Source: Candidatus Dormiibacterota bacterium | GTDB lineage: Bacteria > Chloroflexota > Dormibacteria > Aeolococcales > Aeolococcaceae | Length of the DNA: 64,000 bases | NCBI GenBank assembly: GCA_963716365.1 | Contig: OY970307.1 | Location: forward strand, 1,551,253 to 1,615,252 | Direction: 5' to 3' | Shown here: piece by piece, positions 1-64,000 of the stretch | How positions within the stretch are numbered: position 1 is the stretch's first letter | How the letters are laid out: each line of letters begins with the position of its first letter | Translations under genes and position numbers: made by a program | Notes under the pieces: model-generated | What the model was told of the DNA's origin: nothing | What the model saw: only the letters and a program-made list of their open reading frames with translations | The model's database searches: none

Positions 1-2
1 GG

Positions 3-656
3 ATCGCGTGCGCGGTCCCGTTGTTCGTCTATCTCTTTGTCGGCAAGGAGTACTACCCGGCGCCGACCATTCCGATCGTCATGGCAGCCGGCTTGATCGC
101 ACTCTCGCATCTCAAGCGCCCGCGACTGAGATCGTGGCTCGTGGCGGGCGTCGTTGTCGCGAGCCTCATCGATCTCGTCGCACTCGCGAAGATCACCATC
201 CCGACGACGCCGGCGGACCGCATGCATGCCAGTGGACTCGACAGCCTGGATTCGGATGACGCGTCGACTGTTGGCTGGGTATCGATCACGCAGCAGATGA
301 CGCGGATCTACGGCGCGCTCTCCGCCTCGGAGCGGGCCACGACCGTGATCGTGTCGTCTGATTACGGTGTCACCGGTGCGCTGCAGATCTACGGGAATTC
401 GCAGGCGCTCCCGCAGAGCTACAGCCCGCAGTTGAGCGACTACTACTGGCTCCCGCAACACGTGGTGGCGACCGACGTCCTGATGGTCGGTTACAACCCG
501 TCCGATATCAGATTCATGTGCACGTCAGCCACAGTCGTTGCGCATCTCACCATCCCGTTCCACGTGGTCAACCTGGAGTCGGGCTCTCCCGTGACGTTCT
601 GCACGCTCAACGCGCCACTCACCAGCGTGTGGGTGCGGCTCAAAGAGTTCTCGTAG
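3..656 (+). CDS. GT39/ArnT-like (PMT_2 family) integral membrane glycosyltransferase, C-terminal fragment; 5' end lies outside the window
   Basis: The reading frame is open from nt 3 to the stop at 654-656. The C-terminal region (VIVSSDYGVTGALQIYG...YYWLPQ) resembles the periplasmic C-terminus of ArnT/PMT_2-type GT-C transferases and of the 48310..50529 protein in this window. Confidence 0.5.
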   Translation: MACAVPLFVYLFVGKEYYPAPTIPIVMAAGLIALSHLKRPRLRSWLVAGVVVASLIDLVALAKITIPTTPADRMHASGLDSLDSDDASTVGWVSITQQMTRIYGALSASERATTVIVSSDYGVTGALQIYGNSQALPQSYSPQLSDYYWLPQHVVATDVLMVGYNPSDIRFMCTSATVVAHLTIPFHVVNLESGSPVTFCTLNAPLTSVWVRLKEFS

Positions 657-766
657 TCTGGTCGTACTCCCCTCCACCTCAATATACCATCGCGTCCGGG
701 GCTTGCGGCAAGCCGGGGGGTGTGGTGCAGAGTGTCGTGGCACGCGTTGGATTCCAGGAGCAATGT

Positions 767-2215
767 ATGTCCGAACATGCCGTGGTGATCGCCGGCGGCG
801 GTCCGACCGGGATGATGCTTGCAGCGGAGCTGACGTTGGCAGGGACCGACGTGGTCATCGTCGAGCGACGCCCGAGCTTCAAGCTCGAGAGCTCGCGCTC
901 GCGAGGGCTGCACTCCCGCACCATCGAAGTGCTCGACCAGCGCGGTGTGGCGGAGCGCTTCCTCGCCGAGGGGAAGGCGGTGCAGGTGCAGTCGTTCGCC
1001 GGCGTCCCGCTGAGCATCGCTGACTTCCCCACCAGACACAACTACGGGCTCGCGCTGCTGCAAAGTCATTTCGAGCGCATCATGTCGGGCTGGCTCGACG
1101 AGCTTGGTGTGCGCATCCTGCGCGAGCGCGAGGTGACTGGTTTCGCGCAGGACGAGAGCGGCGTTGACGTCGCGCTCTCGGACAGTACTTCGTTACGGGC
1201 GCAATATCTAGTGGGCTGCGACGGGGGCCGCAGCGTTGTGCGCAAGGTTGCCGGCATCGACTTCGCGGGCTGGGACGCAACCACATGCTGGATCCACGCG
1301 GAAGTGGAGATGGACCAGATGCCGGAATTCGGACTGCGTGGCGGTGGCGGCATCGGCCCGGCCGAGGAAGGACGCGTGGGCCTCACCCTGATCGAACCGG
1401 AGACAGATCGCACCGACGAGCCCACGCTGGACGATGTGCGCGCAGCGCTCATCCGCGTCGACGGAACGGACCACGGGGTACACAACGCTCGCTTCATCGC
1501 TCGCTTCACCGATGCGACACGACAGGCCGTCGCGTATCGCAGCGGGCGCGTGCTGGTTGCAGGAGATGCGGCACACGTGCACGCCCCGATGGGTGGTCAG
1601 GGACTGAACCTCGGTGTTCAGGACTCGGTCAACCTGGGCTGGAAGCTGGCGCAGGTCGTGAGCGGAGCCTCTCCGGTGGAACTCCTCGACACGTATCACG
1701 CGGAGCGTCATCCGGTCGCGGCAAGAGTCCTGCAGAACACCATGGCACAGCGAGCACTCGGCGCAACGGATGCGAGGTCCATTGCACTCCGCGACACTTT
1801 GGCGGAACTGCTGCACATGGACGAGCCGCGCAAACACATCGCAGGCATGATCTCGGGACTCGACATTGCGTATGACCTCGGCGAGGGACATCCGCTGTTG
1901 GGGCGTCGCATGCCCGACCTGGACTTGACCACCGCGGATGGCATCGTCCGCGTGTTCTCGTTGTTGCGCCGCGCGCGGCCGGTGCTGATCAATTTCGGTG
2001 CAGCCGGCGCTCTCAACATTGCGCCGTGGGCCGGCAGCGTTCAGCGCGTCGATGCCTCGTATGCCGGGATGTGGGAGCTTCCGGTGCTTGGTGAGGTCAG
2101 CGCGCCGACCGCCGTATTGGTGCGTCCCGATGGACACGCATCATGGGTTGGCGATGGCACCGATGCGGGCCTGCGCGAGGCGCTCACAACGTGGTTCGGC
2201 GACGAGGTGGCGTAG
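767..2215 (+). CDS. FAD-dependent aromatic-ring monooxygenase, PheA/TfdB family, rifampin monooxygenase (Rox)-like
   Basis: The 482-aa protein starts MSEHAVVIAGGGPTGMMLAAEL (GxGxxG FAD fold). It has the GCDGGRSVVRK and GDAAHVHAPMGGQGLNLGVQD motifs of group A flavin monooxygenases and a C-terminal thioredoxin-like domain as in Rox. The annotated 5' extension from 518 is rejected because the conserved N-terminus begins at 767. Confidence 0.8.
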   Translation: MSEHAVVIAGGGPTGMMLAAELTLAGTDVVIVERRPSFKLESSRSRGLHSRTIEVLDQRGVAERFLAEGKAVQVQSFAGVPLSIADFPTRHNYGLALLQSHFERIMSGWLDELGVRILREREVTGFAQDESGVDVALSDSTSLRAQYLVGCDGGRSVVRKVAGIDFAGWDATTCWIHAEVEMDQMPEFGLRGGGGIGPAEEGRVGLTLIEPETDRTDEPTLDDVRAALIRVDGTDHGVHNARFIARFTDATRQAVAYRSGRVLVAGDAAHVHAPMGGQGLNLGVQDSVNLGWKLAQVVSGASPVELLDTYHAERHPVAARVLQNTMAQRALGATDARSIALRDTLAELLHMDEPRKHIAGMISGLDIAYDLGEGHPLLGRRMPDLDLTTADGIVRVFSLLRRARPVLINFGAAGALNIAPWAGSVQRVDASYAGMWELPVLGEVSAPTAVLVRPDGHASWVGDGTDAGLREALTTWFGDEVA

Positions 2216-2476
2216 CTCAGCTCGCGGAGGGATCGCCCACCGAGGATGGGCCGTTTCGGCTTGCGGACGCCGGTGATGAAGCGCGAGACGAAGGGCTCGC
2301 CGGCACGGAGCGCGACATCGGTCCGGCTCACGGTCGTCGCGCGGACTTTGATGAGGACCTCGTCGTCCTTGGGCACAGGCCGGTCTACGTCTCCCAGGCG
2401 CAGAACGTCCGGCGGCCCGTATGGATCGTGGACAACCGCTCTCATGCGACACGGCACGATGGCACGGTTCGGAGTC

Positions 2477-3121
2477 TCATCGTCCGAACGCCCAGGCCAT
2501 CATGAGCGGGAACTCATCCCGCCACAGCCGGGCACCGTGCGACACCTCGCGCCGGTTCATCACGACGTCGGCACCTGCATCGCGCAGCGCGACTTCCCAG
2601 CGGATCGCGTTCTCGAGGAAGAACGGCTCGAGCGTGCCGCCAAAGAGATACACGCATGGCAGGGAGCTCGGCATCGCAGGTGGTGGTCGGTACCCGCCGC
2701 CCGGTGAGCCGGCGACCACGACGCCGTAGATGTCCGGGTGGCGAAGGCCAAGGGCCAGCGCGAGCTCTGCTCCTGCCGAGTAGCCGAACACAGCCGTCCG
2801 GTCGGTGGCGAGCGCGACCCCGAAACGGGACTCTGTCCAACGACGGACGTCCTCGACGAAGAATCGCTCATGGGCTGAAAACCGTTCCGCGTCGAAGACC
2901 GGCGTGTACTCGTGAAGGCGCGGCATCTCTTCGGGGAGCGAATGGACGCCGACGATCATCGTGGGCGGGACGTCGGCTGCTTCGAGGACGCTCCCCCACG
3001 TCGCGAGGCCCTGACCGTCGCCTGCGAAGACGATCGCCTCAGGCGGATCCGAAGGGACGTACACCGAGACCTGGCGACCACCGTCGTACTCGAGCAGCGT
3101 CTCGGTGACGAGCTCTCCCAC
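2477..3121 (-). CDS. alpha/beta-hydrolase fold esterase (putative esterase / enterochelin-esterase-like family)
   Basis: 214 aa. Contains GYSAGAELAL (GxSxG nucleophile elbow) and the overall pattern of the 'putative esterase' family. Confidence 0.65.
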   Translation of the reverse strand: MGELVTETLLEYDGGRQVSVYVPSDPPEAIVFAGDGQGLATWGSVLEAADVPPTMIVGVHSLPEEMPRLHEYTPVFDAERFSAHERFFVEDVRRWTESRFGVALATDRTAVFGYSAGAELALALGLRHPDIYGVVVAGSPGGGYRPPPAMPSSLPCVYLFGGTLEPFFLENAIRWEVALRDAGADVVMNRREVSHGARLWRDEFPLMMAWAFGR

Positions 3122-3567
3122 TACCGCGCCGTCGCACCGTCGATCGTCGTCCCGAGCAGCCGGAGCAGCAGGGCATCAAACGTCTGCAACTCGGCGGGCG
3201 TCAGGCCCGCAAATGAGCGAGCGACAACACCGTCAACGATCTTGCCTCCTGCAACGCGCAGCTCACGGCCCTTGGCGGTCAGCTGGTGATGCACGGCTCT
3301 GCCAGGAGCCGGTACGCGTTTGATGAGTTCCCGCTCGATCAGGCGGCCAGCGAGCGCGCCAAATGACTGATCGGTCTGGAACGTGAGTTGCGCGAGATCG
3401 TGGAGCGAGGCGTCAGGGTTCTGATCGAGGTGGCGCAGCGCATCCCACTGAACGAGCGTGATGTCGAGTGCCGCCAGCTCCGCATCCAGGGCGCGGTGAT
3501 GGCGCATCTGGAGCCGCTTGACCGAGAGTCCCACCTCTTGGAGTGGTCGCGTCACACCGTCGAGCAT
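3121..3567 (-). CDS. MarR family transcriptional regulator
   Basis: 149 aa starting from the internal ATG (MLDGVTRPLQEV...). It has winged-HTH MarR signatures (LTLVQWDALRHL...). An AAGGAGG RBS sits about 13 nt upstream on the minus strand. The 180-aa ORF-track version adds an unlikely N-terminal extension. Confidence 0.75.
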   Translation of the reverse strand: MLDGVTRPLQEVGLSVKRLQMRHHRALDAELAALDITLVQWDALRHLDQNPDASLHDLAQLTFQTDQSFGALAGRLIERELIKRVPAPGRAVHHQLTAKGRELRVAGGKIVDGVVARSFAGLTPAELQTFDALLLRLLGTTIDGATAR

Positions 3568-3588
3568 AGCAAATAGTAAGCCTCCTTG

Positions 3589-3618
3589 TATAAGCTTGCT
3601 TTTCTCAGTGTGCTTATA
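3589..3618. promoter_or_regulatory. AT-rich inverted repeat TATAAGC-N16-GCTTATA in the divergent marR / hydrolase intergenic region (candidate MarR operator and promoters)
   Basis: The sequence tataagcttgcttttctcagtgtgcttata has 7-bp perfect arms. It is the only AT-rich stretch in this neighbourhood and lies between the divergent MarR gene and the hydrolase at 3657. Confidence 0.4.
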
Positions 3619-3656
3619 TACACTCCCCGAGATACCGCCGAGACACGAGGAGGCTG

Positions 3657-4463
3657 ATGCCAATGACCACGACCATCACCCAACAACTCACCGTCGAAGG
3701 CATCGGCCCTGTCGATGTGACGGTCTCCCAGAACGGAGCCGGACGCACCTTTCTGCTGCTCCACGGTGGCGCCGGACCCCAGTCAGTCGCCGGTTTCGCG
3801 GAGTTGCTCGTCGCGAGCGAGCCGGCGCGCGTCATCACCCCGACGCACCCCGGCTTCGGGGGCACCGCGCGCCCTGAAGCACTCTCCACGGTCCCAGCCC
3901 TGGCGCGGCTGTACGTCAGCCTCCTCGATGCGCTCGATCTCCACAACGTGACCGTGATCGGCAACTCCGTCGGTGGCTGGATTGCCTCCGAAATGGCCCT
4001 GCTCGGCTCAGCGCGCATCAGCGCTCTCGTGCTCGTGGACGCGGTCGGCATCGAGGTCGACGGCCATCCCGTCGCGGACTTCTTCGCGCTGACCCTCGAT
4101 CAGGTGTCCCAGCTGAGCTACCACGACCCGATCAAGTTCCGGATCGACCCTTCGACGATGCCGCCGGCACAGCAGCAGGCGATGGCCGGCAACCGCGCGA
4201 CCCTTGCGGTCTACGCCGGGGCGGGATCGGGATCGATGCTCGATCCGACGCTGCGCGATCGCCTCGGCGCGGTCTCTGTGCCGGCGCTCGTGCTGTGGGG
4301 CGACAGCGATCGGATCGTCGATCCGGAGTATGGCCGGGCGTTCGCGGCGGCGATCCCGAAAGCTCGGTTCGAGCTGCTCCCCGACACCGGTCACGTTCCG
4401 CAACTCGAGACCCCGGAACAGCTGCTCGCCGCAATCTGGAGTTTCGCGGAGAGCAACACCTGA
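3657..4463 (+). CDS. alpha/beta hydrolase fold protein
   Basis: 268 aa with an HGG oxyanion motif (LLLHGGAGP), a GNSVGG nucleophile elbow, and C-terminal Asp/His. A GAGGAGG RBS lies 7 nt upstream. Confidence 0.8.
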   Translation: MPMTTTITQQLTVEGIGPVDVTVSQNGAGRTFLLLHGGAGPQSVAGFAELLVASEPARVITPTHPGFGGTARPEALSTVPALARLYVSLLDALDLHNVTVIGNSVGGWIASEMALLGSARISALVLVDAVGIEVDGHPVADFFALTLDQVSQLSYHDPIKFRIDPSTMPPAQQQAMAGNRATLAVYAGAGSGSMLDPTLRDRLGAVSVPALVLWGDSDRIVDPEYGRAFAAAIPKARFELLPDTGHVPQLETPEQLLAAIWSFAESNT

Positions 4464-4738
4464 GTTCGTGACGACTTTGACGGCGCCTGCGCCGACGCTT
4501 AGCCCGTGCGTGTGGCCACGCGTCGTGATGGAAGGGTCGACGAAATCGGCTCGGACCTGATGTTCAATACGCCGGCTTGCTCGGAGGCGCTCAGGATCGC
4601 GCTGACTCCGGCGGAGCCCTAGGGAGACTGGACGGACGCCCGGCGATTCGTTACGCGATCGTCGGCGATCGTGCGATCGCATCCCGCCCTCTCCGGCGAC
4701 GATCGAATCCTTCCGAGAAACCCATATCCCTTCCTGAT

Positions 4739-4780
4739 GGCGACGCCCACGTGTCATGACCCACACGCTGGGCGTCGCCG
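4739..4780 (-). terminator. GC-rich imperfect inverted repeat immediately 3' of the 4800..6524 gene (candidate terminator hairpin, no U-tract)
   Basis: ggcgacgcccacgtgt...acacgctgggcgtcgcc has arms matching 16/17, centred about 30 nt beyond the stop at 4800. Confidence 0.3.
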
Positions 4781-4799
4781 TCCCCCCTTCCCAACGGCG

Positions 4800-6524
4800 T
4801 CAGGCGCCGACGGTCACTCCTGAAGCCTCGAGCCGATCGAAGACCAGTCGCACTGCCATCGATCCCTCACCGATCGCGGTCGCAACGCGCTTGATGGATC
4901 TGCTCCTCGCGTCGCCGACGCAGAAGACACCCGGCCTGCTCGTCTCGAGAAGCAGTGGTTGCTGATCGAGCGTGCTTGCAGGGACGTCACTGCCGGTGAG
5001 CAGGAAACCGTCTTCATCGGCCGCGAGCTGGCCGTTGAGCCATTGTGTGCACGGCATCGCGCCGATGAACGTGAAGAGGCCGCACGTTGGATGCGTGACG
5101 ATCTTACCCGAGCCGTTGTCGCGCAACGTGACGCCTTCGAGTTCCCCGTCGCCGAGCAGCCCGATGACCTCGGTTTTAGGAGCAACGGAGATGCGTGGGT
5201 CGCGCGCGATCTCGTCGAGCAGATAACGGGACATCGAGTGGCTCAACCCATCAGCGCGGATCGCAATGAGCACCTGGGTGCACCACCGCGAGAGAAAGAG
5301 CGCCGCCTGGCCCGCCGAGTTGCCGCCACCAACGATCACCGCCGGTCCACCGGAACAGGCCTGCGCCTCCATCTGGGTCGCCGCGTAGTAGACGCCGACG
5401 CTTTCGAAGTCCGCCAGATGATCGAGCGGCAGCCTGTTGTAGCGCGCTCCGGTGGCGATGATGACCGCGCGCGCGGAGATCACCTCGCCACCGTCGAGCG
5501 TCACGCGATGCGAATCGCCGGTCGACGACAGCGCGGCAGCCCCCGCGCCGAGCTTGATCCGCACCCCGAACTTCTCCGCCTGCAACGCCGCGCGTTCCGC
5601 CAACTCCTCGCCGGAGAGACCGGCGGGGAACCCCAGGTAGTTCTCGATGCGTGACGACGTGCCTGCCTGACCGCCGAGCGCCGTATTCTCGACGATGACG
5701 GTCCGCATCCCCTCGGACGCGCCGTACACACCGGCCGCGAGCCCGGCGGGACCACCGCCGACCACGAGCAGGTCGCAGTCGTCGGAGGCTGCGCTGGCGG
5801 ACGGTGCTGCGGTGAGACCGAGCGCGACCAGCAGCGCGTGATCGGTTGGGTTGGAAAGCAGTGCACCACCGGGCGCGATGACGAGCGGCAGGTCGTCGGG
5901 TGAGACATCGAGCTGGCGAAGCGTCTGCTCGGCCTCCGGCATGCTTTCGAGCTCGAGCCATCGAAAGGCGACGCGATTCCGGGCGAGGACATCGAGCAGC
6001 CGCCGCGTCTTGCGGTCGAACCGCGACCCCACAAGCGTAAGTCCCAGTCCCATCTGCGTCAACCGAACGTGGCGGAGCAGGAACGCCCGCAGGAGGTAGT
6101 CACTCAGGTCGGCTTCCTCGGCCATGATGGTCCGCACCTGCTCGATGGGAACTCGGAGGACGCGCCCGGGCTGCGTCGCCACCGCCGTCAGGAACACGCG
6201 CTGACCGGTCAGGAGCCCTTTCTCACCAAGGAACTCTCGCGCCCCGTACGAGATGATCACCTGCTCCTCGGGCTTGCCGTAGTGGTCGACGATGTCGACC
6301 GCGCCCTCGAGAATCACGACCAGGTCGTACGTGGTGTCACCGTCGGCAAACAGCAGATCGCCTTGTCCCACCTGGGATTCGTCGCCATACCGGCGCAGGG
6401 TCGCGAGCTGCAACTCACCAAGGAGCGGGCGCGCGTCTGCGGCATCGGGCGGCGTGACGATGGGCGCGCCACGGACCGGATCGTGACGGGTCGCTACTGG
6501 TGTTTCTACGTGGTGGTCCGACAT
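4800..6524 (-). CDS. cyclic-nucleotide-binding domain protein fused to a thioredoxin-reductase-like FAD/NAD(P)H oxidoreductase
   Basis: 574 aa. The N-terminus has a CAP/cNMP-binding beta-roll (GDLLFADGD...GEKGLLTGQRV). The C-terminal half is TrxR-like (VVGGGPAGLAAGVY, GGGNSAGQAALFL, FCVGDA). The canonical CATC redox disulfide is replaced by ACSGG. Confidence 0.8.
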   Translation of the reverse strand: MSDHHVETPVATRHDPVRGAPIVTPPDAADARPLLGELQLATLRRYGDESQVGQGDLLFADGDTTYDLVVILEGAVDIVDHYGKPEEQVIISYGAREFLGEKGLLTGQRVFLTAVATQPGRVLRVPIEQVRTIMAEEADLSDYLLRAFLLRHVRLTQMGLGLTLVGSRFDRKTRRLLDVLARNRVAFRWLELESMPEAEQTLRQLDVSPDDLPLVIAPGGALLSNPTDHALLVALGLTAAPSASAASDDCDLLVVGGGPAGLAAGVYGASEGMRTVIVENTALGGQAGTSSRIENYLGFPAGLSGEELAERAALQAEKFGVRIKLGAGAAALSSTGDSHRVTLDGGEVISARAVIIATGARYNRLPLDHLADFESVGVYYAATQMEAQACSGGPAVIVGGGNSAGQAALFLSRWCTQVLIAIRADGLSHSMSRYLLDEIARDPRISVAPKTEVIGLLGDGELEGVTLRDNGSGKIVTHPTCGLFTFIGAMPCTQWLNGQLAADEDGFLLTGSDVPASTLDQQPLLLETSRPGVFCVGDARSRSIKRVATAIGEGSMAVRLVFDRLEASGVTVGA

Positions 6525-6636
6525 TCATGGCTCCGGTGCTGTCAGCCGGGGGCCGCGTGGCTCGCCTCGATCATAGGTCTCTCTCCTGGGATCTTGTCCC
6601 GGGGCGTCGCATCTGAGCTGACCAAACTGGAACCAT

Positions 6637-7692
6637 GTGGATGTGCGAATCGATGTGGGGCGCCCCGGGAATCTGACAGGCCGCCAGGCCGCTATCGCAG
6701 CGCTCGAGCGCATCGCACACATCCTCGAGCGCGAACAGGAGCCCACATACCGGGTGCGCGCTTTCCGCAATGCCGCCGCTGTCGTTCGTGCGCTCTCCGA
6801 CACGGAGTTGGAGGAGCGCGGCAGGCGCCGCACGCTGCAAAGCCTTGCGGGAATCGGGCCGGCGACCGCACGGGTCATCGAGGAGGTGCTTGCGGGTACG
6901 ATTCCGGCGTACCTCGAGCGCCTCGAAACAGAGGCCCCGCCGATACCGGCCGACGCGCTGGCACTGCGCGCGGCCCTGCGTGGTGACTGTCACGTGCACT
7001 CCGACTGGTCAGACGGCGGCAGCCCAATCGAGGAGATGGCTCGCACCGCTATCGACCTTGGACATGAGTACATGGTGCTCACGGACCACTCGCCGCGGCT
7101 GACGGTTGCGCACGGGCTGAGCATCGAGCGCCTCCGCGAGCAGCTCGACGTCGTGCGCGAGATCAACGAGCGGCTCGCGCCGTTTCGCATCCTCACAGGC
7201 ATCGAGGTCGACATCCTCGAGGATGGCGAGCTCGACCAGGAGCCGGACCTGCTCGCGCAGCTCGACGTCGTCGTCGCGAGCGTGCATTCCAAGCTGCGCA
7301 TGCCGGGTGCGGAGATGACACCGCGGATGATCGCCGCAATCCGCAACCCGCACATGGACATCCTTGGTCACTGCACCGGGCGGATGGTCGTCGGCCGCGG
7401 CCGGCCGGAGTCGGAGTTCGATGCCGATGCGGTGTTCGCAGCGTGTCGCGAGCATCACGTCGCCGTCGAGGTCAACGCACGCCCGGAGCGGCTCGATCCC
7501 CCGAAACGCCTGCTCACCCTCGCGATCGAGACCGGATGCCAGGTCGCCATCGACACCGACGCGCACGCGCCGGGTCAGCTCGAGTGGCAGCTACGCGGGT
7601 GCGAGCGTGCTGCCCTGTGTGGTGTTTCTGCCGATATGGTCATCAACACGATGCCAGCAGACGACCTCCTCGCGTGGACACGGGCGGGGTGA
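6637..7692 (+). CDS. PHP domain protein with an N-terminal PolX-like helix-hairpin-helix / 8-kDa region (PolX lacking the polymerase core)
   Basis: 351 aa with a GTG start. The N-terminus (YRVRAFRNAA...LAGIGPATARVIEEVL) is PolX-lyase/HhH-like. It is followed by PHP metal-binding motifs (HVHSDWSDG, LTDHSP, HS, DTDAH). Confidence 0.7.
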   Translation: MDVRIDVGRPGNLTGRQAAIAALERIAHILEREQEPTYRVRAFRNAAAVVRALSDTELEERGRRRTLQSLAGIGPATARVIEEVLAGTIPAYLERLETEAPPIPADALALRAALRGDCHVHSDWSDGGSPIEEMARTAIDLGHEYMVLTDHSPRLTVAHGLSIERLREQLDVVREINERLAPFRILTGIEVDILEDGELDQEPDLLAQLDVVVASVHSKLRMPGAEMTPRMIAAIRNPHMDILGHCTGRMVVGRGRPESEFDADAVFAACREHHVAVEVNARPERLDPPKRLLTLAIETGCQVAIDTDAHAPGQLEWQLRGCERAALCGVSADMVINTMPADDLLAWTRAG

Positions 7693-7693
7693 C

Positions 7694-8962
7694 TCAGGCT
7701 GGCGCGTAGCTTCTGAGCAATGGCTCCCAGTCCGCGTCGTGTGCACTCACGGTCCGTTGCGGTGGCACCACTGGTAGCGTCGACTTGAACCCCGCACCGG
7801 TGTCGAACGCAACGACGGTGTCGTCGGGCCCGATGGCCCCTTGACGGCGAAGCTCCGGCAGTGACGCGAACACTGCGGCGGTCTCGAGGCTCAGGAATCG
7901 GGCGCCGTGACTCGCCGCGAAAGCCTGCGTCGGTGCGAGCTCGGCCTCGGGTACCGCGATCGCCGTGCCGCCCGATGTGGTGATCGCTTCAAGGATGAGG
8001 AAGTCGCCGACGCTGCTCGGCACGCGCAAGCCTGCTGCCTCGGTCGTGGCGTCTTCCCAGGGCTCTGCGAATTGCTTGCCGGCGAGGAACGCGCGCACCA
8101 ATGGCGCGCAGCCCTCGACCTGAATGCCGACCATCCGCGGACGCGCAGCGCCGAGCAAACCCATCGCCTCGAGCTCCGCGAACGCCTTCCACATCCCGAT
8201 GAGGCCGGTCCCGCCACCCATCGGATAGACGATCACATCGGGCAGCGACCAGCCGAGGTCCTCCGCGAGCTCGATCCCCATCGTCTTCTTGCCCTCGACG
8301 CGATACGGCTCTTTGAGTGTGCTCAGGTTGAACGCGCCAGTGCGCTCCGCGATGCGCGCCGTCAACCGCCCGCAATCCGAGATGAGGCCGTCGACAAGGA
8401 TGAGATCGGCGCCGCACGCCGCGACCTCAACCTGGTTGACGACTGGGGCGTCGCTCGGCATGACGACCGTCGCCTGCAGGCCCGCGACGGCGGCATACGC
8501 GGCCAGCGCGCCGCCGGCATTGCCCGCCGACGGCATCACGAAGCGTGTGGCTCCAAGCTCTTTGGCGCGGCTCACGGCAACCGTCATGCCGCGTGCCTTG
8601 AACGATCCTGTCGGATTCAGGCTCTCTGCTTTCACGAGCAGCCGGCGGATCCCGTACGCAGCGCCAAGTCGTGGCGCCTCCAGCAACGGCGTCGAACCTT
8701 CACCCAGGGTGACGACGTTCGCCCAATCGCGCACCGGGAGAACCTCGCTCCACCGCCACACGCCGAGTGTGCGATCGCGACCGTTGTGCTGACGATCGCG
8801 CAGCGTGCTGGCCGCTTGCTCGAGGTCGTAGCGGGCGAGCAGCGGACGGCTGTCGGACGGGTCGACGGTCACCAGCTCGTCGGCCGAGTAGGAGATGTGA
8901 CTGAGCCCGCCCTCGAGGTGCGTCAGCGTGGAACCAGTCGCGCTGGTATCTACGTCGCTCAT
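7694..8962 (-). CDS. threonine synthase family PLP-dependent enzyme
   Basis: 422 aa. It has the PTGSFKARG lysine motif and a glycine-rich PLP loop (GNAGGALAAYAA), with a fold-type II PLP enzyme layout. Confidence 0.65.
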   Translation of the reverse strand: MSDVDTSATGSTLTHLEGGLSHISYSADELVTVDPSDSRPLLARYDLEQAASTLRDRQHNGRDRTLGVWRWSEVLPVRDWANVVTLGEGSTPLLEAPRLGAAYGIRRLLVKAESLNPTGSFKARGMTVAVSRAKELGATRFVMPSAGNAGGALAAYAAVAGLQATVVMPSDAPVVNQVEVAACGADLILVDGLISDCGRLTARIAERTGAFNLSTLKEPYRVEGKKTMGIELAEDLGWSLPDVIVYPMGGGTGLIGMWKAFAELEAMGLLGAARPRMVGIQVEGCAPLVRAFLAGKQFAEPWEDATTEAAGLRVPSSVGDFLILEAITTSGGTAIAVPEAELAPTQAFAASHGARFLSLETAAVFASLPELRRQGAIGPDDTVVAFDTGAGFKSTLPVVPPQRTVSAHDADWEPLLRSYAPA

Positions 8963-9032
8963 GACGCCTCGCTCCCGGCACTGCTCGGGACGCCGACAAT
9001 CGAAACGTGGCTCATGTTCGGACTATAGACGC

Positions 9033-9548
9033 GTGATCCTCCCCAAGATCCGTGATCCACGGTTCATCACAGTGCGTCGCGGCGGTACCCTCCGGGACAC
9101 CGATCATCACCTCCTCGCGTTGTGGGCGGCTGATTGCGCGGAGCACGTGCTGCACCTCTTCGAGCAGGTACGTCCGGACGACGACCGTCCACGCCGAGCG
9201 ATCGAGCTGGGCCGGTCGTGGGCCCGCGGCGAGATCACGTGGTGGGAGGCGCGCACCGCGGGCGGCCATGCGAATGGGGCGGCCAGAGACCTGAGCGGGG
9301 CACCACGGCATGCCGCCTACGCTGCCGGTCAGGCCGCAGCGGTGGGCCACGTGGCGGCGCATGAGCTCGGGGCAGCTGCCTACGCCATCAAGGCCGTGCG
9401 AGCGGCAGCAATCGCGGACGACGGCGTGGCGGCGGGCCGTCTAGAGTGCCAGTGGCAGCACGACCAGCTCCCCAAGGAGATCCGAGCACTCGTCCTCGAC
9501 GACGAGCGGCTCCGCAACGAGTTGTGTTGGTTTGCCTTCGATTGCTGA
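9033..9548 (+). CDS. hypothetical all-helical protein (resembles 'putative immunity protein' / Imm-5-like family)
   Basis: The motif LALWAADCAEHVLHLFE is followed by an Ala-rich helical region. The start was chosen at an in-frame GTG after the thrC-like stop; the 8928 start would overlap the upstream gene by 35 nt. Family assignment is from memory. Confidence 0.4.
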   Translation: MILPKIRDPRFITVRRGGTLRDTDHHLLALWAADCAEHVLHLFEQVRPDDDRPRRAIELGRSWARGEITWWEARTAGGHANGAARDLSGAPRHAAYAAGQAAAVGHVAAHELGAAAYAIKAVRAAAIADDGVAAGRLECQWQHDQLPKEIRALVLDDERLRNELCWFAFDC

Positions 9549-9563
9549 CGCGGGCCGCGTCCG

Positions 9564-10091
9564 TCAGCGACCGCCCCGCCGCGTCGTCCCGTCAAGCAGC
9601 TCCCTCGCGATGTCGAGATGACCGGCATGACGTGACGTCTCCTCGATCATGTGCAGCACGACCCAGCGAACATTCGGTGGCACGAAATCGCCGTGTGTGC
9701 CGACCGGGCGCGCTGAGAGCGGTGTCATCGCGAGTACCGCCTCTGACGCTGCGCATTGGTCGCGGTAGAAGGCCACGACCGACGCGGACGGCTCGTCGCT
9801 TGTGAACACGACGGTCAATGGGTCGTACGGCGGCTGATCCTCATCGAGATCACCGGGAAGTTCCGGCTGCTTGCCGCATACGACACCCTGGAACCAGTGC
9901 CACTCGGCGCCGCCCAGATGCTCGAGCAGCCCCGCAGGCGTCCACCCCGTTGGCACAACGGACCGATGCCAATCCGCGTCGTCCATTCCCTCGACAATCG
10001 CCAATACCGACTCGCGCTGGCCGCGCAGAAATTCCCGGAGCATTTCATCGTCGGGTTCATCATTCACAGGAACTTCCACTCTCCTGCGCAC
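9564..10091 (-). CDS. DinB_2/DUF664 (mycothiol-dependent transferase-like) family protein
   Basis: 175 aa with HLGGAEWHWF and HMIEETSRHAGHLDIARE (His-triad region typical of DinB/YfiT-like proteins). Confidence 0.6.
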   Translation of the reverse strand: MRRRVEVPVNDEPDDEMLREFLRGQRESVLAIVEGMDDADWHRSVVPTGWTPAGLLEHLGGAEWHWFQGVVCGKQPELPGDLDEDQPPYDPLTVVFTSDEPSASVVAFYRDQCAASEAVLAMTPLSARPVGTHGDFVPPNVRWVVLHMIEETSRHAGHLDIARELLDGTTRRGGR

Positions 10092-10186
10092 TGCTGCTCA
10101 CGATATGCGAGGGCACGCGTAGCCGTTAGTCCTCAACGAATTGCACGATTTGGCGGCATTCTATCGCTTCCCATCCGCTTCGCACC

Positions 10187-10942
10187 TCAGCTGCGCGGAC
10201 GGGAGGCACTCAGCATTCGGACCGTGAAGGGGAGAATTGATTGCTGTGCCAGCTCGCCGCAGAACACGGTGAAGTGGAGACCATCGGAAAATCGGCACTG
10301 CTGACCGTCCACAAAGCTCGCGAAGTGGCCCTGCGGCGAGACAATGCTGTCGAGATTCTCGACCGCGACCCGACCCGTCGCACCGGCGGCCGCAGCCGCA
10401 AGCAACGCATTGATCTCTTCGTGGCGTGTAGGACTTGCGACGGCGGCGAGTGATCCGTCGGGGTTGGTCACATTGGCATCCGCGATGCTGAGCAGCACGA
10501 CTGGGATGCCTCCTTGTCCCAGCGTTGAGAGCAGCAACGACATGCGCTGGCTGACATATGCATCGTATGCGGCCTCGCCGAGATGCTCGATGCGTCCGCC
10601 GATCTTCACGTCAAACAAGTCGCGCCACCCCAACTCGACGACGACCACCTGTGCCCCGACGGCCACCTCATCCTGGCGCCAGTGCTCGATCTCCGTGTTG
10701 CATTCCGCCGGCAACGGAGTCCAGCCGGTGCTCTGGGTCAGGTCGAACTCGCTGGGAAGTCCGAACCCGCAACCGGGCAACGGGTCCAAAAAAATCTCCG
10801 TGTTGTAGCGCTCCTCGTCCTGCATCAGCCCCACACCGAGTGTCGCTGCAAGCGAGTCGCCGATCACCAATACGTGCGTCGGCGGGCACAGCGGAAACGT
10901 GATCGAGGCACTCCCGCTGTAGGCGCTCGGGACCGGGATCAC
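10187..10942 (-). CDS. SGNH/GDSL hydrolase domain protein
   Basis: VIGDSLA (GDS block I), a Gly block and a C-terminal DGLH motif. It lies in the same reading frame as the upstream acyltransferase, separated only by one TAG codon. Confidence 0.7.
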   Translation of the reverse strand: MIPVPSAYSGSASITFPLCPPTHVLVIGDSLAATLGVGLMQDEERYNTEIFLDPLPGCGFGLPSEFDLTQSTGWTPLPAECNTEIEHWRQDEVAVGAQVVVVELGWRDLFDVKIGGRIEHLGEAAYDAYVSQRMSLLLSTLGQGGIPVVLLSIADANVTNPDGSLAAVASPTRHEEINALLAAAAAGATGRVAVENLDSIVSPQGHFASFVDGQQCRFSDGLHFTVFCGELAQQSILPFTVRMLSASRPRS

Positions 10943-10954
10943 GTTGGCGGGGAT

Positions 10955-12325
10955 CTAACTCGGCGGTGGCGGGGCGACGATTTCGTTGGCTGTGTCGGTT
11001 GCGACGACACTGCACGGCGGCGCCGACGTCGCCGACGCCGGCACGCCCGGGACGTTTGTCGGCGGCGGAGGCGGCACGAATGTCACGGCAGCAGCGTTTG
11101 TCGCAGCAACGAGGCTCGCTGCGGCGAGCGCAGCGCCGGCTGGCGCGAGCGCGCGCACACTCCAGCGCGGCAACCGCTGACGGCGAATGGGCTGCTCAAT
11201 AGCGAAGAAGGAGACCGTTGCCACAGCGAATGTCACGCCGACGCGGACGACGAACAGCGCAAGCCCGCTGACGCCGATCAACTCCTGCGTGAGCCAGACG
11301 AATAGGGGAAAGTGCCAGAGGTAGAGGCCGTAAGAGATGTTCCCGATTGCTCGCATCGGGGGAATCGCGAGTAGGCGTCCGAGCGGCCAATGCGGCAACG
11401 CGGTGATGCCGAGAATGATCGTCGCGACGCACACGTCGAAGCCGAGAAACCCGAACCGATACAGCCCGTTCGAGCCGCTGCTCAGCGCGGAGATCGACCA
11501 GAGAAGCGCAAGGCCACCGGCGATAGTGAGGACGCCCAGGACCGCGTGTGAGACCCGTGGATATGCACTTCGTCGCCGCCGTCGCGCTGGACGTGTGACG
11601 GGGCGCAACGCAAGGCCGAGCGCAAGTGCACACCCGACCAGCAAGGCCTGAGCGCGAGTATCTGTGCCGAGATACACACGGTTGACTCCATCTGGACCAA
11701 CCAGGAGGGCCATGTCCACAGCGGACGCGAGCGCGCCGGCCAAGGAGATATACAGGAGGAGACGAAGCGGTCGGCGGGGATCGGTTGCAGCGTTGGCGGT
11801 CCGCTTGACGATCCAGAGGACGGCGAGCACCACCAACGGCCAGATGATGTAGAACTGCTCCTCGATCGCCAGCGACCAGGTGTGCTGGAGCGGTGAGACA
11901 GGTCCCGTCGCACCGAAGTACGTGCTGCCCGCGATGAGTTGCTGCCAGTTCCCAACGTAGAAGAGTGCGCCAAGCCCGCTCGCAAGGAGATCGGGCACCG
12001 ATTTCGTCGGACCCGCGATGGTCTGATAGATCCCGACCACCGCGATCACCACAAAGAGGGCCGGGAGCAGGCGACGTGCGCGACGAGCCCAGAAATGTTT
12101 GAGTGCAATCGACGACGTGTTCCGCATTTCGGCGATGAGCAACGACGTGATGAGGAATCCGGAGAGCACAAAGAACACTTCCACGCCGAGAAAGCCGCCG
12201 CCGGCCCACCCCACTCCGGCGTGGAACAGGATGACGGCGATCACGGCGACCGCCCTCAGGCCATCGAGTGCGGGCATGTGGCCCAGATGAGCCCCGCGCG
12301 CCGTCCCTCCCCTACGCTGCGACAT
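10955..12325 (-). CDS. acyltransferase family 3 (OatA-like) integral membrane protein
   Basis: LDGLRAVAVIAVILFH near the N-terminus, multi-TM, 456 aa from ATG 12325. The annotated 12415 start adds a Gly/Arg-rich extension. Confidence 0.75.
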   Translation of the reverse strand: MSQRRGGTARGAHLGHMPALDGLRAVAVIAVILFHAGVGWAGGGFLGVEVFFVLSGFLITSLLIAEMRNTSSIALKHFWARRARRLLPALFVVIAVVGIYQTIAGPTKSVPDLLASGLGALFYVGNWQQLIAGSTYFGATGPVSPLQHTWSLAIEEQFYIIWPLVVLAVLWIVKRTANAATDPRRPLRLLLYISLAGALASAVDMALLVGPDGVNRVYLGTDTRAQALLVGCALALGLALRPVTRPARRRRRSAYPRVSHAVLGVLTIAGGLALLWSISALSSGSNGLYRFGFLGFDVCVATIILGITALPHWPLGRLLAIPPMRAIGNISYGLYLWHFPLFVWLTQELIGVSGLALFVVRVGVTFAVATVSFFAIEQPIRRQRLPRWSVRALAPAGAALAAASLVAATNAAAVTFVPPPPPTNVPGVPASATSAPPCSVVATDTANEIVAPPPPS

Positions 12326-12392
12326 AGCAGTGCATCGTAGGGGCATCCCGGCCGATGCGGCTCCTTGACGCCATCCGGGTTTCTTCCGGCGC

Positions 12393-12917
12393 CTACGCCC
12401 CGAGCTCGAGGCCATCGAGAGCCCCGCCTTGCCGCGTCAGCCCAATGTGACCGGGGTCGTCGAGGGGTTCCCGCCATGCCTTCCCCCGCACGATTTGCCC
12501 CACGTTTGCGTGGCTGACGCCGAACGCAGATGCAATGGATCGGTACGTCGCTCCGTAATTCGCCATGAGCCTGATTGCAAACACGTCATCGCCGGTAAGC
12601 CTCGAATTGGCGTGACGTTCGCCACGGTTTGAGCGGCGATTCAGCATCTGCTGATCGAATGTTGTCCAACGACAGTTGCCCGGTTCGTAATTGCCCTCGT
12701 TGTTGATCCGATCCAGGGAGAGGTCGTCCGGGCACGCACCCATGTCGGCGAAGAAGTACTCGAAGCGGCGCCAGCGATTGCAAACGCTGATGCCGCGCCC
12801 GCCATAGCGTGACCAGTCCGCACTCGAGCGATTCGTACAACGCGACAGCATGGCCTTCCAGGCGTGGTACGTGCGCGTGCCGTCACGAGCTGCTTGTCCG
12901 TGGCTGAGTGGCACCAC
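12393..12917 (-). CDS. phage-type HNH endonuclease (mycobacteriophage-like YGGRGI...DRINNEGNYEPGNCRW family)
   Basis: The motif string TYHAWKAMLSRC...YGGRGISVCNRWRRFEYFFADMG...LSLDRINNEGNYEPGNCRWTTFDQQ matches the HNH/AP2-like endonucleases common in actinophages. The start was trimmed to GTG 12917 so that it does not overlap the tRNA. Confidence 0.6.
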   Translation of the reverse strand: MVPLSHGQAARDGTRTYHAWKAMLSRCTNRSSADWSRYGGRGISVCNRWRRFEYFFADMGACPDDLSLDRINNEGNYEPGNCRWTTFDQQMLNRRSNRGERHANSRLTGDDVFAIRLMANYGATYRSIASAFGVSHANVGQIVRGKAWREPLDDPGHIGLTRQGGALDGLELGA

Positions 12918-13022
12918 CGCAGTGAAGCTTCCTGGCGCGCCCTCACTGCGGACAGTCGCCGGCCGCCCGGACCTCTTGATGCACCCATCCGAAGCCTCTG
13001 GGGGGACCGATTTGGAAGGGTC

Positions 13023-13094
13023 AGCGGGAGACGGGGCTCGAACCCGCAACTTCAACCTTGGGAAGGTTGCACTCTACCATTGAGTTACTCCCGC
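13023..13094 (-). tRNA. tRNA-Gly (anticodon CCC)
   Basis: The minus-strand sequence GCGGGAG-TA-ACTCAATGGTAGAGT-GCAACC-TTCCCAA-GGTTG-AAG-TTGCGGGTTCGAGCCCCG-TCTCCCGC-T forms a cloverleaf with a 7-bp acceptor stem, a CCC anticodon in a 7-nt loop and a TpsiC GTTCGAG box. CCA is not encoded. Confidence 0.85.
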
Positions 13095-13202
13095 GGGTAT
13101 TTGGTCTCTTGGAGTGTTTCCTTTGACAAAGGGGAGTAGTGGATCGATGCCCCAGGCCGGCTGAAACCCTCGGCGAGGGAGCCATCGTAGACCGCTGCAG
13201 CG

Positions 13203-14153
13203 TCATTGCGGAGGCCTCCGCGACAACTCGCCGTCGCGCAGAACCTGCATGAGCCGGTCGTGGGCATCGGCGGGATCCAGGAGGTCGTAGTGGTGACGGA
13301 TCATCGCCTCGCTGCCGTGGCCGAGGATGCGTTCAACCACGATCGTGCTCTGGCCGCTCATGAGCATCCAGTGACACGCGCTGTGGCGGATCACGTTTGG
13401 GCTCACCGCGAACTGAATCCCTGCCTCGAGGGCGAGCGCGCCAACCATCTGACGCACACCAGGGACGGTGAGCACCTCGCGCTCTCCGGTGCGTCGGTCC
13501 CGACGCAGGCCGATGAACACCGGGTCGTCGTCCCCGCCTCGAGCAAGCGAGCGTATGCGAGCGAACATCTCCGGCGTGATCGGCACGTCTCGTTCGTCGA
13601 CCTCACTTCGGACACGCACGAAGTGGCGGAGCCCCTGCACGAGCAGATCGCCGTTGGTGATCGCAACGAGCTCGCCAGATCTCATGCCTGTGTCGGCGAG
13701 CAGCCGGATGATCACGCGGTCGCGTTCAGCCGCGGCGGTGCGCTCCAATAGCGCGATCTGTTGACGATCCAGCGTGTTTACCTTGCGTCCGGCCGGCTGG
13801 TGCAACTCGACCTTCGGCGCCGTGGTCGAGTGTTCCGCGGCGTACCAGCGCATCAGCTGGTTCGCAGCCTTCTTGTACGTCCACATCGTCGCGTCCGACA
13901 ACGGTTTGCCGACGCGGGTTGAGCGGCTGCAGAGGTCGGCGGCGAAGCGTTCCAGGGTGTCTTGGTTGATGCCGGCGGCACTCGCGATACCCTCGCGCTG
14001 ACACCACGGCAGCAACACAGCACGCAACGAGTACCCGTACGAGTGCTTGATGGTGCTGGGTTTCACACCATTCGACAGGCAGTGGACGATGTAGTTCTCG
14101 ATCTCGGTCGCCAGGTCGCTGCGCGGCGCCTTCAGAACCCGGGTTCCGGCCAC
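13203..14153 (-). CDS. tyrosine-type site-specific recombinase / phage integrase
   Basis: 316 aa with a GTG start. The catalytic R...HxxR...H...Y pattern is present (GMRSGEL, RHSACHWM, LGHGS, HHYD). Confidence 0.8.
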   Translation of the reverse strand: MAGTRVLKAPRSDLATEIENYIVHCLSNGVKPSTIKHSYGYSLRAVLLPWCQREGIASAAGINQDTLERFAADLCSRSTRVGKPLSDATMWTYKKAANQLMRWYAAEHSTTAPKVELHQPAGRKVNTLDRQQIALLERTAAAERDRVIIRLLADTGMRSGELVAITNGDLLVQGLRHFVRVRSEVDERDVPITPEMFARIRSLARGGDDDPVFIGLRRDRRTGEREVLTVPGVRQMVGALALEAGIQFAVSPNVIRHSACHWMLMSGQSTIVVERILGHGSEAMIRHHYDLLDPADAHDRLMQVLRDGELSRRPPQ

Positions 14154-14406
14154 AGTGCTCTCCTGACAAGTGAAGAAATGGAATGGAGTGTTCCCTGAGT
14201 ATGCGGATTGCCACGAAGCAACAGCCTCGAGGAACTCCGCTCCAAAGGCTCCTTTCCTTCCTGCATTCGCCGGCGGTTCTCTGGTGCACTCGTCGGGAAG
14301 GGCATCATCAACGCGCGACGGACATTCGGCGATTGCCTCGCAGCGGCTTCAATGTCGTCGATGTGCTGCTCGTTTCGTTGCAGCGGCTCTGACATCATCA
14401 CACTGC

Positions 14407-14850
14407 ATGGACGCATTCCGAAACGACGTCGACGAGTTCTGCGACGGGACTACCAACGACCTCGCGTCGTTCGCCGTGCCCAGCGCCGACGTTGATCAGG
14501 CGTCGTTCGATGTCGCGAGCTCACGGATATCCACTCTCTGTCAGAGGCTCGCGGTGGGAGCGGCCTTCGCGCGCTGGAGTGACTTGCCGGAGCGCGACCG
14601 GGTACTCGACATCGCGCGGAATGACCCTCCCGCGCTGACCGAGGAGTCGCCGCGACACGTCTGGGAAGCGCTCGCAACGATCATCGGTTGGGATGCCTAT
14701 GACGAGGTCCCATTGAGCCAGAACCGCCAGGCTGCAGCTCATCTTGCCAACGAACTTCGGTCACGACTGGTCGCCGACAAGGAGGGGACGCTCGCGGCGA
14801 TCGTCCCGCCGTGGTCGACGGGGTACTCACTCAATCCGGTCCGCCGCTAG
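14407..14850 (+). CDS. hypothetical protein (possible island cargo)
   Basis: An ATG start (MDAFRNDVDEF...) lies inside a longer 14170 ORF. The region upstream of it has lower GC than the surroundings. No recognisable domain. Confidence 0.35.
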   Translation: MDAFRNDVDEFCDGTTNDLASFAVPSADVDQASFDVASSRISTLCQRLAVGAAFARWSDLPERDRVLDIARNDPPALTEESPRHVWEALATIIGWDAYDEVPLSQNRQAAAHLANELRSRLVADKEGTLAAIVPPWSTGYSLNPVRR

Positions 14851-14906
14851 CCCGGTCGTGACCTGGTCGTCACGATAGGCCCGGCGACCCGGGGCATGAT
14901 GCAGCG

Positions 14907-16007
14907 GTGATCAGGCTTCGACCGGACGCACGACGCCTTCGAATCGGCGTCGTATTCGCCGGCGCGCTCCTCATCCTCACCGCCTGCAGCGGACCCGCTG
15001 CCCAGGCTGTTCCGACGCCCGCGGGTGGTGGCGTCCTCGGAGCTCTCCCCCATCTTCCGGGACCGCCGACGCCGGCGCCGGCCACCGCAAATGCGACCGC
15101 CGAAGCGCGGTTGACGCTCGCGCCAACGCACCACAGCGCATCGCCGACCCACGCCCCGACGCCGCAGGCCACGTCGCTCACGAAGATCGGTGGCTGTCAG
15201 GTATTCCCGCCCAACAACCCGTGGAACGAGAACATCTCGAAGCTCCCGGTGAATCCCAACTCGGCGGAGTACATCGCCAGCATCGACTCAACGAAGCAAT
15301 TCCTGCATCCGGACTTTGGCTCGGATCCGACGTACGGCATCCCATACACCGTGGTGCCGAAGTCACAGCCCTTCGTCCCGATCACGTTCACTGCCTACGG
15401 CGACGAGAGCAACCCCGGGCCGTATCCCGTTCCCCTGAACGCGCCGGTGGAGTCGGGCAGCGATCGTCACGTGCTCGTCGTCGACAGCGGCAACTGTCAT
15501 CTCTACGAGATGTATGACGCACAGCAGGTCGGCGCAGGATGGGAGTGCGCGTCCGGCGCCGTCTTCAACCTCAACAGCAACGCGCTCCGCCCCGAGGGGT
15601 GGACGTCAGCGGACGCGGCGGGACTGCCGATCCTGCCCGGCCTTGCGCTGTACAGCGAAGTGGCCGCGGGCGCCATCGATCACGCGTTGCGGTTCACCGT
15701 CCAGGACTCGCAGAACGGGTGGATCAGCCCCGCGACGCACGAGGCCGGTTCGGCCAATCCAGGGTTGCCACCGATGGGACTCCGGCTCCGCCTCAAAGCG
15801 TCGTTCAGCCTCGCGGGATTCCACGGCGAAGCGCTCATCATCCTCACCGCGCTGAAGACGTACGGCATGATCGTTGCCGACAACGGCAGCAGCTGGTACA
15901 TCAGCGGTGACACCGATCCGCGCTGGAACGACAACGATCTCGATCAACTGAAGACCGTTCCGGGCAGCGCGTTCGAAGCAGTCGAGACGGGTCCGATCCA
16001 GCACTGA
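14907..16007 (+). CDS. secreted lipoprotein, unknown function
   Basis: Signal peptide with lipobox LTAC at residues 23-26, a Pro/Ala-rich linker, then a roughly 270-aa domain I cannot assign. Confidence 0.6.
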   Translation: MIRLRPDARRLRIGVVFAGALLILTACSGPAAQAVPTPAGGGVLGALPHLPGPPTPAPATANATAEARLTLAPTHHSASPTHAPTPQATSLTKIGGCQVFPPNNPWNENISKLPVNPNSAEYIASIDSTKQFLHPDFGSDPTYGIPYTVVPKSQPFVPITFTAYGDESNPGPYPVPLNAPVESGSDRHVLVVDSGNCHLYEMYDAQQVGAGWECASGAVFNLNSNALRPEGWTSADAAGLPILPGLALYSEVAAGAIDHALRFTVQDSQNGWISPATHEAGSANPGLPPMGLRLRLKASFSLAGFHGEALIILTALKTYGMIVADNGSSWYISGDTDPRWNDNDLDQLKTVPGSAFEAVETGPIQH

Positions 16008-16014
16008 CCGCGGG

Positions 16015-17463
16015 TCAGCGCGATGCTGCAGTCAACTCCACGACGGGGTACTTACCGGCGGCGTAGTCGGCACGGATGACTTTCTTGTCGAGCTTGCCCA
16101 CGCTCGTTTTCGGCAGCTCATCGACAAACGCCCAGCGCTCCGGCAACCACCAGCGCGCGACCTTCGGCGCCAGGAACTCGCGCAACTCCTCCGGCGTTGC
16201 GGATTTGCCCTGCTTGAGCACCACAGTCGCCAACGGGCGCTCGGCCCAACGCTCATCCGGGACGCCGACGACAGCCGCGTCCGCCACCGCCGGGTGACCC
16301 ACGAGCAAGGTCTCCAGCTCCACCGACGAGATCCACTCCCCACCGGACTTGATCACGTCCTTCGAGCGATCGGTGATCTGCACGAAGCCGCGCTCATCGA
16401 TGTTGCCGACGTCTCCGGTGCGCAGCCACCCGTCGTGGAATTTCTCCGGCGCTTCGGTGTTGTAGTACGAGCCGGTGATCCACGGCCCGCGCACCTCGAT
16501 CTCGCCGACAGCCTCACCGTCATGCGGCACCACCGCACCGGCGTCATCGACGATGCGCAACTCGACACCCGGGACCGCCTTACCGGTCTTGCCGCGGTAG
16601 TGCATCTCGTCCTCGGGCGCCGTGTCCTTGGGTGGAAGCGCGATCGTCGCGATGGGGCTCGTCTCTGTCATCCCCCATGCCTGCCACAGCTCGATGCCGA
16701 GCACGTCCTTGTACGCGGCAATGAGCGACGACGGCACAGCGGAACCGCCGCACACCGCTGTTTTGATGCTCGACACATCCCCACCGTTGGCCTGCACGTG
16801 GTTCAGCAGCGCGGTGAGGATCGTCGGCACACCACCGGTGAACGTCGGCCGCTCCTGCGTGATGAAGTCGCAGAGCCCCTGCGGCTGCAGGAATCGTCCG
16901 GGCAACAGCAGATCGCTGCCGACCAGCCAGCCCGCGTAGGGCGTCCCCCACGCGTTGACGTGGAACATCGGCACGATGATGAGCAGGCGCCCGTTGTCAT
17001 CGAGGCGGAATGTCGCCCATACCGCGAACGAATGCAGATACACCGAGCGATGGCTGTACGCAACGCCTTTCGGATCGCCGGTGGTCCCGGTCGTGTAGCA
17101 CATGGACGCCGCGCTGCGTTCGTCGATGGCAGGCCAGCCGAACGTCGGCGACTCAGCCGCAAGCAGCGTCTCGTAGGCGAGCGTGTCGCCGAGTCCCGAC
17201 GCCTCCCCGGAACCGACGACGATCACCTTCTCGACGCTCGGGCAATTCCCGATCACCGACGCCAGCAAGGGCGCGAGCGAGTCATCGACGATGACGACCT
17301 TGTCCTGCGCATGGTTGATGATCTGCGCGAGCTGCGGCGGTGGGAGGCGCAGGTTGAGCGTGTGCAGCACGGCCCCCATACAGGGGATCGCGAGGTACGC
17401 CTCCATGTGCTCCTGGTGGTTCCAGCAGAGCGTCCCGAACTCGGTCGCCAGGCCCAACGCCAA
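16015..17463 (-). CDS. long-chain fatty-acid--CoA ligase (AMP-dependent synthetase, FadD family); the main ORF lacks its N-terminus because of a frameshift
   Basis: [35 protein letters not shown] (AMP motif), [21 protein letters not shown] and a C-terminal VGKLDKK. The true N-terminus (MNSTMQDLQLSITEIF...GDRV) lies in another frame at 17282..17635. Confidence 0.75.
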
Positions 17464-17635
17464 GCGTCCGCAGCGCGCCGGCGAGGCGGTTCACCCGCTC
17501 CGCAACCTTCGCGTAGCTGGTGTGCCTGGCCCGCTCGCCCTCGAAGGTGATGATCTCGCTGTCCGGGTACAGCTCAGCCCCGTGGCGAAAGATCTCCGTG
17601 ATGCTGAGTTGCAAGTCCTGCATCGTCGAGTTCAT
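17282..17635 (-). pseudogene. N-terminal fragment of the same fatty-acid--CoA ligase, out of frame with 16015..17463 (frameshift near 17436-17441)
   Basis: Frame A reads ...[12 protein letters not shown] and frame B reads [10 protein letters not shown]. Both match consecutive conserved FadD blocks, separated by one extra C in ...gagttCggg... Confidence 0.5.
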
Positions 17636-17772
17636 GGGCTCCACACTCCTCTGCACGATCTTGCCGCTCACCGGTCACCAACCCGAGGCTCCCAGATCGC
17701 CGAGATCGTAGCGAGCATTCGGGACCTTGTGCAGCATCCGCGTCGCAAGGCCGCTTCGCTACCCTCGATGGT

Positions 17773-18831
17773 ATGACCGTGACCCGAACCGGATCGATGA
17801 CCGGCGCCGAGCTCATGCTCGCCACCGCCCGTCGCGAACCGGCCGACCGCACGCCGATCTGGTTCATGCGACAGGCCGGACGCTGCCTCGCCGGCTACCG
17901 CAAGCTGCGCGAGAGCTACGACATCCTCACGATCACGCGCACCCCCGAGCTCTGCGCGCAGGTGACGCTCATGCCGGTTTCGGAGTTCGGTGTCGACGCC
18001 GCCGTCATGTACGCCGACATCATGTTGCCGCTGACGGGGATGGGCGTTCCCTTCTCCATCGACCCCGGCATCGGCCCGATCATCCACGCCCCTGTGCGGA
18101 GCGCCGACGACGTCAACGCGCTCCGCATCGTCGACCCGCACGAGTCGACGCCCGAGCTGTACGAGGCGATTCGCCTGGTGCGCAAGGAACTTGACGGCAC
18201 GACCGCCGTGGTCGGGTTTGCCGGCGGGCCGTTCACCGTCGCCTCGTACATGATCGAGGGCAAGCCCACCAAGGAATTCTCGAAGACCAAGGCGATGCTC
18301 CACGGCGAGCCGGAGCTCTGGCATCGGCTCATGTCGACGCTCACCGAGGTGACGATCAGCTACCTGCTCGCGCAGGTCGAGGCCGGCGCCCAGATGATCC
18401 AGCTCTTCGACTCGTGGGCTGGAGCGCTCTCCGTTGCCGCCTACGAGGCATCGGTCCTCCCCTACAGCCGCCGTATCCTCGAGGCAGTGGCGACGACGGG
18501 GGTACCGACGATCCACTTCGGGACGACGACGTCGCACCTCCTCGAATCGATGGCGAGCGCAGGCTCGGACGTGATCAGCGTGGACTGGCGGCTGCCGCTC
18601 GACGAGGCCTGGCGCCGGATCGGCGACCGCGCCATCCAGGGCAACCTCGATCCGGGCGTCATGCTCGCCCCCTTCGACGTCATCGCGAGGGAGGCTCGGC
18701 TGATCCTGGCCCAGGCGAACGGCCGTCCCGGCCACATCTTCAACCTCGGGCACGGCGTTCTCCCCGAGACATCGAGCGACGACCTGAAGCGCCTCGCCGA
18801 ACTGGTCCATTCAGAGACTGCCCGAGCCTGA
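17773..18831 (+). CDS. hemE: uroporphyrinogen decarboxylase
   Basis: PIWFMRQAGR signature and full-length URO-D fold motifs (GFAGGPFT, LFDSWAG). Confidence 0.9.
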   Translation: MTVTRTGSMTGAELMLATARREPADRTPIWFMRQAGRCLAGYRKLRESYDILTITRTPELCAQVTLMPVSEFGVDAAVMYADIMLPLTGMGVPFSIDPGIGPIIHAPVRSADDVNALRIVDPHESTPELYEAIRLVRKELDGTTAVVGFAGGPFTVASYMIEGKPTKEFSKTKAMLHGEPELWHRLMSTLTEVTISYLLAQVEAGAQMIQLFDSWAGALSVAAYEASVLPYSRRILEAVATTGVPTIHFGTTTSHLLESMASAGSDVISVDWRLPLDEAWRRIGDRAIQGNLDPGVMLAPFDVIAREARLILAQANGRPGHIFNLGHGVLPETSSDDLKRLAELVHSETARA

Positions 18832-18871
18832 CCGGAGCCGGACGCCTGAGGCCGCGCTATACCCTTGGCGC

Positions 18872-38882: not shown

Positions 38883-39420
38883 TGCTCACCTCACGGATCG
38901 ACGACAGCGTTCTGCGGAGTGACTCGCGAGCTCGCGCGAGTAATTGCCTGGCCGCGGGCTCGCTAATGCCCAACGCGCTCGCCACGTCGAGGTTCGTCAG
39001 GTCGCTCCCGTAGCGAAGCGAGACAGCTGCTCGCTGCCTCCTGGGCAGACGCGTGAGAGCTCGGTCCAATTCATCGCTGCGATCCGCGACGTCGCGCGAA
39101 CTGCTCGACGCTTGCCAGAAAGCCGGGACCACCAGCCATCGGCGGTGCGGACGGCGAGCCTCGTGATAGGCGATGGCGATAAACCATGGTGTGAACGCGC
39201 CGTGCCGCTGGGCGCGATGTCGCCACGAGCGGATCGAAGCATCCTGGAGGACATCTGCCACCTCATCCTCAGACAGCCCCATGGCCCGAAGGGCGCGATA
39301 TGCGGGTCGCATCGCAGCCAGGAGGTCTTCCGCGAAGGCATCCTCATCGTCGGCCGCGAGCTCCTCTCTAGGCGCGACCACACGCCCCACAGCATTCAGT
39401 TCTCGATCGTCCATGGCCAT
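38872..39420 (-). CDS. ECF (sigma-70 family, group 4) RNA polymerase sigma factor
   Basis: Region 2 (DLLAAMRPAYRALRAMGLSEDEVADVLQDASIRSWRH) and region 4 HTH (LPRRQRAAVSLRYGSDLTNLDVASALGISEPAARQLLARAR). ATG 39420. Confidence 0.8.
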   Translation of the reverse strand: MAMDDRELNAVGRVVAPREELAADDEDAFAEDLLAAMRPAYRALRAMGLSEDEVADVLQDASIRSWRHRAQRHGAFTPWFIAIAYHEARRPHRRWLVVPAFWQASSSSRDVADRSDELDRALTRLPRRQRAAVSLRYGSDLTNLDVASALGISEPAARQLLARARESLRRTLSSIREVSNEP

Positions 39421-39603
39421 CGCTGCAAGTAAGACCGCGGAAGTGGTGCGAAAGGTAACGCTCGGCGAAATTGTTGACTGTCGACGGTAATCGTTGGTCA
39501 AGGAATCTTTGTCCGTGCGCGATAGGGGGACGCACGCCTCGGTGGCGTATGTAGTACTGGGATGCGCGCTTCATTCGTGGCTATCAACAACGACGGGAGG
39601 GTC

Positions 39604-40143
39604 ATGACGACCGGTAGCGGCACTGGTCCGATCGGGCTGTCTGCTGCTGACCTCGATGACGTCTACAGGACCGAGATCCGCCGGCTCATCGGGCTCGGAA
39701 CAGTCCTCATGGGCAGCCGCTCCGCGGGGGAGGATCTTGCCCACGATGCCTTCCTGCTGGTGTTGCGCCGCGCTCAGCGCGACCCCGGCTACCTCCGATC
39801 GCCGGCATGGCCGTTGTTGCGAACCATGCTCGTCCGACTCTCGGTGCAGCGCCGCCGCTCGATCGCGCGAGAGGGCCGGCGCCTTGCTCGGTTCTGGGAG
39901 CCTGCGGTCACCGAATTCTGGGACCCCGACGCCGATCTCATCGACTGGCAGGCCACCCTCCGTACGCTCCCGCCACGGATGCGAGCGTGTGCGGTGCTCT
40001 TCTACGGAGAGGACCTGAGCGTCGCGGACGTTGCGCGCGAGCTCGGCTGCTCGCCGCGGACCGTCGAGCATCAACTGCATCGCGCGCGCCAGAAACTCGC
40101 CGCCACGCTCGGGATCAGCCGGAATGAGGAAGCGGGGCAATGA
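39604..40143 (+). CDS. ECF (sigma-70 family, group 4) RNA polymerase sigma factor
   Basis: Region 2 (EDLAHDAFLLVLRR) and region 4 (LPPRMRACAVLFYGEDLSVADVARELGCSPRTVEHQLHRARQKL). Its stop overlaps the next gene start (ATGA). Confidence 0.8.
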   Translation: MTTGSGTGPIGLSAADLDDVYRTEIRRLIGLGTVLMGSRSAGEDLAHDAFLLVLRRAQRDPGYLRSPAWPLLRTMLVRLSVQRRRSIAREGRRLARFWEPAVTEFWDPDADLIDWQATLRTLPPRMRACAVLFYGEDLSVADVARELGCSPRTVEHQLHRARQKLAATLGISRNEEAGQ

Positions 40144-41507
40144 ACACAACCGACAACTTCGACGCGTATGCCCGATCGATGACTCACAGGCTGCTGAAAG
40201 CCGCCGAGTCCGATCCAGCGAAGTCGCTGGACGAGCGCTCCACCACCGTCCCACGAACTGTGGCGATGCTCGTCGCGACTCTCGTGCTGGTCGCCGGGCT
40301 GATTCTCGTCGGAACCTCGGTGCTCCATATCCAGTGGTCGCATGGCCCCGTGAAGGTCGCGACGCCGCCTCCGGTGATCACCCAGGCTCCGACGGCTACC
40401 CCGACCACGACACCCTCTCCAACAGCCGCGCCGACGAGTGTCATCGCCAACGTCCACATGATCACCGCGACGGTTGGATGGGCGCAACGACAGTCCGACG
40501 GAGCGGTCCTCCATACGACGCACGGCGTGATGACGTGGTCCGTCGCGACGCCGCGCATCGGCAGTCAGGACATCATCGCCGTCGCATTTATCGATGCGGA
40601 GACCGCCCGCGCTCTCACCGCGGTTATCCCGCCGGATGGTGAATCTGCGTCGGCGGTGATTCGGTCCTGGGCCACCAACGACGGCGGTGCGACCTGGATC
40701 GACGAAGGAGGTTTCTCCGGCACCGCGCTGCAATACGAACCCGATGGAACGCTCGACTTCGTCGATCCGGACCACGGTTGGTACTCGGTGACGGGGCTCG
40801 CTGCTGCGGGCTCGTCAGCGATCTACGTCTACCGAACCGTGGACGGGGGCCGCCATTGGTCCGAAGTCGACACCACGAGCATCGTTCCCGGTCCCGGAGT
40901 CAACGCGCTCCCGTCGGGCTGTGACAAGAACCCTGTCTCGTTCATCAACACGGTCACCGGCTGGGATACAGGGGAGTGCGCCGGCGGGTCGGCCTTCCTG
41001 TATGTCACACATGACGGCGGCACGGTCTGGCGCGCTCAGTCCTTGGGAAACACGCGATCGGACGGCGGAAACGCAATACAGCCGCCGCAGTTCGTCAGCG
41101 GGAGTGTCGGGTTCATGGTCGAGTCCGTTTACCAGCAGGCTGGTGTTCGGACAACGGTGGACGTCACCACCAACGACGGCGCGACCTGGACTCCCAGGAC
41201 GGCCCCAGGTCTCTACGCGGATGCGTCCGATTTCATCAACGCAGCGGACGGATGGCTGCTCATGAGCGACCCGGAGAGTGCAACCGTGACTGAGAGCCTG
41301 TTGGTGACCAGCAACGCCGGGCGAACATGGGCGCGCGTCCCGACGACCGCGAATCTGGCCGGCCTCAGCATCGAGTTCGTGACAACAAAAATCGGCTGGG
41401 CCTACACAACAATTCCAGAGGGATCGGGAGCGACACAGGGATTGCTGCAGACAACCGACGGCGGGCAGAGCTGGACCGCTGTCACGGCCACGATCGCGGG
41501 GGCGTGA
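40140..41507 (+). CDS. anti-sigma factor with one TM and an extracytoplasmic BNR/Ycf48-like (SxDxGxTW repeat) beta-propeller domain
   Basis: TM MLVATLVLVAGLILVGTSVL, a Pro/Thr linker, then repeats TNDGGATW, TVDGGRHWS, THDGGTVW, TNDGATWT, SNAGRTWA, TTDGGQSWT. Confidence 0.65.
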   Translation: MNTTDNFDAYARSMTHRLLKAAESDPAKSLDERSTTVPRTVAMLVATLVLVAGLILVGTSVLHIQWSHGPVKVATPPPVITQAPTATPTTTPSPTAAPTSVIANVHMITATVGWAQRQSDGAVLHTTHGVMTWSVATPRIGSQDIIAVAFIDAETARALTAVIPPDGESASAVIRSWATNDGGATWIDEGGFSGTALQYEPDGTLDFVDPDHGWYSVTGLAAAGSSAIYVYRTVDGGRHWSEVDTTSIVPGPGVNALPSGCDKNPVSFINTVTGWDTGECAGGSAFLYVTHDGGTVWRAQSLGNTRSDGGNAIQPPQFVSGSVGFMVESVYQQAGVRTTVDVTTNDGATWTPRTAPGLYADASDFINAADGWLLMSDPESATVTESLLVTSNAGRTWARVPTTANLAGLSIEFVTTKIGWAYTTIPEGSGATQGLLQTTDGGQSWTAVTATIAGA

Positions 41508-41518
41508 CCACCTCGCAG

Positions 41519-44032
41519 CTACTCCGAGCCGGCAGAAATCGCCTCCACAACCGCGTGGACACCGTTGGAACCTTCGGCCTCACGCACCTGCGCCAGGTAC
41601 TCGTCGACAAGCTCACGCCCGCGCTGCGGATCGGCAACACTCGCGACCACGTGATACGCGGGCTCGTCGGGATCCGGCCGCACCAGCACGAATCCCCCGT
41701 CGACGTACACCTTGATCCCATCGACAAGGTCGACCGAGTCGGTCCGGTGCCGGTCGAGCAGGATGCGCATGACGCGGCCCTTCACCTCCCACGGGCAGAA
41801 CTCCGTCGCGGTGACATACGCAAGGTGCGGCAGCGCAGCGCGCGCCTCACTCAACGGAACCCCAACCAGCGCTCGCAACTCGAGCAACTTCACCAGCGTG
41901 TACATGGCGTCGAAGGCACCGAGGTGTCCCGGCCACACGAAGCCACCATCGCCGTCGGACGCAAGGATCGTGCCGGCATTGGCGGACGCGCGCAGCACTG
42001 ACGCCGGGTCACCCGCTGTCGAGGCGAACGTCCCCCCGCCCTGGCTCACCACGTCGCTGATCCACATCGGCGTGGCCGCAGGCGCGAGCACCGTCCCCGC
42101 ACCGGAACGCAACAACCAGGACGCGAGAATGCCGAAGCTCTCGTGCACATCCATCACCACGCCGGTGTCGTCGATGAGCGTGATCCGCTCCCCCGTCGGG
42201 CTGATCATGCAGCCGATGTCAGCACGAACCGTCTTGCTGATGAGCGCGGTCTCGTCGGGCACGGTGCGGTGGTGCGCACCCTCGCGCAGCCCCGCGTTGA
42301 GCGGGATGGTCGTCACCCCGAGCCGATTGAGGATGCCCGGCAGCACCTCCGACGCATCGCTGTAGTCGTAGTCGATGAGCACCCGGAAGCCCGCATTGCG
42401 AATGAGGTCGGCGTTCACACTCTTCAACAGATGCGCGGAGTACGCGGCAATCGGCTCGCTGTACTCGATGTCGCCCATCTCGTAGAACGCAGCCCGCCGG
42501 AAGTCCTCGCGGAACAGCAGGTTCTCGAGCTTGCGCTCATCGCGCTTGTCGATCTGCAGCCCCTCGGTGTCGAAGAAACGGATGTCGGCGCTGCGCTGAT
42601 CGAGCGGTGACACGAGCACGTGAATCCCCGCTGCGCAATCGGCGTCGAGCGTTGCGAACTGCGTCACCGCGACCGGCAACTCGCGAACGTCGCGAGCCTT
42701 GCCACCGGCACTGACGATGCCGGAGACGATCGCGCGCTTGATCATTCGCGACGAGCGCGCATGGTCCCGTCCGACCACGACGCACGCGCCCTTCGGCAAC
42801 GTCGCGCCGAACGCGGCGCCAAGTCTGGCGCAGAACTCCGGCGTCAGCTCGACGTTGATGAGGCCGCCGAGCCCGTACGACGAGAACAGTCCCTGACGCC
42901 ACTCGCCAGCCCAGATGATCGACTCGTTGACCGTCGACCCCGGCTCCACGCTCTTGCTCGGCCAGACCTTGACGCCGGCGCGGATCTGCGTCCCCTTGCC
43001 GAGCACGCACTCGTCGGCGACCACCGAGTTCTCCTCGAGCAGGCAGTCGTTCTTGATGGTGACGTTGCGGCAGACGATCGCCTGACGCAACCTCGCGCGC
43101 TCGCCGATGTACGAGTGCGTCCAGACGATGCTGTTGCTGATCTTCGTGTTGTCGTCGACAACGCTGTACTTGTCGATGACAGCGTGCTCATTGAGGATCG
43201 CGCCTGCCTTGAGCTTCACCTCGTCACCGATGAAGGCTGGTCCGTCGAGCTGCACGCCGATGCCGATCTCGACGCCCTCCCCCATCCAGACGTTGCCCTC
43301 GCGGCGCCCCGGGATGTGGCAGCGCACCTTGCCGTCGAGCGCATCCCAGTTGGCCTGCAGGTACGACTGGATCGAGCCGATGTCCGTCCAGTAGTCGTCC
43401 ACGACGATGCCGTGGAGCGGCTCGTGGCGGCGCAGCATGGTCGGGAACACGTCCTGCGACCAGTCGGCGTTGGTGTCGGCCTTGATGTGGTCGAGCACCT
43501 TCGGCTCGATGACATAGATGCCGGTGTTGGCGTGGTCACTGAAGACCTCGCCCCATGACGGCTTCTCGAGGAAGCGCTTGATGTTGCCCTCGTCGTCGGT
43601 GACGACGACCCCGTACTCGAGTGGATTCGGCACCGAGTGCAGCACGATCGTCGCGTGCGAACCGCGGTCCTTGTGCGCGGTCATCACCTTCGTCAGGTCG
43701 ATGTCCGTGAGCGCGTCGCCGCTGATGACGAGAAACGTGTCGTCGAGCAGGTGCGCCGCGTTGCGCACGCTTCCCGCGGTGCCGAGCGGCCGGTCCTCGA
43801 CGACGTACTCGATCTCCATGTCGAGGTCGGAACCGTCACCGAGGCGGTTGCGAATTTCCGCACCGAGATAGGCCAGCGTGACCACCACCTGGGTGATGCC
43901 GTGCTCGCGCAGCAGGCGAAGGATGTGCTCGAGAACGGGCGTGCCCAGCACGGGTACGAGTGGCTTGGGCATGCGGCTGGTGAGCGGGCGCAGACGCGCG
44001 CCTTCGCCTCCTGCCATGACCACTGCCTTCAC
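41519..44032 (-). CDS. bifunctional sugar-1-phosphate nucleotidylyltransferase (mannose-1-phosphate guanylyltransferase-like, with a left-handed beta-helix) fused to a phosphoglucomutase/phosphomannomutase-family domain
   Basis: The N-terminus has [13 protein letters not shown] (the GxGxRL NTP-transferase motif), then hexapeptide repeats. The C-terminal roughly 450 aa have the four-domain PGM/PMM architecture. The canonical TASHNP phosphoserine loop is not evident ([11 protein letters not shown]). Confidence 0.8.
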
Positions 44033-44090
44033 TCGGCCACCTCCTCGGGCACCGGTCTGATGGTCAGATCATATGGCGCAAGGCCGAATT

Positions 44091-45392
44091 TCACGTGGGC
44101 GGCGCGGATCCGGCCGTCGGCGGCACCACGCGTTGGTGCAGGGACATGAAGCGAAGACGCTCGAGCAGGCCCGCGATCACAAGCGGCCACGCGAAGTCCG
44201 CCGCATCACGGCGCGCCGCAACACGAAGGCGTTCGCCGAGCGCCGGTTGCTCCACGAGGCCACGAAGCGCGCTCGCCATCTCCGCCGGGTCGTCGGTCTC
44301 CACCACGATCGCGTTGCCATACGGGCGGGCATACTCCTCGCCCGTCGCACCCACCATGGCGATCCCGCCGGCCGCCATCGCCTCGAGACCAACCAGGCCG
44401 AACGGCTCGTGCCCCGAGTTGGCGAGAACGGCAGTCGCGGCAACGTTGATCTCTGTGATGACCTGGTCGGGCAGAAACCGGCGCAGGTGCACGATCGGCG
44501 CGCCGTCGGTTTCCGTCAGTGCGCGCACGATGCCGCCCGCATCCTCCACCGGCTCGTGCCAGTCGGTCACCGCGAGCCCGCACTTCGCGGCAAACGAGAG
44601 CACGGTGCCGCCATACGGCTCCATCCCGCCACGGATGAGCATCCGCGCCGGCAATCCCTCGACGCGCACCTCGGCGATGGCGGCGATCGCCTGCGTCCAG
44701 CGTTTGTCGGGGCTGAAGCGGCCGATCTTGAACGCCAGGCACGGTGTTCCCGCCGCCGCCCGGATCGCCTTCGCTGCCGACATGTCGACCGGTGCGAGCG
44801 CTCCCTCCGGGATCCCGTTGGGGATGACCACCGGGTTGACGTCATACGGCCACATCAGATGCTTCATGTACTTGCTGACTGTCGTGATCGCCGCGACGAA
44901 GTCGAGGATCGGCCAGTCGATCGCGCCAAAACCGAAGGTGTTGTTGGCGTTCCAGAGCAGGACTGCGTGCTTGCGCAGGTCGAACTCATACAGGCGATCG
45001 CTCAGGGACTTGCAGAACCACGCGGTGTGCCACTCCTCGCAGAGCACCGCGACAGTGCGGCCGGCCTCCGCGGCCGGACGGACGATCTCGTCGATCAGCT
45101 TGTCGGGTAGCGTCGCTGTGAGATCGCGGATCTTCGCCAGCTCACCTTCGTAGACGCCGTTGCGATAGCGAGCACTGATCTGCTGACACCAGCGCACCAG
45201 CTGGACGCCCTGGTCCATCTCCATGCCCGGCTTGTCGGGATCGCCGACGAAGACGAGCGTGGTGCGAAAGCCGAGCGCGGCAAAGGCGCGGCACATCTCA
45301 CGAGCGCGCACACCAAGGCCGCCGGCCTGGCTGTACTGGTCGGGTCCTTCGAAGGACACCATGACGACGTCGAGGGTTTCAGGCGTGAACAT
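44091..45392 (-). CDS. glycosyltransferase family 4 (GT-B, retaining; PimA/sucrose-phosphate-synthase-like)
   Basis: 433 aa with a GT4 C-terminal domain and the E-x7-E region (SGHEPFGLVGLEAMAAG). Confidence 0.8.
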   Translation of the reverse strand: MFTPETLDVVMVSFEGPDQYSQAGGLGVRAREMCRAFAALGFRTTLVFVGDPDKPGMEMDQGVQLVRWCQQISARYRNGVYEGELAKIRDLTATLPDKLIDEIVRPAAEAGRTVAVLCEEWHTAWFCKSLSDRLYEFDLRKHAVLLWNANNTFGFGAIDWPILDFVAAITTVSKYMKHLMWPYDVNPVVIPNGIPEGALAPVDMSAAKAIRAAAGTPCLAFKIGRFSPDKRWTQAIAAIAEVRVEGLPARMLIRGGMEPYGGTVLSFAAKCGLAVTDWHEPVEDAGGIVRALTETDGAPIVHLRRFLPDQVITEINVAATAVLANSGHEPFGLVGLEAMAAGGIAMVGATGEEYARPYGNAIVVETDDPAEMASALRGLVEQPALGERLRVAARRDAADFAWPLVIAGLLERLRFMSLHQRVVPPTAGSAPPT

Positions 45393-45486
45393 TGCGGCAC
45401 AGTGTGCGAAACCGGCATATGGAGGTGCCGGTGTCGCGTTGTCGGCCCTCCCACTCCCTCATCGGGGCGTCGGTGCGACCACGGAC

Positions 45487-45502
45487 CGGGGGCCGAAGCC
45501 CC
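45487..45502 (-). terminator. GC hairpin GGGGGC-cgaa-GCCCCC downstream of the amidohydrolase operon (candidate terminator, no U-tract)
   Basis: A perfect 6-bp GC stem with a tetraloop in the 240-nt gap between the 45635 gene and GT4. Coordinates are +/-1. Confidence 0.25.
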
Positions 45503-45634
45503 CAATCCTGGTCACAAAAGAGGCGAAGGACCGGCTGGCGGGCGCCGGTGACTCCGCCCGAATGAAGTGTGCCAAACGCTCTGAACGTAGCCTCCGATGC
45601 TGGGACACAGACGTGTAACGGGAGGGGCACGGTG

Positions 45635-46465
45635 TCACAGACCAAACAGCCGCACGGCGTTCTCGCCCATCACGAGGTCGCGCTCGGCGACCGTGAGCTC
45701 AGCCTGCGCGAACGCGTCGATGTAGCGTTGCGCCGGCAGCAGCGGATGGTCAGACCCGAAGAGCAGCCGATCCGCGCCGCAGAGATCGGCCACCGCGCGA
45801 TATGCCGTCGGCGCGTAGAGGAACGGCCCGGCGGCCGTGTCGAACCAGAGGCGGCGGCAAAGTGCTGCCACCTCGGGCATGTGCGCGTAGAACGGGAGTC
45901 CCCCGCCGAGATGGGCACACACCAGGCGCAGGTCAGGGTTGCGCAACGCGAATCCGGCGACGTGCCCGGGCGTGGCAGTCCCCTTGCCCGGATACTCGTG
46001 ACCCACCGGCTCGCTGCAGTGCAACACCATCGGAATCCCGAGGTCGACGCACGTTTGCGCCACCGAATCGATGCCGTCGCTATCGAGGTCGAATCCCTGG
46101 GCGTCGGCGTTGAGCTCGCCGACGCCGCGCAGCCCCTCGCCGGCGCACCGACGCAGCTCCTCTACCGCCCCGGGCCGCGCCGGGCTCACCGTCGCGAAAC
46201 ACGTGAGCCGGTCGGCATGGGCCTGCTGCACCGCGATCAGATGCTCGTTCACCTCCGCGCAATGCGCTGGATCCGCGAATGGCCATCCGAAGCACACGGA
46301 GCGGTCGATTCCCGTGGCGTCCATGGTCGCCAGCAGCTCCTGGGCCGTCAGGATCACCCGCCCGCCGCGATGGCAGAGGTCGAACCATGCATCGGCATTC
46401 GCAAGCTCGTCGCGCGCGTCGCGCATGCTCGCCGGAAGGATGTGCACGTGGCTGTCGACGATCAC
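45635..46465 (-). CDS. amidohydrolase-2 family (TIM-barrel metal-dependent hydrolase)
   Basis: GTG 46465 is preceded by GGGAGG. The protein has the DSHVHI metal-binding start and internal His/Asp ligands (HCSEP, CAHLGGG, GSDHP). The 469-aa ORF-track version is an N-terminal over-extension. Confidence 0.7.
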   Translation of the reverse strand: MIVDSHVHILPASMRDARDELANADAWFDLCHRGGRVILTAQELLATMDATGIDRSVCFGWPFADPAHCAEVNEHLIAVQQAHADRLTCFATVSPARPGAVEELRRCAGEGLRGVGELNADAQGFDLDSDGIDSVAQTCVDLGIPMVLHCSEPVGHEYPGKGTATPGHVAGFALRNPDLRLVCAHLGGGLPFYAHMPEVAALCRRLWFDTAAGPFLYAPTAYRAVADLCGADRLLFGSDHPLLPAQRYIDAFAQAELTVAERDLVMGENAVRLFGL

Positions 46466-47571
46466 CCGAGCCACCTCCCCTGCGCGAAGATCCACGTTCC
46501 CGCGCACATCAAGACGCCGCTGGCGACCAGGATCGCCGGTCGAGCTCGCGCGAATCGTGCGGTGAGGTCCGCCACGAGGATCACCGCTGGGAAGAGGGCA
46601 AGGATGTAGCGCGGTTGCGAGCGCCAGAACGGCAGCGATGCAGTCATCAACCAGGCGATGGTGCAGTACAGCGCGAAGGATCGGGGGATCCGTGATGAGG
46701 CCCACATCCCGAAGCACAGCAACAGTCCGAGGAGCCCACAGGCCACTTCGCGCGCAAAGATCGACCGCGTCTCCCCATCGGAAGCACTGATCAGCGTGTG
46801 CCAGGTCGCGGCGAATCCGGTCCACGGCGGCGTCGGCTGGAGGCCGAAGGAGGGCGATCTGTCGGCATCCAGCAGGGCGCGCACGTCGCCGATGTGGACC
46901 TGCATGTAGAGGGAGTACAGCGCGAGCGGCAGCAGCAGCGCGAGCACGAGCAACAGATCCGGACGCGGGCGCCAACCGCTCCGGCGCAGCTGCTCGATGG
47001 CAAGCGCGGGGATGAGCGCGAGCCCCGTGAGCCGGAACGCGCACGCCAGCGCGCCGGCGACGATCGCCTTGCGCGACTGTCCGGCGCGCGCGTAGTACAG
47101 GCTCGCCGCTGCAGAGGCGATGAACGTGCTCTCACTGAACGGCGCGATGAGGAAGAGCGCGGTCGGCGCGAGTGCGACCAACCACATCGAGAACGTCGCC
47201 GATGCCTGGTCGCGCTCGGCGCGCACCAATCGAAAGAGATACCAGAGCCCCACCGTCTCCGCTACTGCGTTGACCAACCATGAAGCCGTGACATCGTCGC
47301 GGGTGATGAACGCGACCCCCTTCACGAGCAACGGAAACCCCGGCAGGAATGCGTCGATGTAACTGAGGTGCGCCGGATAGCCGTTGGCGGCGATCGACAG
47401 ATAGCTGACCGCGTCCCACGCCGCCAGGTGGTCGTGCAGGAAGGTGAACAGCGGCACTCCCGGGAAGTCGAGGACCAGCACGGCGACGAACACGACGAGC
47501 CAGAGCACCCGCGACACCAGGACCGCCGCCAGGGCAGTCCCCCACGGCGACGCTGAGGCCCGTGTGCTCAC
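46462..47571 (-). CDS. polytopic membrane protein, DUF2029/GT87-like putative mannosyltransferase
   Basis: 369 aa with about 9 TM segments and conserved loop residues resembling the PIG-V / GT87 / DUF2029 family. It has 4-nt overlaps with both neighbours. Confidence 0.5.
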   Translation of the reverse strand: MSTRASASPWGTALAAVLVSRVLWLVVFVAVLVLDFPGVPLFTFLHDHLAAWDAVSYLSIAANGYPAHLSYIDAFLPGFPLLVKGVAFITRDDVTASWLVNAVAETVGLWYLFRLVRAERDQASATFSMWLVALAPTALFLIAPFSESTFIASAAASLYYARAGQSRKAIVAGALACAFRLTGLALIPALAIEQLRRSGWRPRPDLLLVLALLLPLALYSLYMQVHIGDVRALLDADRSPSFGLQPTPPWTGFAATWHTLISASDGETRSIFAREVACGLLGLLLCFGMWASSRIPRSFALYCTIAWLMTASLPFWRSQPRYILALFPAVILVADLTARFARARPAILVASGVLMCAGTWIFAQGRWLG

Positions 47572-48323
47572 GCCGGCGGATCGAGCCCGTCGAGCAGATC
47601 GGGATGCGTGCGCAGTTGCCAGAGCTCGCGGAACGCGCGCACCACAACGCTCACGTTGGCGCCGGTCGCGCGGCCGGTCGTGCGCGGGTAGTGATGGACG
47701 CCGACATCCATGAGGCGGTATCCGCTTCGCCGCGCACGCACCAGGAGCTCGGTGCAGACGAGCGCCCCCTCGGAGTGCAAGCCCTGACCGACCGCTCGAG
47801 GAAACAGCTTGAACGCGCAGTTCACATCGCGCACCGTGGGCCCGAAGAGCAGACGGACGAGGCCGAAGAACGCGCTGTGATACGCACGGCGCAGGAACGT
47901 GTCGTTGCGCCGGATGCGGAAGCCGGACACCACCTTGTCGGGCGCGTACAGCGCGAGCAAACGCGAGATCTCGGTGGGATCGAACTGGCCGTCACTGTCC
48001 ATGTGGAACACCGCCTCGCACGTCGCGGCGTCGAACCCGGTGCGCAGGGCGGCACCGTAGCCGCGGTTGCGCGGGTGCGACACCACCCGCACTCGCCTGC
48101 CGGGCACCGCTGCACTCTCGGCGCGCGCCGCGGTGGCATCGCTGCTCCCGTCATCGATGACGAGGATCTCGAAGTCAGTGATGCCGAGCGCCGCGATGGC
48201 ATCGCCGGTTCGCTGGACGGTCTCGGCGATCACCGCCTCCTCGTTGAACGCGGGAAGCACCGCGCTGATCGAGGGTTGCGCGCGCGCAAGGGACTTGCGG
48301 CCGGGCACCTCAGCTTCTTCCAC
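47568..48323 (-). CDS. GT2 polyprenol-phosphate mannose (or glucose) synthase, DPM1/Ppm1-like
   Basis: SAVLPAFNEE, VIDDGSSD, the DxD motif (FHMDSDGQ) and DVNCAFKLF. The start is one of two GTGs (48308 or 48323). Confidence 0.75.
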   Translation of the reverse strand: MEEAEVPGRKSLARAQPSISAVLPAFNEEAVIAETVQRTGDAIAALGITDFEILVIDDGSSDATAARAESAAVPGRRVRVVSHPRNRGYGAALRTGFDAATCEAVFHMDSDGQFDPTEISRLLALYAPDKVVSGFRIRRNDTFLRRAYHSAFFGLVRLLFGPTVRDVNCAFKLFPRAVGQGLHSEGALVCTELLVRARRSGYRLMDVGVHHYPRTTGRATGANVSVVVRAFRELWQLRTHPDLLDGLDPPA

Positions 48324-50529
48324 GCACGTCGTAGATGATGATGTGATCGGTACGCGCCACGACCGGAAAGCCCTGTTCCGACCACCAGGTGAACCCCGGC
48401 TTTGATTCCACCGCGCCGGGGTCCGAGGTCCGGTTGTCAATCTCGACGTAGCTGATGTCGTACTTGTGCAGCAGCGCGAAGACCGGGCACGTCGCGGCGG
48501 TATCCGTGCACCCCGAGTACATCGCCTGAACATCCGCGTAGCGGGTGCCGATGTCGATGCCGTAGCTCCAGAGCCAGCCCCCATACCCCATGACGCCGAT
48601 GCGACCGGCAACAGCGAGTACAGGGTCGTTGGGACGGCCGAAGGTGAGGAACACGGCGCCCTTCGGCGTCGTCTTCTCGAGCGTCGATGCCAGTTGCACT
48701 TCCTGGGCATTGGCGATCGTGTACGGCCCGGTGATCGCATCCGCCGGCGGCGTCCAGGGCAACAGCCGCAGGACCACAAGCGCGCCGGTGAAGAGCACCG
48801 GACCGACGAGCGCGATGGCGGCGATCCGCGGCCACACCCGCCGCCACCAGTGCGCTGCGAGCGCCCCGACGAGCAGCGCCATGACGAGGTACCAGTAGAC
48901 GAGCAGCTTGGTGTTGTCCCAGTTCCAGGTCTGGAAGACCACGAGGTTGCACGCGGCGAAGATGATCAGTCCGCCCAATGCGAGTTCGAGCAGCGGCACC
49001 GGGAACGCCGCGGTCACGGCGCGCCCCGCGCGCGCCAATTCCCCGCCGGCGCGCCGAGCCAGCATCGCCAGCGCAACGAAGGCGAGGAGCGGCACCGCGA
49101 TCCCGAGGTTGGCGAGCCAGAAGCCCCACCACTGCGCGGTCCCCACCATCCCGATCGCCTGGATCGCCCCGCCGACAAAGTTCCCGACGGACATCTCGAG
49201 ACGACCGCTCGGATCGGCGGTCGTCCCCGCGTTGGAGAGCCACCCCGGTTCGATCCATGGATAGACGTTGGTGCCGTATGGATTCACCGACGAGCCGTGC
49301 GCCGTCAGCGCGAGCTGGGCCAGACGAACCCCGCCGATGAGCATCGCGACGCCGGCGAGCGCGAGCCACTCCCGTCGCCGCCGTCGCCAGAGCAGCACGA
49401 ACAGCAGGATGGAGAGCGCGATAAGCGTCTGCACGTGGACGATCGGCAGGAGGCCGACCAGCACGCCCGCGAGCACGAACGCCTCCCAGCTCCTGCCCCC
49501 CGACGACGCGCCCGAGAGGACAAGCAGCAGCACGCTGATCGCCGCCGCGAAGCCGAAGAGCAGCGTTCGCTGGGGCAGCCACCACGCCATGAGCGGCGTG
49601 TACCACTGCATGTTCGGGAGCGGCGCGGTGCCGCCGTCGGACGGCAGGCCGTCGTAGGCGCGCGGCTGCGCGGCGATCGTGCCGGGCAGGTCGTGGAGCG
49701 TCCAGCCGATGATCGAGAGCCCCGTGCCGGGGTGAGTCACGACGTACTGGAAGGTGCACTGCGTGGCGGTGTAGCCATGGTTCGTGCAGGCGTCAGCAAA
49801 AACCCCGATGAAGCCGAGGCCCCCGCCGATGAAGCAGATGAGCACGGCGATGACCCCGGCACCGACGCCGAGCCCGAGACGGCGCCCAAGCGCGACGACG
49901 AGCATCCCGATCACCACCATGAGCACCGCGCCCGGGATGGCCAGGGCCAGCCCGGGTGACAGGCCGAGCGTGATCAGCGTGGCCGCGTGAAAGTCCGGAA
50001 GAAACGGATAGAGGAGCGTCGTCCCGCTGAACAGCGGGTTGATCGGCGGGATGTTGCCGCCCATCGCGAAGCTCGCGGCGGTCGTGAGGTGCTGTGACCA
50101 GTCGGCCCAGACCGTCGGGTAGCCTGCTTCGAGCCCGCCCGAGTCCGTGTAGACCGTATGCGCGAAGATTGCGGTGACCGCCGCCCCGCCCACGGCCAGC
50201 GCGATGATGGAGAGCCAGGGCGTCTGCTGGGCCCAGCGGTCCCGGGATTCGACCCATGAGGCGTACCAGGTCGACCGGGGATCGACTGTTAACAACGACG
50301 CCGCAAGCGCCCCCGCGAGCGCGATGAGCGGCCCCTCCAGCACGGTTGCGGTGCTCAGCCCGAAGACCAGCGAGAGGCCGTAGGTCACCCCGGAGGCGAC
50401 CAGCACCCCGGTGATCACGCCGATGAGCCCGCGCTCCATGAGCGTCAGGTGGGTGCGGATCAACCCGGTCAGCGCGGCCCCGGCAGCGAGCGTCAGGGCA
50501 GCGTCAAGGATGACGAGGAACGCGGTCAC
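48310..50529 (-). CDS. large GT-C fold integral membrane glycosyltransferase (ArnT/PMT_2-like), putative
   Basis: 739 aa, 13 or more TM segments. The C-terminal soluble domain (GRPNDPVLAVAGRIGVMGYGGWLWSYG...YDISYVEID) resembles the ArnT/GT39-type C-terminus. It overlaps PMT by 4 nt (GTGA). Confidence 0.5.
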   Translation of the reverse strand: MTAFLVILDAALTLAAGAALTGLIRTHLTLMERGLIGVITGVLVASGVTYGLSLVFGLSTATVLEGPLIALAGALAASLLTVDPRSTWYASWVESRDRWAQQTPWLSIIALAVGGAAVTAIFAHTVYTDSGGLEAGYPTVWADWSQHLTTAASFAMGGNIPPINPLFSGTTLLYPFLPDFHAATLITLGLSPGLALAIPGAVLMVVIGMLVVALGRRLGLGVGAGVIAVLICFIGGGLGFIGVFADACTNHGYTATQCTFQYVVTHPGTGLSIIGWTLHDLPGTIAAQPRAYDGLPSDGGTAPLPNMQWYTPLMAWWLPQRTLLFGFAAAISVLLLVLSGASSGGRSWEAFVLAGVLVGLLPIVHVQTLIALSILLFVLLWRRRRREWLALAGVAMLIGGVRLAQLALTAHGSSVNPYGTNVYPWIEPGWLSNAGTTADPSGRLEMSVGNFVGGAIQAIGMVGTAQWWGFWLANLGIAVPLLAFVALAMLARRAGGELARAGRAVTAAFPVPLLELALGGLIIFAACNLVVFQTWNWDNTKLLVYWYLVMALLVGALAAHWWRRVWPRIAAIALVGPVLFTGALVVLRLLPWTPPADAITGPYTIANAQEVQLASTLEKTTPKGAVFLTFGRPNDPVLAVAGRIGVMGYGGWLWSYGIDIGTRYADVQAMYSGCTDTAATCPVFALLHKYDISYVEIDNRTSDPGAVESKPGFTWWSEQGFPVVARTDHIIIYDVRGRS

Positions 50530-52472
50530 CCGATGTCGACCCAGAGCCTCGTTTGCTGGTCAGCGGGACTCTGTGGCATCGCCGTCCAGATTGGATAGAA
50601 GAAGATGAACGCGGCAAGCACGGCGCCGATCACAGCAAAGCTGACAGGCGCGAGCGACACCTGTCTCCCGCGGAACGGGACACGCAATCGCCGTATCGCC
50701 GTCAGCGCGTACGCAAGCGCAAGCGCTGTGAACAGCAGCATGCCAAGCGCGTGGTAGAAGAAGAGCACGCGGCGCTCGTTGCCCGGCACCCACATCATCC
50801 ACGACGCGAAATAGCCGAGCACGATGAACGCCGGCACGAAGCGTCGCGAGATGACCGCGGACAGGGTCACCAAGCCTGCGTAGATGATGACGCCGACGAA
50901 CGCAACCGCGAACCAGATACCCGGATACGTTCGCGCGATCTCGTACTGCGACGACGGTTCCATGTGGAATTTCGTGATGAACTGCGCCGCCGTGTAGGAC
51001 GTGTTGAAGTTGTTGGGGTCGTGGAAACGCACCGCGGCCTGGTAGATGATCATCATCGCCACGAGCGAGATCAGCCCGATCATCGGGACCAGCAGTCGCC
51101 ACCAGTTCGGGCCGCGCGTCACCTGCCAGACGCAGAACAGCAGCGCGAGGATGCCGAGCCACCAGATCGCCGGATTGCCCATGTCGGTGATCTCCGCGAC
51201 CTGGCCCTGCGTCCCTGCTGAGCTCGCGTAAAAGAGCACCGGATGCTCCATGATCGGCCACGTCAGCCAGAGCGACGAGTAGGGATGGCTGTGGCATTCC
51301 TCGGCGTGATAGCGGAGTGACGCGGCGTTGATCTGGATGATGTTGTCGACGGCTTCGACCGGGTTGGGGACGGTGAGTGGACCGACCTTCATCACTGGCA
51401 CATCAAGGGTTTTCTCGGTTCCCGGCAGCCCCGCGACCGCTGGATTGCACCCGTTGAAGAAGTACACATCCGTGTGCTGGATCGTCTCGTAGCGTGAGAA
51501 GCACGCGAAGAAGATCGCGACCGCCACGATGCCGGCGACGAAGTAGTGGAGCACGGCCTTCGGACCCGCCGCGTTGCGCCACATGATCGTCTCGGCGCGC
51601 CCCGGTCCGGCGATGCGCCGCAACCACGGCACGAATGCCGCGATGTACGGCGAGAGCCCTCGGGCGATGATCAGCCCGGCCGCCACCACGAGCGGTGCGA
51701 GCGCGGTGAGCTTCGCCCCGAAGGCGAGGCCCGCGACGCCGGCCATCACGTACAGGGTCGTCCGCCACTGCGCGCGTGTTCGCGCCTGCCAATGTAATAA
51801 GAAGACGTAATAGAAGAGCGCGACGAAGAAGATCGCGATGATGTCGATGACGCCGGTTCGTGACTCGACGAAGGCGAGTCCGTCGAAGCAGATGAACAAT
51901 GCCGTCGTGATCGCGAAGAATCGATTGCGACGCAGGCGCAGCGCGACGAGATACATCATCCCGACGAGCAGGCTGCCGAAGAGCGTCGTGCTCAGTCGCC
52001 AGGTCCAGCTGTTGAAGCCGAAGAACGCGATTGGCGGCGCCATCAGCAACTTCGCAAGCGGCGGTTCAGGATCGAAATACGACTCGGCCGGTTGTCGCAA
52101 GTCCTTCGCGGCGTCCACGGGGAAGTAGATCTCGTCGAAGACGTAGCCGCAGACGTTGATGTCGACGTGATTCACCTTCACACCGCCGACGACGCCCGCT
52201 TTTCCCACCGGTACCGTCGTGCACTCCGCGCCCGATCCGCTCGTCGTCGGGTAGCCGACGCCGTAGGCGTTGAGCGTCCCGGTGCCGCTCAGGAAGTCCG
52301 GCAAGATCGGGCTCGCGAAGCGCAGACCGAAGGCCAGAACCACCAGGGCGATCACGGCGATCACGTCGAATCTGCCCAGGTCGAGGAAGCCTCGCAGGCC
52401 GGCGCGGACGAGCGGCGGACCGCCGTCCGACTCCGGTCCGGGAGACTCGGGAGTGACTACTTCGCTTGACAT
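50526..52472 (-). CDS. pmt: protein O-mannosyltransferase (GT39, dolichyl/polyprenyl-phosphate-mannose--protein mannosyltransferase)
   Basis: 648 aa. Loop-1 VFDEIYFPVDA matches the PMT DE motif (FDEVHF). Multi-TM, with large extracytoplasmic loops. Confidence 0.75.
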   Translation of the reverse strand: MSSEVVTPESPGPESDGGPPLVRAGLRGFLDLGRFDVIAVIALVVLAFGLRFASPILPDFLSGTGTLNAYGVGYPTTSGSGAECTTVPVGKAGVVGGVKVNHVDINVCGYVFDEIYFPVDAAKDLRQPAESYFDPEPPLAKLLMAPPIAFFGFNSWTWRLSTTLFGSLLVGMMYLVALRLRRNRFFAITTALFICFDGLAFVESRTGVIDIIAIFFVALFYYVFLLHWQARTRAQWRTTLYVMAGVAGLAFGAKLTALAPLVVAAGLIIARGLSPYIAAFVPWLRRIAGPGRAETIMWRNAAGPKAVLHYFVAGIVAVAIFFACFSRYETIQHTDVYFFNGCNPAVAGLPGTEKTLDVPVMKVGPLTVPNPVEAVDNIIQINAASLRYHAEECHSHPYSSLWLTWPIMEHPVLFYASSAGTQGQVAEITDMGNPAIWWLGILALLFCVWQVTRGPNWWRLLVPMIGLISLVAMMIIYQAAVRFHDPNNFNTSYTAAQFITKFHMEPSSQYEIARTYPGIWFAVAFVGVIIYAGLVTLSAVISRRFVPAFIVLGYFASWMMWVPGNERRVLFFYHALGMLLFTALALAYALTAIRRLRVPFRGRQVSLAPVSFAVIGAVLAAFIFFYPIWTAMPQSPADQQTRLWVDIG

Positions 52473-52582
52473 CTATTTACAAGAATTGGAGGTTCCTTTA
52501 CTGCTATCCTGAGAGGCGAGCAGTACAGTCAAGGCCGCAGGCGTTGCGCCGCGCATATCTGAAACTCATTCCCTTCCTGAAA

Positions 52583-52613
52583 GGCCGGAGGGTTCCCCCT
52601 CCGGTCTTTTTTT
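52583..52613 (+). terminator. intrinsic terminator GGCCGGAGGG-ttcc-CCCTCCGG followed by T7; A-tract on the other side (possibly bidirectional)
   Basis: Perfect 8-bp GC stem plus tcttttttt, lying 13 nt beyond the glpK stop in a lower-GC 150-nt gap. Confidence 0.6.
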
Positions 52614-52625
52614 GCCCTTTGAGGG

Positions 52626-54140
52626 TCACAGCGCGCCCACGGGGCGGCTGCGCACACGGTCGATCGCGTCGAGCCATGCCGCATAGCCTGCCGTTGGCCG
52701 GACCCCGGACCTCGCCGGCACGAAGCGCCGGCCAGCCTGCCAGGTTGCGGCCGCATCCTCGGGTCCGCTGACCAAGCCGGCGCCGACTGCCGCTAGCATC
52801 GCGGCGCCGAGCGCGGTCGCCTCGGCGGTCGCAGCTCGAGCCACCGGCATACCGAGCACATCGGCCTGGAACTGGCAGAGCGCGTCCATCGCGCTCGCGC
52901 CACCGTCAACACGCAGTTCCGTGAGTGCCTGCCCCGATGCGCGCTCCATTGCCTCCACCACGTCCCGGGTCCTGTACGCCATCGATTCAACGACGGCACG
53001 GACGACATGGGCACGGGTGACTCCGGCGGTCAGACCGAGCAACGCACCGCGCGCGTCGGGGTCCCACCAGGGGGCGCCGAGGCCGACGAGCGCTGGCACG
53101 AAGATGCAGCCGCGACTGTCCGGCACGGACTCGAAGAGCGGCCCGGCATCCGCCGCTGATGCGATGAGCCCGAGGCCGTCGCGCAGCCATTGCAGCGCCG
53201 CACCGGTGACGAAGATGCTGCCCTCGAGCGCGAAGACGTCATCACCGCCAATGCGCCAGGCGACGGTCGCCAGCAGGCCGTCGCCTGGGTCGGGCACCGC
53301 GCCGCCCACATTCACGAGGAGGAACGACCCCGTCCCATACGTGTTCTTGGACATGCCCACTTCCACGCAGGCCTGCCCGAACAGCGCAGCCTGCTGGTCG
53401 CCAGCGATCCCGGTGATCGGGACGCGAAGGCCGAGGAACGCCCCCGGGTCGGTCGCCGCGATCGTCCCGGCACTCGGGTGAACCGCCGGAAGGATCGCCG
53501 GCGGGATGCCAAAGAGCGCGCAGAGGTCCGCATCGAAATCGCCGCGCGCGAGGTCGTAGAGCAGCGTCCGGCTGGCGTTGCTCGCGTCGGTGGCAAACGC
53601 AGCGCCGTCGGTGAGGCGCGCGATCAGCCAGGTGTCCACGGTGCCCGCGCAGACCTCGCCACGTGCCGCATCCGCGGCGAGCGCCGGGTCCTCGCGGAGC
53701 AGCCACTCGAGCTTGGTGGCGGTGAAGTAGGGGTCGAGCAGGAGCCCGGTGCGCCGCCGGATCTCGGGCTCCTCACCGCGGGCGCGATGCTCGGCGCAGA
53801 TCGCGGCACTGCGCCGGCATTGCCAGACGATGGCGGGGGCGACCGGTTCGAGGGTCCCTCGGTCGAAGACCACGAGCGTCTCGCGCTGGTTGGTGATGCC
53901 GATCGCAACCGGCCGTGCGCCGGTCTCGCGGAGCAAACCGTCGCAGGCCGCGAGCACGGAACTCCAGAGTTCATTCGCGTCCTGCTCGACCCAGCCCTCG
54001 TGCGGATGGCTGACCCGGACGTCGCGATGCGCTCGCGCCACGATGTGCCCGTCGGGTCTCACGAGCAGGCAGGTCGTCCCGGAGGTGCCTTGATCGATCG
54101 CAAGCACCAGGGGTTCGCTCACGACCGGGGATGCTGACAT
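52626..54140 (-). CDS. glpK: glycerol kinase (FGGY family)
   Basis: AIDQGTSGT N-terminal motif, GTGSFL, and the full FGGY N- and C-terminal domains. Confidence 0.9.
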   Translation of the reverse strand: MSASPVVSEPLVLAIDQGTSGTTCLLVRPDGHIVARAHRDVRVSHPHEGWVEQDANELWSSVLAACDGLLRETGARPVAIGITNQRETLVVFDRGTLEPVAPAIVWQCRRSAAICAEHRARGEEPEIRRRTGLLLDPYFTATKLEWLLREDPALAADAARGEVCAGTVDTWLIARLTDGAAFATDASNASRTLLYDLARGDFDADLCALFGIPPAILPAVHPSAGTIAATDPGAFLGLRVPITGIAGDQQAALFGQACVEVGMSKNTYGTGSFLLVNVGGAVPDPGDGLLATVAWRIGGDDVFALEGSIFVTGAALQWLRDGLGLIASAADAGPLFESVPDSRGCIFVPALVGLGAPWWDPDARGALLGLTAGVTRAHVVRAVVESMAYRTRDVVEAMERASGQALTELRVDGGASAMDALCQFQADVLGMPVARAATAEATALGAAMLAAVGAGLVSGPEDAAATWQAGRRFVPARSGVRPTAGYAAWLDAIDRVRSRPVGAL

Positions 54141-54171
54141 AGGCGTCAGCCCCATGGACGTGCGCCGCGGT

Positions 54172-55224
54172 TCAGGCCGCTGAGGTCACCGGGGTCTGGG
54201 TGCTCGGGATGATTGCGAGCATGCGGTCGATCGCGCCGCGTGCCTGCGCCGCGATCACCGGATCGACCGTCACCCGCGGGCCCATGCGCTCGAGCGAGAG
54301 CGCGACCTTCTCGAGCGTGATCTTCTTCATGTAGGGGCAGACCGCGGCTTCGGACGCAGCGAGGAATCGCTTGCCGGGGGAGTCGAGCTCCATGCGATGG
54401 ATGATCCCGACCTCCGTCGCGACGATGAACGTGCTCGACGGTGAAGCGGCGGCGCGCCGGACCATCCCCTCGGTGGAGGTGACCACGGTCGCGGGGCCGC
54501 GAAGGTCGCCGGACGACATGCGATACAGCGTCGACGACGTGCAGCCGCACTCCGGATGGATGAGCAGCTCCGCGTCGGGGTTCTCGCGACGCATCGCGTC
54601 GAGACGCTCCGGATGGATGCCGGCGTGGACGTGGCATTCGCCCATCCAGATGTGCAGCTTTCGCCCGGTGACTCGCTCCAGGTGCGCTCCGAGGAACATG
54701 TCCGGGCAGAACAGGATCTCCCGATCCGCGGGGATGGAGCGGATCACTGCCTCGGCGTTCGACGACGTGCAGCAGTAGTCGGAGAGCGCCTTCACCTCGG
54801 CGGTCGTGTTGACGTATGACACAACGACTGCACCGGGGTGCTGTCCCTTCCACTCGCGCAACTGGTCCGCGTCGATAGTGGCCGCCAGCGAGCATCCGGC
54901 CTCGAGATCAGGCAGCAATACGGTCTTCTGCGGCGACAGGATCGCGGCGGTCTCGGCCATGAAGTGGACGCCGCAGAACACGATCACCGAGGCATCGGTG
55001 GCCGCCGCCTGTTGCGACAGCCCGAGCGAGTCGCCGACGAAATCGGCGATGTCCTGCACTTCAGGACGCTGGTAGTTGTGGGCCAGGATCACCGCGTTGC
55101 GCTCGCGCCGCAAGCGTTCGATCCGGTCCAGCAACCCGGTCCGGTCCTCCCTCTCCACGTCAGTCGCCGTGTTGCGTTCTGCTGTGATCACCCCGCCACC
55201 TGTCCCCGACGCCGAGGGCTTCAA
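54172..55224 (-). CDS. nadA: quinolinate synthase A
   Basis: AHNYQ, VHFMAET and CPYMK motifs. 350 aa. Confidence 0.9.
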   Translation of the reverse strand: MKPSASGTGGGVITAERNTATDVEREDRTGLLDRIERLRRERNAVILAHNYQRPEVQDIADFVGDSLGLSQQAAATDASVIVFCGVHFMAETAAILSPQKTVLLPDLEAGCSLAATIDADQLREWKGQHPGAVVVSYVNTTAEVKALSDYCCTSSNAEAVIRSIPADREILFCPDMFLGAHLERVTGRKLHIWMGECHVHAGIHPERLDAMRRENPDAELLIHPECGCTSSTLYRMSSGDLRGPATVVTSTEGMVRRAAASPSSTFIVATEVGIIHRMELDSPGKRFLAASEAAVCPYMKKITLEKVALSLERMGPRVTVDPVIAAQARGAIDRMLAIIPSTQTPVTSAA

Positions 55225-55228
55225 GACT

Positions 55229-55247
55229 TTAGGTCAGATTGACCTAA
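55229..55247. promoter_or_regulatory. perfect palindrome TTAGGTCA-gat-TGACCTAA immediately upstream of nadA (candidate NrtR-type / NAD-regulon operator; GT-N7-AC core)
   Basis: An 8-3-8 perfect inverted repeat, AT-rich in a 70% GC background, 5 to 25 nt upstream of the nadA start codon. Confidence 0.45.
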
Positions 55248-55276
55248 GCAAAGTATAGCAGGGTGTCCCGTCCGCG

Positions 55277-55810
55277 TTAGAGGATCTGCGGGGTCGGGCT
55301 CGCACTCGGCGGAGTCAGGTCGGAGAAGTCGGTTTCCTTCCAGCCGGAGCCGGATCTCACGTACTCCTGGAGGAGGTTCAGCTGCTGCCCCACAGAGGCG
55401 TCCTGATGGTCGACCTTGCCGGCGGCGTTGAGGTAATCGTCCTGCACCAGCGTCATCGTCACATTGAGGATGAGCCGGCTGTCGTTGCAGCCGGCCTGGA
55501 CGACCGTCAGCTGATCGAGGTGGTCGACCTCGCGTTCGGTGAATCCGTGTGCGACGAGCTGTTGCTGCAGGTAGGTGGTGATGGTCGTGAACGCGTTGCC
55601 GGTGGTCACAGCCGAGAGGCCCGTGTGGTGCGGGTCGAGCTCGATCGCGTTGAGCTGGGCGTCGACGCTTGTCCAGATCTGCGTGGCCTGAGACTGCGAG
55701 ACGCAGCCCGTCTTTGCGGTTGACGTCCCCTGCGCGGGCGGCGCGCAGGATGCGAGCATCGCGGCCACGGCGCCCGCAATGGCCGGCGTCACAACGCGGC
55801 GGGATTCCAC
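55277..55810 (-). CDS. putative lipoprotein
   Basis: Start trimmed to GTG 55810 (VESRRVVTPAIAGAVAAMLASC: n-region, h-region, lipobox LASC). Confidence 0.5.
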   Translation of the reverse strand: MESRRVVTPAIAGAVAAMLASCAPPAQGTSTAKTGCVSQSQATQIWTSVDAQLNAIELDPHHTGLSAVTTGNAFTTITTYLQQQLVAHGFTEREVDHLDQLTVVQAGCNDSRLILNVTMTLVQDDYLNAAGKVDHQDASVGQQLNLLQEYVRSGSGWKETDFSDLTPPSASPTPQIL

Positions 55811-55875
55811 GCGTTCGATTGTCGCGCCGTTCAGCCGGGCCGTCCCTCCTGTTCTACTGTGTCGCCGTGCCGGTG

Positions 55876-56409
55876 ATGGGGGTTCTGCTGCGGCCGCGGA
55901 GCACGTTCGCAGCGCTTGCGGACGCTCCACGCATCGTTCTCGGGTTCATCGCGGTGCTCGGCAGCGGCGTGATCGCGCTCCTCCTCGGGTTGCTCGCCAA
56001 CCAGATCGACCACGGCGGCAGCGTCGGGTCGGTGGCATCGCTCGTGCTACCGCTCCTCTTCCTTGTCTACTGGGGTGCCGCTGCTCTGATCGTCGACGCG
56101 GGTGCCGGCCTCGCGGCGCGTGCCGGACGTTGGCGGCAGTACCTCGCGGTGAGCGGTTTCACCTTCATCCCCTGGGTCGCGTTCGGCGTGCTCTCGGTCA
56201 TCGAGGCGCTCGCGGGGACCGGGAGCGTGGCCGAGTCGATCGTGGCCTGGCTGACACTGCCGCTCCTCGCTTGGTTCCTGGTGCTCACGACCCTGGCCGT
56301 CTATGCCGTCTACGATGTGACCCCCTATGTGGCGGTTGCACTGGCGATGCTCCCCGACGCGGTGCTCCTGCTCCTGCTCATCGCCCTGATCGTCGCCACC
56401 AACGTCTAA
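55876..56409 (+). CDS. small polytopic membrane protein (Yip1-domain-like?)
   Basis: 178 aa from ATG 55876, five TM segments. The family call is tentative. Confidence 0.45.
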   Translation: MGVLLRPRSTFAALADAPRIVLGFIAVLGSGVIALLLGLLANQIDHGGSVGSVASLVLPLLFLVYWGAAALIVDAGAGLAARAGRWRQYLAVSGFTFIPWVAFGVLSVIEALAGTGSVAESIVAWLTLPLLAWFLVLTTLAVYAVYDVTPYVAVALAMLPDAVLLLLLIALIVATNV

Positions 56410-56474
56410 TTTCCACCGGCCGCGACTCCGAACCGTGACGATCGGCTCCCCGTGGCGCGCTTCGCGCCTATCCT

Positions 56475-58044
56475 TTGGCCGTGACTCCCGAAGAGCCGCG
56501 CGGGGCCGCGCCGGTCGTCAGCCTGGTCATCCCCACGCGCAACGAGGCGAGCAATCTCCAGCCCCTGGTCGATCGCGTCACCGCGGCGCTCGCGGGAACA
56601 CGCTTCGAGATCTGTTTCGTCGATGACAGCGACGACGGCACTGCGGACATGCTGCTCGAGATGTCGAAGCCGCAGCCGACGGTGCAGCTCGCGCGCACGC
56701 AACCAACAATCCGTTGCCTGCTCCGCCAGGGCGCCGATCGGGAAGGCGGCCTGAGCACCGCTGTCGTCGCGGGTCTGCGCATGGCGCGCGGCCGGTACGT
56801 CTGCGTCATGGACGCCGACCTGCAGCATCCACCCGAGCTCGTCCCCCTCCTCCTCGCCGGGGCCGAGCGTGGCGCGGACCTCGTCGTCGCAAGCCGCTAC
56901 GCGAAGGGCGGGAGCCGCGAGGGCCTCGCCGGCTCCACCCGACGATTCGTCAGCCGAGGCGCGACCATCGTCGCGCGGCTGCTGTTCACCGAAGCGCGGC
57001 AGAGCTCCGATCCGCTCTCCGGATTCTTCCTCTGCCGGCGGGCACTCGTCGACGGGATCGAGTTCCGGCCCGTCGGATTCAAGATCCTGCTCGAGCTGCT
57101 GGTCTGCGTCCCGGAGCTGCGAGTCGTCGACGTTCCGATGAACTCAGTCGGCGCGCGCAGCAGGCGAAAGCAAGGCCACCCCTCGCCAGGGGCTCCTCTA
57201 TCTGCGCCATCTCTGGTCGCTGTTCTTCGATGTCCCGGGATCGGCGCGCGTCTGGAAGTTCGGGCTCGTCGGTGTCAGCGGCCTCTGCGTCTACCTCCCC
57301 ATCCTCGCGGTCCTTATCGGCATCGCCGGGGTGAACCCGCTCGTCGCCTTCGTTCCCGCGTTTGCGCTGAGCGCGGCGTGGAACACCGCGATGAACTGGC
57401 GCCTCACGTTTGGCGACCAGCGCCGCGGTGGTCACGGACCCCGCCACTACCTCGAGTTCGCGCTCCTCAGCGGTTGCGTGATGTTCGCCGTCTTCGCGTT
57501 GCTCATCGGCGCACACGTCGCCTCGGTGGTTGCCGGCCTGGCTGCGGCTGTGGTGGCGATGGTGATCAACGGACTCGTGAACCGCGCGTTCATCCATCGC
57601 GGTCCGGCGGTCTGGGCTGCAATCGCCATCGACCAGGGTGTTCAGGGCGGCCTGTCGCGGCTTGCGGAGGATGTCGGCGCCGACCGCGCGTATCTGCTCC
57701 CGGCTCGCGGCGTGGGCTCGTCCGGTTTGCCGACGGGGCTGCTCGCCCACGTGATTGCCCACAAACGGCCCGTGCTCATCACCGAGGCTGCTTCGCATCG
57801 CGCGCAGCGACGCACCAATATCGAGACGGTGTCGCGGATGCTCCTTCCGGTCGTGCGTGATGACGTCGTGCTCGGGGTCGTGGTGTGTGAGCGGGTCGCG
57901 CCCGGCGGCTTCGACCCCGCGGCGCTCGAGACGGCGACGGTCGCCGTCGAGGCGATCGAACCCGCGCTGATCGCAGCGGCGGCCGACCGTCCCCACCGCC
58001 CGGAGGTGGCTCCGGCCCGGGCAGCGCCCGGACCGGCGAGGTAG
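56475..58044 (+). CDS. GT2 (DPM1-like) glycosyltransferase fused to a GtrA-like membrane domain and a C-terminal GAF-like domain; the frame is interrupted by a +1/-1 shift near 57147-57165 in a (GC)4 run
   Basis: Frame 0 reads LVIPTRNEA...CFVDDSDDGT...VMDADLQHPP...VDVPMNSVGAR. Frame +1 continues AAGESKATPRQGLLYLRHLWSLFFDVP..FGLVGVSG...AWNTAMNWRLTF (GtrA), then ...PVLITEAASH...VLGVVVCER (GAF-like). The conserved VP..F...GESK block spans the shift. Confidence 0.55.
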
Positions 58045-58108
58045 TCCGACGGCAGCGGGGGTCCTCGCGACCGGCCGTCGGTGGAGTGCCGGTCGTTCGC
58101 TGATCCTT

Positions 58109-58645
58109 GTGGCGGGGATCGCCGTCGCAGTCGCGCTGCGTGTTGCCCTTGGCGCACCTGACGCCGCTGCGTCGATGCCCGCCGGTGTGGTCTTCGCGGT
58201 AGCACTCCTCTCGCTCGCCGCAGGTGCGGGATGGCGCGCCGGACGGCCGAGTCTCGCGGCAGTCGGCATCGGCGTTGCCGGTGGCGGCGTGCTGGTCGCG
58301 GCATGGCTCACGTCGCGCACAGGGGTCCCTGTCGACCTCGCTCCCCTGAACCCGGCGATCGCCCTATGGACTCCCGTGGTGGCGCTCATCGCAATCGCCG
58401 AGGAGGTCGTGCTCCGCGGCGTCCTGTTCAACGCGGTGCGCACCTGCGGTGGCGACGGGTGGGCGCTGGCACTGACGACGATCCTCTTTGCGGCGATGCA
58501 TCTCCCGCTCTACGGCGTTGGCGCGTTGCCGCTCGATCTGGCGGTCGGCCTGCTGCTCGGCGGGCTGCGCATCGTGAGCGGCGGCGTCCTCGCGCCCGCC
58601 ATCGCGCACGTCATCGCCGACCTTGCCGGTGGGTGGTTGCTGTGA
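58109..58645 (+). CDS. CPBP family intramembrane metalloprotease (CAAX protease / Abi)
   Basis: EEVVLRG (motif 1 EExxxR), FAAMH (motif 2), HVIAD (motif 3 HxxxN/D). 178 aa. Confidence 0.7.
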   Translation: MAGIAVAVALRVALGAPDAAASMPAGVVFAVALLSLAAGAGWRAGRPSLAAVGIGVAGGGVLVAAWLTSRTGVPVDLAPLNPAIALWTPVVALIAIAEEVVLRGVLFNAVRTCGGDGWALALTTILFAAMHLPLYGVGALPLDLAVGLLLGGLRIVSGGVLAPAIAHVIADLAGGWLL

Positions 58646-59349
58646 GCCGGCGCCACGGCTGGGTTGTCGTCATCGTCGCGGTCGTTGCGCTGGCAACGGT
58701 GTGGCGAGAGCTGCCTGCCGCGTCGCCGCCGATCTACGACGGCAACTGCATCGCCGACCCGTACGTGACGCTGACGAGCCACCCCGCCGCAAAGGGCGCA
58801 ACGACCACATACCCGGCAACGAAAGCACCCTTTCCGGACTCCGAGGTCTACACGGGCGAGACGCCGCCGCAGGCGCAGTTGCTCATGGAAGGCGGCTCGT
58901 TCGGCAACACCGCCGCAGTGACCGTCAGTGTCACGCCGGTTCCAGCGCCTGCGCTGAAGCCGTCCAATGGGACCATCGAGGGCAACGTCTACAAATTCTC
59001 CGCAGTGAACGCTGCGGGGGTCGCCGTTGCGCCTCGCGCGAATGTGCTGTTGACCATCGTGCTTCGCGGGACAAAGTCGGTGCCCGCGCCGATCATCGAC
59101 CGCTTCAACGGCACCGCATGGGTTCCGCTGACCACCCAGAACGGAGGCTGTGGCAACACCTTCATCGCCCCCTCGAAGCAACTGGGCGAGTTCGCCGCCG
59201 TCGAACCAGGGGGAAATTCGCCGTCGCCACCTGCCGCTTCAGGCGGTGGGGTTGTGGGCCCGCTGGTCATCGGTGCCCTCGGCGGCCTCCTGGTCGTCGC
59301 GATCATCGTTCTCTTCAGTCTCGACAGGAGCCGGCGCCGGTCGCGTTGA
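58642..59349 (+). CDS. hypothetical cell-surface protein with N-terminal signal-anchor and C-terminal TM + RRRSR tail
   Basis: GTG overlaps the CPBP stop (GTGA). The hydrophobic N-terminus (WVVVIVAVVALATVW) is followed by an extracellular roughly 190-aa domain and a C-terminal TM (PLVIGALGGLLVVAIIVLF). Confidence 0.5.
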   Translation: MSRRHGWVVVIVAVVALATVWRELPAASPPIYDGNCIADPYVTLTSHPAAKGATTTYPATKAPFPDSEVYTGETPPQAQLLMEGGSFGNTAAVTVSVTPVPAPALKPSNGTIEGNVYKFSAVNAAGVAVAPRANVLLTIVLRGTKSVPAPIIDRFNGTAWVPLTTQNGGCGNTFIAPSKQLGEFAAVEPGGNSPSPPAASGGGVVGPLVIGALGGLLVVAIIVLFSLDRSRRRSR

Positions 59350-59350
59350 G

Positions 59351-60181
59351 CTAGGCGCGAAGCCTCGGTGTGCCCATCCAGCTTTCCATCTCGATGAGCC
59401 AACGCTCGCCGGGCGGTCCCATGCCAGCACCCGGAACGCCGAGGCGCTGAAAAAGTGTTCGCCGTCCACCGAGCCGTTGCGTCAGCCGGTGCGGCAGGCC
59501 GGCCAGCTCTGCGGCCACGTCAAGGGCCGCCTCGTCATCGTCCGCAAGCCCATCGATGAGACCGAGCTCCACGGCTTGCGTGCCAAGCCAGACCTCGCCG
59601 GTGGTGACGCGCGCAAGCGCATCGTCGTCGTAGCCGCGCGCGCTCCGAACCGCACCGGTGAAGCGCTGGAAGATCGCATCGACCAGTTCGCGCTCGCGCG
59701 CCTCGTCTTCCTCTGTGGGCTCGCGCCATGGTGCGCCGAGGTCCTTGAACGGGCCCGTCTTGGTGACGACCATGCGTGCGCCGACACGGCGCAATGCGTC
59801 GACAACAACCGGACGCACGCTGATGACGCCGATCGACCCGACAATCGCGCTCGGAAATGCCAGCACACGGGTCGCACCGCACGCGAGGAAGTACGCGCCT
59901 GATGCGCCGGTGCCCTTGATCCACGCCACCACCGGTTTGCGCGCAGCGAGCCGGCGCACGGCGACATAGAGCTGCTCCGAAGCGATCGCGGTACCGCCGG
60001 GCGAGTCGATCTCGAGGAGCACCGCACGGATGCGTCCGTTGCGACGCGCGTTCCCGATGGTGCGAAGCAACTCATCGGTGCGCACCGCGCCGCCGATGGC
60101 GCCGCGAATCGGGAGAACGGCAATGCGTCTCCTGTCGCGGAGAGCCTGGAGGCGTTCGGAGCCGCGACGTTCAGACAACAC
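59351..60181 (-). CDS. sppA: signal peptide peptidase SppA (S49 family, 36K type)
   Basis: IDSPGGTAIASEQLY and GTGASGAYFLACGA (catalytic Ser region), a Lys region (KTGPFKD). 276 aa. Confidence 0.85.
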   Translation of the reverse strand: MLSERRGSERLQALRDRRRIAVLPIRGAIGGAVRTDELLRTIGNARRNGRIRAVLLEIDSPGGTAIASEQLYVAVRRLAARKPVVAWIKGTGASGAYFLACGATRVLAFPSAIVGSIGVISVRPVVVDALRRVGARMVVTKTGPFKDLGAPWREPTEEDEARERELVDAIFQRFTGAVRSARGYDDDALARVTTGEVWLGTQAVELGLIDGLADDDEAALDVAAELAGLPHRLTQRLGGRRTLFQRLGVPGAGMGPPGERWLIEMESWMGTPRLRA

Positions 60182-60244
60182 CCCTGCATGCTAGTCCGCT
60201 CGTCCTTCCCCAGAACGCGGTCCTGTCCGGCACACTACGCAGTC

Positions 60245-60808
60245 ATGGAGAGAGGACGGCGCTTGGAGGAGCGCCGCCACGCCCACCGTCGGGGTGAGCG
60301 CGGCACGCATCCGGTACTGATCGGCATCGCCGCCGTGATCATTCTCGTGGTGCTCGTGGTCATCTTCCTGCTCCTCCAGAAACCGAAGCAGGTGACGCCG
60401 ATCGCAGTGCTGGGCAACAGCCCATCGGCAAGCGCCGCGGCGACACCGACCGCTGTTCCAGTGACCGTCGCGCCTACCGCTGCCCCAACGGCTGTGTCAA
60501 CCAAACCGGCATTCGCGAGCTTGGATATCCCCCACACGGTGTCGTGCCTCGACATGAAGGGACAGCTGATACAAGGAAACGTGTACCCGCCAATCTCGTG
60601 GAACGCTATCAACGCAACTGGGATCACGATCTCGATTGACGGTCCCGGAATCTTCGGTTCATACGGCCCGTCGGGTTCGTTTACTCCTCAGGACGAAACA
60701 ATCCCCTTCTCGTGCTCGGAACCGTTCAAGCACACCTACCTATTCACCACGACCGGCGGGTCTGGTCCCGCCGCCACGAAACAGGTAACGATCACCGCCA
60801 CCCACTGA
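60245..60808 (+). CDS. hypothetical membrane-anchored protein
   Basis: ATG 60245 (MERGRRLEERR...), a single TM (VLIGIAAVIILVVLVVIFLLL), a Pro/Ala/Thr linker and a roughly 110-aa extracellular domain. Confidence 0.45.
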   Translation: MERGRRLEERRHAHRRGERGTHPVLIGIAAVIILVVLVVIFLLLQKPKQVTPIAVLGNSPSASAAATPTAVPVTVAPTAAPTAVSTKPAFASLDIPHTVSCLDMKGQLIQGNVYPPISWNAINATGITISIDGPGIFGSYGPSGSFTPQDETIPFSCSEPFKHTYLFTTTGGSGPAATKQVTITATH

Positions 60809-60820
60809 GCGCGAGCGAGG

Positions 60821-62005
60821 TCAGCGCTCGCCGGCGGTCTTTGCCTGGACGGCCTCGGTCAACGTCTTGTTCACCGGCTGGCCGCTGACGTCCATGACGA
60901 GGCCGATGGTGCTGCCGTCACTCCAGCCGCAGAGTGAGACGGCGGTCTGCGGTGCAGGTCGCGTTGCCGGTGAGCAGACGAACTGGCTCCCGTCCATCGT
61001 CGTCTTGACGGTCTTGGTCTTGTCGACGGTGACGCCGTCCATCTTCAGGCCTGTCGAGAAGTCATCGAAGAACTGGCTGCTCGTCGACGCGATGTCCGGA
61101 CCCTGGGCGAGCAGCACGACCAGCGTCGGATGACCGGAGACCCCGTAGACGCCGCTGACGACCGTGGTCGCGCCGTACGCGAGCATCACCTGCTTCATCT
61201 GCTGCGTGACCGCCGCGGCCGCGGGCGTGCTGATGGGAGCGAGCGCGCCGACACTCGTCGGGGTCTTGATCGTGGCCGCCGGGGTTTCCCGGCCCTTGAT
61301 GTACTCGAACGCCGCGAACCCGAGGATCGCGACGAGGACGAGCGTCAGGAGGATGCCGATCACCGCGCGGCCCGACGGACGCCGGCTTCGTGGCGCTGCG
61401 GGGACGTCCCAGGCTGACCGGTCCTTGGTCATCGCGGGTGTGGTGCGCGGCGACCACCCGGGAGTGCCCTCCTCGGTGCGACCGCGGAGCGTGTGCTCCT
61501 CGTCCTGGCTGCGGATGTTCCAGCCTTTGCCGCCTGGTGCACTGACCGGACTGACTTCTGCGGCCGTGGGCCGGAAGCCGATCGTCGCGGTGGACATCCG
61601 CTGCCCGACACCGACGGGCGCCGACGCGGGCACGGCTTCGAACGCATGGGGCTTCGACCCAGGGTCTGGCGGCGCAGGCTTTGAGGCGGGGACGGCCTCA
61701 AACGCGTGGGGGTTGGACCCAGGGTCTGGCGGCGCAGGCTTTGATGCGGGCACTGCCTCGAACGCATGAGGCCTCGGTCCAGGATCCGGGGTGCCGGCAA
61801 GCGCGTCGGCGACGAGTGCGCGGGTGGCAGCACTCCCGCTGGGAGCGGGCGGTGCGGGCGCGCGTGGCGTCGTCTCGAACGCGAGACCGGCGGCAGCCGA
61901 GTCCGGGGCAGGATCGCTCGCGGAGGCGCGTTCGGATCGCGAGGGGGCTGGAACCTTCTCGAACGAGAGCGAAGGTCCGCCGCTCTCCGTGGTCTGATCG
62001 GTCAT
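60821..62005 (-). CDS. hypothetical bitopic membrane protein with N-terminal cytoplasmic 20-aa tandem repeats (KPHAFEAVPASKPAPPDPGS x3)
   Basis: A repetitive Pro/Ala-rich N-terminal region, TM AVIGILLTLVLVAILGFAAF, and a C-terminal roughly 170-aa extracellular domain. Confidence 0.5.
   Translation of the reverse strand: MTDQTTESGGPSLSFEKVPAPSRSERASASDPAPDSAAAGLAFETTPRAPAPPAPSGSAATRALVADALAGTPDPGPRPHAFEAVPASKPAPPDPGSNPHAFEAVPASKPAPPDPGSKPHAFEAVPASAPVGVGQRMSTATIGFRPTAAEVSPVSAPGGKGWNIRSQDEEHTLRGRTEEGTPGWSPRTTPAMTKDRSAWDVPAAPRSRRPSGRAVIGILLTLVLVAILGFAAFEYIKGRETPAATIKTPTSVGALAPISTPAAAAVTQQMKQVMLAYGATTVVSGVYGVSGHPTLVVLLAQGPDIASTSSQFFDDFSTGLKMDGVTVDKTKTVKTTMDGSQFVCSPATRPAPQTAVSLCGWSDGSTIGLVMDVSGQPVNKTLTEAVQAKTAGER
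61621..61795 (-). repeat. 60-bp tandem repeat, 3 copies (third diverged), inside the 60821..62005 coding region
   Basis: Printed lines 61621-61680 and 61681-61740 align column for column. 61741-61795 is a diverged third unit. Confidence 0.7.
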
Positions 62006-62157
62006 CGTTCGCCCTTGGCGTGCGCGCCCTTATCCATCGCGATACGGGCCAGCCTATGTCGCCTGCAGTGCACTCCTCCCAACGTCAGGGCACTGCTGCC
62101 GGAGTGTCACGGATGTGTCACGCCGACCTGACGCGATCTGGTCATAGCGGGAAGTGG

Positions 62158-64000
62158 TCAGCGATAGTCGTGCGAACCGCTGAAACCACTCTGGTCGGGC
62201 GGCGTGCCGGGGTGCGCGATCCGGTCGCCGTCCGGGGTCAGCGCGGTCACCTGCTCGACGAGCACGTTGACCCGGCCGTGCTCGACCTGGAGCCGTCCGT
62301 CGACCATGAGCAACGGGTGGCGGGCCACCTCGAGCGTTCGCTGCACGACCGCGGGCCGGAACACGAGGTCGCAGTGCGCATCCTCATCCGCCAGCGTGAA
62401 GAAGCGGAAGCCGCGGGCCGTCGACGGCTGCTGGCGGGTGATGACCAGCCCGGCGACCCTGATGCGCGTGCCGTCGGCACCGTCGCGCACCTTGCCGAGC
62501 GGGACGCAACCGAGTGCATCGAGCTTGGCGCGCATGAACGACACCAGGTGCGGGCCCGTGCTCACCTCGGTGAGCGCGTACTCGGTGTTCACACGGGTGC
62601 GCTCGTCCATCTCCGGCAGGACCGGCGGTGTCGCGGGCAGTGCCATCAGTGGCGGCACGGGGTCGGCGCCGGGATCGCGCGGCGTGTGCGGCGCGTCGCC
62701 GAGGCGGTTGCCGGCGATGGCGCCGCTGCCGCGCGGCGGACCGGTGACGACTGGGGCGGCGGTGTCCTCGGGAGCGAGCTTCGTCCGTGAACGCCTGCGC
62801 GGAGGCAATCCCTCCTCCACCTCTTTCAACTCCCAGAGCAGTTGGCGCCGCGACCGTCCCGCGGCGACACCGTCGAACGCGCCGACACGGATCAGGTTCT
62901 CCATGGCGACGCGGGACAGGAGCGTGTGCTTCCAGAACGCGGCGACCGACGTGTTGGCGCCGTCGTTGATCGCGTCCTCGCACGCCGCACGCGCGGTCGG
63001 GCCAAGCCCGTGCACGTAGGCGAACCCGAGCCGTATCGCGAACGGCTGCTTGGCATTGTCGACGGCCTCGACGATGCAGCGGGCACGGCTCCGGGTGACG
63101 TCGACGGGCAGGACGCGGACGCCGTGGCGCTTGACATCGTCGACCAGGACCGACGGATGGTAGAAGCCCATCGGCTGCGCGTTGAGCAGCGCGCACGTGT
63201 AGTGCGCGGGATACGTCAGACGCAGCCAGGCGGTCTCGTATGCGGTGCGCGCGAAAGCGGCCGCGTGTGATTTGCAGAAGCCGAACTCCGCAAAGCCGGC
63301 GACACTCTTGAAAATCTGTTGCGCCACCTCCTCGCTGAGGTCGTGCTCGATGCAGCGGCGGATGAAACCATCGCGCAGCTCCTCCATCTCGATACGCGAG
63401 CGGTGCCGGTTCATCGCCCGCCGGAAGCGGTCCGCCTCGCCCGCGGTGTAGGCGGCAATCTCCATGACGATGCGCAGGATCTGCTCCTGGTAGAGGACAA
63501 CTCCGCATGTTTCTGACAGGATCGGCTCCAACTTGGGATGCAGGTAGGTCACCGGCTCGAGGCCCTGGCGACGGCGCAGGTAGGGATGCACGGCATCGCC
63601 CTGGATCGGGCCCGGACGGATGATCGCCACCTGCACGATGAGGTCGTTGAAGCAGCGTGGCTGGGACTGCCAGAGCGACTGCTGTTGCGCACGCAACTCG
63701 ATCTGGAAGAGCCCGATGGTGTCGACCTTGCAGATGACGTCGAAGACGCGCTGGTCATCGAGTGGCAGCTCGTCGAGGTCGGGCCGTGTGCCCGTGGTCT
63801 GCTCGATGAGTTCGAGGCACTCCGCGATCGCCGAGAGCGTGCGCAACCCGAGCAGGTCCATCTTGATGAGCCCGAGGTCCTCGACATCGTCCTTGTCGAA
63901 CTGCACGACGACGCGGCCCGGCATGGTCGCGCGCTCCACCGGCACGACGTCGACGAGCGGCTCGCCGGTGACGAGCATGCCGCCCACATGGATACTCAGA
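62158..64000 (-). CDS. DNA polymerase III alpha-subunit family protein, C-terminal two-thirds (probably error-prone DnaE2/ImuC); N-terminus lies beyond the window
   Basis: Fingers/palm-adjacent conserved blocks (VQVAIIRPGPIQG, GVVLYQEQILRIVMEIAAYT, GFCKSHAAAFA, MGFYHP) and a C-terminal OB-like domain. There is no tau-binding extension, which fits DnaE2. The ORF is still open at position 64000. Confidence 0.8.
   Translation of the reverse strand, partial: LSIHVGGMLVTGEPLVDVVPVERATMPGRVVVQFDKDDVEDLGLIKMDLLGLRTLSAIAECLELIEQTTGTRPDLDELPLDDQRVFDVICKVDTIGLFQIELRAQQQSLWQSQPRCFNDLIVQVAIIRPGPIQGDAVHPYLRRRQGLEPVTYLHPKLEPILSETCGVVLYQEQILRIVMEIAAYTAGEADRFRRAMNRHRSRIEMEELRDGFIRRCIEHDLSEEVAQQIFKSVAGFAEFGFCKSHAAAFARTAYETAWLRLTYPAHYTCALLNAQPMGFYHPSVLVDDVKRHGVRVLPVDVTRSRARCIVEAVDNAKQPFAIRLGFAYVHGLGPTARAACEDAINDGANTSVAAFWKHTLLSRVAMENLIRVGAFDGVAAGRSRRQLLWELKEVEEGLPPRRRSRTKLAPEDTAAPVVTGPPRGSGAIAGNRLGDAPHTPRDPGADPVPPLMALPATPPVLPEMDERTRVNTEYALTEVSTGPHLVSFMRAKLDALGCVPLGKVRDGADGTRIRVAGLVITRQQPSTARGFRFFTLADEDAHCDLVFRPAVVQRTLEVARHPLLMVDGRLQVEHGRVNVLVEQVTALTPDGDRIAHPGTPPDQSGFSGSHDYR

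Follow-up and report, generated by a model that had tools for sequence, protein, structure and literature searches.

A CNB-, glutaredoxin- and thioredoxin reductase-fold fusion protein that lacks CxxC redox centres

The gene at positions 4800-6524 of the 64-kb stretch of DNA analysed here (hereafter, the window) belongs to a very large family of three-domain proteins, of which it is a typical member, and which is catalogued in databases and experimentally unstudied. The protein looks like a fused redoxin-thioredoxin reductase (TrxR) relay whose four relay cysteines have all given way to other residues. Our tentative reading, to which we give somewhat less than an even chance, is that such a three-domain, cysteine-less relay would function as a ligand-gated NAD(P)H flavoprotein and pass electrons to a non-disulfide acceptor.

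The coding sequence is complete on the minus strand, running from ATG to stop (574 amino acids plus the stop codon in the ORF list), and all features of the protein located below lie on this strand. In the AF2 model of the whole protein (mean pLDDT 87.3, pTM 0.84), a CNB-fold sensor is followed by a Cys-less glutaredoxin fold and by a TrxR fold without CxxC, which together would form a three-domain flavoprotein. The N-terminal tail (residues 1-27; 6444-6524) was predicted to be disordered (pLDDT <50) and was weakly conserved in the family alignment. The first-pass annotation had described a CAP/cNMP-fold domain fused to a TrxR-like flavoenzyme, and both parts were recovered by Pfam (cNMP_binding, PF00027, residues 52-136, 45.3 bits with the cut-off at 27.5; Pyr_redox_2, residues 251-554, 93.9 bits). 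The third domain, of glutaredoxin fold (residues 160-236), had been overlooked. One residue (L38 versus S) separates the window protein from the public sequence P0001 (ENA ERZ25039518, contig_1816).

Family size and database annotation

The fusion is neither rare nor new. At least 8000 homolog candidates were obtained in the protein search, and 1301 representatives of 50%-identity clusters contained the N-terminal module at E<=1e-10. The phyletic survey that had been proposed earlier, for which GGQAGTSSRIENYLGFP was used as the search pattern, identified the architecture in the genomes of at least 600 species, which belong to many phyla of bacteria and also include some archaea, and the fusion is hence a common one. 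It was also found on 148 plasmids, with some of the proteins labelled 'cyclic nucleotide-binding domain-containing thioredoxin-disulfide reductase'. This RefSeq class already names the fusion, and the corresponding JGI label is 'thioredoxin reductase (NADPH)'. One protein of the class, WP_145709047.1 (Rhodococcus sp. PD04), is 47.6% identical to the window protein over residues 26-568 (95% of the length) and has the same three domains in the same order, as well as the patterns YAATxxEAxxC and GS-x-x-S/D-x-x-T, with no structural difference between the two. Judged by these sequence features, the window protein is a member of this class. No published function or biochemistry was found in the searchable full-text literature, either for the fusion or for its pairing with zf-UBP proteins (see below).

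Public pipelines recognise the family and mislabel it as thioredoxin reductase. The result for the window is mainly a correction, and its gene is an ordinary family member. The family itself appears to be worth biochemical attention, given the strict selection on its cofactor motifs, the disappearance of the relay cysteines, the presence of a sensor and the frequent zf-UBP pairing. Once defined, the acceptor and the ligand would correct thousands of annotations and could show a new repurposing of the disulfide-reductase scaffold. The conservation counts given below refer to a set of diverse homologs (n=95) and a set of close homologs (n=120).

The thioredoxin reductase-fold module

The FAD/NAD(P)H module with the fold of low-Mr TrxR occupies residues 248-567 (4824-5783) and retains the two-domain fold with the GxGxxG, GGGxxA and GD motifs. 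Both dinucleotide-binding motifs are kept, as had been reported in the first-pass annotation, and their coordinates were verified. In the FAD motif GGGPAG (residues 256-261; 5742-5759), G256, G258, P259 and G261 were invariant in alignment A1, and in the NAD(P)H motif GGGNSAGQAA (residues 399-408; 5301-5330), G399, N402, A404, Q406 and A407 were present in 95/95 diverse members. The segment GGQAGTSSRIENYLGFP (residues 284-300; 5625-5675) appeared in the family alignment as a family-specific form of the TrxR FAD-domain motif GGQ...ENxPGFP, with G284, G285, Q286, I293, E294, N295, Y296, G298, F299 and P300 invariant. The C-terminal FAD-binding GD motif region, GVFCVGDARSRSIKRVATAIGEGSMA (residues 532-557; 4854-4931), aligns with GVFAAGDV...TSAGTGCMA of the E. 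coli enzyme, and its G537, D538, R540, S543, K545, R546, G552, E553 and G554 were invariant in the family alignment. The GxGxxG, GGQ, ATG, GGGNSAGQAA, R423 and GD motifs are invariant or nearly so among sequences that are 38-100% identical. At the sequence level, purifying selection acts strongly on the glycine motifs for FAD and NAD(P)H, and a flavin/NAD(P)H function is therefore plausible; from these motifs, we infer that the protein binds FAD and NAD(P)H.

The nature of the reductant is less certain. In E. coli TrxR, the H175-R176-R177...R181 pocket binds the 2'-phosphate of NADPH. The hhalign mapping and family counts identified here R423 and a motif M431-S-x-Y-L435 (5220-5258), in which R423, M431, S432, Y434 and L435 were all present in 95/95 members, and position 424 was G, R, S or A and position 428 A, S or G. 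R423, the equivalent of R176, is the sole invariant residue of the pocket; the equivalents of H175, R177 and R181 (hhalign) are I, A and S in the window protein and variable across the family. The reductant is uncertain because only one basic residue of the 2'-phosphate pocket is invariant. The closest solved structure is that of T. acidophilum TrxR, an enzyme that reportedly does not use NADPH.

The partial degeneration of the 2'-phosphate pocket, together with the replacement of the four relay cysteines throughout the family, would also agree with an inert pseudoenzyme, that is, a dead relay that serves as a sensor of NAD(P)H or redox state, as a scaffold or as a decoy for thioredoxin-like partners. 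The Actinomycetota chaperone operons that contain Trx2 (see below) would fit such a regulatory or binding role. However, motifs that contact FAD and NAD(P)H and stay near-invariant at 38-100% identity point to selection on cofactor chemistry, or at least on cofactor binding, and other CxxC-less proteins of the same fold (the FNR and IruO entries) were deposited as oxidoreductases. We consider a pseudoenzyme to be rather improbable.

Low-Mr TrxR (TrxB; E. coli 1cl0/1tde, T. acidophilum 3cty) has a CxxC centre, whereas the window protein has none and carries ~245 additional N-terminal residues, which make up two more domains. Three phmmer alignments to solved TrxRs and a profile-profile alignment by hhalign mapped C135-A-T-C138-D139 of the E. 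coli enzyme on A381-A-T-Q384(M385)-E386, within the segment YAATQMEAQAC (residues 380-390; 5355-5387), so that C135 is exchanged for A381, C138 for Q384 or M385 and D139 for E386. The earlier statement that CATC is replaced by ACSGG was not borne out by this mapping, in which ACSGG lies downstream of the site and its cysteine, C390, falls on E. coli Y143. BLASTP and MAFFT alone pair C390 with C138 at the cost of a 6-residue insertion and a 5-residue deletion, whereas the phmmer/hhalign mapping needs only a 1-residue gap, places D139 on the conserved E386 and fits the predicted helix 384-389. The placement of C390 as a surviving C138 was not preferred for these reasons, and the TrxR sequence C-A-T-C-D is most likely aligned with A381-A-T-Q(M)-E386. 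Among the diverse homologs, Y380 was found in 91/95, A382 in 94/95, E386 in 91/95 and C390 in 93/95, and C390 was also present in 120/120 close homologs. A CxxC motif was found at neither redox site in any of the 95 diverse or 120 close homologs (215 sequences in all), and realignment with E. coli TrxB recovered no proper CxxC pair in the window protein. The loss of CxxC at the TrxR site, which had been claimed before, could thus be confirmed in the window protein and in both homolog sets.

The conservation of C390 might be taken to suggest a single-cysteine thiol reductase, in which C390 would be the lone redox thiol, as in CoA-disulfide reductase, NADH peroxidase and YpdA bacillithiol-disulfide reductase. 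The target could be a mixed disulfide of a low-molecular-weight thiol (for example, mycothiol) or the Cys/Zn site of a zf-UBP partner. Such an activity would be consistent with the BLASTP/MAFFT placement of C390 on C138, the cysteine close to the flavin in the E. coli enzyme, with mycoredoxin-1 as the nearest relative of the redoxin-fold domain, with a monothiol-like C-x-x-T in the 13/95 diverse members that have Cys at position 170, and with the mycothiol-S-transferase-family gene in the vicinity. On the other hand, phmmer and hhalign put C390 on Y143, 5-6 residues past the position of C138 and at the far end of helix 384-389, where it would probably be too distant from flavin C4a, and the redoxin active site is Cys-free in the window protein and in the whole close clade. 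This reading appears to be quite improbable.

With all relay cysteines replaced, the window protein, as judged from the alignments, cannot carry out the canonical dithiol reduction of thioredoxin, and the annotation 'thioredoxin-disulfide reductase' is therefore a misnomer. A conventional thioredoxin reductase would agree with the automatic JGI and RefSeq labels, with the TrxR equivalog TIGR01292 as the best NCBIfam match and with a Trx2 gene that adjoins the fusion gene in 7 loci. However, the TIGR01292 match scored 183 bits, far under the cut-off of 343.45, and the redox-active CxxC is missing from all 215 sequences; on this sequence evidence the conventional reading is effectively refuted, with hardly any probability left to it.

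The TrxR-type ferredoxin-NADP+ reductases (B. subtilis YumC/FNR2 3lzw, C. tepidum 3ab1 and S. aureus IruO 5twb) have the TrxR fold without CxxC, as does the window protein. Their flavin donates electrons to an acceptor other than a disulfide, and they would provide the best functional analogy. The comparison with ferredoxin-NADP reductases made in the first-pass annotation holds for this arrangement, but the enzyme half is nearer to TrxR/AhpF, in sequence as well as in structure, than it is to the ferredoxin reductases of TrxR type.

The glutaredoxin-fold and sensor domains

According to DSSP of the models, the family profile and Foldseek, residues 160-236 (5817-6047) form a glutaredoxin/mycoredoxin-fold domain (beta-alpha-beta-alpha-beta-beta-alpha) that has no redox cysteines. 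A single-sequence search of this linker region against PDB gave no match, and the redoxin fold emerged only when the family profile and a structural fold comparison were used. The profile matched M. tuberculosis mycoredoxin-1 (2lqo, E 3e-7), and the top Foldseek matches for residues 160-236 were all Grx, NrdH, Mrx1 or Trx (probability 1.00, TM 0.6-0.7). The former redoxin active site corresponds to GSRFDRKT (residues 166-173; 6006-6029), where the family-profile alignment puts C-G-Y-C of mycoredoxin on D170-R-K-T173 in the window protein and on S-x-x-T in most of the family. Neither CxxC nor CxxS is present after beta-1 in the window protein. Position 170 was S in 68, C in 13 and D in 10 of the 95 diverse members and position 173 was T in 78, whereas D170 and T173 occurred in 120/120 close homologs. 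The family alignments also revealed a conserved proline in L212-P213-L214 (5883-5891), located where the thioredoxin fold has its cis-Pro; P213 was found in 94/95 diverse and 120/120 close homologs and was invariant in alignment A2. The domain thus has its fold and this proline in common with mycoredoxin-1, NrdH and glutaredoxin, but glutaredoxins are free-standing, whereas the redoxin-fold domain of the window protein is set between two other domains.

A comparison was also made with fused redoxin-TrxR proteins, including AhpF, the AhpF homolog TIGR03143, plant/cyanobacterial NTRC and thioredoxin-glutathione reductase (TGR). AhpF, NTRC and TGR combine a redoxin-fold domain and a TrxR module on a single chain, as does the window protein. 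However, their two modules both contain redox-active cysteines that form a dithiol relay, whereas both centres are replaced in the window family, which also has an extra CNB-fold domain ahead of the redoxin-TrxR part.

This sensor domain of the CAP/cNMP-binding fold covers residues 33-157 (6054-6428), where Pfam PF00027, the family profile and the AF2 secondary structure describe a beta-roll followed by a long C-helix (residues 138-157). The first-pass annotation had proposed a cAMP- or cGMP-gated NAD(P)H-flavin oxidoreductase, in which a second messenger would be directly tied to redox. In line with this proposal, the match to the cNMP-binding HMM was over the gathering score, the family profile of the sensor matched PKG/PKA/Epac/CRP domains (E 1e-22 to 1e-10), G100-E101 of the phosphate-binding cassette were conserved in the family, and R109, which is present in the window protein, was paired with the canonical Arg in a single pairwise alignment (2pqq). 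However, the HMM alignment to PKG cassettes and the homolog counts suggested that the cassette (residues 98-116, FLGEKGLLTGQRVFLTAVA; 6177-6233) is degenerate, with G100-E101 kept and the Arg-Ser/Thr-Ala clamp not conserved. The R-[ST]-A clamp of PKG/PKA cassettes fell on V110-F111-L112, and R109 sits one position ahead of the canonical clamp site. R109 itself was present in only 48/95 diverse members and 82/120 close homologs and was swapped for S, T, K or H in 38/120 close homologs, although the adjoining residues were invariant. It is followed by bulky residues (V, F/Y), whereas the canonical cassettes aligned there have R-S-A. Furthermore, the best single-sequence PDB match of the sensor was NtcA, a 2-oxoglutarate sensor (E 3.5e-6), and no cyclase was found near the gene or among the ten largest other ORFs of the window. 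Given this degenerate cassette and a clamp Arg that the family does not conserve, regulation through cAMP or cGMP is doubtful, and we regard the gating of the enzyme by these nucleotides as unlikely, although R109 and its pairing in the 2pqq alignment leave some probability of cNMP binding by the window protein itself. The ligand of the sensor is probably other than cAMP or cGMP. A degenerate cNMP clamp is also known from other CRP/FNR-family members that bind non-cNMP ligands, and in this respect the window sensor resembles non-cNMP CNB domains.

The beta-roll and long C-helix are also found in the effector domains of the CRP/FNR family, especially NtcA, and both NtcA and the window sensor carry LLTGQR and a C-helix Arg. 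Unlike the CRP/FNR family, the window protein has no helix-turn-helix output domain, and its output would be the enzyme-like module of the same chain. The C-helix contains the basic residues R146...R151-H152 (6069-6089); in the homolog alignments, R151 was invariant and position 152 was Arg in 90/95 diverse members. In the pairwise alignment, R151 was aligned with R128 of NtcA, a 2-oxoglutarate contact (PMC6243067). The same alignment showed that the R87 region of NtcA is missing from the window protein, owing to a 2-residue deletion. R87 is the second 2-oxoglutarate contact of NtcA, and R151 presumably also corresponds to the Arg pair R122-R123 in CAP from E. coli. Since CAP shares such an R-R doublet, the R151 match does not identify the ligand. 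With this match not diagnostic and the R87 region deleted, NtcA-like 2-oxoglutarate sensing was rejected.

Possible mechanism and gene neighbourhood

For the preferred reading, a ligand-gated NAD(P)H flavoprotein, we propose the following mechanism. The protein, probably a homodimer, would still bind FAD and oxidise NAD(P)H, and the flavin would hand electrons straight on to an acceptor that is not a disulfide. Candidates for this acceptor are small redox proteins and metal centres, for example in the neighbouring zf-UBP protein, as well as small molecules. As to the N-terminal domain, it would be an allosteric gate that acts via the long C-helix and the redoxin-fold domain.

A zf-UBP gene (PF02148) was found near the fusion gene in 25/82 loci (~30%) from at least six phyla, mostly directly adjoining it, and the two genes overlap by 23 bp in Rhodococcus. 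The 64-kb window contains no zf-UBP gene, other TrxB gene or thioredoxin gene, and zf-UBP is absent from ~70% of the family loci. In some Actinomycetota, the fusion gene lies within chaperone operons with Trx2 (dnaK-grpE-dnaJ-clpB-trx2). The Rhodococcus operon combines dnaK-grpE-dnaJ-cbpM-clpB-trxA-zfUBP with the fusion gene, whereas the window gene is accompanied by none of them. A highly speculative extension, to which we attach little probability, is that the family might represent an unrecognised class of ligand-gated electron-transfer flavoproteins that arose from a glutaredoxin-TrxR relay as its relay cysteines were all exchanged, and in which a non-cNMP metabolite would gate the NAD(P)H-dependent action on the zf-UBP metal-binding protein in a proteotoxic/oxidative stress response. 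Through this action, the metal centre might be reduced or the release of zinc controlled, and the stress-response part is based on the link of the family to the dnaK-grpE-dnaJ-clpB-trx2 operons in Actinomycetota.

The possibility of a defence-system effector (Pycsar/CBASS-like) was rejected, as PADLOC reported 0 families and the neighbourhood contained no cyclase. The adjacent gene at 6637-7692 (351 aa), described before as a divergent PolX/PHP repair gene, is indeed divergent and encodes HHH_8 and PHP domains, but no polymerase domain was detected in it. This PHP neighbour was retained at 82% identity and gone at 68%; in view of such shallow synteny and of no recurrence in 81 loci, it was rejected as a functional partner. 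A mycothiol-S-transferase-family gene is located 3 kb from the fusion gene.

Domain architecture and the lost redox centres

The open reading frame proposed in the first-pass annotation (4800-6524, reverse strand) was borne out, running from ATG to stop and encoding 574 residues. Its N-terminal domain does match the cNMP-binding HMM (Pfam cNMP_binding, residues 52-136, 45.3 bits against a gathering score of 27.5), and Pyr_redox_2 covers residues 251-554 (93.9 bits). Both dinucleotide motifs reported earlier were located, GGGPAG at 256-261 and GGGNSAGQAA at 399-408. Among NCBIfam models, the TrxB equivalog TIGR01292 ranked first, though its 183 bits fall short of the 343-bit cut-off; AhpF-homolog and AhpF models came next. 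Compared with solved structures, the C-terminal 325 residues were closest to low-Mr thioredoxin reductases (TrxRs; 4zn0, E 5e-39) and then to AhpF (E ~3e-31), whereas TrxR-type ferredoxin-NADP+ reductases (FNRs) reached only E 1e-12 to 1e-8. The FNR-like character claimed before holds for the missing CxxC, but in sequence and structure the enzyme half is nearer to TrxR and AhpF.

Three phmmer alignments to genuine TrxRs and a profile-profile comparison in hhalign (95 family members, four TrxRs) gave concordant maps of the redox site (the E. coli TrxB sequence used was 100% identical to 1cl0). E. coli C135, A136, T137 and C138 fall on A381, A382, T383 and Q384, and M385 is a one-residue insertion. 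E386 takes the place of D139, the acid-base catalyst directly after the second cysteine. C390, the single cysteine of the ACSGG segment first regarded as the replacement of CATC, is placed on Y143 and not at a redox-cysteine position. BLASTP and MAFFT instead paired C390 with C138, which required inserting six residues and deleting five. In the predicted structure, a short helix (384-389) runs straight into a strand (394-399), and we prefer the phmmer/hhalign mapping because it fits these elements with almost no gaps. Judged from alignment and model, the CxxC equivalent would be A381-A-T-Q(M)-E386 rather than ACSGG.

In either alignment the interchange cysteine C135 is replaced by Ala and the CxxC is missing, as had been proposed. 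A CxxC at this site occurs neither in the 95 diverse members (38-64% identity) nor in the 120 close ones, so the loss is family-wide and not a decay of this one gene. A conventional TrxR, the class of the best structural matches, is extremely improbable on these counts. Residues conserved around the lost site include Y380 (91/95), A382 (94/95), E386 (91/95) and C390 (93/95, and 120/120 close members). A thiol mechanism working through C390 alone could draw on this conservation, but with C390 on Y143 in the preferred mapping we consider it very unlikely. Two of the 95 diverse members carry Cys at the C135 position and may represent evolutionary intermediates toward the Cys-less state.

The earlier two-domain description was incomplete: a third, glutaredoxin-fold domain occupies residues 160-236, predicted as a beta-alpha-beta-alpha-beta-beta-alpha unit. 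A single-sequence PDB search with this linker region gave no match; a profile of 23 family linkers matched M. tuberculosis mycoredoxin-1 (2lqo, E 3e-7), whose C-G-Y-C aligned to D170-R-K-T173. When the domain was modelled separately (pLDDT 87), Foldseek returned glutaredoxins, NrdH, mycoredoxin and thioredoxins only (probability 1.00, TM 0.6-0.7). Proline is retained at the cis-Pro position (P213, 94/95). The diverse members mostly have Ser at position 170 (68 of 95, against 13 with Cys and 10 with Asp) and Thr at position 173 (78 of 95), while all 120 close members share the D170...T173 pattern. The build is that of fused redoxin-TrxR relays such as AhpF, NTRC and thioredoxin-glutathione reductase; in contrast, both redox centres are replaced here. 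Cys170 gives 13 of the 95 diverse members a monothiol-like C-x-x-T, and these too may be intermediates toward the Cys-less state. In one homolog of 881 residues (P0197), the CNB (sensor-fold) and Cys-less redoxin module lies at the C-terminus, and inspection by eye suggested that the protein also has a region resembling NhaA antiporters and a thioredoxin domain of DsbA type whose CPFC is intact; the sequence stops directly after the redoxin fold, perhaps truncated by a contig end.

Cofactor motifs, sensor domain and proposed mechanism

The family alignments show little or no variation in GxGxxG, GGQ, ATG, GGGNSAGQAA, R423, M431-S-x-Y-L435 and the C-terminal GD region. R423, the R176 equivalent, is the one invariant counterpart in the family of the H175-R176-R177...R181 residues of E. 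coli TrxR, presumably its pocket for the NADPH 2'-phosphate, so either NADH or NADPH could be the reductant. Binding of FAD and NAD(P)H would be retained. An inert pseudoenzyme serving as sensor or scaffold, a reading that would suit the loss of both cysteine centres better than it suits the preserved cofactor motifs, seems quite unlikely.

The N-terminal family profile matched PKG, PKA, Epac and CRP domains (E 1e-22 to 1e-10), and the CNB-fold assignment is solid. In the phosphate-binding cassette, G100-E101 is conserved, and HMM alignment to PKG cassettes (...G-E-x-A-L-L-x-x-x-P-R-S-A-T...) places the R-S-A clamp on V110-F111-L112. The sole Arg nearby, R109, is present in 48 of 95 diverse members; in the close clade this position is R in 82, S in 21, T in 11, K in 2 and H in 1, while T106, G107, Q108 and E101 are invariant, which is unlike the behaviour of an essential clamp. 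As aligned, the cassette is non-canonical and degenerate. The fold behind the proposed control by cAMP or cGMP is present, but these ligands look less likely. One pairwise alignment (2pqq) sets R109 opposite the canonical clamp Arg, by which the protein itself could still bind a cyclic nucleotide; with the clamp otherwise on V-F-L and R109 so variable, genuine cNMP gating is unlikely. No cyclase was found among the largest ORFs of the window.

The top single-sequence PDB match of the sensor domain was NtcA, a 2-oxoglutarate sensor (E 3.5e-6). The R151-R152 doublet presumably corresponds to R122-R123 of E. coli CAP, and the region around NtcA R87, which we take to be a second 2-oxoglutarate contact, is deleted in the target protein. 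For these reasons, the alignment of the invariant R151 with NtcA R128, which contacts 2-oxoglutarate (PMC6243067), is not diagnostic.

Our own reading of the mechanism is inferred and tentative, at somewhat below even confidence. As the dithiol relay is missing, the flavin would hand electrons straight to a non-disulfide acceptor, as it does in the independently derived TrxR-type FNRs. Allosteric gating, and probably dimerisation, would fall to the CNB-fold domain by way of its long C-helix and the redoxin-fold domain. In genomes having it, a small zf-UBP zinc-finger protein would be the best partner or acceptor candidate. On the whole, the earlier observation is confirmed with corrections to the redox-site position, the number of domains and the PHP neighbour, and its interpretation is partly supported.

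Distribution and recurring neighbours of the fusion family

Homolog searching gave at least 8000 candidates; among the 120 matches listed, nearly all were full-length fusions, mostly labelled 'thioredoxin reductase (NADPH)' (JGI) or 'FAD-dependent oxidoreductase' (NCBI), and the closest named relatives were Candidatus Dormibacteraeota and Acidimicrobiales MAGs. With just the two N-terminal domains as query, exhaustive searching yielded 1301 representatives of 50%-identity clusters (E<=1e-10). Scanning one genome per species, we found the family in at least 600 genomes, including Actinomycetota, Acidobacteriota, Verrucomicrobiota, Gemmatimonadota, Bacteroidota, Cyanobacteria, Gammaproteobacteria, Deinococcota, Myxococcota, Spirochaetia and Thermoproteota archaea, and on 148 plasmids. 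Several plasmid copies are named 'cyclic nucleotide-binding domain-containing thioredoxin-disulfide reductase' in RefSeq; a Rhodococcus member so annotated has the same CxxC-less motifs as the target protein. A literature search found no study of the family. We are almost certain of the architecture and family assignment. The target gene is another member of an already-named, functionally uncharacterised class: the family is of moderate interest, and the single gene is ordinary for the window.

The sole recurring neighbour is the Cys/His-rich zf-UBP protein (about 90-115 aa; PF02148, 49 bits), whose gene lies near the fusion gene, mostly directly adjoining, in 25 of 82 fetched loci (about 30%) from at least six phyla. 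It is upstream in L014, L015, L026, L047, L050, L057, L076 and L078, downstream in L011, L019, L021, L027, L035, L036, L039, L052, L056, L060 and L069, and shares 23 bp with the fusion gene on a Rhodococcus sp. PD04 plasmid (L082:5688-5954). No paper tying bacterial zf-UBP proteins to the family was found in the literature search. A zinc-ribbon Trx2-type thioredoxin gene is found near the fusion gene in seven actinobacterial loci, immediately upstream in six. Chaperone-gene clusters were seen in about six loci; the annotated Rhodococcus operon starts dnaK-grpE-dnaJ-cbpM-clpB, and a dnaK-grpE-dnaJ-cbpM-clpB-trx2-zfUBP cluster with the fusion gene last is present in several Actinomycetota (L082:1-5691; also L007, L009, L014, L015 and L026). 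This cluster, plasmid-borne in Rhodococcus, has the appearance of an accessory operon for heat or proteotoxic stress.

Local context and comparison with a public contig

No zf-UBP or Trx2-type partner was found within the 64-kb window, and PADLOC gave no defence-system match. An alpha/beta hydrolase gene converges on the target gene, and an HHH_8+PHP gene (6637-7692, forward strand, 351 aa) diverges from it. The latter had been called a PolX/PHP repair protein; the divergent PHP gene is there, but no polymerase-beta-like nucleotidyltransferase domain was detected, which suggests a stand-alone PHP phosphoesterase carrying a helix-hairpin-helix head rather than a full PolX. It is kept in an 82%-identical relative, missing in a 68%-identical one and did not recur among 81 family loci, indicating shallow synteny.

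Further genes encode a MarR regulator, an esterase, an aromatic-ring hydroxylase, a threonine-synthase-like PALP enzyme (7694-8962, reverse), an adjoining Imm5-like putative immunity protein (8928-9548, forward; PF21805, 125 bits; the longest ORFs of these two genes share 35 bp at the 5' ends), and a mycothiol-S-transferase-family DinB protein (PF04978; 9564-10091, reverse), 3 kb from the target gene. Together with a related locus (L084), in which DinB_2 adjoins a PIG-L deacetylase gene, the last may point to use of mycothiol, or of a comparable low-molecular-weight thiol, by the organism. This is noteworthy because mycoredoxin-1 is the nearest match of the dead redoxin domain.

Window positions 1-16524 differ from a 1.27-Mb metagenomic contig (ENA ERZ25039518 contig_1816; L001) at 18 of 16,524 positions. 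Two differences, at 6039 and 6412, fall in the target gene, and only that at 6412 alters the protein (L38 in the window, S in the contig). The aromatic-ring hydroxylase gene contains clustered differences (1679-1680 and 1724-1727). Public gene calls place a phage-integrase-family gene (L001:2372-3322, about window 13200-14150) about 7 kb from the target gene, between acyltransferase and AMP-binding enzyme genes. At 10955-10957 (reverse strand), the window has TAG where the public contig has CAG, which divides a public 696-aa acyltransferase_3 and DUF459/SGNH protein into ORFs at 10187-10942 and 10955-12415.

Follow-up and report, generated by a model that had tools for sequence, protein, structure and literature searches.

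The tyrosine integrase gene, the 108-nt spacer behind it and nucleotides 1-39 of the adjoining tRNA-Gly(CCC) gene probably represent the remains of a small integrative element of the reverse-orientation (5'-displacing) class, and we put the probability of this reading at about 80%. The window, i.e. the whole 64,000-nt stretch of DNA that was analysed, holds an old, stripped-down and immobile remnant and not a fresh insertion. [quoted passage not shown] The element family has so far been found almost only in Dormibacterota metagenome genomes. The initial annotation had taken the site for an integrated-element junction. This is upheld insofar as the integrase stems from an element at this tRNA and the 3' flank is variable, but a present-day element whose boundaries could be traced does not exist; for genome annotation, an active element is absent here.

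The tRNA-Gly(CCC) gene (13023..13094, reverse strand, 72 nt, CCA not encoded; 67.3 bits with Rfam RF00005) is the sole tRNA gene detected by ARAGORN in the 64-kb window, and its sequence is almost unchanged across all relatives. As noted initially, an integrase gene lies 5' of it, and 3' of it there is a phage-type gene annotated as HNH endonuclease. The integrase gene (13203..14153, reverse strand, 316 aa) matches PF00589 (Phage_integrase) with 62.6 bits against a cut-off of 27.1 in a Pfam search and is also matched by PHROG integrase families in a profile search. Its homologues in conserved synteny share 61-84% identity. The gene order UROD, AMP-ligase, lipoprotein, integrase, tRNA is common to at least 14 other Dormibacterota loci (L004, L008-L013, L017-L019, L021, L090, L091 and L171), where the HNH-like gene mostly comes next after tRNA-Gly(CCC). 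A shared gene order among relatives and the lack of an att repeat had been named beforehand as refuting the junction reading, and both were found. All relatives are metagenome bins, some of them evidently mislabelled.

Related loci with split tRNA genes reveal what an intact element looks like. In L168/L169, the AMP-ligase gene is followed by an orphan copy of tRNA-Gly(CCC) nucleotides 1-39 (9822-9860), genes for integrase, HTH_3, DUF3854 primase, TerL and HicA and finally the whole tRNA gene (19457-19530). A 39-nt direct repeat brackets about 9.6 kb with a cargo of about 8.5 kb (primase, terminase, HicA), the tRNA gene is located at the element boundary and its 3' half runs on into the chromosome. 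Copies of precisely nucleotides 1-39 reside 5' of the integrase gene not only in L168/L169 but also in L016 and L092, with identity ending at ...CCCAAGG; in the latter two, the orphan is followed by integrase, Xre-type HTH and Toprim/DUF3631 primase genes. L020, L093 and L170 feature the orphan of a tRNA-Gly(GCC)-like gene and L172-L175 one that corresponds to nucleotides 1-40 of tRNA-Thr(GGT). ARAGORN did not detect a whole tRNA in L016, L020, L092, L093, L170 and L172-L175; both element ends are seen in L168/L169 and L017 only, and the tRNA-Thr and tRNA-Gly(GCC) elements are known from their left side. L017 combines the synteny of the window with a degenerate orphan (36 nt, 86%) and a left arm 5' of the integrase gene and a whole tRNA gene 3' of it. 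Cargo-bearing homologues of the integrase are present in L016, L020 and L168. The window integrase is 61-69% identical to the copies from L016, L020, L092, L093 and L168 (62% for L168) and about 48-57% identical to the proteins of L172-L175. Clade members (at least 49% identity) likewise follow an orphan tRNA 5' half, whereas about 40 paralogues with at most 41% identity show the usual layout with a whole tRNA gene 170-270 nt upstream of the integrase gene. Reversed polarity is therefore a trait of the integrase clade. The initial annotation had left open in which direction an element extends; the intact relatives lie wholly on the 5' side of the tRNA gene and end inside it, at the anticodon loop.

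These arrangements point at the following course of events. Integrases of the clade would recombine in the anticodon loop (13058-13064 in the window) with a polarity opposite to the usual one, and it is the end of the 39-nt identity block (13056..13094, reverse strand; the tRNA 5' half up to the end of the anticodon loop and 2 nt beyond, recognised from the orphan copies in relatives) that makes us place the crossover there. The element would bring along a promoter region and tRNA nucleotides 1-39. Upon integration, the chromosomal 5' half would be left as an orphan adjoining the integrase gene, and a working tRNA gene would be rebuilt at the far end from the 5' half of the element and the 3' half of the chromosome, which would explain an integrase 5' of the tRNA. 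Within the lineage of the window, the cargo between integrase and tRNA genes would have been lost and so would the orphan half-tRNA (attL core), losses whose order we infer; the remnant could therefore not excise and would be inherited vertically.

Both arms of the element have left traces, and the right arm and left-arm stub of the window align with the arms of intact elements. The right arm corresponds to the spacer between the integrase stop codon and the tRNA gene (13095..13202, reverse strand). Its motifs GGTCTACGATGGC, ATCCACTAC and AGGAAACACTCCAA are kept in all loci in which a tRNA gene follows the integrase gene and are recognisable in the intact L168 element of 9.6 kb, 5' of the whole tRNA gene at its distal end. 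A sigma-70 consensus was not found in the spacer, and the right arm presumably holds whatever promoter now drives tRNA-Gly(CCC). The left-arm stub (14154..14206, reverse strand) is situated directly 5' of the integrase start and can be aligned to the final 55-65 nt of left arms from L016, L092, L017 and L168 (consensus ...GCGTATGATGGGGGAAACGCTCC...). GGAACACTCCA occurs within the stub and again in the right arm. Beyond the stub, the sequence is unrelated to the left arms of the relatives. Where the outer left arm and the orphan 5' half of the tRNA would be expected, there is lineage-specific DNA (14207..14850, forward strand) that comprises a low-GC spacer and the gene orf147; a tRNA fragment was not found in it.

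No part of the tRNA gene is repeated above shuffled expectation in the 13 kb downstream and 51 kb upstream of it, in line with the initial annotation, where inspection by eye had not shown the tRNA 3' end to be duplicated, and no orphan tRNA fragment was found in the window. The canonical 3'-displacing layout does not apply, with the integrase gene on the 5' side of the tRNA gene and no repeat of the tRNA 3' half above shuffled expectation. As for the reverse-orientation class, the integrase falls into the appropriate clade, as defined by L168/L169, L017, L016, L092, L020, L093 and L172-L175, but the window does not contain two att sites. We therefore classify the window copy as a remnant and not as an element, the orphan fragment being absent and the left arm being reduced to a stub of about 55 nt. 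Its membership in the family can be argued from the homology of integrase and arms and from L017 as an intermediate, and not from att sites in the window. An integron was also considered, since a resident integrase adjoins a variable region, and rejected: repeated attC-like elements do not occur in 12300-16100, and the variable region lies beyond the tRNA gene and a conserved gene.

The repeat searches bear on the idea that the tRNA gene marks one junction of a present-day element or prophage, with a second end no more than tens of kilobases away on either side. An integrase and a phage-type gene do flank the tRNA gene, AT3 acyltransferase genes as found nearby are common phage morons and part of the 3' flank (10071-12461) is missing from the closest relative. 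Nevertheless, we regard this idea as hardly credible given the lack of any tRNA repeat over the distances searched, the integrase-tRNA-HNH order in many species, the haem-biosynthesis and other core genes that make up the integrase-side flank and the fact that Pfam and PHROG searches did not reveal other phage or element genes nearby. The composition profile proposed initially as a check proved ordinary for GC as well as tetranucleotides. A lower-GC patch after the integrase gene had correctly been noted (0.569 for 14154-14406 vs about 0.66 for the window), and so had two unassignable open reading frames, 14407-14850 and 14907-16007, that do not find a match in Pfam, PHROG or NCBIfam. The first, orf147 (forward strand), is a lineage-specific gene that is missing from the other syntenic loci except for a 3' remnant of about 35 codons in L008 (alignment read by eye); only 11 homologues were found, one of which (63% identity) sits in an unrelated context. 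The second (forward strand) starts with a lipobox-like LILTAC and encodes a lipoprotein. It resides between AMP-ligase and integrase genes in the syntenic relatives with 71-96% identity and dN/dS of 0.05-0.3 and is a conserved core neighbour that is not part of the element.

Comparison of the integrase family profile with the structures of XerA and XerD yields values of 1e-21 to 1e-29, and alignment with homologues shows that the catalytic residues R158, R256, H279 and Y289 are all present. The lysine of the beta-hairpin, which is part of the family consensus GKTG and aligns with GK of XerA (5hxy), is replaced by Glu184, and the position of the HxxR histidine is occupied by Asn253 (Tyr in the rest of the family). 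The catalytic set Arg-Lys-His-Arg-His/Trp-Tyr is incomplete in the window integrase. GKTG is retained in every copy that adjoins an orphan tRNA half; the lysine is gone from the window integrase and from most copies at loci with the integrase only, and the third-His position is variable in several copies (GQGS, GNGS, GPGS). Judging from the missing lysine, the window integrase has most likely ceased to function as a recombinase. A housekeeping Xer-type dimer resolvase that resides beside the tRNA gene by chance could be suspected from the single syntenic copy per locus and from XerA, XerC and XerD as best relatives in NCBIfam and PDB. Scores, however, stay far below the NCBIfam equivalog cut-offs (79 bits vs 220 for XerA, 45-53 vs 335-371 for XerC and 48 vs 330 for XerD), the nearest relatives reside in mobile elements beside split tRNA genes, the loss of the lysine would not be tolerable for a dimer resolvase and the integrase evolves much faster than its neighbours, all of which renders this explanation extremely improbable.

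Despite its probable inactivity, the integrase is under purifying selection. Pairwise dN/dS across loci amounts to 0.13-0.27 (about 0.25), over dS values of up to 0.3-1.3, and the reading frame is intact at all loci with the integrase only. For the pair of the window and L008, dS of the integrase gene is 0.35 and equals that of the neighbouring genes (0.28-0.40). For the window and L021 it reaches 1.28 with flanks at 0.5-0.8, an excess that may reflect replacement of the allele instead of plain vertical inheritance. Selection on an integrase unable to excise is not accounted for by the view of a pure relic. It is conceivable, if rather doubtful, that the protein has been domesticated and binds arm sites by the tRNA gene, thereby tuning transcription of the tRNA gene or of the divergent lipoprotein/orf147 genes or blocking related elements at the att site. 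The retention of both arginines, the tyrosine and most of the fold upon loss of the catalytic lysine would fit, as would the motif GGAA(A)CACTCCA that is repeated on both sides of the integrase gene and the location of the tRNA gene 108 nt past the integrase stop codon on the same strand. Still, the integrase exceeds the housekeeping genes around it three- to fivefold in dN/dS, and constraint is therefore relaxed; the third-His variants are as expected for slow decay and the tRNA gene of L015 has still been entered by another element. A more specific version, in which the catalytically dead (E184) protein has been co-opted as an att-arm-binding factor that controls the element-derived promoter of tRNA-Gly(CCC) or guards a much-used att site against related elements and has been retained over a long time for that reason, appears slightly more doubtful again.

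[quoted passage not shown] Its longest open reading frame (12393-13055, reverse strand) matches PHROG HNH endonuclease families at 1.6e-38 and overlaps the tRNA gene by 33 nt (13023-13055). The shorter start preferred initially is confirmed in GTG 12917 (12393..12917), which is preceded by AGGAAG and is the best choice because the conserved H6, G7 and W20 (numbering of the 174-aa form) lie upstream of the ATG at 12851 (152 aa) set by the gene caller. Relatives of the gene occur in more than 1,100 phage records (tblastn). Proteins of PHROG 374, 3377 and 8790 (e.g. Pseudomonas phage D3 orf30.5) share 33-52% identity over the N-terminal domain, the motif YGGRGI...LDRI.N.GNY.P.NCRW and often a C-terminal helix-turn-helix like the one present here; the copy in Dormibacterota differs in being chromosomal, syntenic and under purifying selection (dN/dS 0.14-0.33). 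The protein is not matched by any Pfam model, with HNH models absent even at E=10, nor by any NCBIfam model or PDB sequence. Its motif LDRINNEGNYEPGNCRW contains D69 and R70, which are invariant among 24 homologues, and a histidine is not conserved among these; HNH_3 features DH, with the catalytic His in place of the invariant Arg. An AlphaFold model (pLDDT 70) gave structural matches to HTH domains only and none to HNH nucleases. The protein appears to be without a demonstrable nuclease site.

The three genes are located on one strand at close distance, paralogous integrases at tRNA-Gly(TCC) in L051, L054 and L055 have HNH-like genes after them as well, and the tRNA differs from tRNA-Gly(CCC) of L024 and L037 in having an unusual D-arm sequence. 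Integrase, tRNA and HNH genes could accordingly be what is left of a phage or island with a tRNA-Gly(CCC) gene of its own as cargo, followed by a later loss of the host copy. We consider this quite improbable: the tRNA gene of L168 is a boundary gene whose 3' half belongs to the chromosome and is not followed by an HNH gene, the orphan halves identify the tRNA gene as target and not as cargo, and other DNA lies between tRNA and HNH genes in L010, L012, L017 and L091. In L012, a single bracketed cassette uses the tRNA 3' end. The window-specific part of the variable 3' flank (10071..12461, reverse strand), in place of which the closest relative, L003/L008, has about 48 nt, contains the last 20 or so codons of the HNH-like gene and genes for an AT3 acyltransferase (10955-12415) and an SGNH/DUF459 protein (10187-10942), with matches to PF01757, PF04311 and PHROG O-antigen acetylase. 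AT3 and SGNH genes are missing from all other syntenic loci. This flank gains and loses DNA, and its genes are a matter separate from the element.

Island and prophage finders assume an integrase 3' of the tRNA gene and a duplicated tRNA 3' end; the reverse-orientation family breaks both rules and would be missed or misread, as the initial annotation illustrates. Our observations provide a phylum-wide bacterial example of a rarely reported polarity and indicate that a host tRNA gene can owe its promoter and 5' half to a mobile element, and that these can stay fixed long after the element has decayed. If true, a clade with reversed polarity beside canonical sisters at hand for comparison would constitute a natural system for studying what sets the polarity of integration.

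Williams reportedly distinguished, in 2002, sublocation classes of tRNA integrases that include the classical anticodon-loop integrases. As in those, the anticodon stem-loop, which is the symmetric site of such enzymes, marks the end of the identity block, but here the block runs from the loop to the tRNA 5' end and not to the 3' end. The classical layout, a whole tRNA gene followed by the integrase gene, is that of the paralogues from the same phylum. Recombination at the 5' side of tRNA genes is rare but documented (PMC6563490; PMC8371274). As described in citing papers, reverse-orientation bacterial elements (Zhao and Williams, 2002, J Bacteriol 184:859, cited in PMC6563490), 'seldom encountered in bacteria' (PMC8371274), also have a tyrosine integrase at a tRNA gene whose 5' part is replaced, so that element DNA drives the tRNA and a 5' fragment remains. 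Compared with these descriptions, a whole clade with at least three tRNA targets (Gly-CCC, Gly-GCC-like and Thr-GGT) is present here, and the window copy is a cargo-less fixed remnant. The pTN3-like integrases of Thermococcales (Cossu et al., 2017), according to their review in PMC8371274, likewise use the tRNA 5' half as attB, and an uninterrupted tRNA gene is restored and expressed from element-side sequence. Those archaeal enzymes are described there as 'suicidal', with attP inside int and integration splitting the gene, whereas int is whole here and the att block lies outside it; the likeness drawn here is one of layout. The locus in the window is interesting and not unprecedented, and it belongs to a rare known kind of tRNA element.

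The only tRNA gene called by ARAGORN in the 64 kb, a tRNA-Gly(CCC) at 13023-13094 on the minus strand (Rfam, 67.3 bits), is indeed flanked, as described in the initial annotation, by a tyrosine integrase gene and a phage-type gene annotated as HNH endonuclease. The integrase (13203-14153, 316 codons, same strand as the tRNA) matches PF00589 and PHROG integrase families, scores far under the NCBIfam cut-offs of XerA, XerC and XerD, and its stop codon lies 108 nt from the tRNA 5' end. The HNH-like gene (12393-12917, minus strand) matches PHROG HNH endonuclease families (1e-38). Its longest open reading frame reaches 13055 and would share 33 nt with the tRNA. GTG 12917, 105 nt from the tRNA 3' end, is favoured as the probable start by residues conserved ahead of ATG 12851 and by an AGGAAG box, in line with the shorter version preferred previously. 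The low-GC patch reported next to the integrase corresponds to the spacer 14154-14406 (GC 0.569; ~0.66 in the whole window). It is followed by orf147 (14407-14850) and a lipoprotein gene (14907-16007), both divergent from the integrase and both without a match in the families searched, so that their description as unassignable holds. An imperfect palindrome, TCGTGAC-N6-GTCACGA, at 14856-14875 upstream of the lipoprotein gene resembles an operator; most syntenic relatives retain it in the form TCGTGACGACCCGGTCACGA. A scan for promoter and terminator consensus sequences gave no matches. Homologue names assign the window to Candidatus Dormibacterota.

The arrangement had been taken for a likely integrated-element junction, and inspection by eye had turned up no directly repeated tRNA 3' end. 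Neither exact searches nor searches allowing three mismatches revealed a second copy of this end in the window, and k-mers of at least 14 nt from 12950-13210 do not recur in it. Only chance-level 11-13-mers were returned, among them a 12-mer at 10762 inside an SGNH gene that cannot be extended. When the tRNA 3' half was compared locally and without gaps to the entire window, the best matches on either side were on a par with those of shuffled sequence. Direct and inverted repeats in 12300-16100 (att sites, an invertible lipoprotein-gene promoter, attC-like structures) amounted to short chance pairs, and a relaxed Rfam scan that included the region upstream of the integrase found no tRNA fragment or relic. 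Between 12 and 16 kb, the composition (GC, GC3, tetranucleotides) is ordinary, and the profiles do not set the region apart as an outlier. The 2-kb windows that deviate from the 64-kb tetranucleotide average (z > 2; 31501-33500, 46501-48500, 52501-54500 and 57501-59500) are unrelated to the integrase finding. Integrase homologues of 61-84% identity occur in at least 14 other Dormibacterota loci (L004, L008-L013, L017-L019, L021, L090, L091 and L171), in the order UROD, AMP-ligase gene, lipoprotein gene on the opposite strand, integrase and tRNA-Gly(CCC), the latter 110-200 nt past the integrase stop. The lack of an att repeat in the window and a gene order common to so many loci contradict a recent insertion. 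The proposed junction finds partial support, but as an ancient, immobilised one, not a live one.

The relatives also point at the direction in which such elements are inserted. About 40 paralogues (at most 41% identity, mostly from the same phylum) follow the canonical pattern, in which the integrase starts 170-270 nt downstream of a whole tRNA gene (Thr, Val, Gly, Arg, Met, His, Ala, Lys, Gln or Pro); an attR site was sought in about 20 of these loci and none was present inside the 6-7 kb examined. The integrases of L016 and L092 (67-69% identity to that of the window) are preceded by nt 1-39 of this tRNA-Gly(CCC), a detached 5' half that stops at ...CCTTCCCAAGG, two bases beyond the anticodon loop; a whole tRNA was sought in both loci and not found. 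In L020 and L093 (61-62%), the fragment is the corresponding part of a tRNA-Gly(GCC)-like gene, and in L172-L175 (homologues P0085, P0067 and P0086, 49-56% identity) it comprises nt 1-40 of tRNA-Thr(GGT). The genes downstream of these integrases are of a kind usual in mobile elements: L016 has an Xre-type HTH protein and a Toprim/DUF3631 primase, L020 has AAA_25, and L172 has Prim-Pol and Terminase_4.

L168 (GCA_000763215.1) provides the decisive case for a reversed polarity. Here, the orphan half (nt 1-39) is found at 9822-9860 after the AMP-ligase gene, followed by the integrase (10001-10927, 62% identical to that of the window), genes for HTH_3, a DUF3854 primase and TerL, small ORFs and HicA, and finally by a whole tRNA-Gly(CCC) at 19457-19530 at the far end of the element, which is also present in L169. 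The two copies of nt 1-39 form a direct repeat enclosing ~9.6 kb. Since identity runs from tRNA position 1 and ends at position 39, all DNA upstream of the whole tRNA is insert. The element would supply the promoter region and, judging from the point at which identity ends, the tRNA 5' half as far as a crossover within the anticodon loop. We also considered the resident integrase as a captor of integrase-less cassettes and set this idea aside, because in L168 the orphan lies upstream of the integrase, which makes the latter part of the insert. The one cassette seen is in L012 (same contig as L007), where the 3' end of tRNA-Gly(CCC) with 6 further nt is directly repeated (22/23; 7148-7170 and 8727-8749) around 1.56 kb. 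This interval holds one gene, for an FMO-like monooxygenase, and lacks an integrase. It has the look of a cassette flanked by att sites, placed at the tRNA 3' end, a sublocation unlike that of the resident integrase family. L017 ties the reversed layout to the window: this locus shares the window's synteny, with the integrase followed directly by the tRNA, yet the left arm is still present upstream of the integrase, together with a degenerate form of the orphan (36 nt, 86%).

The intact elements in L168 (9822-19530), L169 and L172 (10001-20885) encode an integrase, an Xre-type HTH protein, either DUF3854 or Prim-Pol as primase, TerL or Terminase_4 as terminase subunit, and HicA, a gene set that resembles that of a phage satellite; capsid genes are not recognisable in their ~9.6 kb. 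A scan of IMG/VR with the integrase profile gave no match closer than 38%, and isolated phages contain essentially no relatives of the integrase. In L015 (7053-8007), tRNA-Gly(CCC) is broken: identity ends after nt 37, and a 51-nt insert, a partial T-arm and a second integrase (32% identical to that of the window) come next. ARAGORN calls no tRNA there. The break may reflect nested integrations or an assembly artefact.

In the window itself, the spacer 13095-13202 contains the motifs GGTCTACGATGGC, ATCCACTAC and AGGAAACACTCCAA, which are common to all loci with an integrase followed by the tRNA and recognisable in the 130 nt ahead of the whole tRNA in L168. On the other side, 14154-14206 (55 nt before the integrase start) aligns with the inner left-arm end of L016, L092, L017 and L168. 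Past 14206, unrelated DNA with orf147 begins; this ORF has 11 homologues only, a 63%-identical one resides in an unrelated context, and L008 keeps just its last ~35 codons, as seen by eye in the alignment. The surviving element would therefore span ~14206 to 13056 and comprise an arm stub, the integrase, the right arm and tRNA nt 1-39. We consider it likely, with a probability of roughly 80%, that the window holds the remnant of a reverse-polarity tRNA-integrating element: integrases of this clade would cross over in the tRNA anticodon loop, the element bringing promoter region and 5' half, and the window copy would be such an element devoid of its orphan half. As the orphan half and with it the attL core are absent, the remnant should be unable to excise. 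In other Dormibacterota lineages (L024, L037), tRNA-Gly(CCC) has 75-76 nt, a standard D-arm and an encoded CCA. The window-type form has 72 nt and lacks the CCA, and its D-arm (AACTCAATGGTAGAGT) is unusual, consistent with a long-standing association between this gene and the element family.

The integrase is constrained, though less so than its neighbours: Nei-Gojobori estimates of dN/dS are 0.13-0.27 in loci with a cargo-less integrase, compared with UROD and AMP-ligase gene values of 0.04-0.09. Between window and L008, integrase dS (0.35) is as expected for vertical descent (flanks 0.28-0.40). Between window and L021, it reaches 1.28 versus 0.5-0.8 in the flanks, and the integrase tree agrees only in part with those of AMP and UROD, which suggests some allele replacement or a strong rate change. 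In tyrosine recombinases, the hairpin lysine is the general acid for cleavage. Every orphan-adjacent copy retains the hairpin GKTG, whose counterpart in the alignment is the GK lysine of the XerA structure. The lysine is lost in most cargo-less copies (positions compared include L004, L008, L009, L011, L015, L019, L021, L091 and L171), and the GHGS histidine, too, is variable in several of them. The window has SEVD at the hairpin, with Glu184 (codon 13602-13604), and keeps R158, R256, H279 and Y289. From the missing general acid we infer a poor or dead recombinase.

The HNH-like gene directly follows the tRNA in the window, L004, L008, L011, L019, L021, L088 and L171, and is found 1.2-3.4 kb farther downstream in L010, L012, L017 and L091. 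In L168, no such gene comes after the tRNA. Relatives occur in more than 1,100 phage genomes, and dN/dS values of 0.14-0.33 indicate purifying selection. The protein features an invariant LDRI.N.GNY.P.NCRW motif with arginine where HNH_3 has the catalytic histidine, and no conserved histidine within the motif. Pfam HNH models give no match even at E=10, a PDB sequence search found nothing, and a fold search matched only the HTH domain; the AlphaFold model (pLDDT 70) has a hairpin and a helix at the motif, and structural matches are limited to the C-terminal three-helix HTH. The nuclease label is not justified, and we treat the protein as a conserved neighbour, phage-derived and putatively DNA-binding, that is not part of the integrase remnant. 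HNH-like paralogues (60-63%) directly after paralogous integrases (33-36%) at tRNA-Gly(TCC) in L051 (1288-1710), L054 (7045-7458) and L055 (7032-7454) show that the pairing recurs at another glycine tRNA gene. Sequences right after the tRNA are wholly divergent between lineages. About 2.4 kb of the window (AT3 acyltransferase and SGNH genes) are missing from the closest relative; a deletion in L008, which lacks the HNH 3' end shared by the window and other relatives, accounts for part of this difference. Within the variable flank, an Imm5-like immunity-protein gene (8928-9548, plus strand, PF21805, 2.9e-36) is also found in L003, L007 and L171.

The wider family, with reversed polarity across the clade, at least three tRNA targets and canonical sister clades, is more interesting than the window copy. 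Our literature search found no paper on reverse-polarity elements in Dormibacterota. According to PMC6563490, which refers to Zhao & Williams 2002 and to archaeal cases, the tRNA 5' part is used 'considerably less frequent[ly]'. PMC8371274 describes attB sites in 5' halves as a characteristic feature of archaeal integrases of the pTN3-like type that is 'seldom encountered in bacteria'. The window would thus harbor a degraded member of a rare, already known kind of element.

Follow-up and report, generated by a model that had tools for sequence, protein, structure and literature searches.

What would a run of membrane glycosyltransferase genes that ends in an amidohydrolase gene do for an uncultured soil bacterium of the Candidatus Dormibacterota? 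We have examined such a locus within a 64,000-nt stretch of DNA (the window), for which a first-pass annotation had proposed a coupled operon for a lipomannan-like or glycoprotein mannosylation pathway. From family and fold assignments, gene junctions and synteny, we consider it somewhat better than an even bet that the operon specifies an extracytoplasmic protein mannosylation pathway, built around a protein O-mannosyltransferase (PMT) and supplied with a polyprenyl-phosphate-linked sugar donor.

Gene order and junctions

All 5 of the overlapping minus-strand ORFs described by the annotation are present, between positions 45635 and 52472:

50526-52472, minus strand: gene 1, PMT (GT39), a multi-pass membrane protein of 648 aa with FDEIYF at residues 112-117
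48310-50529, minus strand: gene 2, GT-C2, 739 aa, about 14 TM segments followed by an extracytoplasmic C-terminal domain of 150 aa
47568-48323, minus strand: gene 3, soluble GT2, 251 aa, or 246 aa from GTG 48308
46462-47571, minus strand: gene 4, PIG-V/Gpi18-like (GT76-like) membrane glycosyltransferase, 369 aa
45635-46465, minus strand: gene 5, Amidohydro_2 (COG2159), a cytoplasmic TIM-barrel metal enzyme of 276 aa

GTGA stop/start overlaps were found at 50526-50529, 47568-47571 and 46462-46465. The annotation had given overlaps of 4 to 14 nt at every junction; the three 4-nt overlaps stand, but the 14-nt overlap of the GT-C2 and GT2 genes exists only if GT2 begins at GTG 48323. The alternative start at GTG 48308, which is preceded by GGAAGAAGCTGAGG, instead leaves a 1-nt spacer after the GT-C2 stop. 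A GT2 start 1 nt past the GT-C2 stop is available in about 45 related genomes, and in the more distant relatives L001, L038 and L060 this junction is a 4-nt overlap.

The other junctions are also conserved. The PMT and GT-C2 genes overlap by 4 nt in most of 81 related loci, as do gene 4 and the amidohydrolase gene in all those of the 81 in which both were scored. Of 24 loci without GT2 and gene 4, 22 have the amidohydrolase start at -17 to +46 nt relative to the GT-C2 stop, the two outliers being L055 (+106) and L063 (+1302). Coupled junctions (an overlap or a 1-nt spacer) recur in more than 60 species-level genomes, and the pattern exceeds chance. Since stop and start codons on the same strand overlap or abut, and do so among relatives as well, the tight coupling that had been claimed for these genes is borne out.

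Boundaries of the operon and flanking genes

A consensus scan inside the operon found no promoter, and terminators in a number not above that expected by chance. Hairpins bracket the five genes, and two flanking genes lie downstream:

52585-52604, minus strand: upstream GC-rich hairpin CCGGAGGG-GGAA-CCCTCCGG, read from the sequence, immediately past the stop codon of the FGGY kinase gene on that side
45513-45558, minus strand: downstream two-tier hairpin GGCGGAG-NNN-CCGGC-GCCCGCCA-GCCGG-TC-CTTCGCC, then TCTTTTGTG, conserved and with a T-run
44091-45392, minus strand: GT4 glycosyltransferase, 433 aa, Pfam Glycos_transf_1 and Glyco_transf_4
41519-44032, minus strand: fusion of a sugar-1-phosphate nucleotidyltransferase and a phosphohexomutase (PGM/PMM), 837 aa, Pfam NTP_transferase and PGM_PMM I/II

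The upstream hairpin probably delimits the operon at that end; because the consensus scan did not call it, this function is one that we infer only. A TTGACT hexamer is located at 52527-52532. The downstream hairpin lies 77 nt past the amidohydrolase stop, occurs once in the window against 0 copies expected by chance, and has no Rfam entry. Of 81 related loci, 63 carry it, as do 74 stretches of metagenome DNA, and 7 of the 7 pairs of its outer stem are retained via G.U-compatible changes. By sequence it resembles an intrinsic terminator, and could mark the 3' boundary of the operon, serve as leader of the downstream GT4 gene, or both. From the junctions and the bracketing hairpins we predict that the five genes form one transcription unit, a prediction that we hold, jointly with the whole glycosylation-pathway explanation, to be slightly favored.

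The GT4 and sugar-nucleotide genes had been placed beside the operon by the annotation, in agreement with the coordinates and Pfam matches listed above. The best NCBIfam match of the fusion protein is a mannose-1-phosphate guanylyltransferase, at 261 bits and thus below the cut-off of 440; the fusion is a probable supplier of GDP-mannose.

Family assignments of genes 1, 3, 4 and 5

Gene 1 had been identified as a GT39 PMT carrying a DE motif, and our searches confirmed this. Both the N-terminal PMT domain (PF02366, 43.9 bits versus a gathering cut-off of 22.7) and the C-terminal four-TM region (PMT_4TMC, PF16192, 53.4 bits versus 32.4) were matched. The DE motif is contained in VFDEIYF (residues 111-117 of the protein), in the first extracytoplasmic loop; of 72 sequences compared, at least 97% keep the D113-E114 pair. 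Transfer of mannose to Ser/Thr from a polyprenyl-phosphate donor is the putative activity of this enzyme.

The product of gene 3 matches Glycos_transf_2 (PF00535, E 4e-28) and, among PDB sequences, ArnC (4e-20), GtrB (1e-10) and PfDPMS (4e-9). Its DxD motif, D109-S-D111, is conserved, and a hydrophobic segment scan revealed no TM segments. These matches place it by sequence in the polyprenyl-phosphate-sugar synthase class (ArnC/GtrB/DPMS). The annotation's call of a Ppm synthase can be kept as regards class, but mannose as its sugar is unsupported, the nearest named families being PgfS and ArnC rather than a mannose synthase, all far below their cut-offs (79 bits versus 500 for PgfS, the top NCBIfam match). 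PpgS and a dolichyl-phosphate hexose transferase were also among the NCBIfam matches, none of which reached an equivalog threshold.

Gene 4 had been described as DUF2029/GT87-like. We rejected this, as PF09594 (GT87/DUF2029) gave no match at E<=0.01, whereas PF04188 was matched at 19.4 bits, just under its cut-off of 22.4, and is carried as a precomputed domain by most of 120 listed orthologues. Several orthologues are named Gpi18-like mannosyltransferase or PIG-V by their sources, and the gene 4 product appears to be PIG-V/GT76-like.

Gene 5 encodes an Amidohydro_2 enzyme by both Pfam and structure, as the annotation had it in more general terms. The protein matches PF04909, has a TIM-barrel fold, and retains the predicted metal ligands (HxH, His and Asp) in full; H6, H8, H149, H185 and D239 are invariant in a 19-sequence alignment.

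GT-C2 represents an uncharacterised GT-C family

The annotation had regarded gene 2 as a second large GT-C enzyme. The fold of the model agrees with this, but no named sequence family was matched: searches of Pfam, NCBIfam and PDB sequences were blank, for PDB even with a profile, and no profile of GT39, GT66, GT83, GT53, GT87, GT98 or DUF2298 matched above threshold. Relatives of GT-C2 gave only sub-threshold matches to DUF2298, Dpy19 and DUF6798. The family comprises 3,188 cluster representatives at E<=1e-3, and from these profile searches we place GT-C2 in a GT-C family, about 3,200 clusters in size, that is uncharacterised.

In Foldseek comparisons, the GT-C2 model (pLDDT 71.5, which is moderate) superimposed on solved GT-C enzymes as a multi-pass membrane core, the nearest folds being DPY19, STT3/PglB and Pmt4. 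Invariant polar residues fall in loops that are almost free of Lys/Arg, two of them with paired Cys, and the short loops between these are Arg-rich. This pattern puts the conserved residues on the extracellular side, where they would be expected in a GT-C enzyme that uses a lipid donor. Across the wide family, D143 never varies and D179 is at least 90% conserved. Both lie in a 65-residue loop without Lys/Arg, the putative catalytic loop, which is poorly modelled (pLDDT <50).

These likenesses raise the alternative that GT-C2 is a DPY19/STT3-type protein glycosyltransferase that takes sugar from a polyprenyl-phosphate donor and has a different residue or motif as its target, so that it and the PMT would be parallel enzymes on one donor pool rather than initiator and elongator. 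DPY19 (GT98) and STT3/AglB/PglB (GT66) share with GT-C2 a GT-C membrane core and an extracytoplasmic C-terminal domain, which in GT-C2 has a fold like that of the AglB core unit. They also head the full-length Foldseek matches, at E 1e-6 for the DPY19 C-mannosyltransferase and 1e-6 to 1e-4 for STT3/PglB, yet with low TM-scores of 0.3-0.45. One family member has a sub-threshold Dpy19 Pfam match, but sequence searches did not connect GT-C2 with GT66 or GT98. The C-terminal domain contains a widely conserved GYxGWLWSYG motif, in which only G651 is near-invariant, reminiscent of the oligosaccharyltransferase WWDYG; however, WLWSYG is found some 65 residues inside the domain, not right after the last TM helix, and is without the Asp, and neither WWDYG nor a DK/MI motif is present as such. 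We regard this alternative as quite improbable, and GT-C2 as most likely extending or complementing the action of the PMT.

Conservation of the operon

PMT is followed by GT-C2 in every Dormibacterota locus that spans both genes, and the amidohydrolase gene is retained in almost all those that reach that far, down to 42-45% GT-C2 identity. In about 40 of the 81 related loci the operon lacks GT2, and the donor synthase must therefore be encoded elsewhere in those genomes. By these comparisons the phylum-wide core is PMT, GT-C2 and the amidohydrolase, with GT2 and the PIG-V-like gene as accessory, lineage-specific members. The identities of the genes at the level of family or fold, the overlapping junctions and these patterns of conservation are direct observations.

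The annotation had seen no obvious role for the amidohydrolase in such a pathway. Within the phylum it is no odd appendage: it tracks PMT and GT-C2 far more consistently than do GT2 and gene 4, and it is a Dormibacterota-specific, translationally coupled member of the operon. It could still be a passenger, possibly with other members, that is co-transcribed as part of a compact conserved gene order and serves unrelated small-molecule metabolism. The surrounding NadA, FGGY kinase, GT4 (in most of the phylum) and nucleotidyltransferase fusion genes are also syntenic, NadA and FGGY kinase, which are unrelated in function, equally so, and because the whole neighbourhood is syntenic, adjacency of the amidohydrolase is weaker evidence for a shared function than it appears. 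In L001 the amidohydrolase gene also overlaps a downstream GH77 gene, of a GH77/trehalose gene set. The structural neighbours of the enzyme are aromatic-acid decarboxylases and lactonases, for which we know of no role in glycosylation. Against this, in nearly all loci the amidohydrolase gene begins within the gene before it or close behind, whether that gene is PIG-V-like or GT-C2; the gene is kept while GT2 and gene 4 vary; and the hairpin with its T-run is placed after it, not before. We rate a passenger role as doubtful; our best guess is that the enzyme processes or recycles a cytoplasmic sugar-derived intermediate.

Of ten distant members of the GT-C2 family that were looked up, nine had an informative neighbourhood, the GC content of these loci ranging from 33 to 74%. 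In 6 of the 9 (P0440, P0404, P0420, P0391, P0384 and P0410), PMT or PMT_2 is no more than two genes away from GT-C2, a GT2 gene is adjacent in P0461, and the neighbours in P0470 are UbiA, an epimerase and a PHP phosphatase. None of the distant loci looked up has an Amidohydro_2 gene, which would also suit a passenger. In our preferred explanation, PMT and GT-C2 are an ancient functional pair, to which particular clades have added GT2 and the PIG-V-like gene.

The same contexts bear on whether the operon might instead make a lipoglycan or cell-wall polysaccharide, with GT-C2 and the PIG-V-like enzyme polymerising or branching a lipid-anchored mannan, on which the PMT homologue would act too unless it is incidental. 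Relatedness of gene 4 to GPI mannosyltransferases, the flanking GT4 and sugar-nucleotide genes, and the P0470 neighbours, which are typical of lipid-linked sugar pathways, are in keeping with such a function. However, the one partner found repeatedly across phyla is a genuine GT39, its DE motif intact, and established GT39 acceptors are only proteins. Foldseek also ranks peptide-acceptor enzymes (DPY19, STT3, PglB) above lipoglycan arabinosyl- and mannosyltransferases: Emb, Aft and PimE were mid- or low-ranking matches to GT-C2, and the GT-C proteins did not fall into EmbC-like families, an outcome that the annotation had named as contrary to its proposal. The analogy that it drew with lipomannan found no direct support. 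The features of a mycobacterial LM/LAM-type pathway (PI-mannoside genes of the PimA/PimB/PimE type, MptA/MptB, a GT87 match) were not identified at the locus, the host belongs to the Dormibacterota and not to the actinobacteria, and we know of no LM or LAM synthesis in Dormibacterota. We judge a lipoglycan function to be unlikely.

Proposed pathway and relation to known systems

In the protein mannosylation pathway that we favor, the identity of the sugar and of its acceptors, the sequence of steps and a role for the amidohydrolase, if any, are our inferences. At the inner membrane face, the soluble GT2 would charge polyprenyl phosphate from a nucleotide sugar, probably GDP-mannose made by the neighbouring fusion enzyme. 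The lipid-linked sugar would be flipped to the outer face, where the GT39 PMT would move it onto Ser/Thr of exported proteins. GT-C2 and the PIG-V-like enzyme, with their conserved residues outward, would use the same type of donor either to lengthen the O-linked glycan or to glycosylate additional protein sites.

Besides the DPY19 and STT3 enzymes, three known systems offer comparisons. The Pgf machinery of Streptococcus mutans, which acts on surface proteins, comprises the GT2 PgfS, the GT-C membrane proteins PgfM1 and PgfM2 and the epimerase PgfE. Likened by class, both operons have a GtrB/ArnC-like GT2, at least two GT-C membrane glycosyltransferases and one soluble enzyme, sugar-modifying in Pgf; the soluble enzyme is, however, an epimerase in Pgf and an Amidohydro_2 protein in our operon, which also has a true GT39 and a GT2 only remotely similar to PgfS. 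The Arn pathway (ArnC GT2, ArnD deformylase, ArnT GT-C) includes the closest solved relative of our GT2, ArnC. Its logic, in which a cytoplasmic-face hydrolase edits the lipid-linked sugar between its synthesis by a GT2 and its transfer by a GT-C enzyme, offers by analogy a possible role for the Dormibacterota amidohydrolase. With actinobacterial O-mannosylation (Pmt/GT39 and Ppm1; M. tuberculosis Rv1002c, S. coelicolor SCO3154/SCO1423) the operon shares a GT39 with a loop-1 DE motif and PMT_4TMC, a DPM1/Ppm1-type GT2 without TM helices, and the implied use of a lipid-linked donor outside the membrane. In contrast, the Dormibacterota genes belong to a different phylum, lie in one translationally coupled operon, encode a PMT that has only a remote relationship with the actinobacterial equivalog (NCBIfam NF058602, 72 bits versus a cut-off of 800), and add two further GT-C enzymes and the amidohydrolase.

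The enzymes that elongate actinobacterial O-mannose are stated to be unknown (PMC11727336). We tentatively suggest, as a conjecture that may well fail, that PMT and GT-C2 constitute an unrecognised two-enzyme protein-glycosylation module over several bacterial phyla, in which GT-C2, of a new GT-C family with DPY19/STT3-like architecture, is an elongator or second protein glycosyltransferase, and to which Amidohydro_2 was recruited in Dormibacterota. If so, GT-C2 would either be the missing extracytoplasmic elongator of O-mannose glycans in bacteria or glycosylate proteins itself at an acceptor motif of its own, in which case bacterial C- or N-mannosylation is conceivable, and the Amidohydro_2 step of Dormibacterota would be without precedent in glycosylation pathways.

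Gene organization, junctions and boundaries

Inspection of the sequence confirmed the five consecutive minus-strand open reading frames at 45635-52472 that the first-pass annotation had described as a coupled operon, and all of the GTGA stop/start overlaps that it had named were present. The genes, and the hairpins that bracket them, are as follows.

50526-52472, minus strand: gene 1, PMT, open reading frame of 648 aa
48310-50529, minus strand: gene 2, GT-C2, open reading frame of 739 aa
47568-48323, minus strand: gene 3, GT2, open reading frame
46462-47571, minus strand: gene 4, membrane protein, open reading frame of 369 aa
45635-46465, minus strand: gene 5, amidohydrolase, open reading frame of 276 aa
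52585-52604, minus strand: upstream bracketing hairpin, directly after the FGGY kinase stop
45513-45558, minus strand: downstream bracketing hairpin with T-run, conserved, 3' of the amidohydrolase gene

The 14-nt overlap that had also been claimed between GT-C2 and GT2 holds if GT2 starts at the GTG at 48323; with the GTG at 48308 as start, the gene would instead begin 1 nt past the GT-C2 stop, and about 45 related genomes offer a +1 start of this kind. When junctions were scored in 81 related Dormibacterota loci, we observed a 4-nt overlap between PMT and GT-C2 in most of them, and between gene 4 and the amidohydrolase gene in every locus in which both were scored. In loci that lack the middle genes, the distance from GT-C2 to the amidohydrolase gene lies between -17 and +46 nt (22 of 24 loci; the outliers are L055, at +106, and L063, at +1302). 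A consensus scan detected no promoters inside the operon, and terminators only in the number expected by chance. The PMT leader (52473-52530, minus strand, TAAAGGAACCTCCAATTCTTGTAAATAGATG) is unusually AT-rich relative to the 66% GC genome, and no clear GGAGG Shine-Dalgarno sequence was seen in it near the PMT ATG.

Conservation within Dormibacterota

Every close homologue is from a Candidatus Dormibacterota MAG, a few of these being filed under other automatic labels. We therefore rejected an actinobacterial origin of the operon, and the mycobacterial framing of the first-pass annotation is to be taken as an analogy only. In a tblastn survey of nine window proteins against the 81 related loci, PMT and GT-C2 were adjacent, in that order, in every locus that covers both, and the amidohydrolase gene came next in almost every locus that reaches that far, down to GT-C2 identities of 42-45%. 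Among these loci GT2 is limited to the clade of the window and a handful of further lineages, gene 4 (PIG-V-like) is seen with or without GT2, and PMT, GT-C2 and the amidohydrolase gene stand alone in about 22. From the synteny and the junction pattern, it follows that the core of the operon in this phylum is PMT plus GT-C2 plus amidohydrolase; across the 81 loci gene 5, earlier taken for the odd one out, is thus a core member.

Synteny in the phylum extends to NadA, the FGGY kinase, GT4 and the nucleotidyltransferase/mutase fusion, and in L001, one of the related loci, the amidohydrolase gene overlaps a downstream GH77 gene, the GH77 start lying over the amidohydrolase stop. Conserved adjacency alone is therefore no proof of shared function, and the amidohydrolase gene might plausibly be a passenger, though we think this less likely than not.

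Genes 1, 3 and 4 and the sugar-nucleotide neighbour

The assignment of gene 1 as a PMT is supported: the protein passes both Pfam PMT models and carries the FDEIYF motif, the DE pair of which is conserved in 72 orthologues. Gene 3 encodes a GT2 protein without TM helices, whose nearest solved relatives in a PDB sequence search are ArnC, GtrB and the Pyrococcus dolichyl-phosphate-mannose synthase, and whose top NCBIfam names, PgfS and ArnC, all score far under cut-off. These relatives and names place it in the polyprenyl-phosphate-sugar synthase class; the further proposal that its sugar is mannose reached no NCBIfam cut-off. The designation of gene 4 as DUF2029/GT87 had to be given up, since the only matches are sub-threshold ones to PF04188 (PIG-V) and PMT_2. 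Most of its orthologues match PF04188 and are named Gpi18-like mannosyltransferase. A further candidate component lies beyond GT4:

41519-44032, minus strand: nucleotidyltransferase/mutase fusion of 837 aa, a sugar-1-phosphate nucleotidyltransferase with LbH domain joined to a phosphohexomutase

The best scores of this fusion were to mannose-1-phosphate guanylyltransferase and archaeal-type GlmM, both under cut-off, and most of the related Dormibacterota loci have it next to GT4.

Predicted fold and conserved residues of GT-C2

GT-C2 had no match in Pfam, NCBIfam or PDB sequences by single-sequence or profile searches, and its classification therefore rests on the predicted fold. The AlphaFold model, made from 20 homologues (pTM 0.74), is that of a GT-C glycosyltransferase, in agreement with the earlier suggestion of a second large GT-C enzyme in the operon. 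In Foldseek comparisons, DPY19 C-mannosyltransferase and STT3/PglB held the top ranks (E 1e-6 to 1e-4), and PMTs ranked far lower. The family-invariant residues are D143 and H147 (in WxDWxxH), Q320-R321 (in PQR) and K541 (in WDNTK); by the positive-inside rule all of these, together with the near-invariant D179 (in YPFLxDF) and the C-terminal domain, in which GYxGWLWSYG is widely conserved, are predicted to lie on the outer face.

The GT-C2 family beyond the phylum

A GT-C2 profile run against 1.84 billion proteins retrieved 3,188 cluster representatives at E<=1e-3, of which 755 also pass E<=1e-30, the clusters (about 3,200) being counted at 50% identity. Ten scanned members share the motifs WxDWxxH, YPFLxDF, PQR, WDNTK and GYxGWLWSYG, and none of them contained a Pfam family above threshold, except for one unrelated fused acyltransferase domain. 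Genomic context was read for about ten distant members (24-35% identity, loci of 33-74% GC), with the taxonomic spread of the family judged from locus GC and gene content only. Of these members, P0440, P0404, P0391 and P0384 each have as immediate neighbour a gene that passes both PMT models, the gene overlapping P0420 is a PMT_2, P0410 has a PMT two genes away inside a GT-C gene cluster, and P0461 is followed by a GT2; the available stretches around P0470, P0430 and P0480 contain no PMT. P0496, whose contig is too short, was left out. The pairing of PMT with GT-C2 is thus old and widespread. No Amidohydro_2 gene was found in the distant loci examined, which marks the amidohydrolase as a Dormibacterota addition.

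The stretch around P0470 (L089, 1-5990) carries genes for UbiA prenyltransferase, PHP phosphatase, epimerase, LPG_synthase_TM and PTPS_related proteins, a set that recalls pathways making lipid-linked pentose or hexose donors.

The amidohydrolase

Gene 5 encodes a clear Amidohydro_2 protein by Pfam, with no TM segment and no apparent signal peptide. Its ligands (HxH, His and Asp) are invariant among relatives, and its confident model (pLDDT 92) is nearest to LigW, IDCase, ACMSD-type decarboxylases and related lactonases, a likeness that does not reveal the substrate. An ArnD-like role, the editing of a lipid-linked sugar, found no support, as the fold differs and the gene is kept where the operon lacks GT2. 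Our guess is that the enzyme may edit or recycle a cytoplasmic sugar intermediate.

Elements of the amidohydrolase-GT4 spacer

The downstream bracketing hairpin belongs to a conserved region of this spacer, and a tRNA gene is the sole Rfam/ARAGORN match in the 64-kb window.

45507-45625, minus strand: wider conserved block around the hairpin element at 45513-45558
45488-45503, minus strand: second hairpin, GGGGGC-TTCG-GCCCCC, just downstream of the T-run
13023-13094, minus strand: tRNA-Gly (CCC)

The element consists of a near-invariant 27-nt motif, GCGGAG-NNN-CCGGCGCCCGCCAGCCGG, which forms a two-tier hairpin and is followed by the T-run. It has no Rfam family, is specific to Dormibacterota, and occurs as a single copy in 63 of 81 loci and in each of 74 metagenome stretches; it persists even at sites whose flanking proteins share no more than about 50% identity. 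All 7 pairs of the outer stem are kept, with G.U-compatible changes only; RNAalifold, faced with an invariant core, detected no compensatory pairs. The inner stem of a diverged copy in L069 is compensatory (AGAGC/GCTCT). Neither a dif-like recombination site nor a small ORF was retained as an explanation, in view of the G.U-only stem variation and the invariance at every position, would-be wobble positions included. Conserved boxes, GTNAC-N4-CNGT and CA(G/C)ACT, lie upstream.

The usual place of the element is 3' of the amidohydrolase gene, 80-150 nt before GT4, with which it stays in several loci that contain insertions of other genes; it is inverted in six genome loci and two metagenome stretches. 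Between the amidohydrolase gene and GT4, L001 (11933-20048) carries a GH77 gene plus alpha-amylase-family genes that look like the MalQ/TreX/TreY/TreZ trehalose-glycogen set; in L006 and L020 about 3 kb is inserted there. The second hairpin is essentially identical across the 24 close-clade loci inspected (GT-C2 identity at least 77%), one copy being a base shorter, and the raw folding energy of the 200-nt spacer as a whole is about -90 to -100 kcal/mol. We regard a terminator with an additional function, a leader or attenuator of GT4 and the nucleotidyltransferase gene, and a small RNA as possible identities of the conserved element.

Discussion

To our knowledge, work on bacterial protein O-mannosylation has been confined almost entirely to Actinobacteria. 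The system described here is a variant of the actinobacterial Pmt/Ppm1 system, is similar in layout to the Pgf machinery of S. mutans, and bears a looser likeness to the ArnC-ArnD-ArnT logic. It is read most economically as a pathway relying on a polyprenyl-phosphate-linked sugar. A cytoplasmic nucleotide sugar would be made, probably GDP-mannose to judge from the best, sub-cut-off match of the 837-aa fusion; the GT2 would charge the lipid carrier with it; after flipping, the PMT would mannosylate exported proteins; and GT-C2 and the PIG-V-like enzyme would work at the outer face with the same type of donor. We lean slightly towards a protein-directed role for GT-C2, either in elongating the O-mannose or in modifying other protein sites, the latter being allowed by its DPY19/STT3-like architecture. 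Action on a lipid or polysaccharide, the lipoglycan option that the first-pass annotation had placed beside glycoprotein mannosylation, seems to us unlikely.

What is new here is the fusion of these genes into one operon in a phylum that has hardly been studied, the repeated pairing of GT39 with a GT-C family so far uncharacterised, and the coupled Amidohydro_2 gene. In the literature searched we found nothing on a pairing of PMT with a GT-C2-type protein, on a PMT-amidohydrolase operon, or on PMT in Patescibacteria. The enzymes that elongate O-mannose in bacteria (Actinobacteria) have been stated to be unknown (PMC11727336), and GT-C2 is a concrete candidate for the one that extends the first mannose. 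With donor synthase, initiator and candidate elongators in one compact operon, the genes make a handy cassette for heterologous reconstitution. Dormibacterota are an abundant soil phylum with, as far as we know, few or no cultured members, and the operon provides an initial glimpse of how they glycosylate their envelope. If the amidohydrolase does take part, its type of enzyme would be new to such pathways.

Follow-up and report, generated by a model that had tools for sequence, protein, structure and literature searches.

A palindrome conserved at the predicted nadA promoter of Dormibacterota is a probable operator and resembles NrtR-family sites

A perfect palindrome lies upstream of the quinolinate synthase gene nadA in this Dormibacterota genome, which raises the question of whether it is a regulatory site for NAD biosynthesis and, if so, which protein reads it. 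The window, that is, the whole 64-kb stretch of DNA analyzed (64,000 nucleotides), carries TTAGGTCAgatTGACCTAA at 55229–55247, exactly where the preliminary description had reported a 19-nt palindrome of 8-3-8 layout. TTAGGTCAGATTGACCTAA is 19 nt in length, with perfectly matched 8-nt arms and a 3-nt spacer, and reads TTAGGTCAatcTGACCTAA on the minus strand, the strand of nadA. Other copies of the 19-mer with up to three mismatches were absent from the window. Perfect 8-3-8 palindromes occur four times in the window (at 32972, 43590, 55229, and 57930), and block shuffles of the window contained 2.3 on average and 8 at most. A perfect palindrome of this layout is by itself within chance expectation, and the significance of the site therefore comes from its conservation. 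Of the four, only the palindrome at 55229 is AT-rich (A or T at 12 of 19 positions), and only this one was placed in an intergenic region. It had been introduced as an AT-rich site in a 70% G+C genome; the AT-richness holds, whereas the G+C content is 66% for the window and 59–60% around the palindrome.

The product of nadA scored 414 bits against the NCBIfam model NF006878 (cutoff, 294). The longest nadA reading frame begins with a TTG codon at 55224, 5 nt from the palindrome. However, the closest NadA homologs are 335–339 aa long, an identical NadA is present as a 339-aa gene call on contig_12266 of ENA ERZ25039482, and at 55191 orthologs have either GTG or ATG, preceded by AGGTGG. The string 'aggtggcggg[ag]tg' is kept in most of the nadA orthologs. 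The homolog lengths, the gene call, and the GTG/ATG alternation after AGGTGG point to GTG 55191 as the start of nadA, with the dyad 38–56 nt upstream of it (Table 1). The palindrome had been said to abut the nadA start, which applies only to the longest reading frame.

Table 1. Positions of the palindrome and of the genes and predicted signals around it in the window
Feature	Position	Strand	Remarks
glpK-like glycerol kinase gene	52626..54155	-	16 nt downstream of nadA; FGGY_N, FGGY_C
nadA, quinolinate synthase	54172..55191	-	339 aa; GTG start; PF02445, E = 1.8e-116
Shine-Dalgarno-like AGGTGG	55196..55201	-	4 nt ahead of the GTG start
Probable operator	55229..55247	.	perfect dyad TTAGGTCA-N3-TGACCTAA
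Transcription start zone (predicted)	55241..55246	-	6-9 nt downstream of the -10, within the left arm
Extended -10 TGcTATACT (predicted)	55252..55260	-	TG 55260-55259, TATACT 55257-55252
Putative lipoprotein gene	55277..55792	-	171 aa; upstream of nadA; gene call

In the window, nadA is not followed by nadB or nadC. The glpK-like gene downstream of it scored 568 bits against NF000756 (cutoff, 498), and the pairing of nadA with an FGGY kinase gene is retained in L002, L085, L087, and L088. The glpK-like gene is probably co-transcribed with nadA and, if so, would be under the same operator. As NadA consumes dihydroxyacetone phosphate as a substrate, a functional link between nadA and the glycerol kinase is conceivable. 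In the divergent locus L086, a PNP_UDP_1 gene sits between nadA and the FGGY kinase gene. On the other side of the palindrome, 17 nt separate the stop of the lipoprotein gene from the TG in the −10 element; the 171-aa product of this gene had no match in Pfam or NCBIfam and is not a regulator. Pfam annotation of approximately 40 window reading frames revealed no other NAD genes, and the only transcription factors among them were a TetR protein (28255–28968) and an ECF sigma factor (39562–40143).

Conservation of the site was evaluated by scanning one genome per species (185,579 GTDB species) with TTAGGTCA-N3-TGACCTAA, which yielded 82 matches. Approximately 38 of these are on Dormibacterota-type contigs of 67–71% G+C, with a single match each. 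The exact site is immediately upstream of nadA in all 36 Dormibacterota-type contigs that reach this gene; two others (L029 and L037) end at the site, so nadA is not covered. The NadA homologs are 78–96% identical and, where named, belong to Candidatus Dormibacteraeota or Dormibacteria. Further copies had been expected at other NAD genes; instead, each Dormibacterota genome has one exact copy, at nadA every time, and no second site with up to three mismatches was found in approximately 411 kb of Dormibacterota DNA. Several contigs of 68–70% G+C with the same site (L045, L049, L024, L064, L032, L037, and L009) are labeled as Saccharimonadales, Acidiferrales, Gemmatimonadales, or Chloroflexi MAGs. 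A near-full Dormibacterota-type nadA is present in L009, L024, L045, L049, and L064 (NadA 82–95% identical), L032 holds only 79 residues of NadA, and L037 ends at the site; these contigs look mis-binned or mislabeled.

The other 44 matches are outside Dormibacterota, most in unrelated contexts. For 20 of the matches outside Dormibacterota, the flanks were miscellaneous (MFS, MatE, antitoxin, integrases, and lectin), and only the match in Nonomuraea was beside nrtR. In an Actinomycetota MAG (L005 1222–1267), the 19-mer lies inside a perfect hairpin of approximately 45 bp; in an Oscillospiraceae MAG (L021 2024–2458), it occurs three times, 208 bp apart; and in Planctomycetales bacterium 10988 (L031, L042, and L063), it is part of a 29-bp palindrome, AGGACTTAGGTCAAnnTGACCTAAGTCCT, that is present in three copies, one next to an integrase gene.

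A footprint was then derived from 37 non-identical orthologous nadA upstream regions, anchored on the site, whose NadA proteins are 77–97% identical. Information content was 1.88 and 2.00 bits per position in the two arms and 1.30 bits in the spacer, compared with 0.62 bits in the 5′ UTR and 0.30 bits in the DNA more than 20 nt upstream. The only invariant blocks in these regions are the extended −10 element (TGnTATACT) and the palindrome. The spacer is ATC in 28 regions and AAT in 6, with ATT, GAT, and GCG once each. The left arm reads TAAGGTCA in the divergent lineages L085 and L087 and has decayed in another (L086 9959–9977, TATGGTAGgcgTGACCTAA). L001 is without the lipoprotein gene, yet the promoter and the dyad are retained.

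The TATACT hexamer is present in 36 of the 37 regions, and 35 of these 36 also carry TG one base ahead of it; the hexamer is separated from the dyad by 3 nt in 22 regions and by 4 nt in 13, that is, in 35 of 37. No −35 element is conserved across the 37 regions, and a two-hexamer promoter scan returned no match, as would be expected of a promoter of the extended −10 type that has no conserved −35. We therefore predict that TGnTATACT acts as the nadA promoter, and the start zone in Table 1 follows from the distance at which start sites usually lie from a −10 hexamer. The fixed spacing between the −10 element and the dyad would place the start site within the left arm, a classical position for a repressor. 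The preliminary description had put the palindrome over the nadA promoter or ribosome-binding site; the promoter assignment is retained as a prediction, with the conserved −10 element alongside, whereas the ribosome-binding site is not overlapped, the GTG start being 38 nt downstream. We consider it highly probable that the palindrome is a functional operator controlling nadA.

The palindrome was compared with the operators of NrtR regulators, which the original account describes as palindromes of approximately 21 bp with a 9-3-9 layout and a GT-N7-AC core (PMC2330246). Written as TTAG-GT-CAGATTG-AC-CTAA, the dyad has GT at 55233–55234 and AC at 55242–55243 between perfect 8-nt arms; the GT-N7-AC core noted previously is thus present, and both the palindrome and its geometry agree with that description. 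Metagenomes were scanned for nrtR genes, and 78 of the best 80 loci were used for core counts. GTCA-N3-YGAC was found 61 times in the 13.2 kb upstream of nrtR and 35 times in 398.5 kb elsewhere in these loci, which corresponds to densities of 4.64 per kb for the 160-nt upstream stretches and 0.088 per kb elsewhere, and at least one core was present in 48 of the 78 loci. The consensus at the 78 loci was TTAnnGTCA-N3-TGACnnTAA, symmetrized as TTATCGTCA-N3-TGACGATAA. Moreover, a Nonomuraea gene encoding NUDIX and NrtR_WHD domains has an exact TTAGGTCAgctTGACCTAA 15 nt upstream, and near-copies (ATAGGTCAttcTGACTATA, TCAGGTCAatcCGACCATT, and TCAAGTCActgTGACCATA) are present in the nrtR intergenic regions of Saccharothrix and Nocardiopsis (L090 and L089). 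The enrichment, the exact copy, and the near-copies show that the palindrome agrees in sequence with sites beside nrtR genes. Its proposed kinship with actinobacterial NrtR operators is supported in part, by a 53-fold enrichment of the core at nrtR and by the Nonomuraea copy; on the other hand, the host belongs to Dormibacterota and not to Actinobacteria, and the NrtR operator of Mycobacterium differs.

In the nrtR loci L091–L170, L066, L089, and L090, the dinucleotide that precedes GTCA in the adjacent sites varies with two residues of the segment DPxNFxRK in the winged helix. Residues R and H go with TC (57 of 64 half-sites), R and Y with CT or TT (10/10), S and R with AG or AA (9 of 12), and A and H or P and R with TG. 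This correlation between segment and flanking bases resembles a small recognition code for NrtR proteins and could be used as such. The Dormibacterota dyad has AG-GTCA on both arms, the same type as the half-sites of S..R-type NrtR proteins. From these arms and the residue correlation, an NrtR of the S..R type with a DPSNFRRK-like recognition segment is predicted.

The dyad shares with operators of actinobacterial-type NrtR proteins (PF00293 and PF21906) a length of approximately 21 bp, the GT-N7-AC and GTCA-N3-TGAC cores, AT-rich outer positions, and the AG-GTCA subtype found beside S..R-type nrtR genes (Nonomuraea, Saccharothrix, and L091); the predicted overlap with the promoter of a NAD-biosynthesis gene would be a further likeness. 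It differs in that its outer TTA stands one base off the position it has in TTAnnGTCA, that there is a single site per genome, and that no nrtR is near it, whereas in the known nrtR loci the sites adjoin nrtR itself with no nadA nearby. Indeed, no nadA was found in the flanks examined of the nrtR loci with this core (the 80 metagenomic loci, Nocardiopsis, Saccharothrix, and Nonomuraea). A comparable NrtR regulon, Actinobacteria-2b, is listed as of unknown function (PMC2330246). The gene divergent from S..R-type nrtR (L090 1417–3914; L091 and L104) encodes a conserved protein of approximately 558 aa that had no match in Pfam or NCBIfam, and in Saccharothrix a PNP_UDP_1 phosphorylase gene follows it.

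The NrtR operator of Mycobacterium smegmatis, an actinobacterial NAD operator characterized by experiment, is GTTTTCGA-N7-TCGAAAAC, of 23 bp, between the divergent nrtR and nadABC (PMC6800001). The two systems are alike in having a single palindrome at the promoter, a predicted one in Dormibacterota, through which de novo NAD synthesis (nadA) is, or would be, controlled; in M. smegmatis, however, the regulator is divergently adjacent and autoregulated (PMC6800001), whereas the Dormibacterota nadA has no nadB or nadC after it. The mycobacterial (Actinobacteria-1b) NrtR box was accordingly rejected as an identity for the site, given its different sequence and the lack of an adjacent nrtR and of nadB and nadC. 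A unique site does not refute NrtR, because a single-operon NrtR regulon occurs in Shewanella oneidensis, where the regulator adjoins its target, the salvage operon prs-nadV (PMC2330246).

The mechanism that we favor is a moderately probable one, in which a dimeric NrtR-family repressor, encoded elsewhere, would act at the extended −10 promoter of nadA and probably of the glpK-like gene. Invariant arms, a free spacer, and an 11-bp center-to-center distance are characteristic of sites for dimeric helix-turn-helix proteins. The dyad would span roughly −3 to +16 relative to the predicted start, and a dimer bound to it would keep RNA polymerase from binding or from forming an open complex; quinolinate would then not be made de novo when the effector signals NAD sufficiency. 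The likeliest reader would be an NrtR-family protein with a Nudix-like sensor and a winged helix, a repressor that ADP-ribose or a related NAD metabolite may free from the DNA. In vitro, ADP-ribose releases NrtR from DNA (PMC2330246).

The regulator gene was searched for in the 64-kb window, in L088, and in 4–10 kb around nadA in approximately 40 Dormibacterota loci. Neither tblastn with the Nonomuraea NrtR nor a hidden Markov model built from 120 NrtR homologs found a match in the window or in these Dormibacterota loci, and a Nudix-box regular expression had no match in the six-frame translation of the window. That no regulator gene adjoins the palindrome, as had been stated, is borne out by Pfam as well as by both NrtR searches. 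The search for NrtR homologs returned Actinobacteria only. None of the best 80 metagenomic nrtR loci, a small part of the family, was Dormibacterota-like by a tetranucleotide classifier trained on the syntenic loci, which is a rough guide only. Since no NrtR gene was found in the window or the Dormibacterota DNA searched, we infer the identity of the regulator from its site.

Two further candidates for a Dormibacterota nrtR were considered and set aside: L171 on the classifier result (P = 0.05), and L174/L175 on the integrase/helicase gene context alone. The NrtR-like gene of L174/L175 (L174 1933–2748, L175 1694–2509) encodes a NUDIX domain and an NrtR winged helix of the DPSNFRRK type. Its neighbors in the cluster are an integrase gene, genes for DEAD and ResIII helicases, and one for an ADP-ribosylglycohydrolase fusion, so that the cluster resembles a mobile or defense island rather than a metabolic operon.

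Another family of regulators (GntR-type, Rrf2, TetR, or an undescribed NAD-responsive factor) could read a GTCA-N3-TGAC dyad as well, and we regard an operator of this kind as possible, if rather unlikely. The absence of NrtR from the Dormibacterota DNA searched is in its favor, and the core is short enough to be common to another helix-turn-helix family; GntR-family operators likewise have GT...AC cores. For Rrf2 in particular, NadA is an Fe-S enzyme, and Rrf2 genes lie 1–4.6 kb upstream of nadA in the divergent loci L086 (5365–5829) and L087 (8002–8442). However, neither the window nor any of the remaining loci examined contains the gene, L087 has no second site near its Rrf2 gene, and in L086 the left arm has decayed despite the presence of Rrf2; with no occurrence elsewhere and no site near its own gene, Rrf2 was dropped as the reader. 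In its 9-3-9 layout, AT-rich flanks, and half-sites of the AG-GTCA subtype, the dyad agrees with nrtR-adjacent sites, which argues against another family in general.

The consensus sequences of the other NAD regulators compared do not match the site either. The NiaR cores, TGT-N4-ACA (type I) and ACA-N5-TGT (type II), are absent from it (PMC2330245), and the enterobacterial NadR sequence TGTTTA-N6-TAAACA does not match. NadQ (COG4111) is similar in its 9-3-9 layout, in controlling nadABC, and in having a winged helix homologous to that of NrtR (PMC5343134). Its operator, ttATRCTCannntGAGYATaa, reported from Proteobacteria (PMC5343134), has a CTCA/TGAG core in place of GTCA/TGAC and different flanks, and was rejected.

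Two further scenarios, which together we find rather unlikely, concern the reader of the site: either Dormibacterota encode no NrtR and an undescribed NAD-responsive regulator has converged on GTCA-N3-TGAC, or an NrtR of the subfamily that is of unknown role in Actinobacteria has been recruited phylum-wide as a dedicated single-operator switch for nadA-glpK.

It is very unlikely that the dyad functions instead as an RNA element, namely an 8-bp hairpin at the 5′ end of the nadA mRNA that affects stability or translation or forms part of a riboswitch. From the predicted start site, most of the dyad would be part of the transcript, and in the fold of the 66-nt leader (−22 kcal/mol), the dyad forms a hairpin. 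However, this fold is no better than those of shuffled sequences (z = −0.86), the predicted leader is only approximately 50 nt long, and the hairpin lies approximately 20 nt from the Shine-Dalgarno sequence and does not sequester it. No Rfam family, including the NAD+ riboswitch (nadA motif), matched 54900–55600 at E values up to 10. Moreover, the arms are invariant in sequence with no compensatory changes, and the sole arm variant, that of L085 and L087, breaks a pair and is uncompensated.

A chance palindrome or plain promoter-proximal sequence with no regulatory role is extremely improbable, even though perfect 8-3-8 palindromes occur in the window at about chance frequency and the matches outside Dormibacterota, mostly in unrelated contexts, do not exceed the approximately 140 expected by a hand estimate that assumes uniform base composition (596 Gb / 4^16), because the site is invariant where NadA has diverged and the flanking non-coding DNA is scrambled, because approximately 38 independent genomes keep the same distance to the −10 element and nadA, and because the divergence of flanks and NadA also argues against recent transfer of one cassette.

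Dormibacterota are widespread in soil and permafrost; to our knowledge, they have no cultured members, and no transcription-factor regulons have been described for them. In the dyad, this group has a clean cis-regulatory signal for NAD biosynthesis that extends across the phylum. Under the favored NrtR reading, it also yields a prediction for the missing regulator, a Nudix and winged-helix protein with a DPSNFRRK-like recognition segment. Regulation of this kind would otherwise be expected for nadA and belongs to a known type of NAD regulation, none of which has been described in the phylum.

Several other features of the window were recorded. A tRNA-Gly(CCC) gene (13023–13094, minus strand) adjoins a phage-type integrase gene (13203–14153, minus strand) and is a likely integration site. 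Few reading frames with the high third-position G+C usual for this genome were found at approximately 19.8–21.8 kb and 30.9–39 kb. A 574-aa fusion of a cyclic-nucleotide-binding domain with a pyridine-nucleotide-disulphide oxidoreductase is encoded at 4800–6524 on the minus strand. At the right edge of the window lies a DnaE-type polymerase gene (62158–63999, minus strand); in a related contig (L001 1–4061), an IMS (Y-family polymerase) gene precedes the DnaE-type gene, an arrangement that resembles an error-prone repair cassette.

Follow-up and report, generated by a model that had tools for sequence, protein, structure and literature searches.

The window, a 64,000-nucleotide stretch of a Candidatus Dormiibacterota genome (GCA_963716365.1), carries at 56475-58044 on the plus strand a glycosyltransferase gene whose coding sequence is divided between two reading frames, one nucleotide apart. 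Frame A holds the GT2 catalytic part, and frame B holds the GtrA-type membrane domain together with a C-terminal GAF-like domain. The surrounding gene order, PMT, (FGGY), NadA, Yip1, the glycosyltransferase gene, a CPBP protease, a 235-aa protein and an S49 peptidase, is conserved in related genomes. The features of the locus and its neighbourhood are the following.

41519..44032, minus strand: sugar-1-phosphate nucleotidyltransferase (GMPPB-like)-phosphomannomutase fusion, 837 aa (PF00483, PF25087, PF02878/9)
50526..52472, minus strand: PMT-family protein O-mannosyltransferase (PF02366/PF16192), ~4 kb from the glycosyltransferase gene
55876..56409, plus strand: Yip1-family membrane protein (PF04893), conserved upstream neighbour in 38/80 loci
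56475..57140, plus strand: frame A, 5' portion of the gene, running from the start codon to Met222 in ...VVDVPM
~56520-57050, plus strand: GT2 catalytic domain (PF00535), residues 16-192
57140..57145, plus strand: GAACTC, a corrupted GACTC (reverse complement of GAGTC) and error-prone site; near-identical records read GACTC
57141..57142, plus strand: AA, one base surplus, which causes the frame break; a single A in all relatives and all near-identical records
57142..58044, plus strand: frame B, 3' portion of the gene, reading TQSARAAGESK... and on through interface helices, TM domain and GAF domain to TAG 58042-58044
57151..57158, plus strand: (GC)4 run, not the shift site; the same in the window and in the intact-gene records, relatives differing by substitutions only
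57256..57594, plus strand: GtrA/DPMS-type four-helix TM domain (PF04138), residues 261-373 of the repaired protein
57607..57987, plus strand: compact C-terminal GAF-like domain (PF01590)
58175..58645, plus strand: Rce1-like CPBP intramembrane protease (PF02517), conserved downstream neighbour in 38/80 loci

Frame A starts with TTG at 56475 (gene calls in near-identical records start with GTG at 56481, protein VTPEEPRG) and reads correctly through ...LRVVDVPM, the last correct Met being ATG 57138-57140. Beyond this Met it runs on out of frame, stop-free, to 57860 (~240 further codons), and an exact-protein look-up with the resulting 461-aa product returned no match. Frame B is closed upstream by TGA 57139-57141, opens as TQSARAAGESKATPRQG... 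and translates from 57142 as TQSARAAGESKATPRQGLLYLRHLW..., remaining open for ~300 codons with 92% identity to other orthologues; it also contains a GTG-started ORF at 57331-58044. Both translations bear out the proposal of the initial annotation that each frame holds one half of the conserved VP....R..GESK block and that a 1-nt shift splits one gene, since the two frames are one nucleotide apart and the orthologues are single ORFs.

The lesion itself is one surplus A at 57141/57142, where the window reads ATGAACTCAG and every relative reads ATGAC(T/C)CAG. In a DNA alignment with five relatives, CCGATG-ACCCAG stands opposite CCGATGAACTCAG in the window, and in an alignment with 21 orthologues the proteins read VPM-TQ[AS]xRxAGESK, so that the correct reading follows frame A as far as the Met and frame B from Thr57142 onwards. 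The shift had previously been placed at 57147-57165 and ascribed to slippage in the (GC)4 run; both alignments instead locate it 6-10 nt upstream. The run lies downstream of the shift, and near-identical records whose gene is unbroken have it unaltered; it is therefore not the shift site. A shift within the run, for instance one caused by a missing GC unit (+2 nt also restores the frame), was considered and rejected, because frame B already matches the orthologues from Thr57142, upstream of the run, and because the run is unchanged in the intact records. At the lesion there is no slippage-prone tract; the tract that changes is A versus AA.

Using neighbouring window genes in exact-protein look-ups, we found three near-identical records of this region, referred to below as twins.

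ENA ERZ25039518 contig_1816 (1.27 Mb), locus L082: window 40526-62472, 99.95% identity, with 9 substitutions and 2 one-base indels
ENA ERZ25039482 contig_12266 (1.29 Mb), loci L083 and L084: window 11830-33518 and 53350-64000, 99.91% and 99.94% identity
Logan assembly ERR11523669, locus L085: window 55074-61684, 99.89% identity

All three have the single A, reading CCGATGACT..., and in all three the region is one called gene encoding a 520-aa protein with GT2, GtrA_DPMS_TM and GAF domains. The frame B translation of the window is identical to the corresponding part of this product save at 57572, a site linked to the sequence motif described below. In a 13-kb comparison with the 90%-identical locus L001, the indel in this gene was the sole isolated frame-changing one seen in a confidently coding region, a comparison that is uninformative on platform errors.

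We then asked where the window and its twins disagree. Pooling the comparisons with L082 and L083 (43,636 nt) gave 31 differences, 19 of which lie inside GAGTC or GACTC, the two strands of one motif, in one of the two versions (binomial p = 8e-28, with an expectation of 1.4% of compared bases inside any GANTC). Where the motif is hit by a substitution, its first G is replaced by A (C>T when read on the opposite strand), and the one-base indels all touch the motif (4/4). Additional twin comparisons yielded more such differences, at 56237, 58249, 58253 and 63499. The particular change GACTC>GAACTC (reverse complement GAGTTC) recurs as well: the window has it at 57142 and 31006, and the twins have it at the sites matching window 60006 and 63694. 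The second occurrence in the window affects a Kelch gene.

30886-32283: Kelch beta-propeller gene, 465 aa in the twin; the insertion at 31006 removes its first ~40 codons
31005..31010, plus strand: second GAACTC, GACTC in the twin by direct comparison, breaking the 5' end of the Kelch gene

An exact-protein look-up with the 429-aa ORF at 30994 found no match because the second GAACTC error has shortened this ORF too. In L082, GAGTTC at window position 60006 shortens the 276-aa S49 peptidase to 225 aa, the window copy being intact. The dnaE gene, which is essential, encodes the alpha subunit of DNA polymerase III; in L084 an insertion at window position 63694 splits it between two frames, and in the window the same site is GAGTT, turning the Ser of the conserved FQ.ES motif into Leu. 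Each assembly carries errors, at differing subsets of the same motif sites and in one case within an essential gene, a distribution that is not explained by real strain variation. When the 39 GAACTC/GAGTTC hexamers of the window were scanned by one-base deletion, only the one at 31005 was clearly supported, in a scan that is noisy at 66% GC, where long antisense open frames are common.

Independent support for a long-read error comes from other species. The gene is conserved in all 80 related, species-representative loci and is frameshifted in 4 of the 21 long-read MFD MAGs versus none of the 59 short-read assemblies (Fisher p ~0.004, hand-computed from the counts). The breaks in these loci (L028, L031, L035 and L064) occupy four different positions, and that in L035 is again a GAACTC. 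MFD MAGs were assembled from Nanopore data alone and polished once with Medaka (PMC12313526), and the contig_N names and megabase lengths of the twins fit Flye long-read metagenome assemblies; this naming style and the related MFD MAGs tie the twins tentatively to Microflora Danica. Methylation-induced ONT errors have been reported to appear as strand-dependent A/G and C/T ambiguity, with RA/TY as the minimal shared context and the ambiguous R preceding the A (Lohde et al. 2024, PMC11610573), and a 2026 preprint found G2A/A2G substitutions as well as insertions to be more frequent in native DNA than after amplification. The errors described here resemble the former (PMC11610573) in recurring at one short motif, in their strand-symmetric R/Y ambiguity 5' of A, seen here as [G/A]A, and in differing between assemblies of the same genome; they differ in that the GAGTC/GACTC motif and the GACTC>GAACTC insertion are specific to the present organism, in which methylation is presumed.

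Based on these comparisons between assemblies, we consider it highly probable that the frame break is a motif-linked consensus error of long-read (Nanopore-type) sequencing and not a feature of the organism. The organism itself would carry a single intact gene of ~520 codons, and the insertion would be an artefact of consensus calling in which GACTC was read as GAACTC. The GACTC/GAGTC site is probably N6-adenine methylated, which would make it a source of miscalls; we infer that the window stems from a Nanopore assembly and that methylation causes its errors. The initial annotation had left the choice between a sequencing error, a pseudogene and a phase-variable or programmed event, and the intact twins and the recurrent signature argue strongly for the first and against the others. 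A pseudogene would require the surplus A, which the given window sequence does contain, to be a real, recent and private insertion, leaving a GT2 fragment of 222 aa followed by residues read out of frame. We regard this as improbable: the gene is unbroken in three records of 99.9% identity, exactly this GACTC>GAACTC change occurs at other motif sites, including the dnaE break in a twin, and the gene is conserved in 80/80 related loci. Moreover, comparison of frame B with the twins and orthologues showed no additional disabling lesion downstream of the break, the 300 downstream codons being undamaged and matching the twins except at one motif-linked site.

Two abutting long frames and a nearby (GC)4 run might also be taken to indicate a programmed +1 ribosomal frameshift or a phase-variable slipped-strand switch, with the full-length enzyme made conditionally. 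This is very unlikely, since a programmed site would be conserved and the shift occurs in no orthologue or near-identical record, while the frameshifts of other MAGs fall at four different positions and in long-read assemblies only. The site, CCG AUG A ACU, offers no slippery re-pairing option and no zero-frame stop or pause codon, frame A being open to 57860; for phase variation, A versus AA is far too short for slippage, and the (GC)4 length is equal in broken and intact versions. It is hardly conceivable that the two frames are separate genes for a soluble GT2 enzyme and an independently translated GtrA-GAF membrane protein, as the GTG-started ORF in frame B would allow. The split would cut through the VP....R..GESK block that is conserved in the catalytic domain, translation from 57331 would begin within the first pair of TM helices, each of the >100 orthologues is one polypeptide, and the structural homologue PfDPMS from Pyrococcus furiosus is a single chain. 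With a motif-linked consensus error as the preferred explanation, the consequence extends beyond this gene: GAGTC/GACTC miscalls and insertions yield false pseudogenes and false amino-acid changes in the present genome, and any frameshift, pseudogene or SNP called in the window, or in long-read MAGs of a similar kind, should first be compared with this motif.

Next, we analyzed the repaired protein. GT2 and GtrA come to lie in one polypeptide only once the surplus A is removed, as in the twins. On the window frames, Glycos_transf_2 (PF00535, frame A, E = 4e-26), GtrA_DPMS_TM (PF04138, frame B, E = 1.5e-12) and GAF (PF01590, frame B, 31.4 bits vs a cut-off of 22.4) all score above their Pfam cut-offs, in agreement with the domains initially proposed; the GAF_2 profile stays just under its threshold (26.2 bits vs 28.6). 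The closest solved structure is PDB 5mlz (E = 4.3e-60), which covers residues 12-368 and thereby the catalytic domain, the interface helices and the four-helix TM domain. The VMDADLQHPPE segment, containing the DxD/DAD metal- and donor-binding motif, is identical in 5mlz, and 22 orthologues all retain both D113 and D115. For the full-length protein, AF2 gives a model of moderate confidence (pLDDT 69) with four long TM helices at residues 257-371 next to a GT-A core.

The C-terminal 150 residues, modelled separately with AF2 (pLDDT 79, pTM 0.73), fold in the order helix, strand, helix, strand, loop, two long strands, helix, in keeping with the GAF fold, in which helices at both termini flank an antiparallel sheet. 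In a Foldseek search of the PDB, the top 37 matches to this model were all GAF domains, including those of PtsP, PDE6C, DosS/DosT, PDE2A and NifA, with modest scores (probability 1.0, TM ~0.5, E ~1e-3). The suspected GAF identity of the C-terminus is thus confirmed by both the PF01590 hit and the exclusively GAF structural matches. A nearly invariant TEAxSHRxQRRTNIE sequence occupies the loop preceding the long strands, and one may speculate that it forms a ligand or contact site. Because four TM helices follow a cytoplasmic catalytic domain in the PfDPMS topology, the GAF-like domain is expected to be cytoplasmic as well.

A search with the repaired protein returned >100 single-ORF orthologues of 500-523 aa with 57-92% identity and the same three domains, nearly all from Candidatus Dormibacteria/Dormibacterota MAGs; the orthologues thus carry the GAF extension on an uninterrupted frame. 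When 1.84 billion cluster representatives were searched with a profile built from the GAF region, 311 matched with E < 1e-3, only 16 of them with E < 1e-30. The strong matches are gene fragments or ~500-aa proteins with the domain at residues 360-490, and the weaker ones are giant multi-GAF proteins. Seven of the ~500-aa representatives carry GT2 in a Pfam scan, five of the seven also GtrA at E <= 1e-3, and the named members of their clusters are Chloroflexi/Dormibacteria-type MAGs. Judged by these searches, the GT2-GtrA-GAF fusion is narrow in distribution and standard in the Dormibacteria lineage. A literature search combining GAF, GtrA and glycosyltransferase retrieved nothing relevant on the fusion. 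The view that a GAF domain on a polyprenol-phosphate glycosyltransferase is unusual therefore holds in so far as the fusion is undescribed in the literature searched; within Dormibacteria it is the standard form of the enzyme. Apart from the break, this is an unexceptional gene of a family conserved in Dormibacteria, and its GAF extension is an undescribed, lineage-typical variant of PfDPMS.

The intact gene most likely encodes a PfDPMS-type polyprenyl-phosphate hexose synthase, with a predicted specificity for mannose that follows from the similarity to PfDPMS, the adjacent PMT gene and the nearby genes for GDP-mannose supply. The protein would consist of a cytoplasmic GT2 domain, interface helices, a four-helix GtrA/DPMS TM domain and a C-terminal cytoplasmic GAF-like domain. 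With PfDPMS (5mlz, 5mm0, 5mm1) it shares a GT2 domain bearing DADLQHPPE, the interface helices, the four-helix TM domain and the single-chain organization. It differs in the addition of a ~125-aa C-terminal GAF-like domain and a Pro/Ala-rich tail, and in its acceptor, which is presumably a bacterial polyprenyl phosphate and not dolichyl phosphate. The GMPPB-like-phosphomannomutase fusion likely supplies GDP-mannose, and the PMT enzyme, which uses polyprenyl-phosphate mannose, is the likely consumer of the glycosyltransferase product. A GT4 gene, another GT2 gene and a 739-aa protein without a Pfam match also lie within 15 kb. This gene context supports, short of proof, a polyprenyl-phosphate mannose synthase that would feed PMT and other GT-C enzymes.

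The superposition of the C-terminal model on the GAF domains of GAF-regulated enzymes (PDE2/5/6/10, PtsP/EI-Ntr, DosS/DosT, NifA) suggests regulation by ligand binding or dimerisation, which for the present enzyme would take place on the cytoplasmic face of the membrane. It differs from these domains in its low identity to them (10-20%), in being compact, with four to five strands, and in an invariant polar ExxSxRxQxRxNI loop that matches no assignable ligand class. We tentatively propose, as a possibility that we hold at somewhat below even credence, that the standard polyprenyl-phosphate mannose synthase of Dormibacteria is of the PfDPMS type with a putative cytoplasmic GAF sensor gating catalysis. 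Were the GAF domain to bind a metabolite or second messenger and gate catalysis in this way, it would represent the first direct small-molecule control of lipid-linked mannose supply and would bear on protein O-mannosylation and envelope glycan synthesis. The GT2-GtrA/DPMS-GAF architecture is hence a reasonable target for asking whether the synthesis of lipid-linked sugar donors is ligand-regulated.

Two further systems invite comparison. In the Ppm1/Pmt pathway of Mycobacterium and Corynebacterium, a GT2 polyprenyl-phosphate-mannose synthase feeds a GT-C protein O-mannosyltransferase of the PMT family. Dormibacteria likewise pair the GT2 gene with a PMT gene, the two being syntenic in 33/80 loci, with PMT located within the 6-kb flank. 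Ppm1 relies on another kind of membrane partner or domain for its anchoring and is not known to have a GtrA-type or a GAF domain. The undecaprenyl-phosphate glycosyltransferases GtrB/ArnC (5ekp, 9hwj, 8vxh) also combine a GT2 fold with a polyprenyl phosphate acceptor; they are much more distant, with E ~1e-8 to 1e-12, and form tetramers with a two-helix C-terminal anchor in place of the GtrA-type four-helix domain and GAF.

The GACTC>GAACTC change that breaks the frame of the glycosyltransferase gene recurs in the window at 31005-31010, where a second frameshift of identical signature leaves a Kelch beta-propeller gene truncated at its 5' end relative to the twin ERZ25039482:contig_12266, one of the 99.9%-identical records of this DNA. 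The features discussed here together with the GAGTC/GACTC motif, the site class of inferred methylation-linked long-read consensus errors, are:

about 30886-32283, + strand: Kelch beta-propeller gene, 465 aa in twin ERZ25039482:contig_12266
59351-60181, - strand: S49 peptidase gene, intact in the window (276 aa)
63690-63700 (about 2487 in twin L084), - strand: motif site in dnaE (DNA polymerase III alpha), compared between window and twin

The S49 gene is the reciprocal case: the window copy is intact, and the copy in twin ERZ25039518:contig_1816 (L082) is broken by an extra T (GAGTTC) at window position 60006, which truncates the call to 225 aa. In dnaE, the window has GAGTT at a GAGTC site, a Ser>Leu change within FQ.ES of the polymerase, and twin L084 has GAGTTC there, which shifts the frame; both readings appear to be wrong at one shared motif site. 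Single-base differences between window and twins were found at 13225, 17613, 24790, 24940, 26224, 30892 and 63499, with AACTC, AAGTC or GAGTT in the window and an intact GACTC or GAGTC in the twin. The window is probably miscalled at these positions, which may introduce false amino-acid substitutions.

In other MFD MAGs assembled from long reads, the copy of the glycosyltransferase gene has between one and three single-base indels, at differing sites:

L031: 6932, 7161, 7361
L028: 6192
L064: 6536
L035: 7149

Their contexts (CGATCG, GCCGGC>GCCTGGC and GAACTC) suggest other motif-linked errors in these genomes. The database protein P0057 (707 aa) joins the glycosyltransferase to the downstream CPBP domain (PF02517) and, at a query coverage of 73%, shows no match to GAF; the joining probably reflects a further artefact of frameshift or read-through rather than a real fusion.

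Elsewhere in the window, a single 837-aa chain (41519-44032, - strand), adjoined by a GT4 gene, carries a GMPPB-like sugar-1-phosphate nucleotidyltransferase fused to a phosphomannomutase/phosphoglucomutase and may provide a one-protein route to GDP-mannose. A 739-aa ORF (48310-50529, - strand) overlaps the stop of the PMT-family protein O-mannosyltransferase gene by 4 nt; it has no Pfam match and is present in 23 of the 80 related loci, with PMT beside every copy, and its product may act as a partner of PMT or be a second glycosyltransferase. A tandem repeat at 61626-61783 (60-nt unit, 2.6 copies, 82% identity) falls within a 394-aa ORF (60821-62005, - strand) that has no Pfam hit, a homologue of which is kept beside the S49 gene in 27 of the 80 loci.
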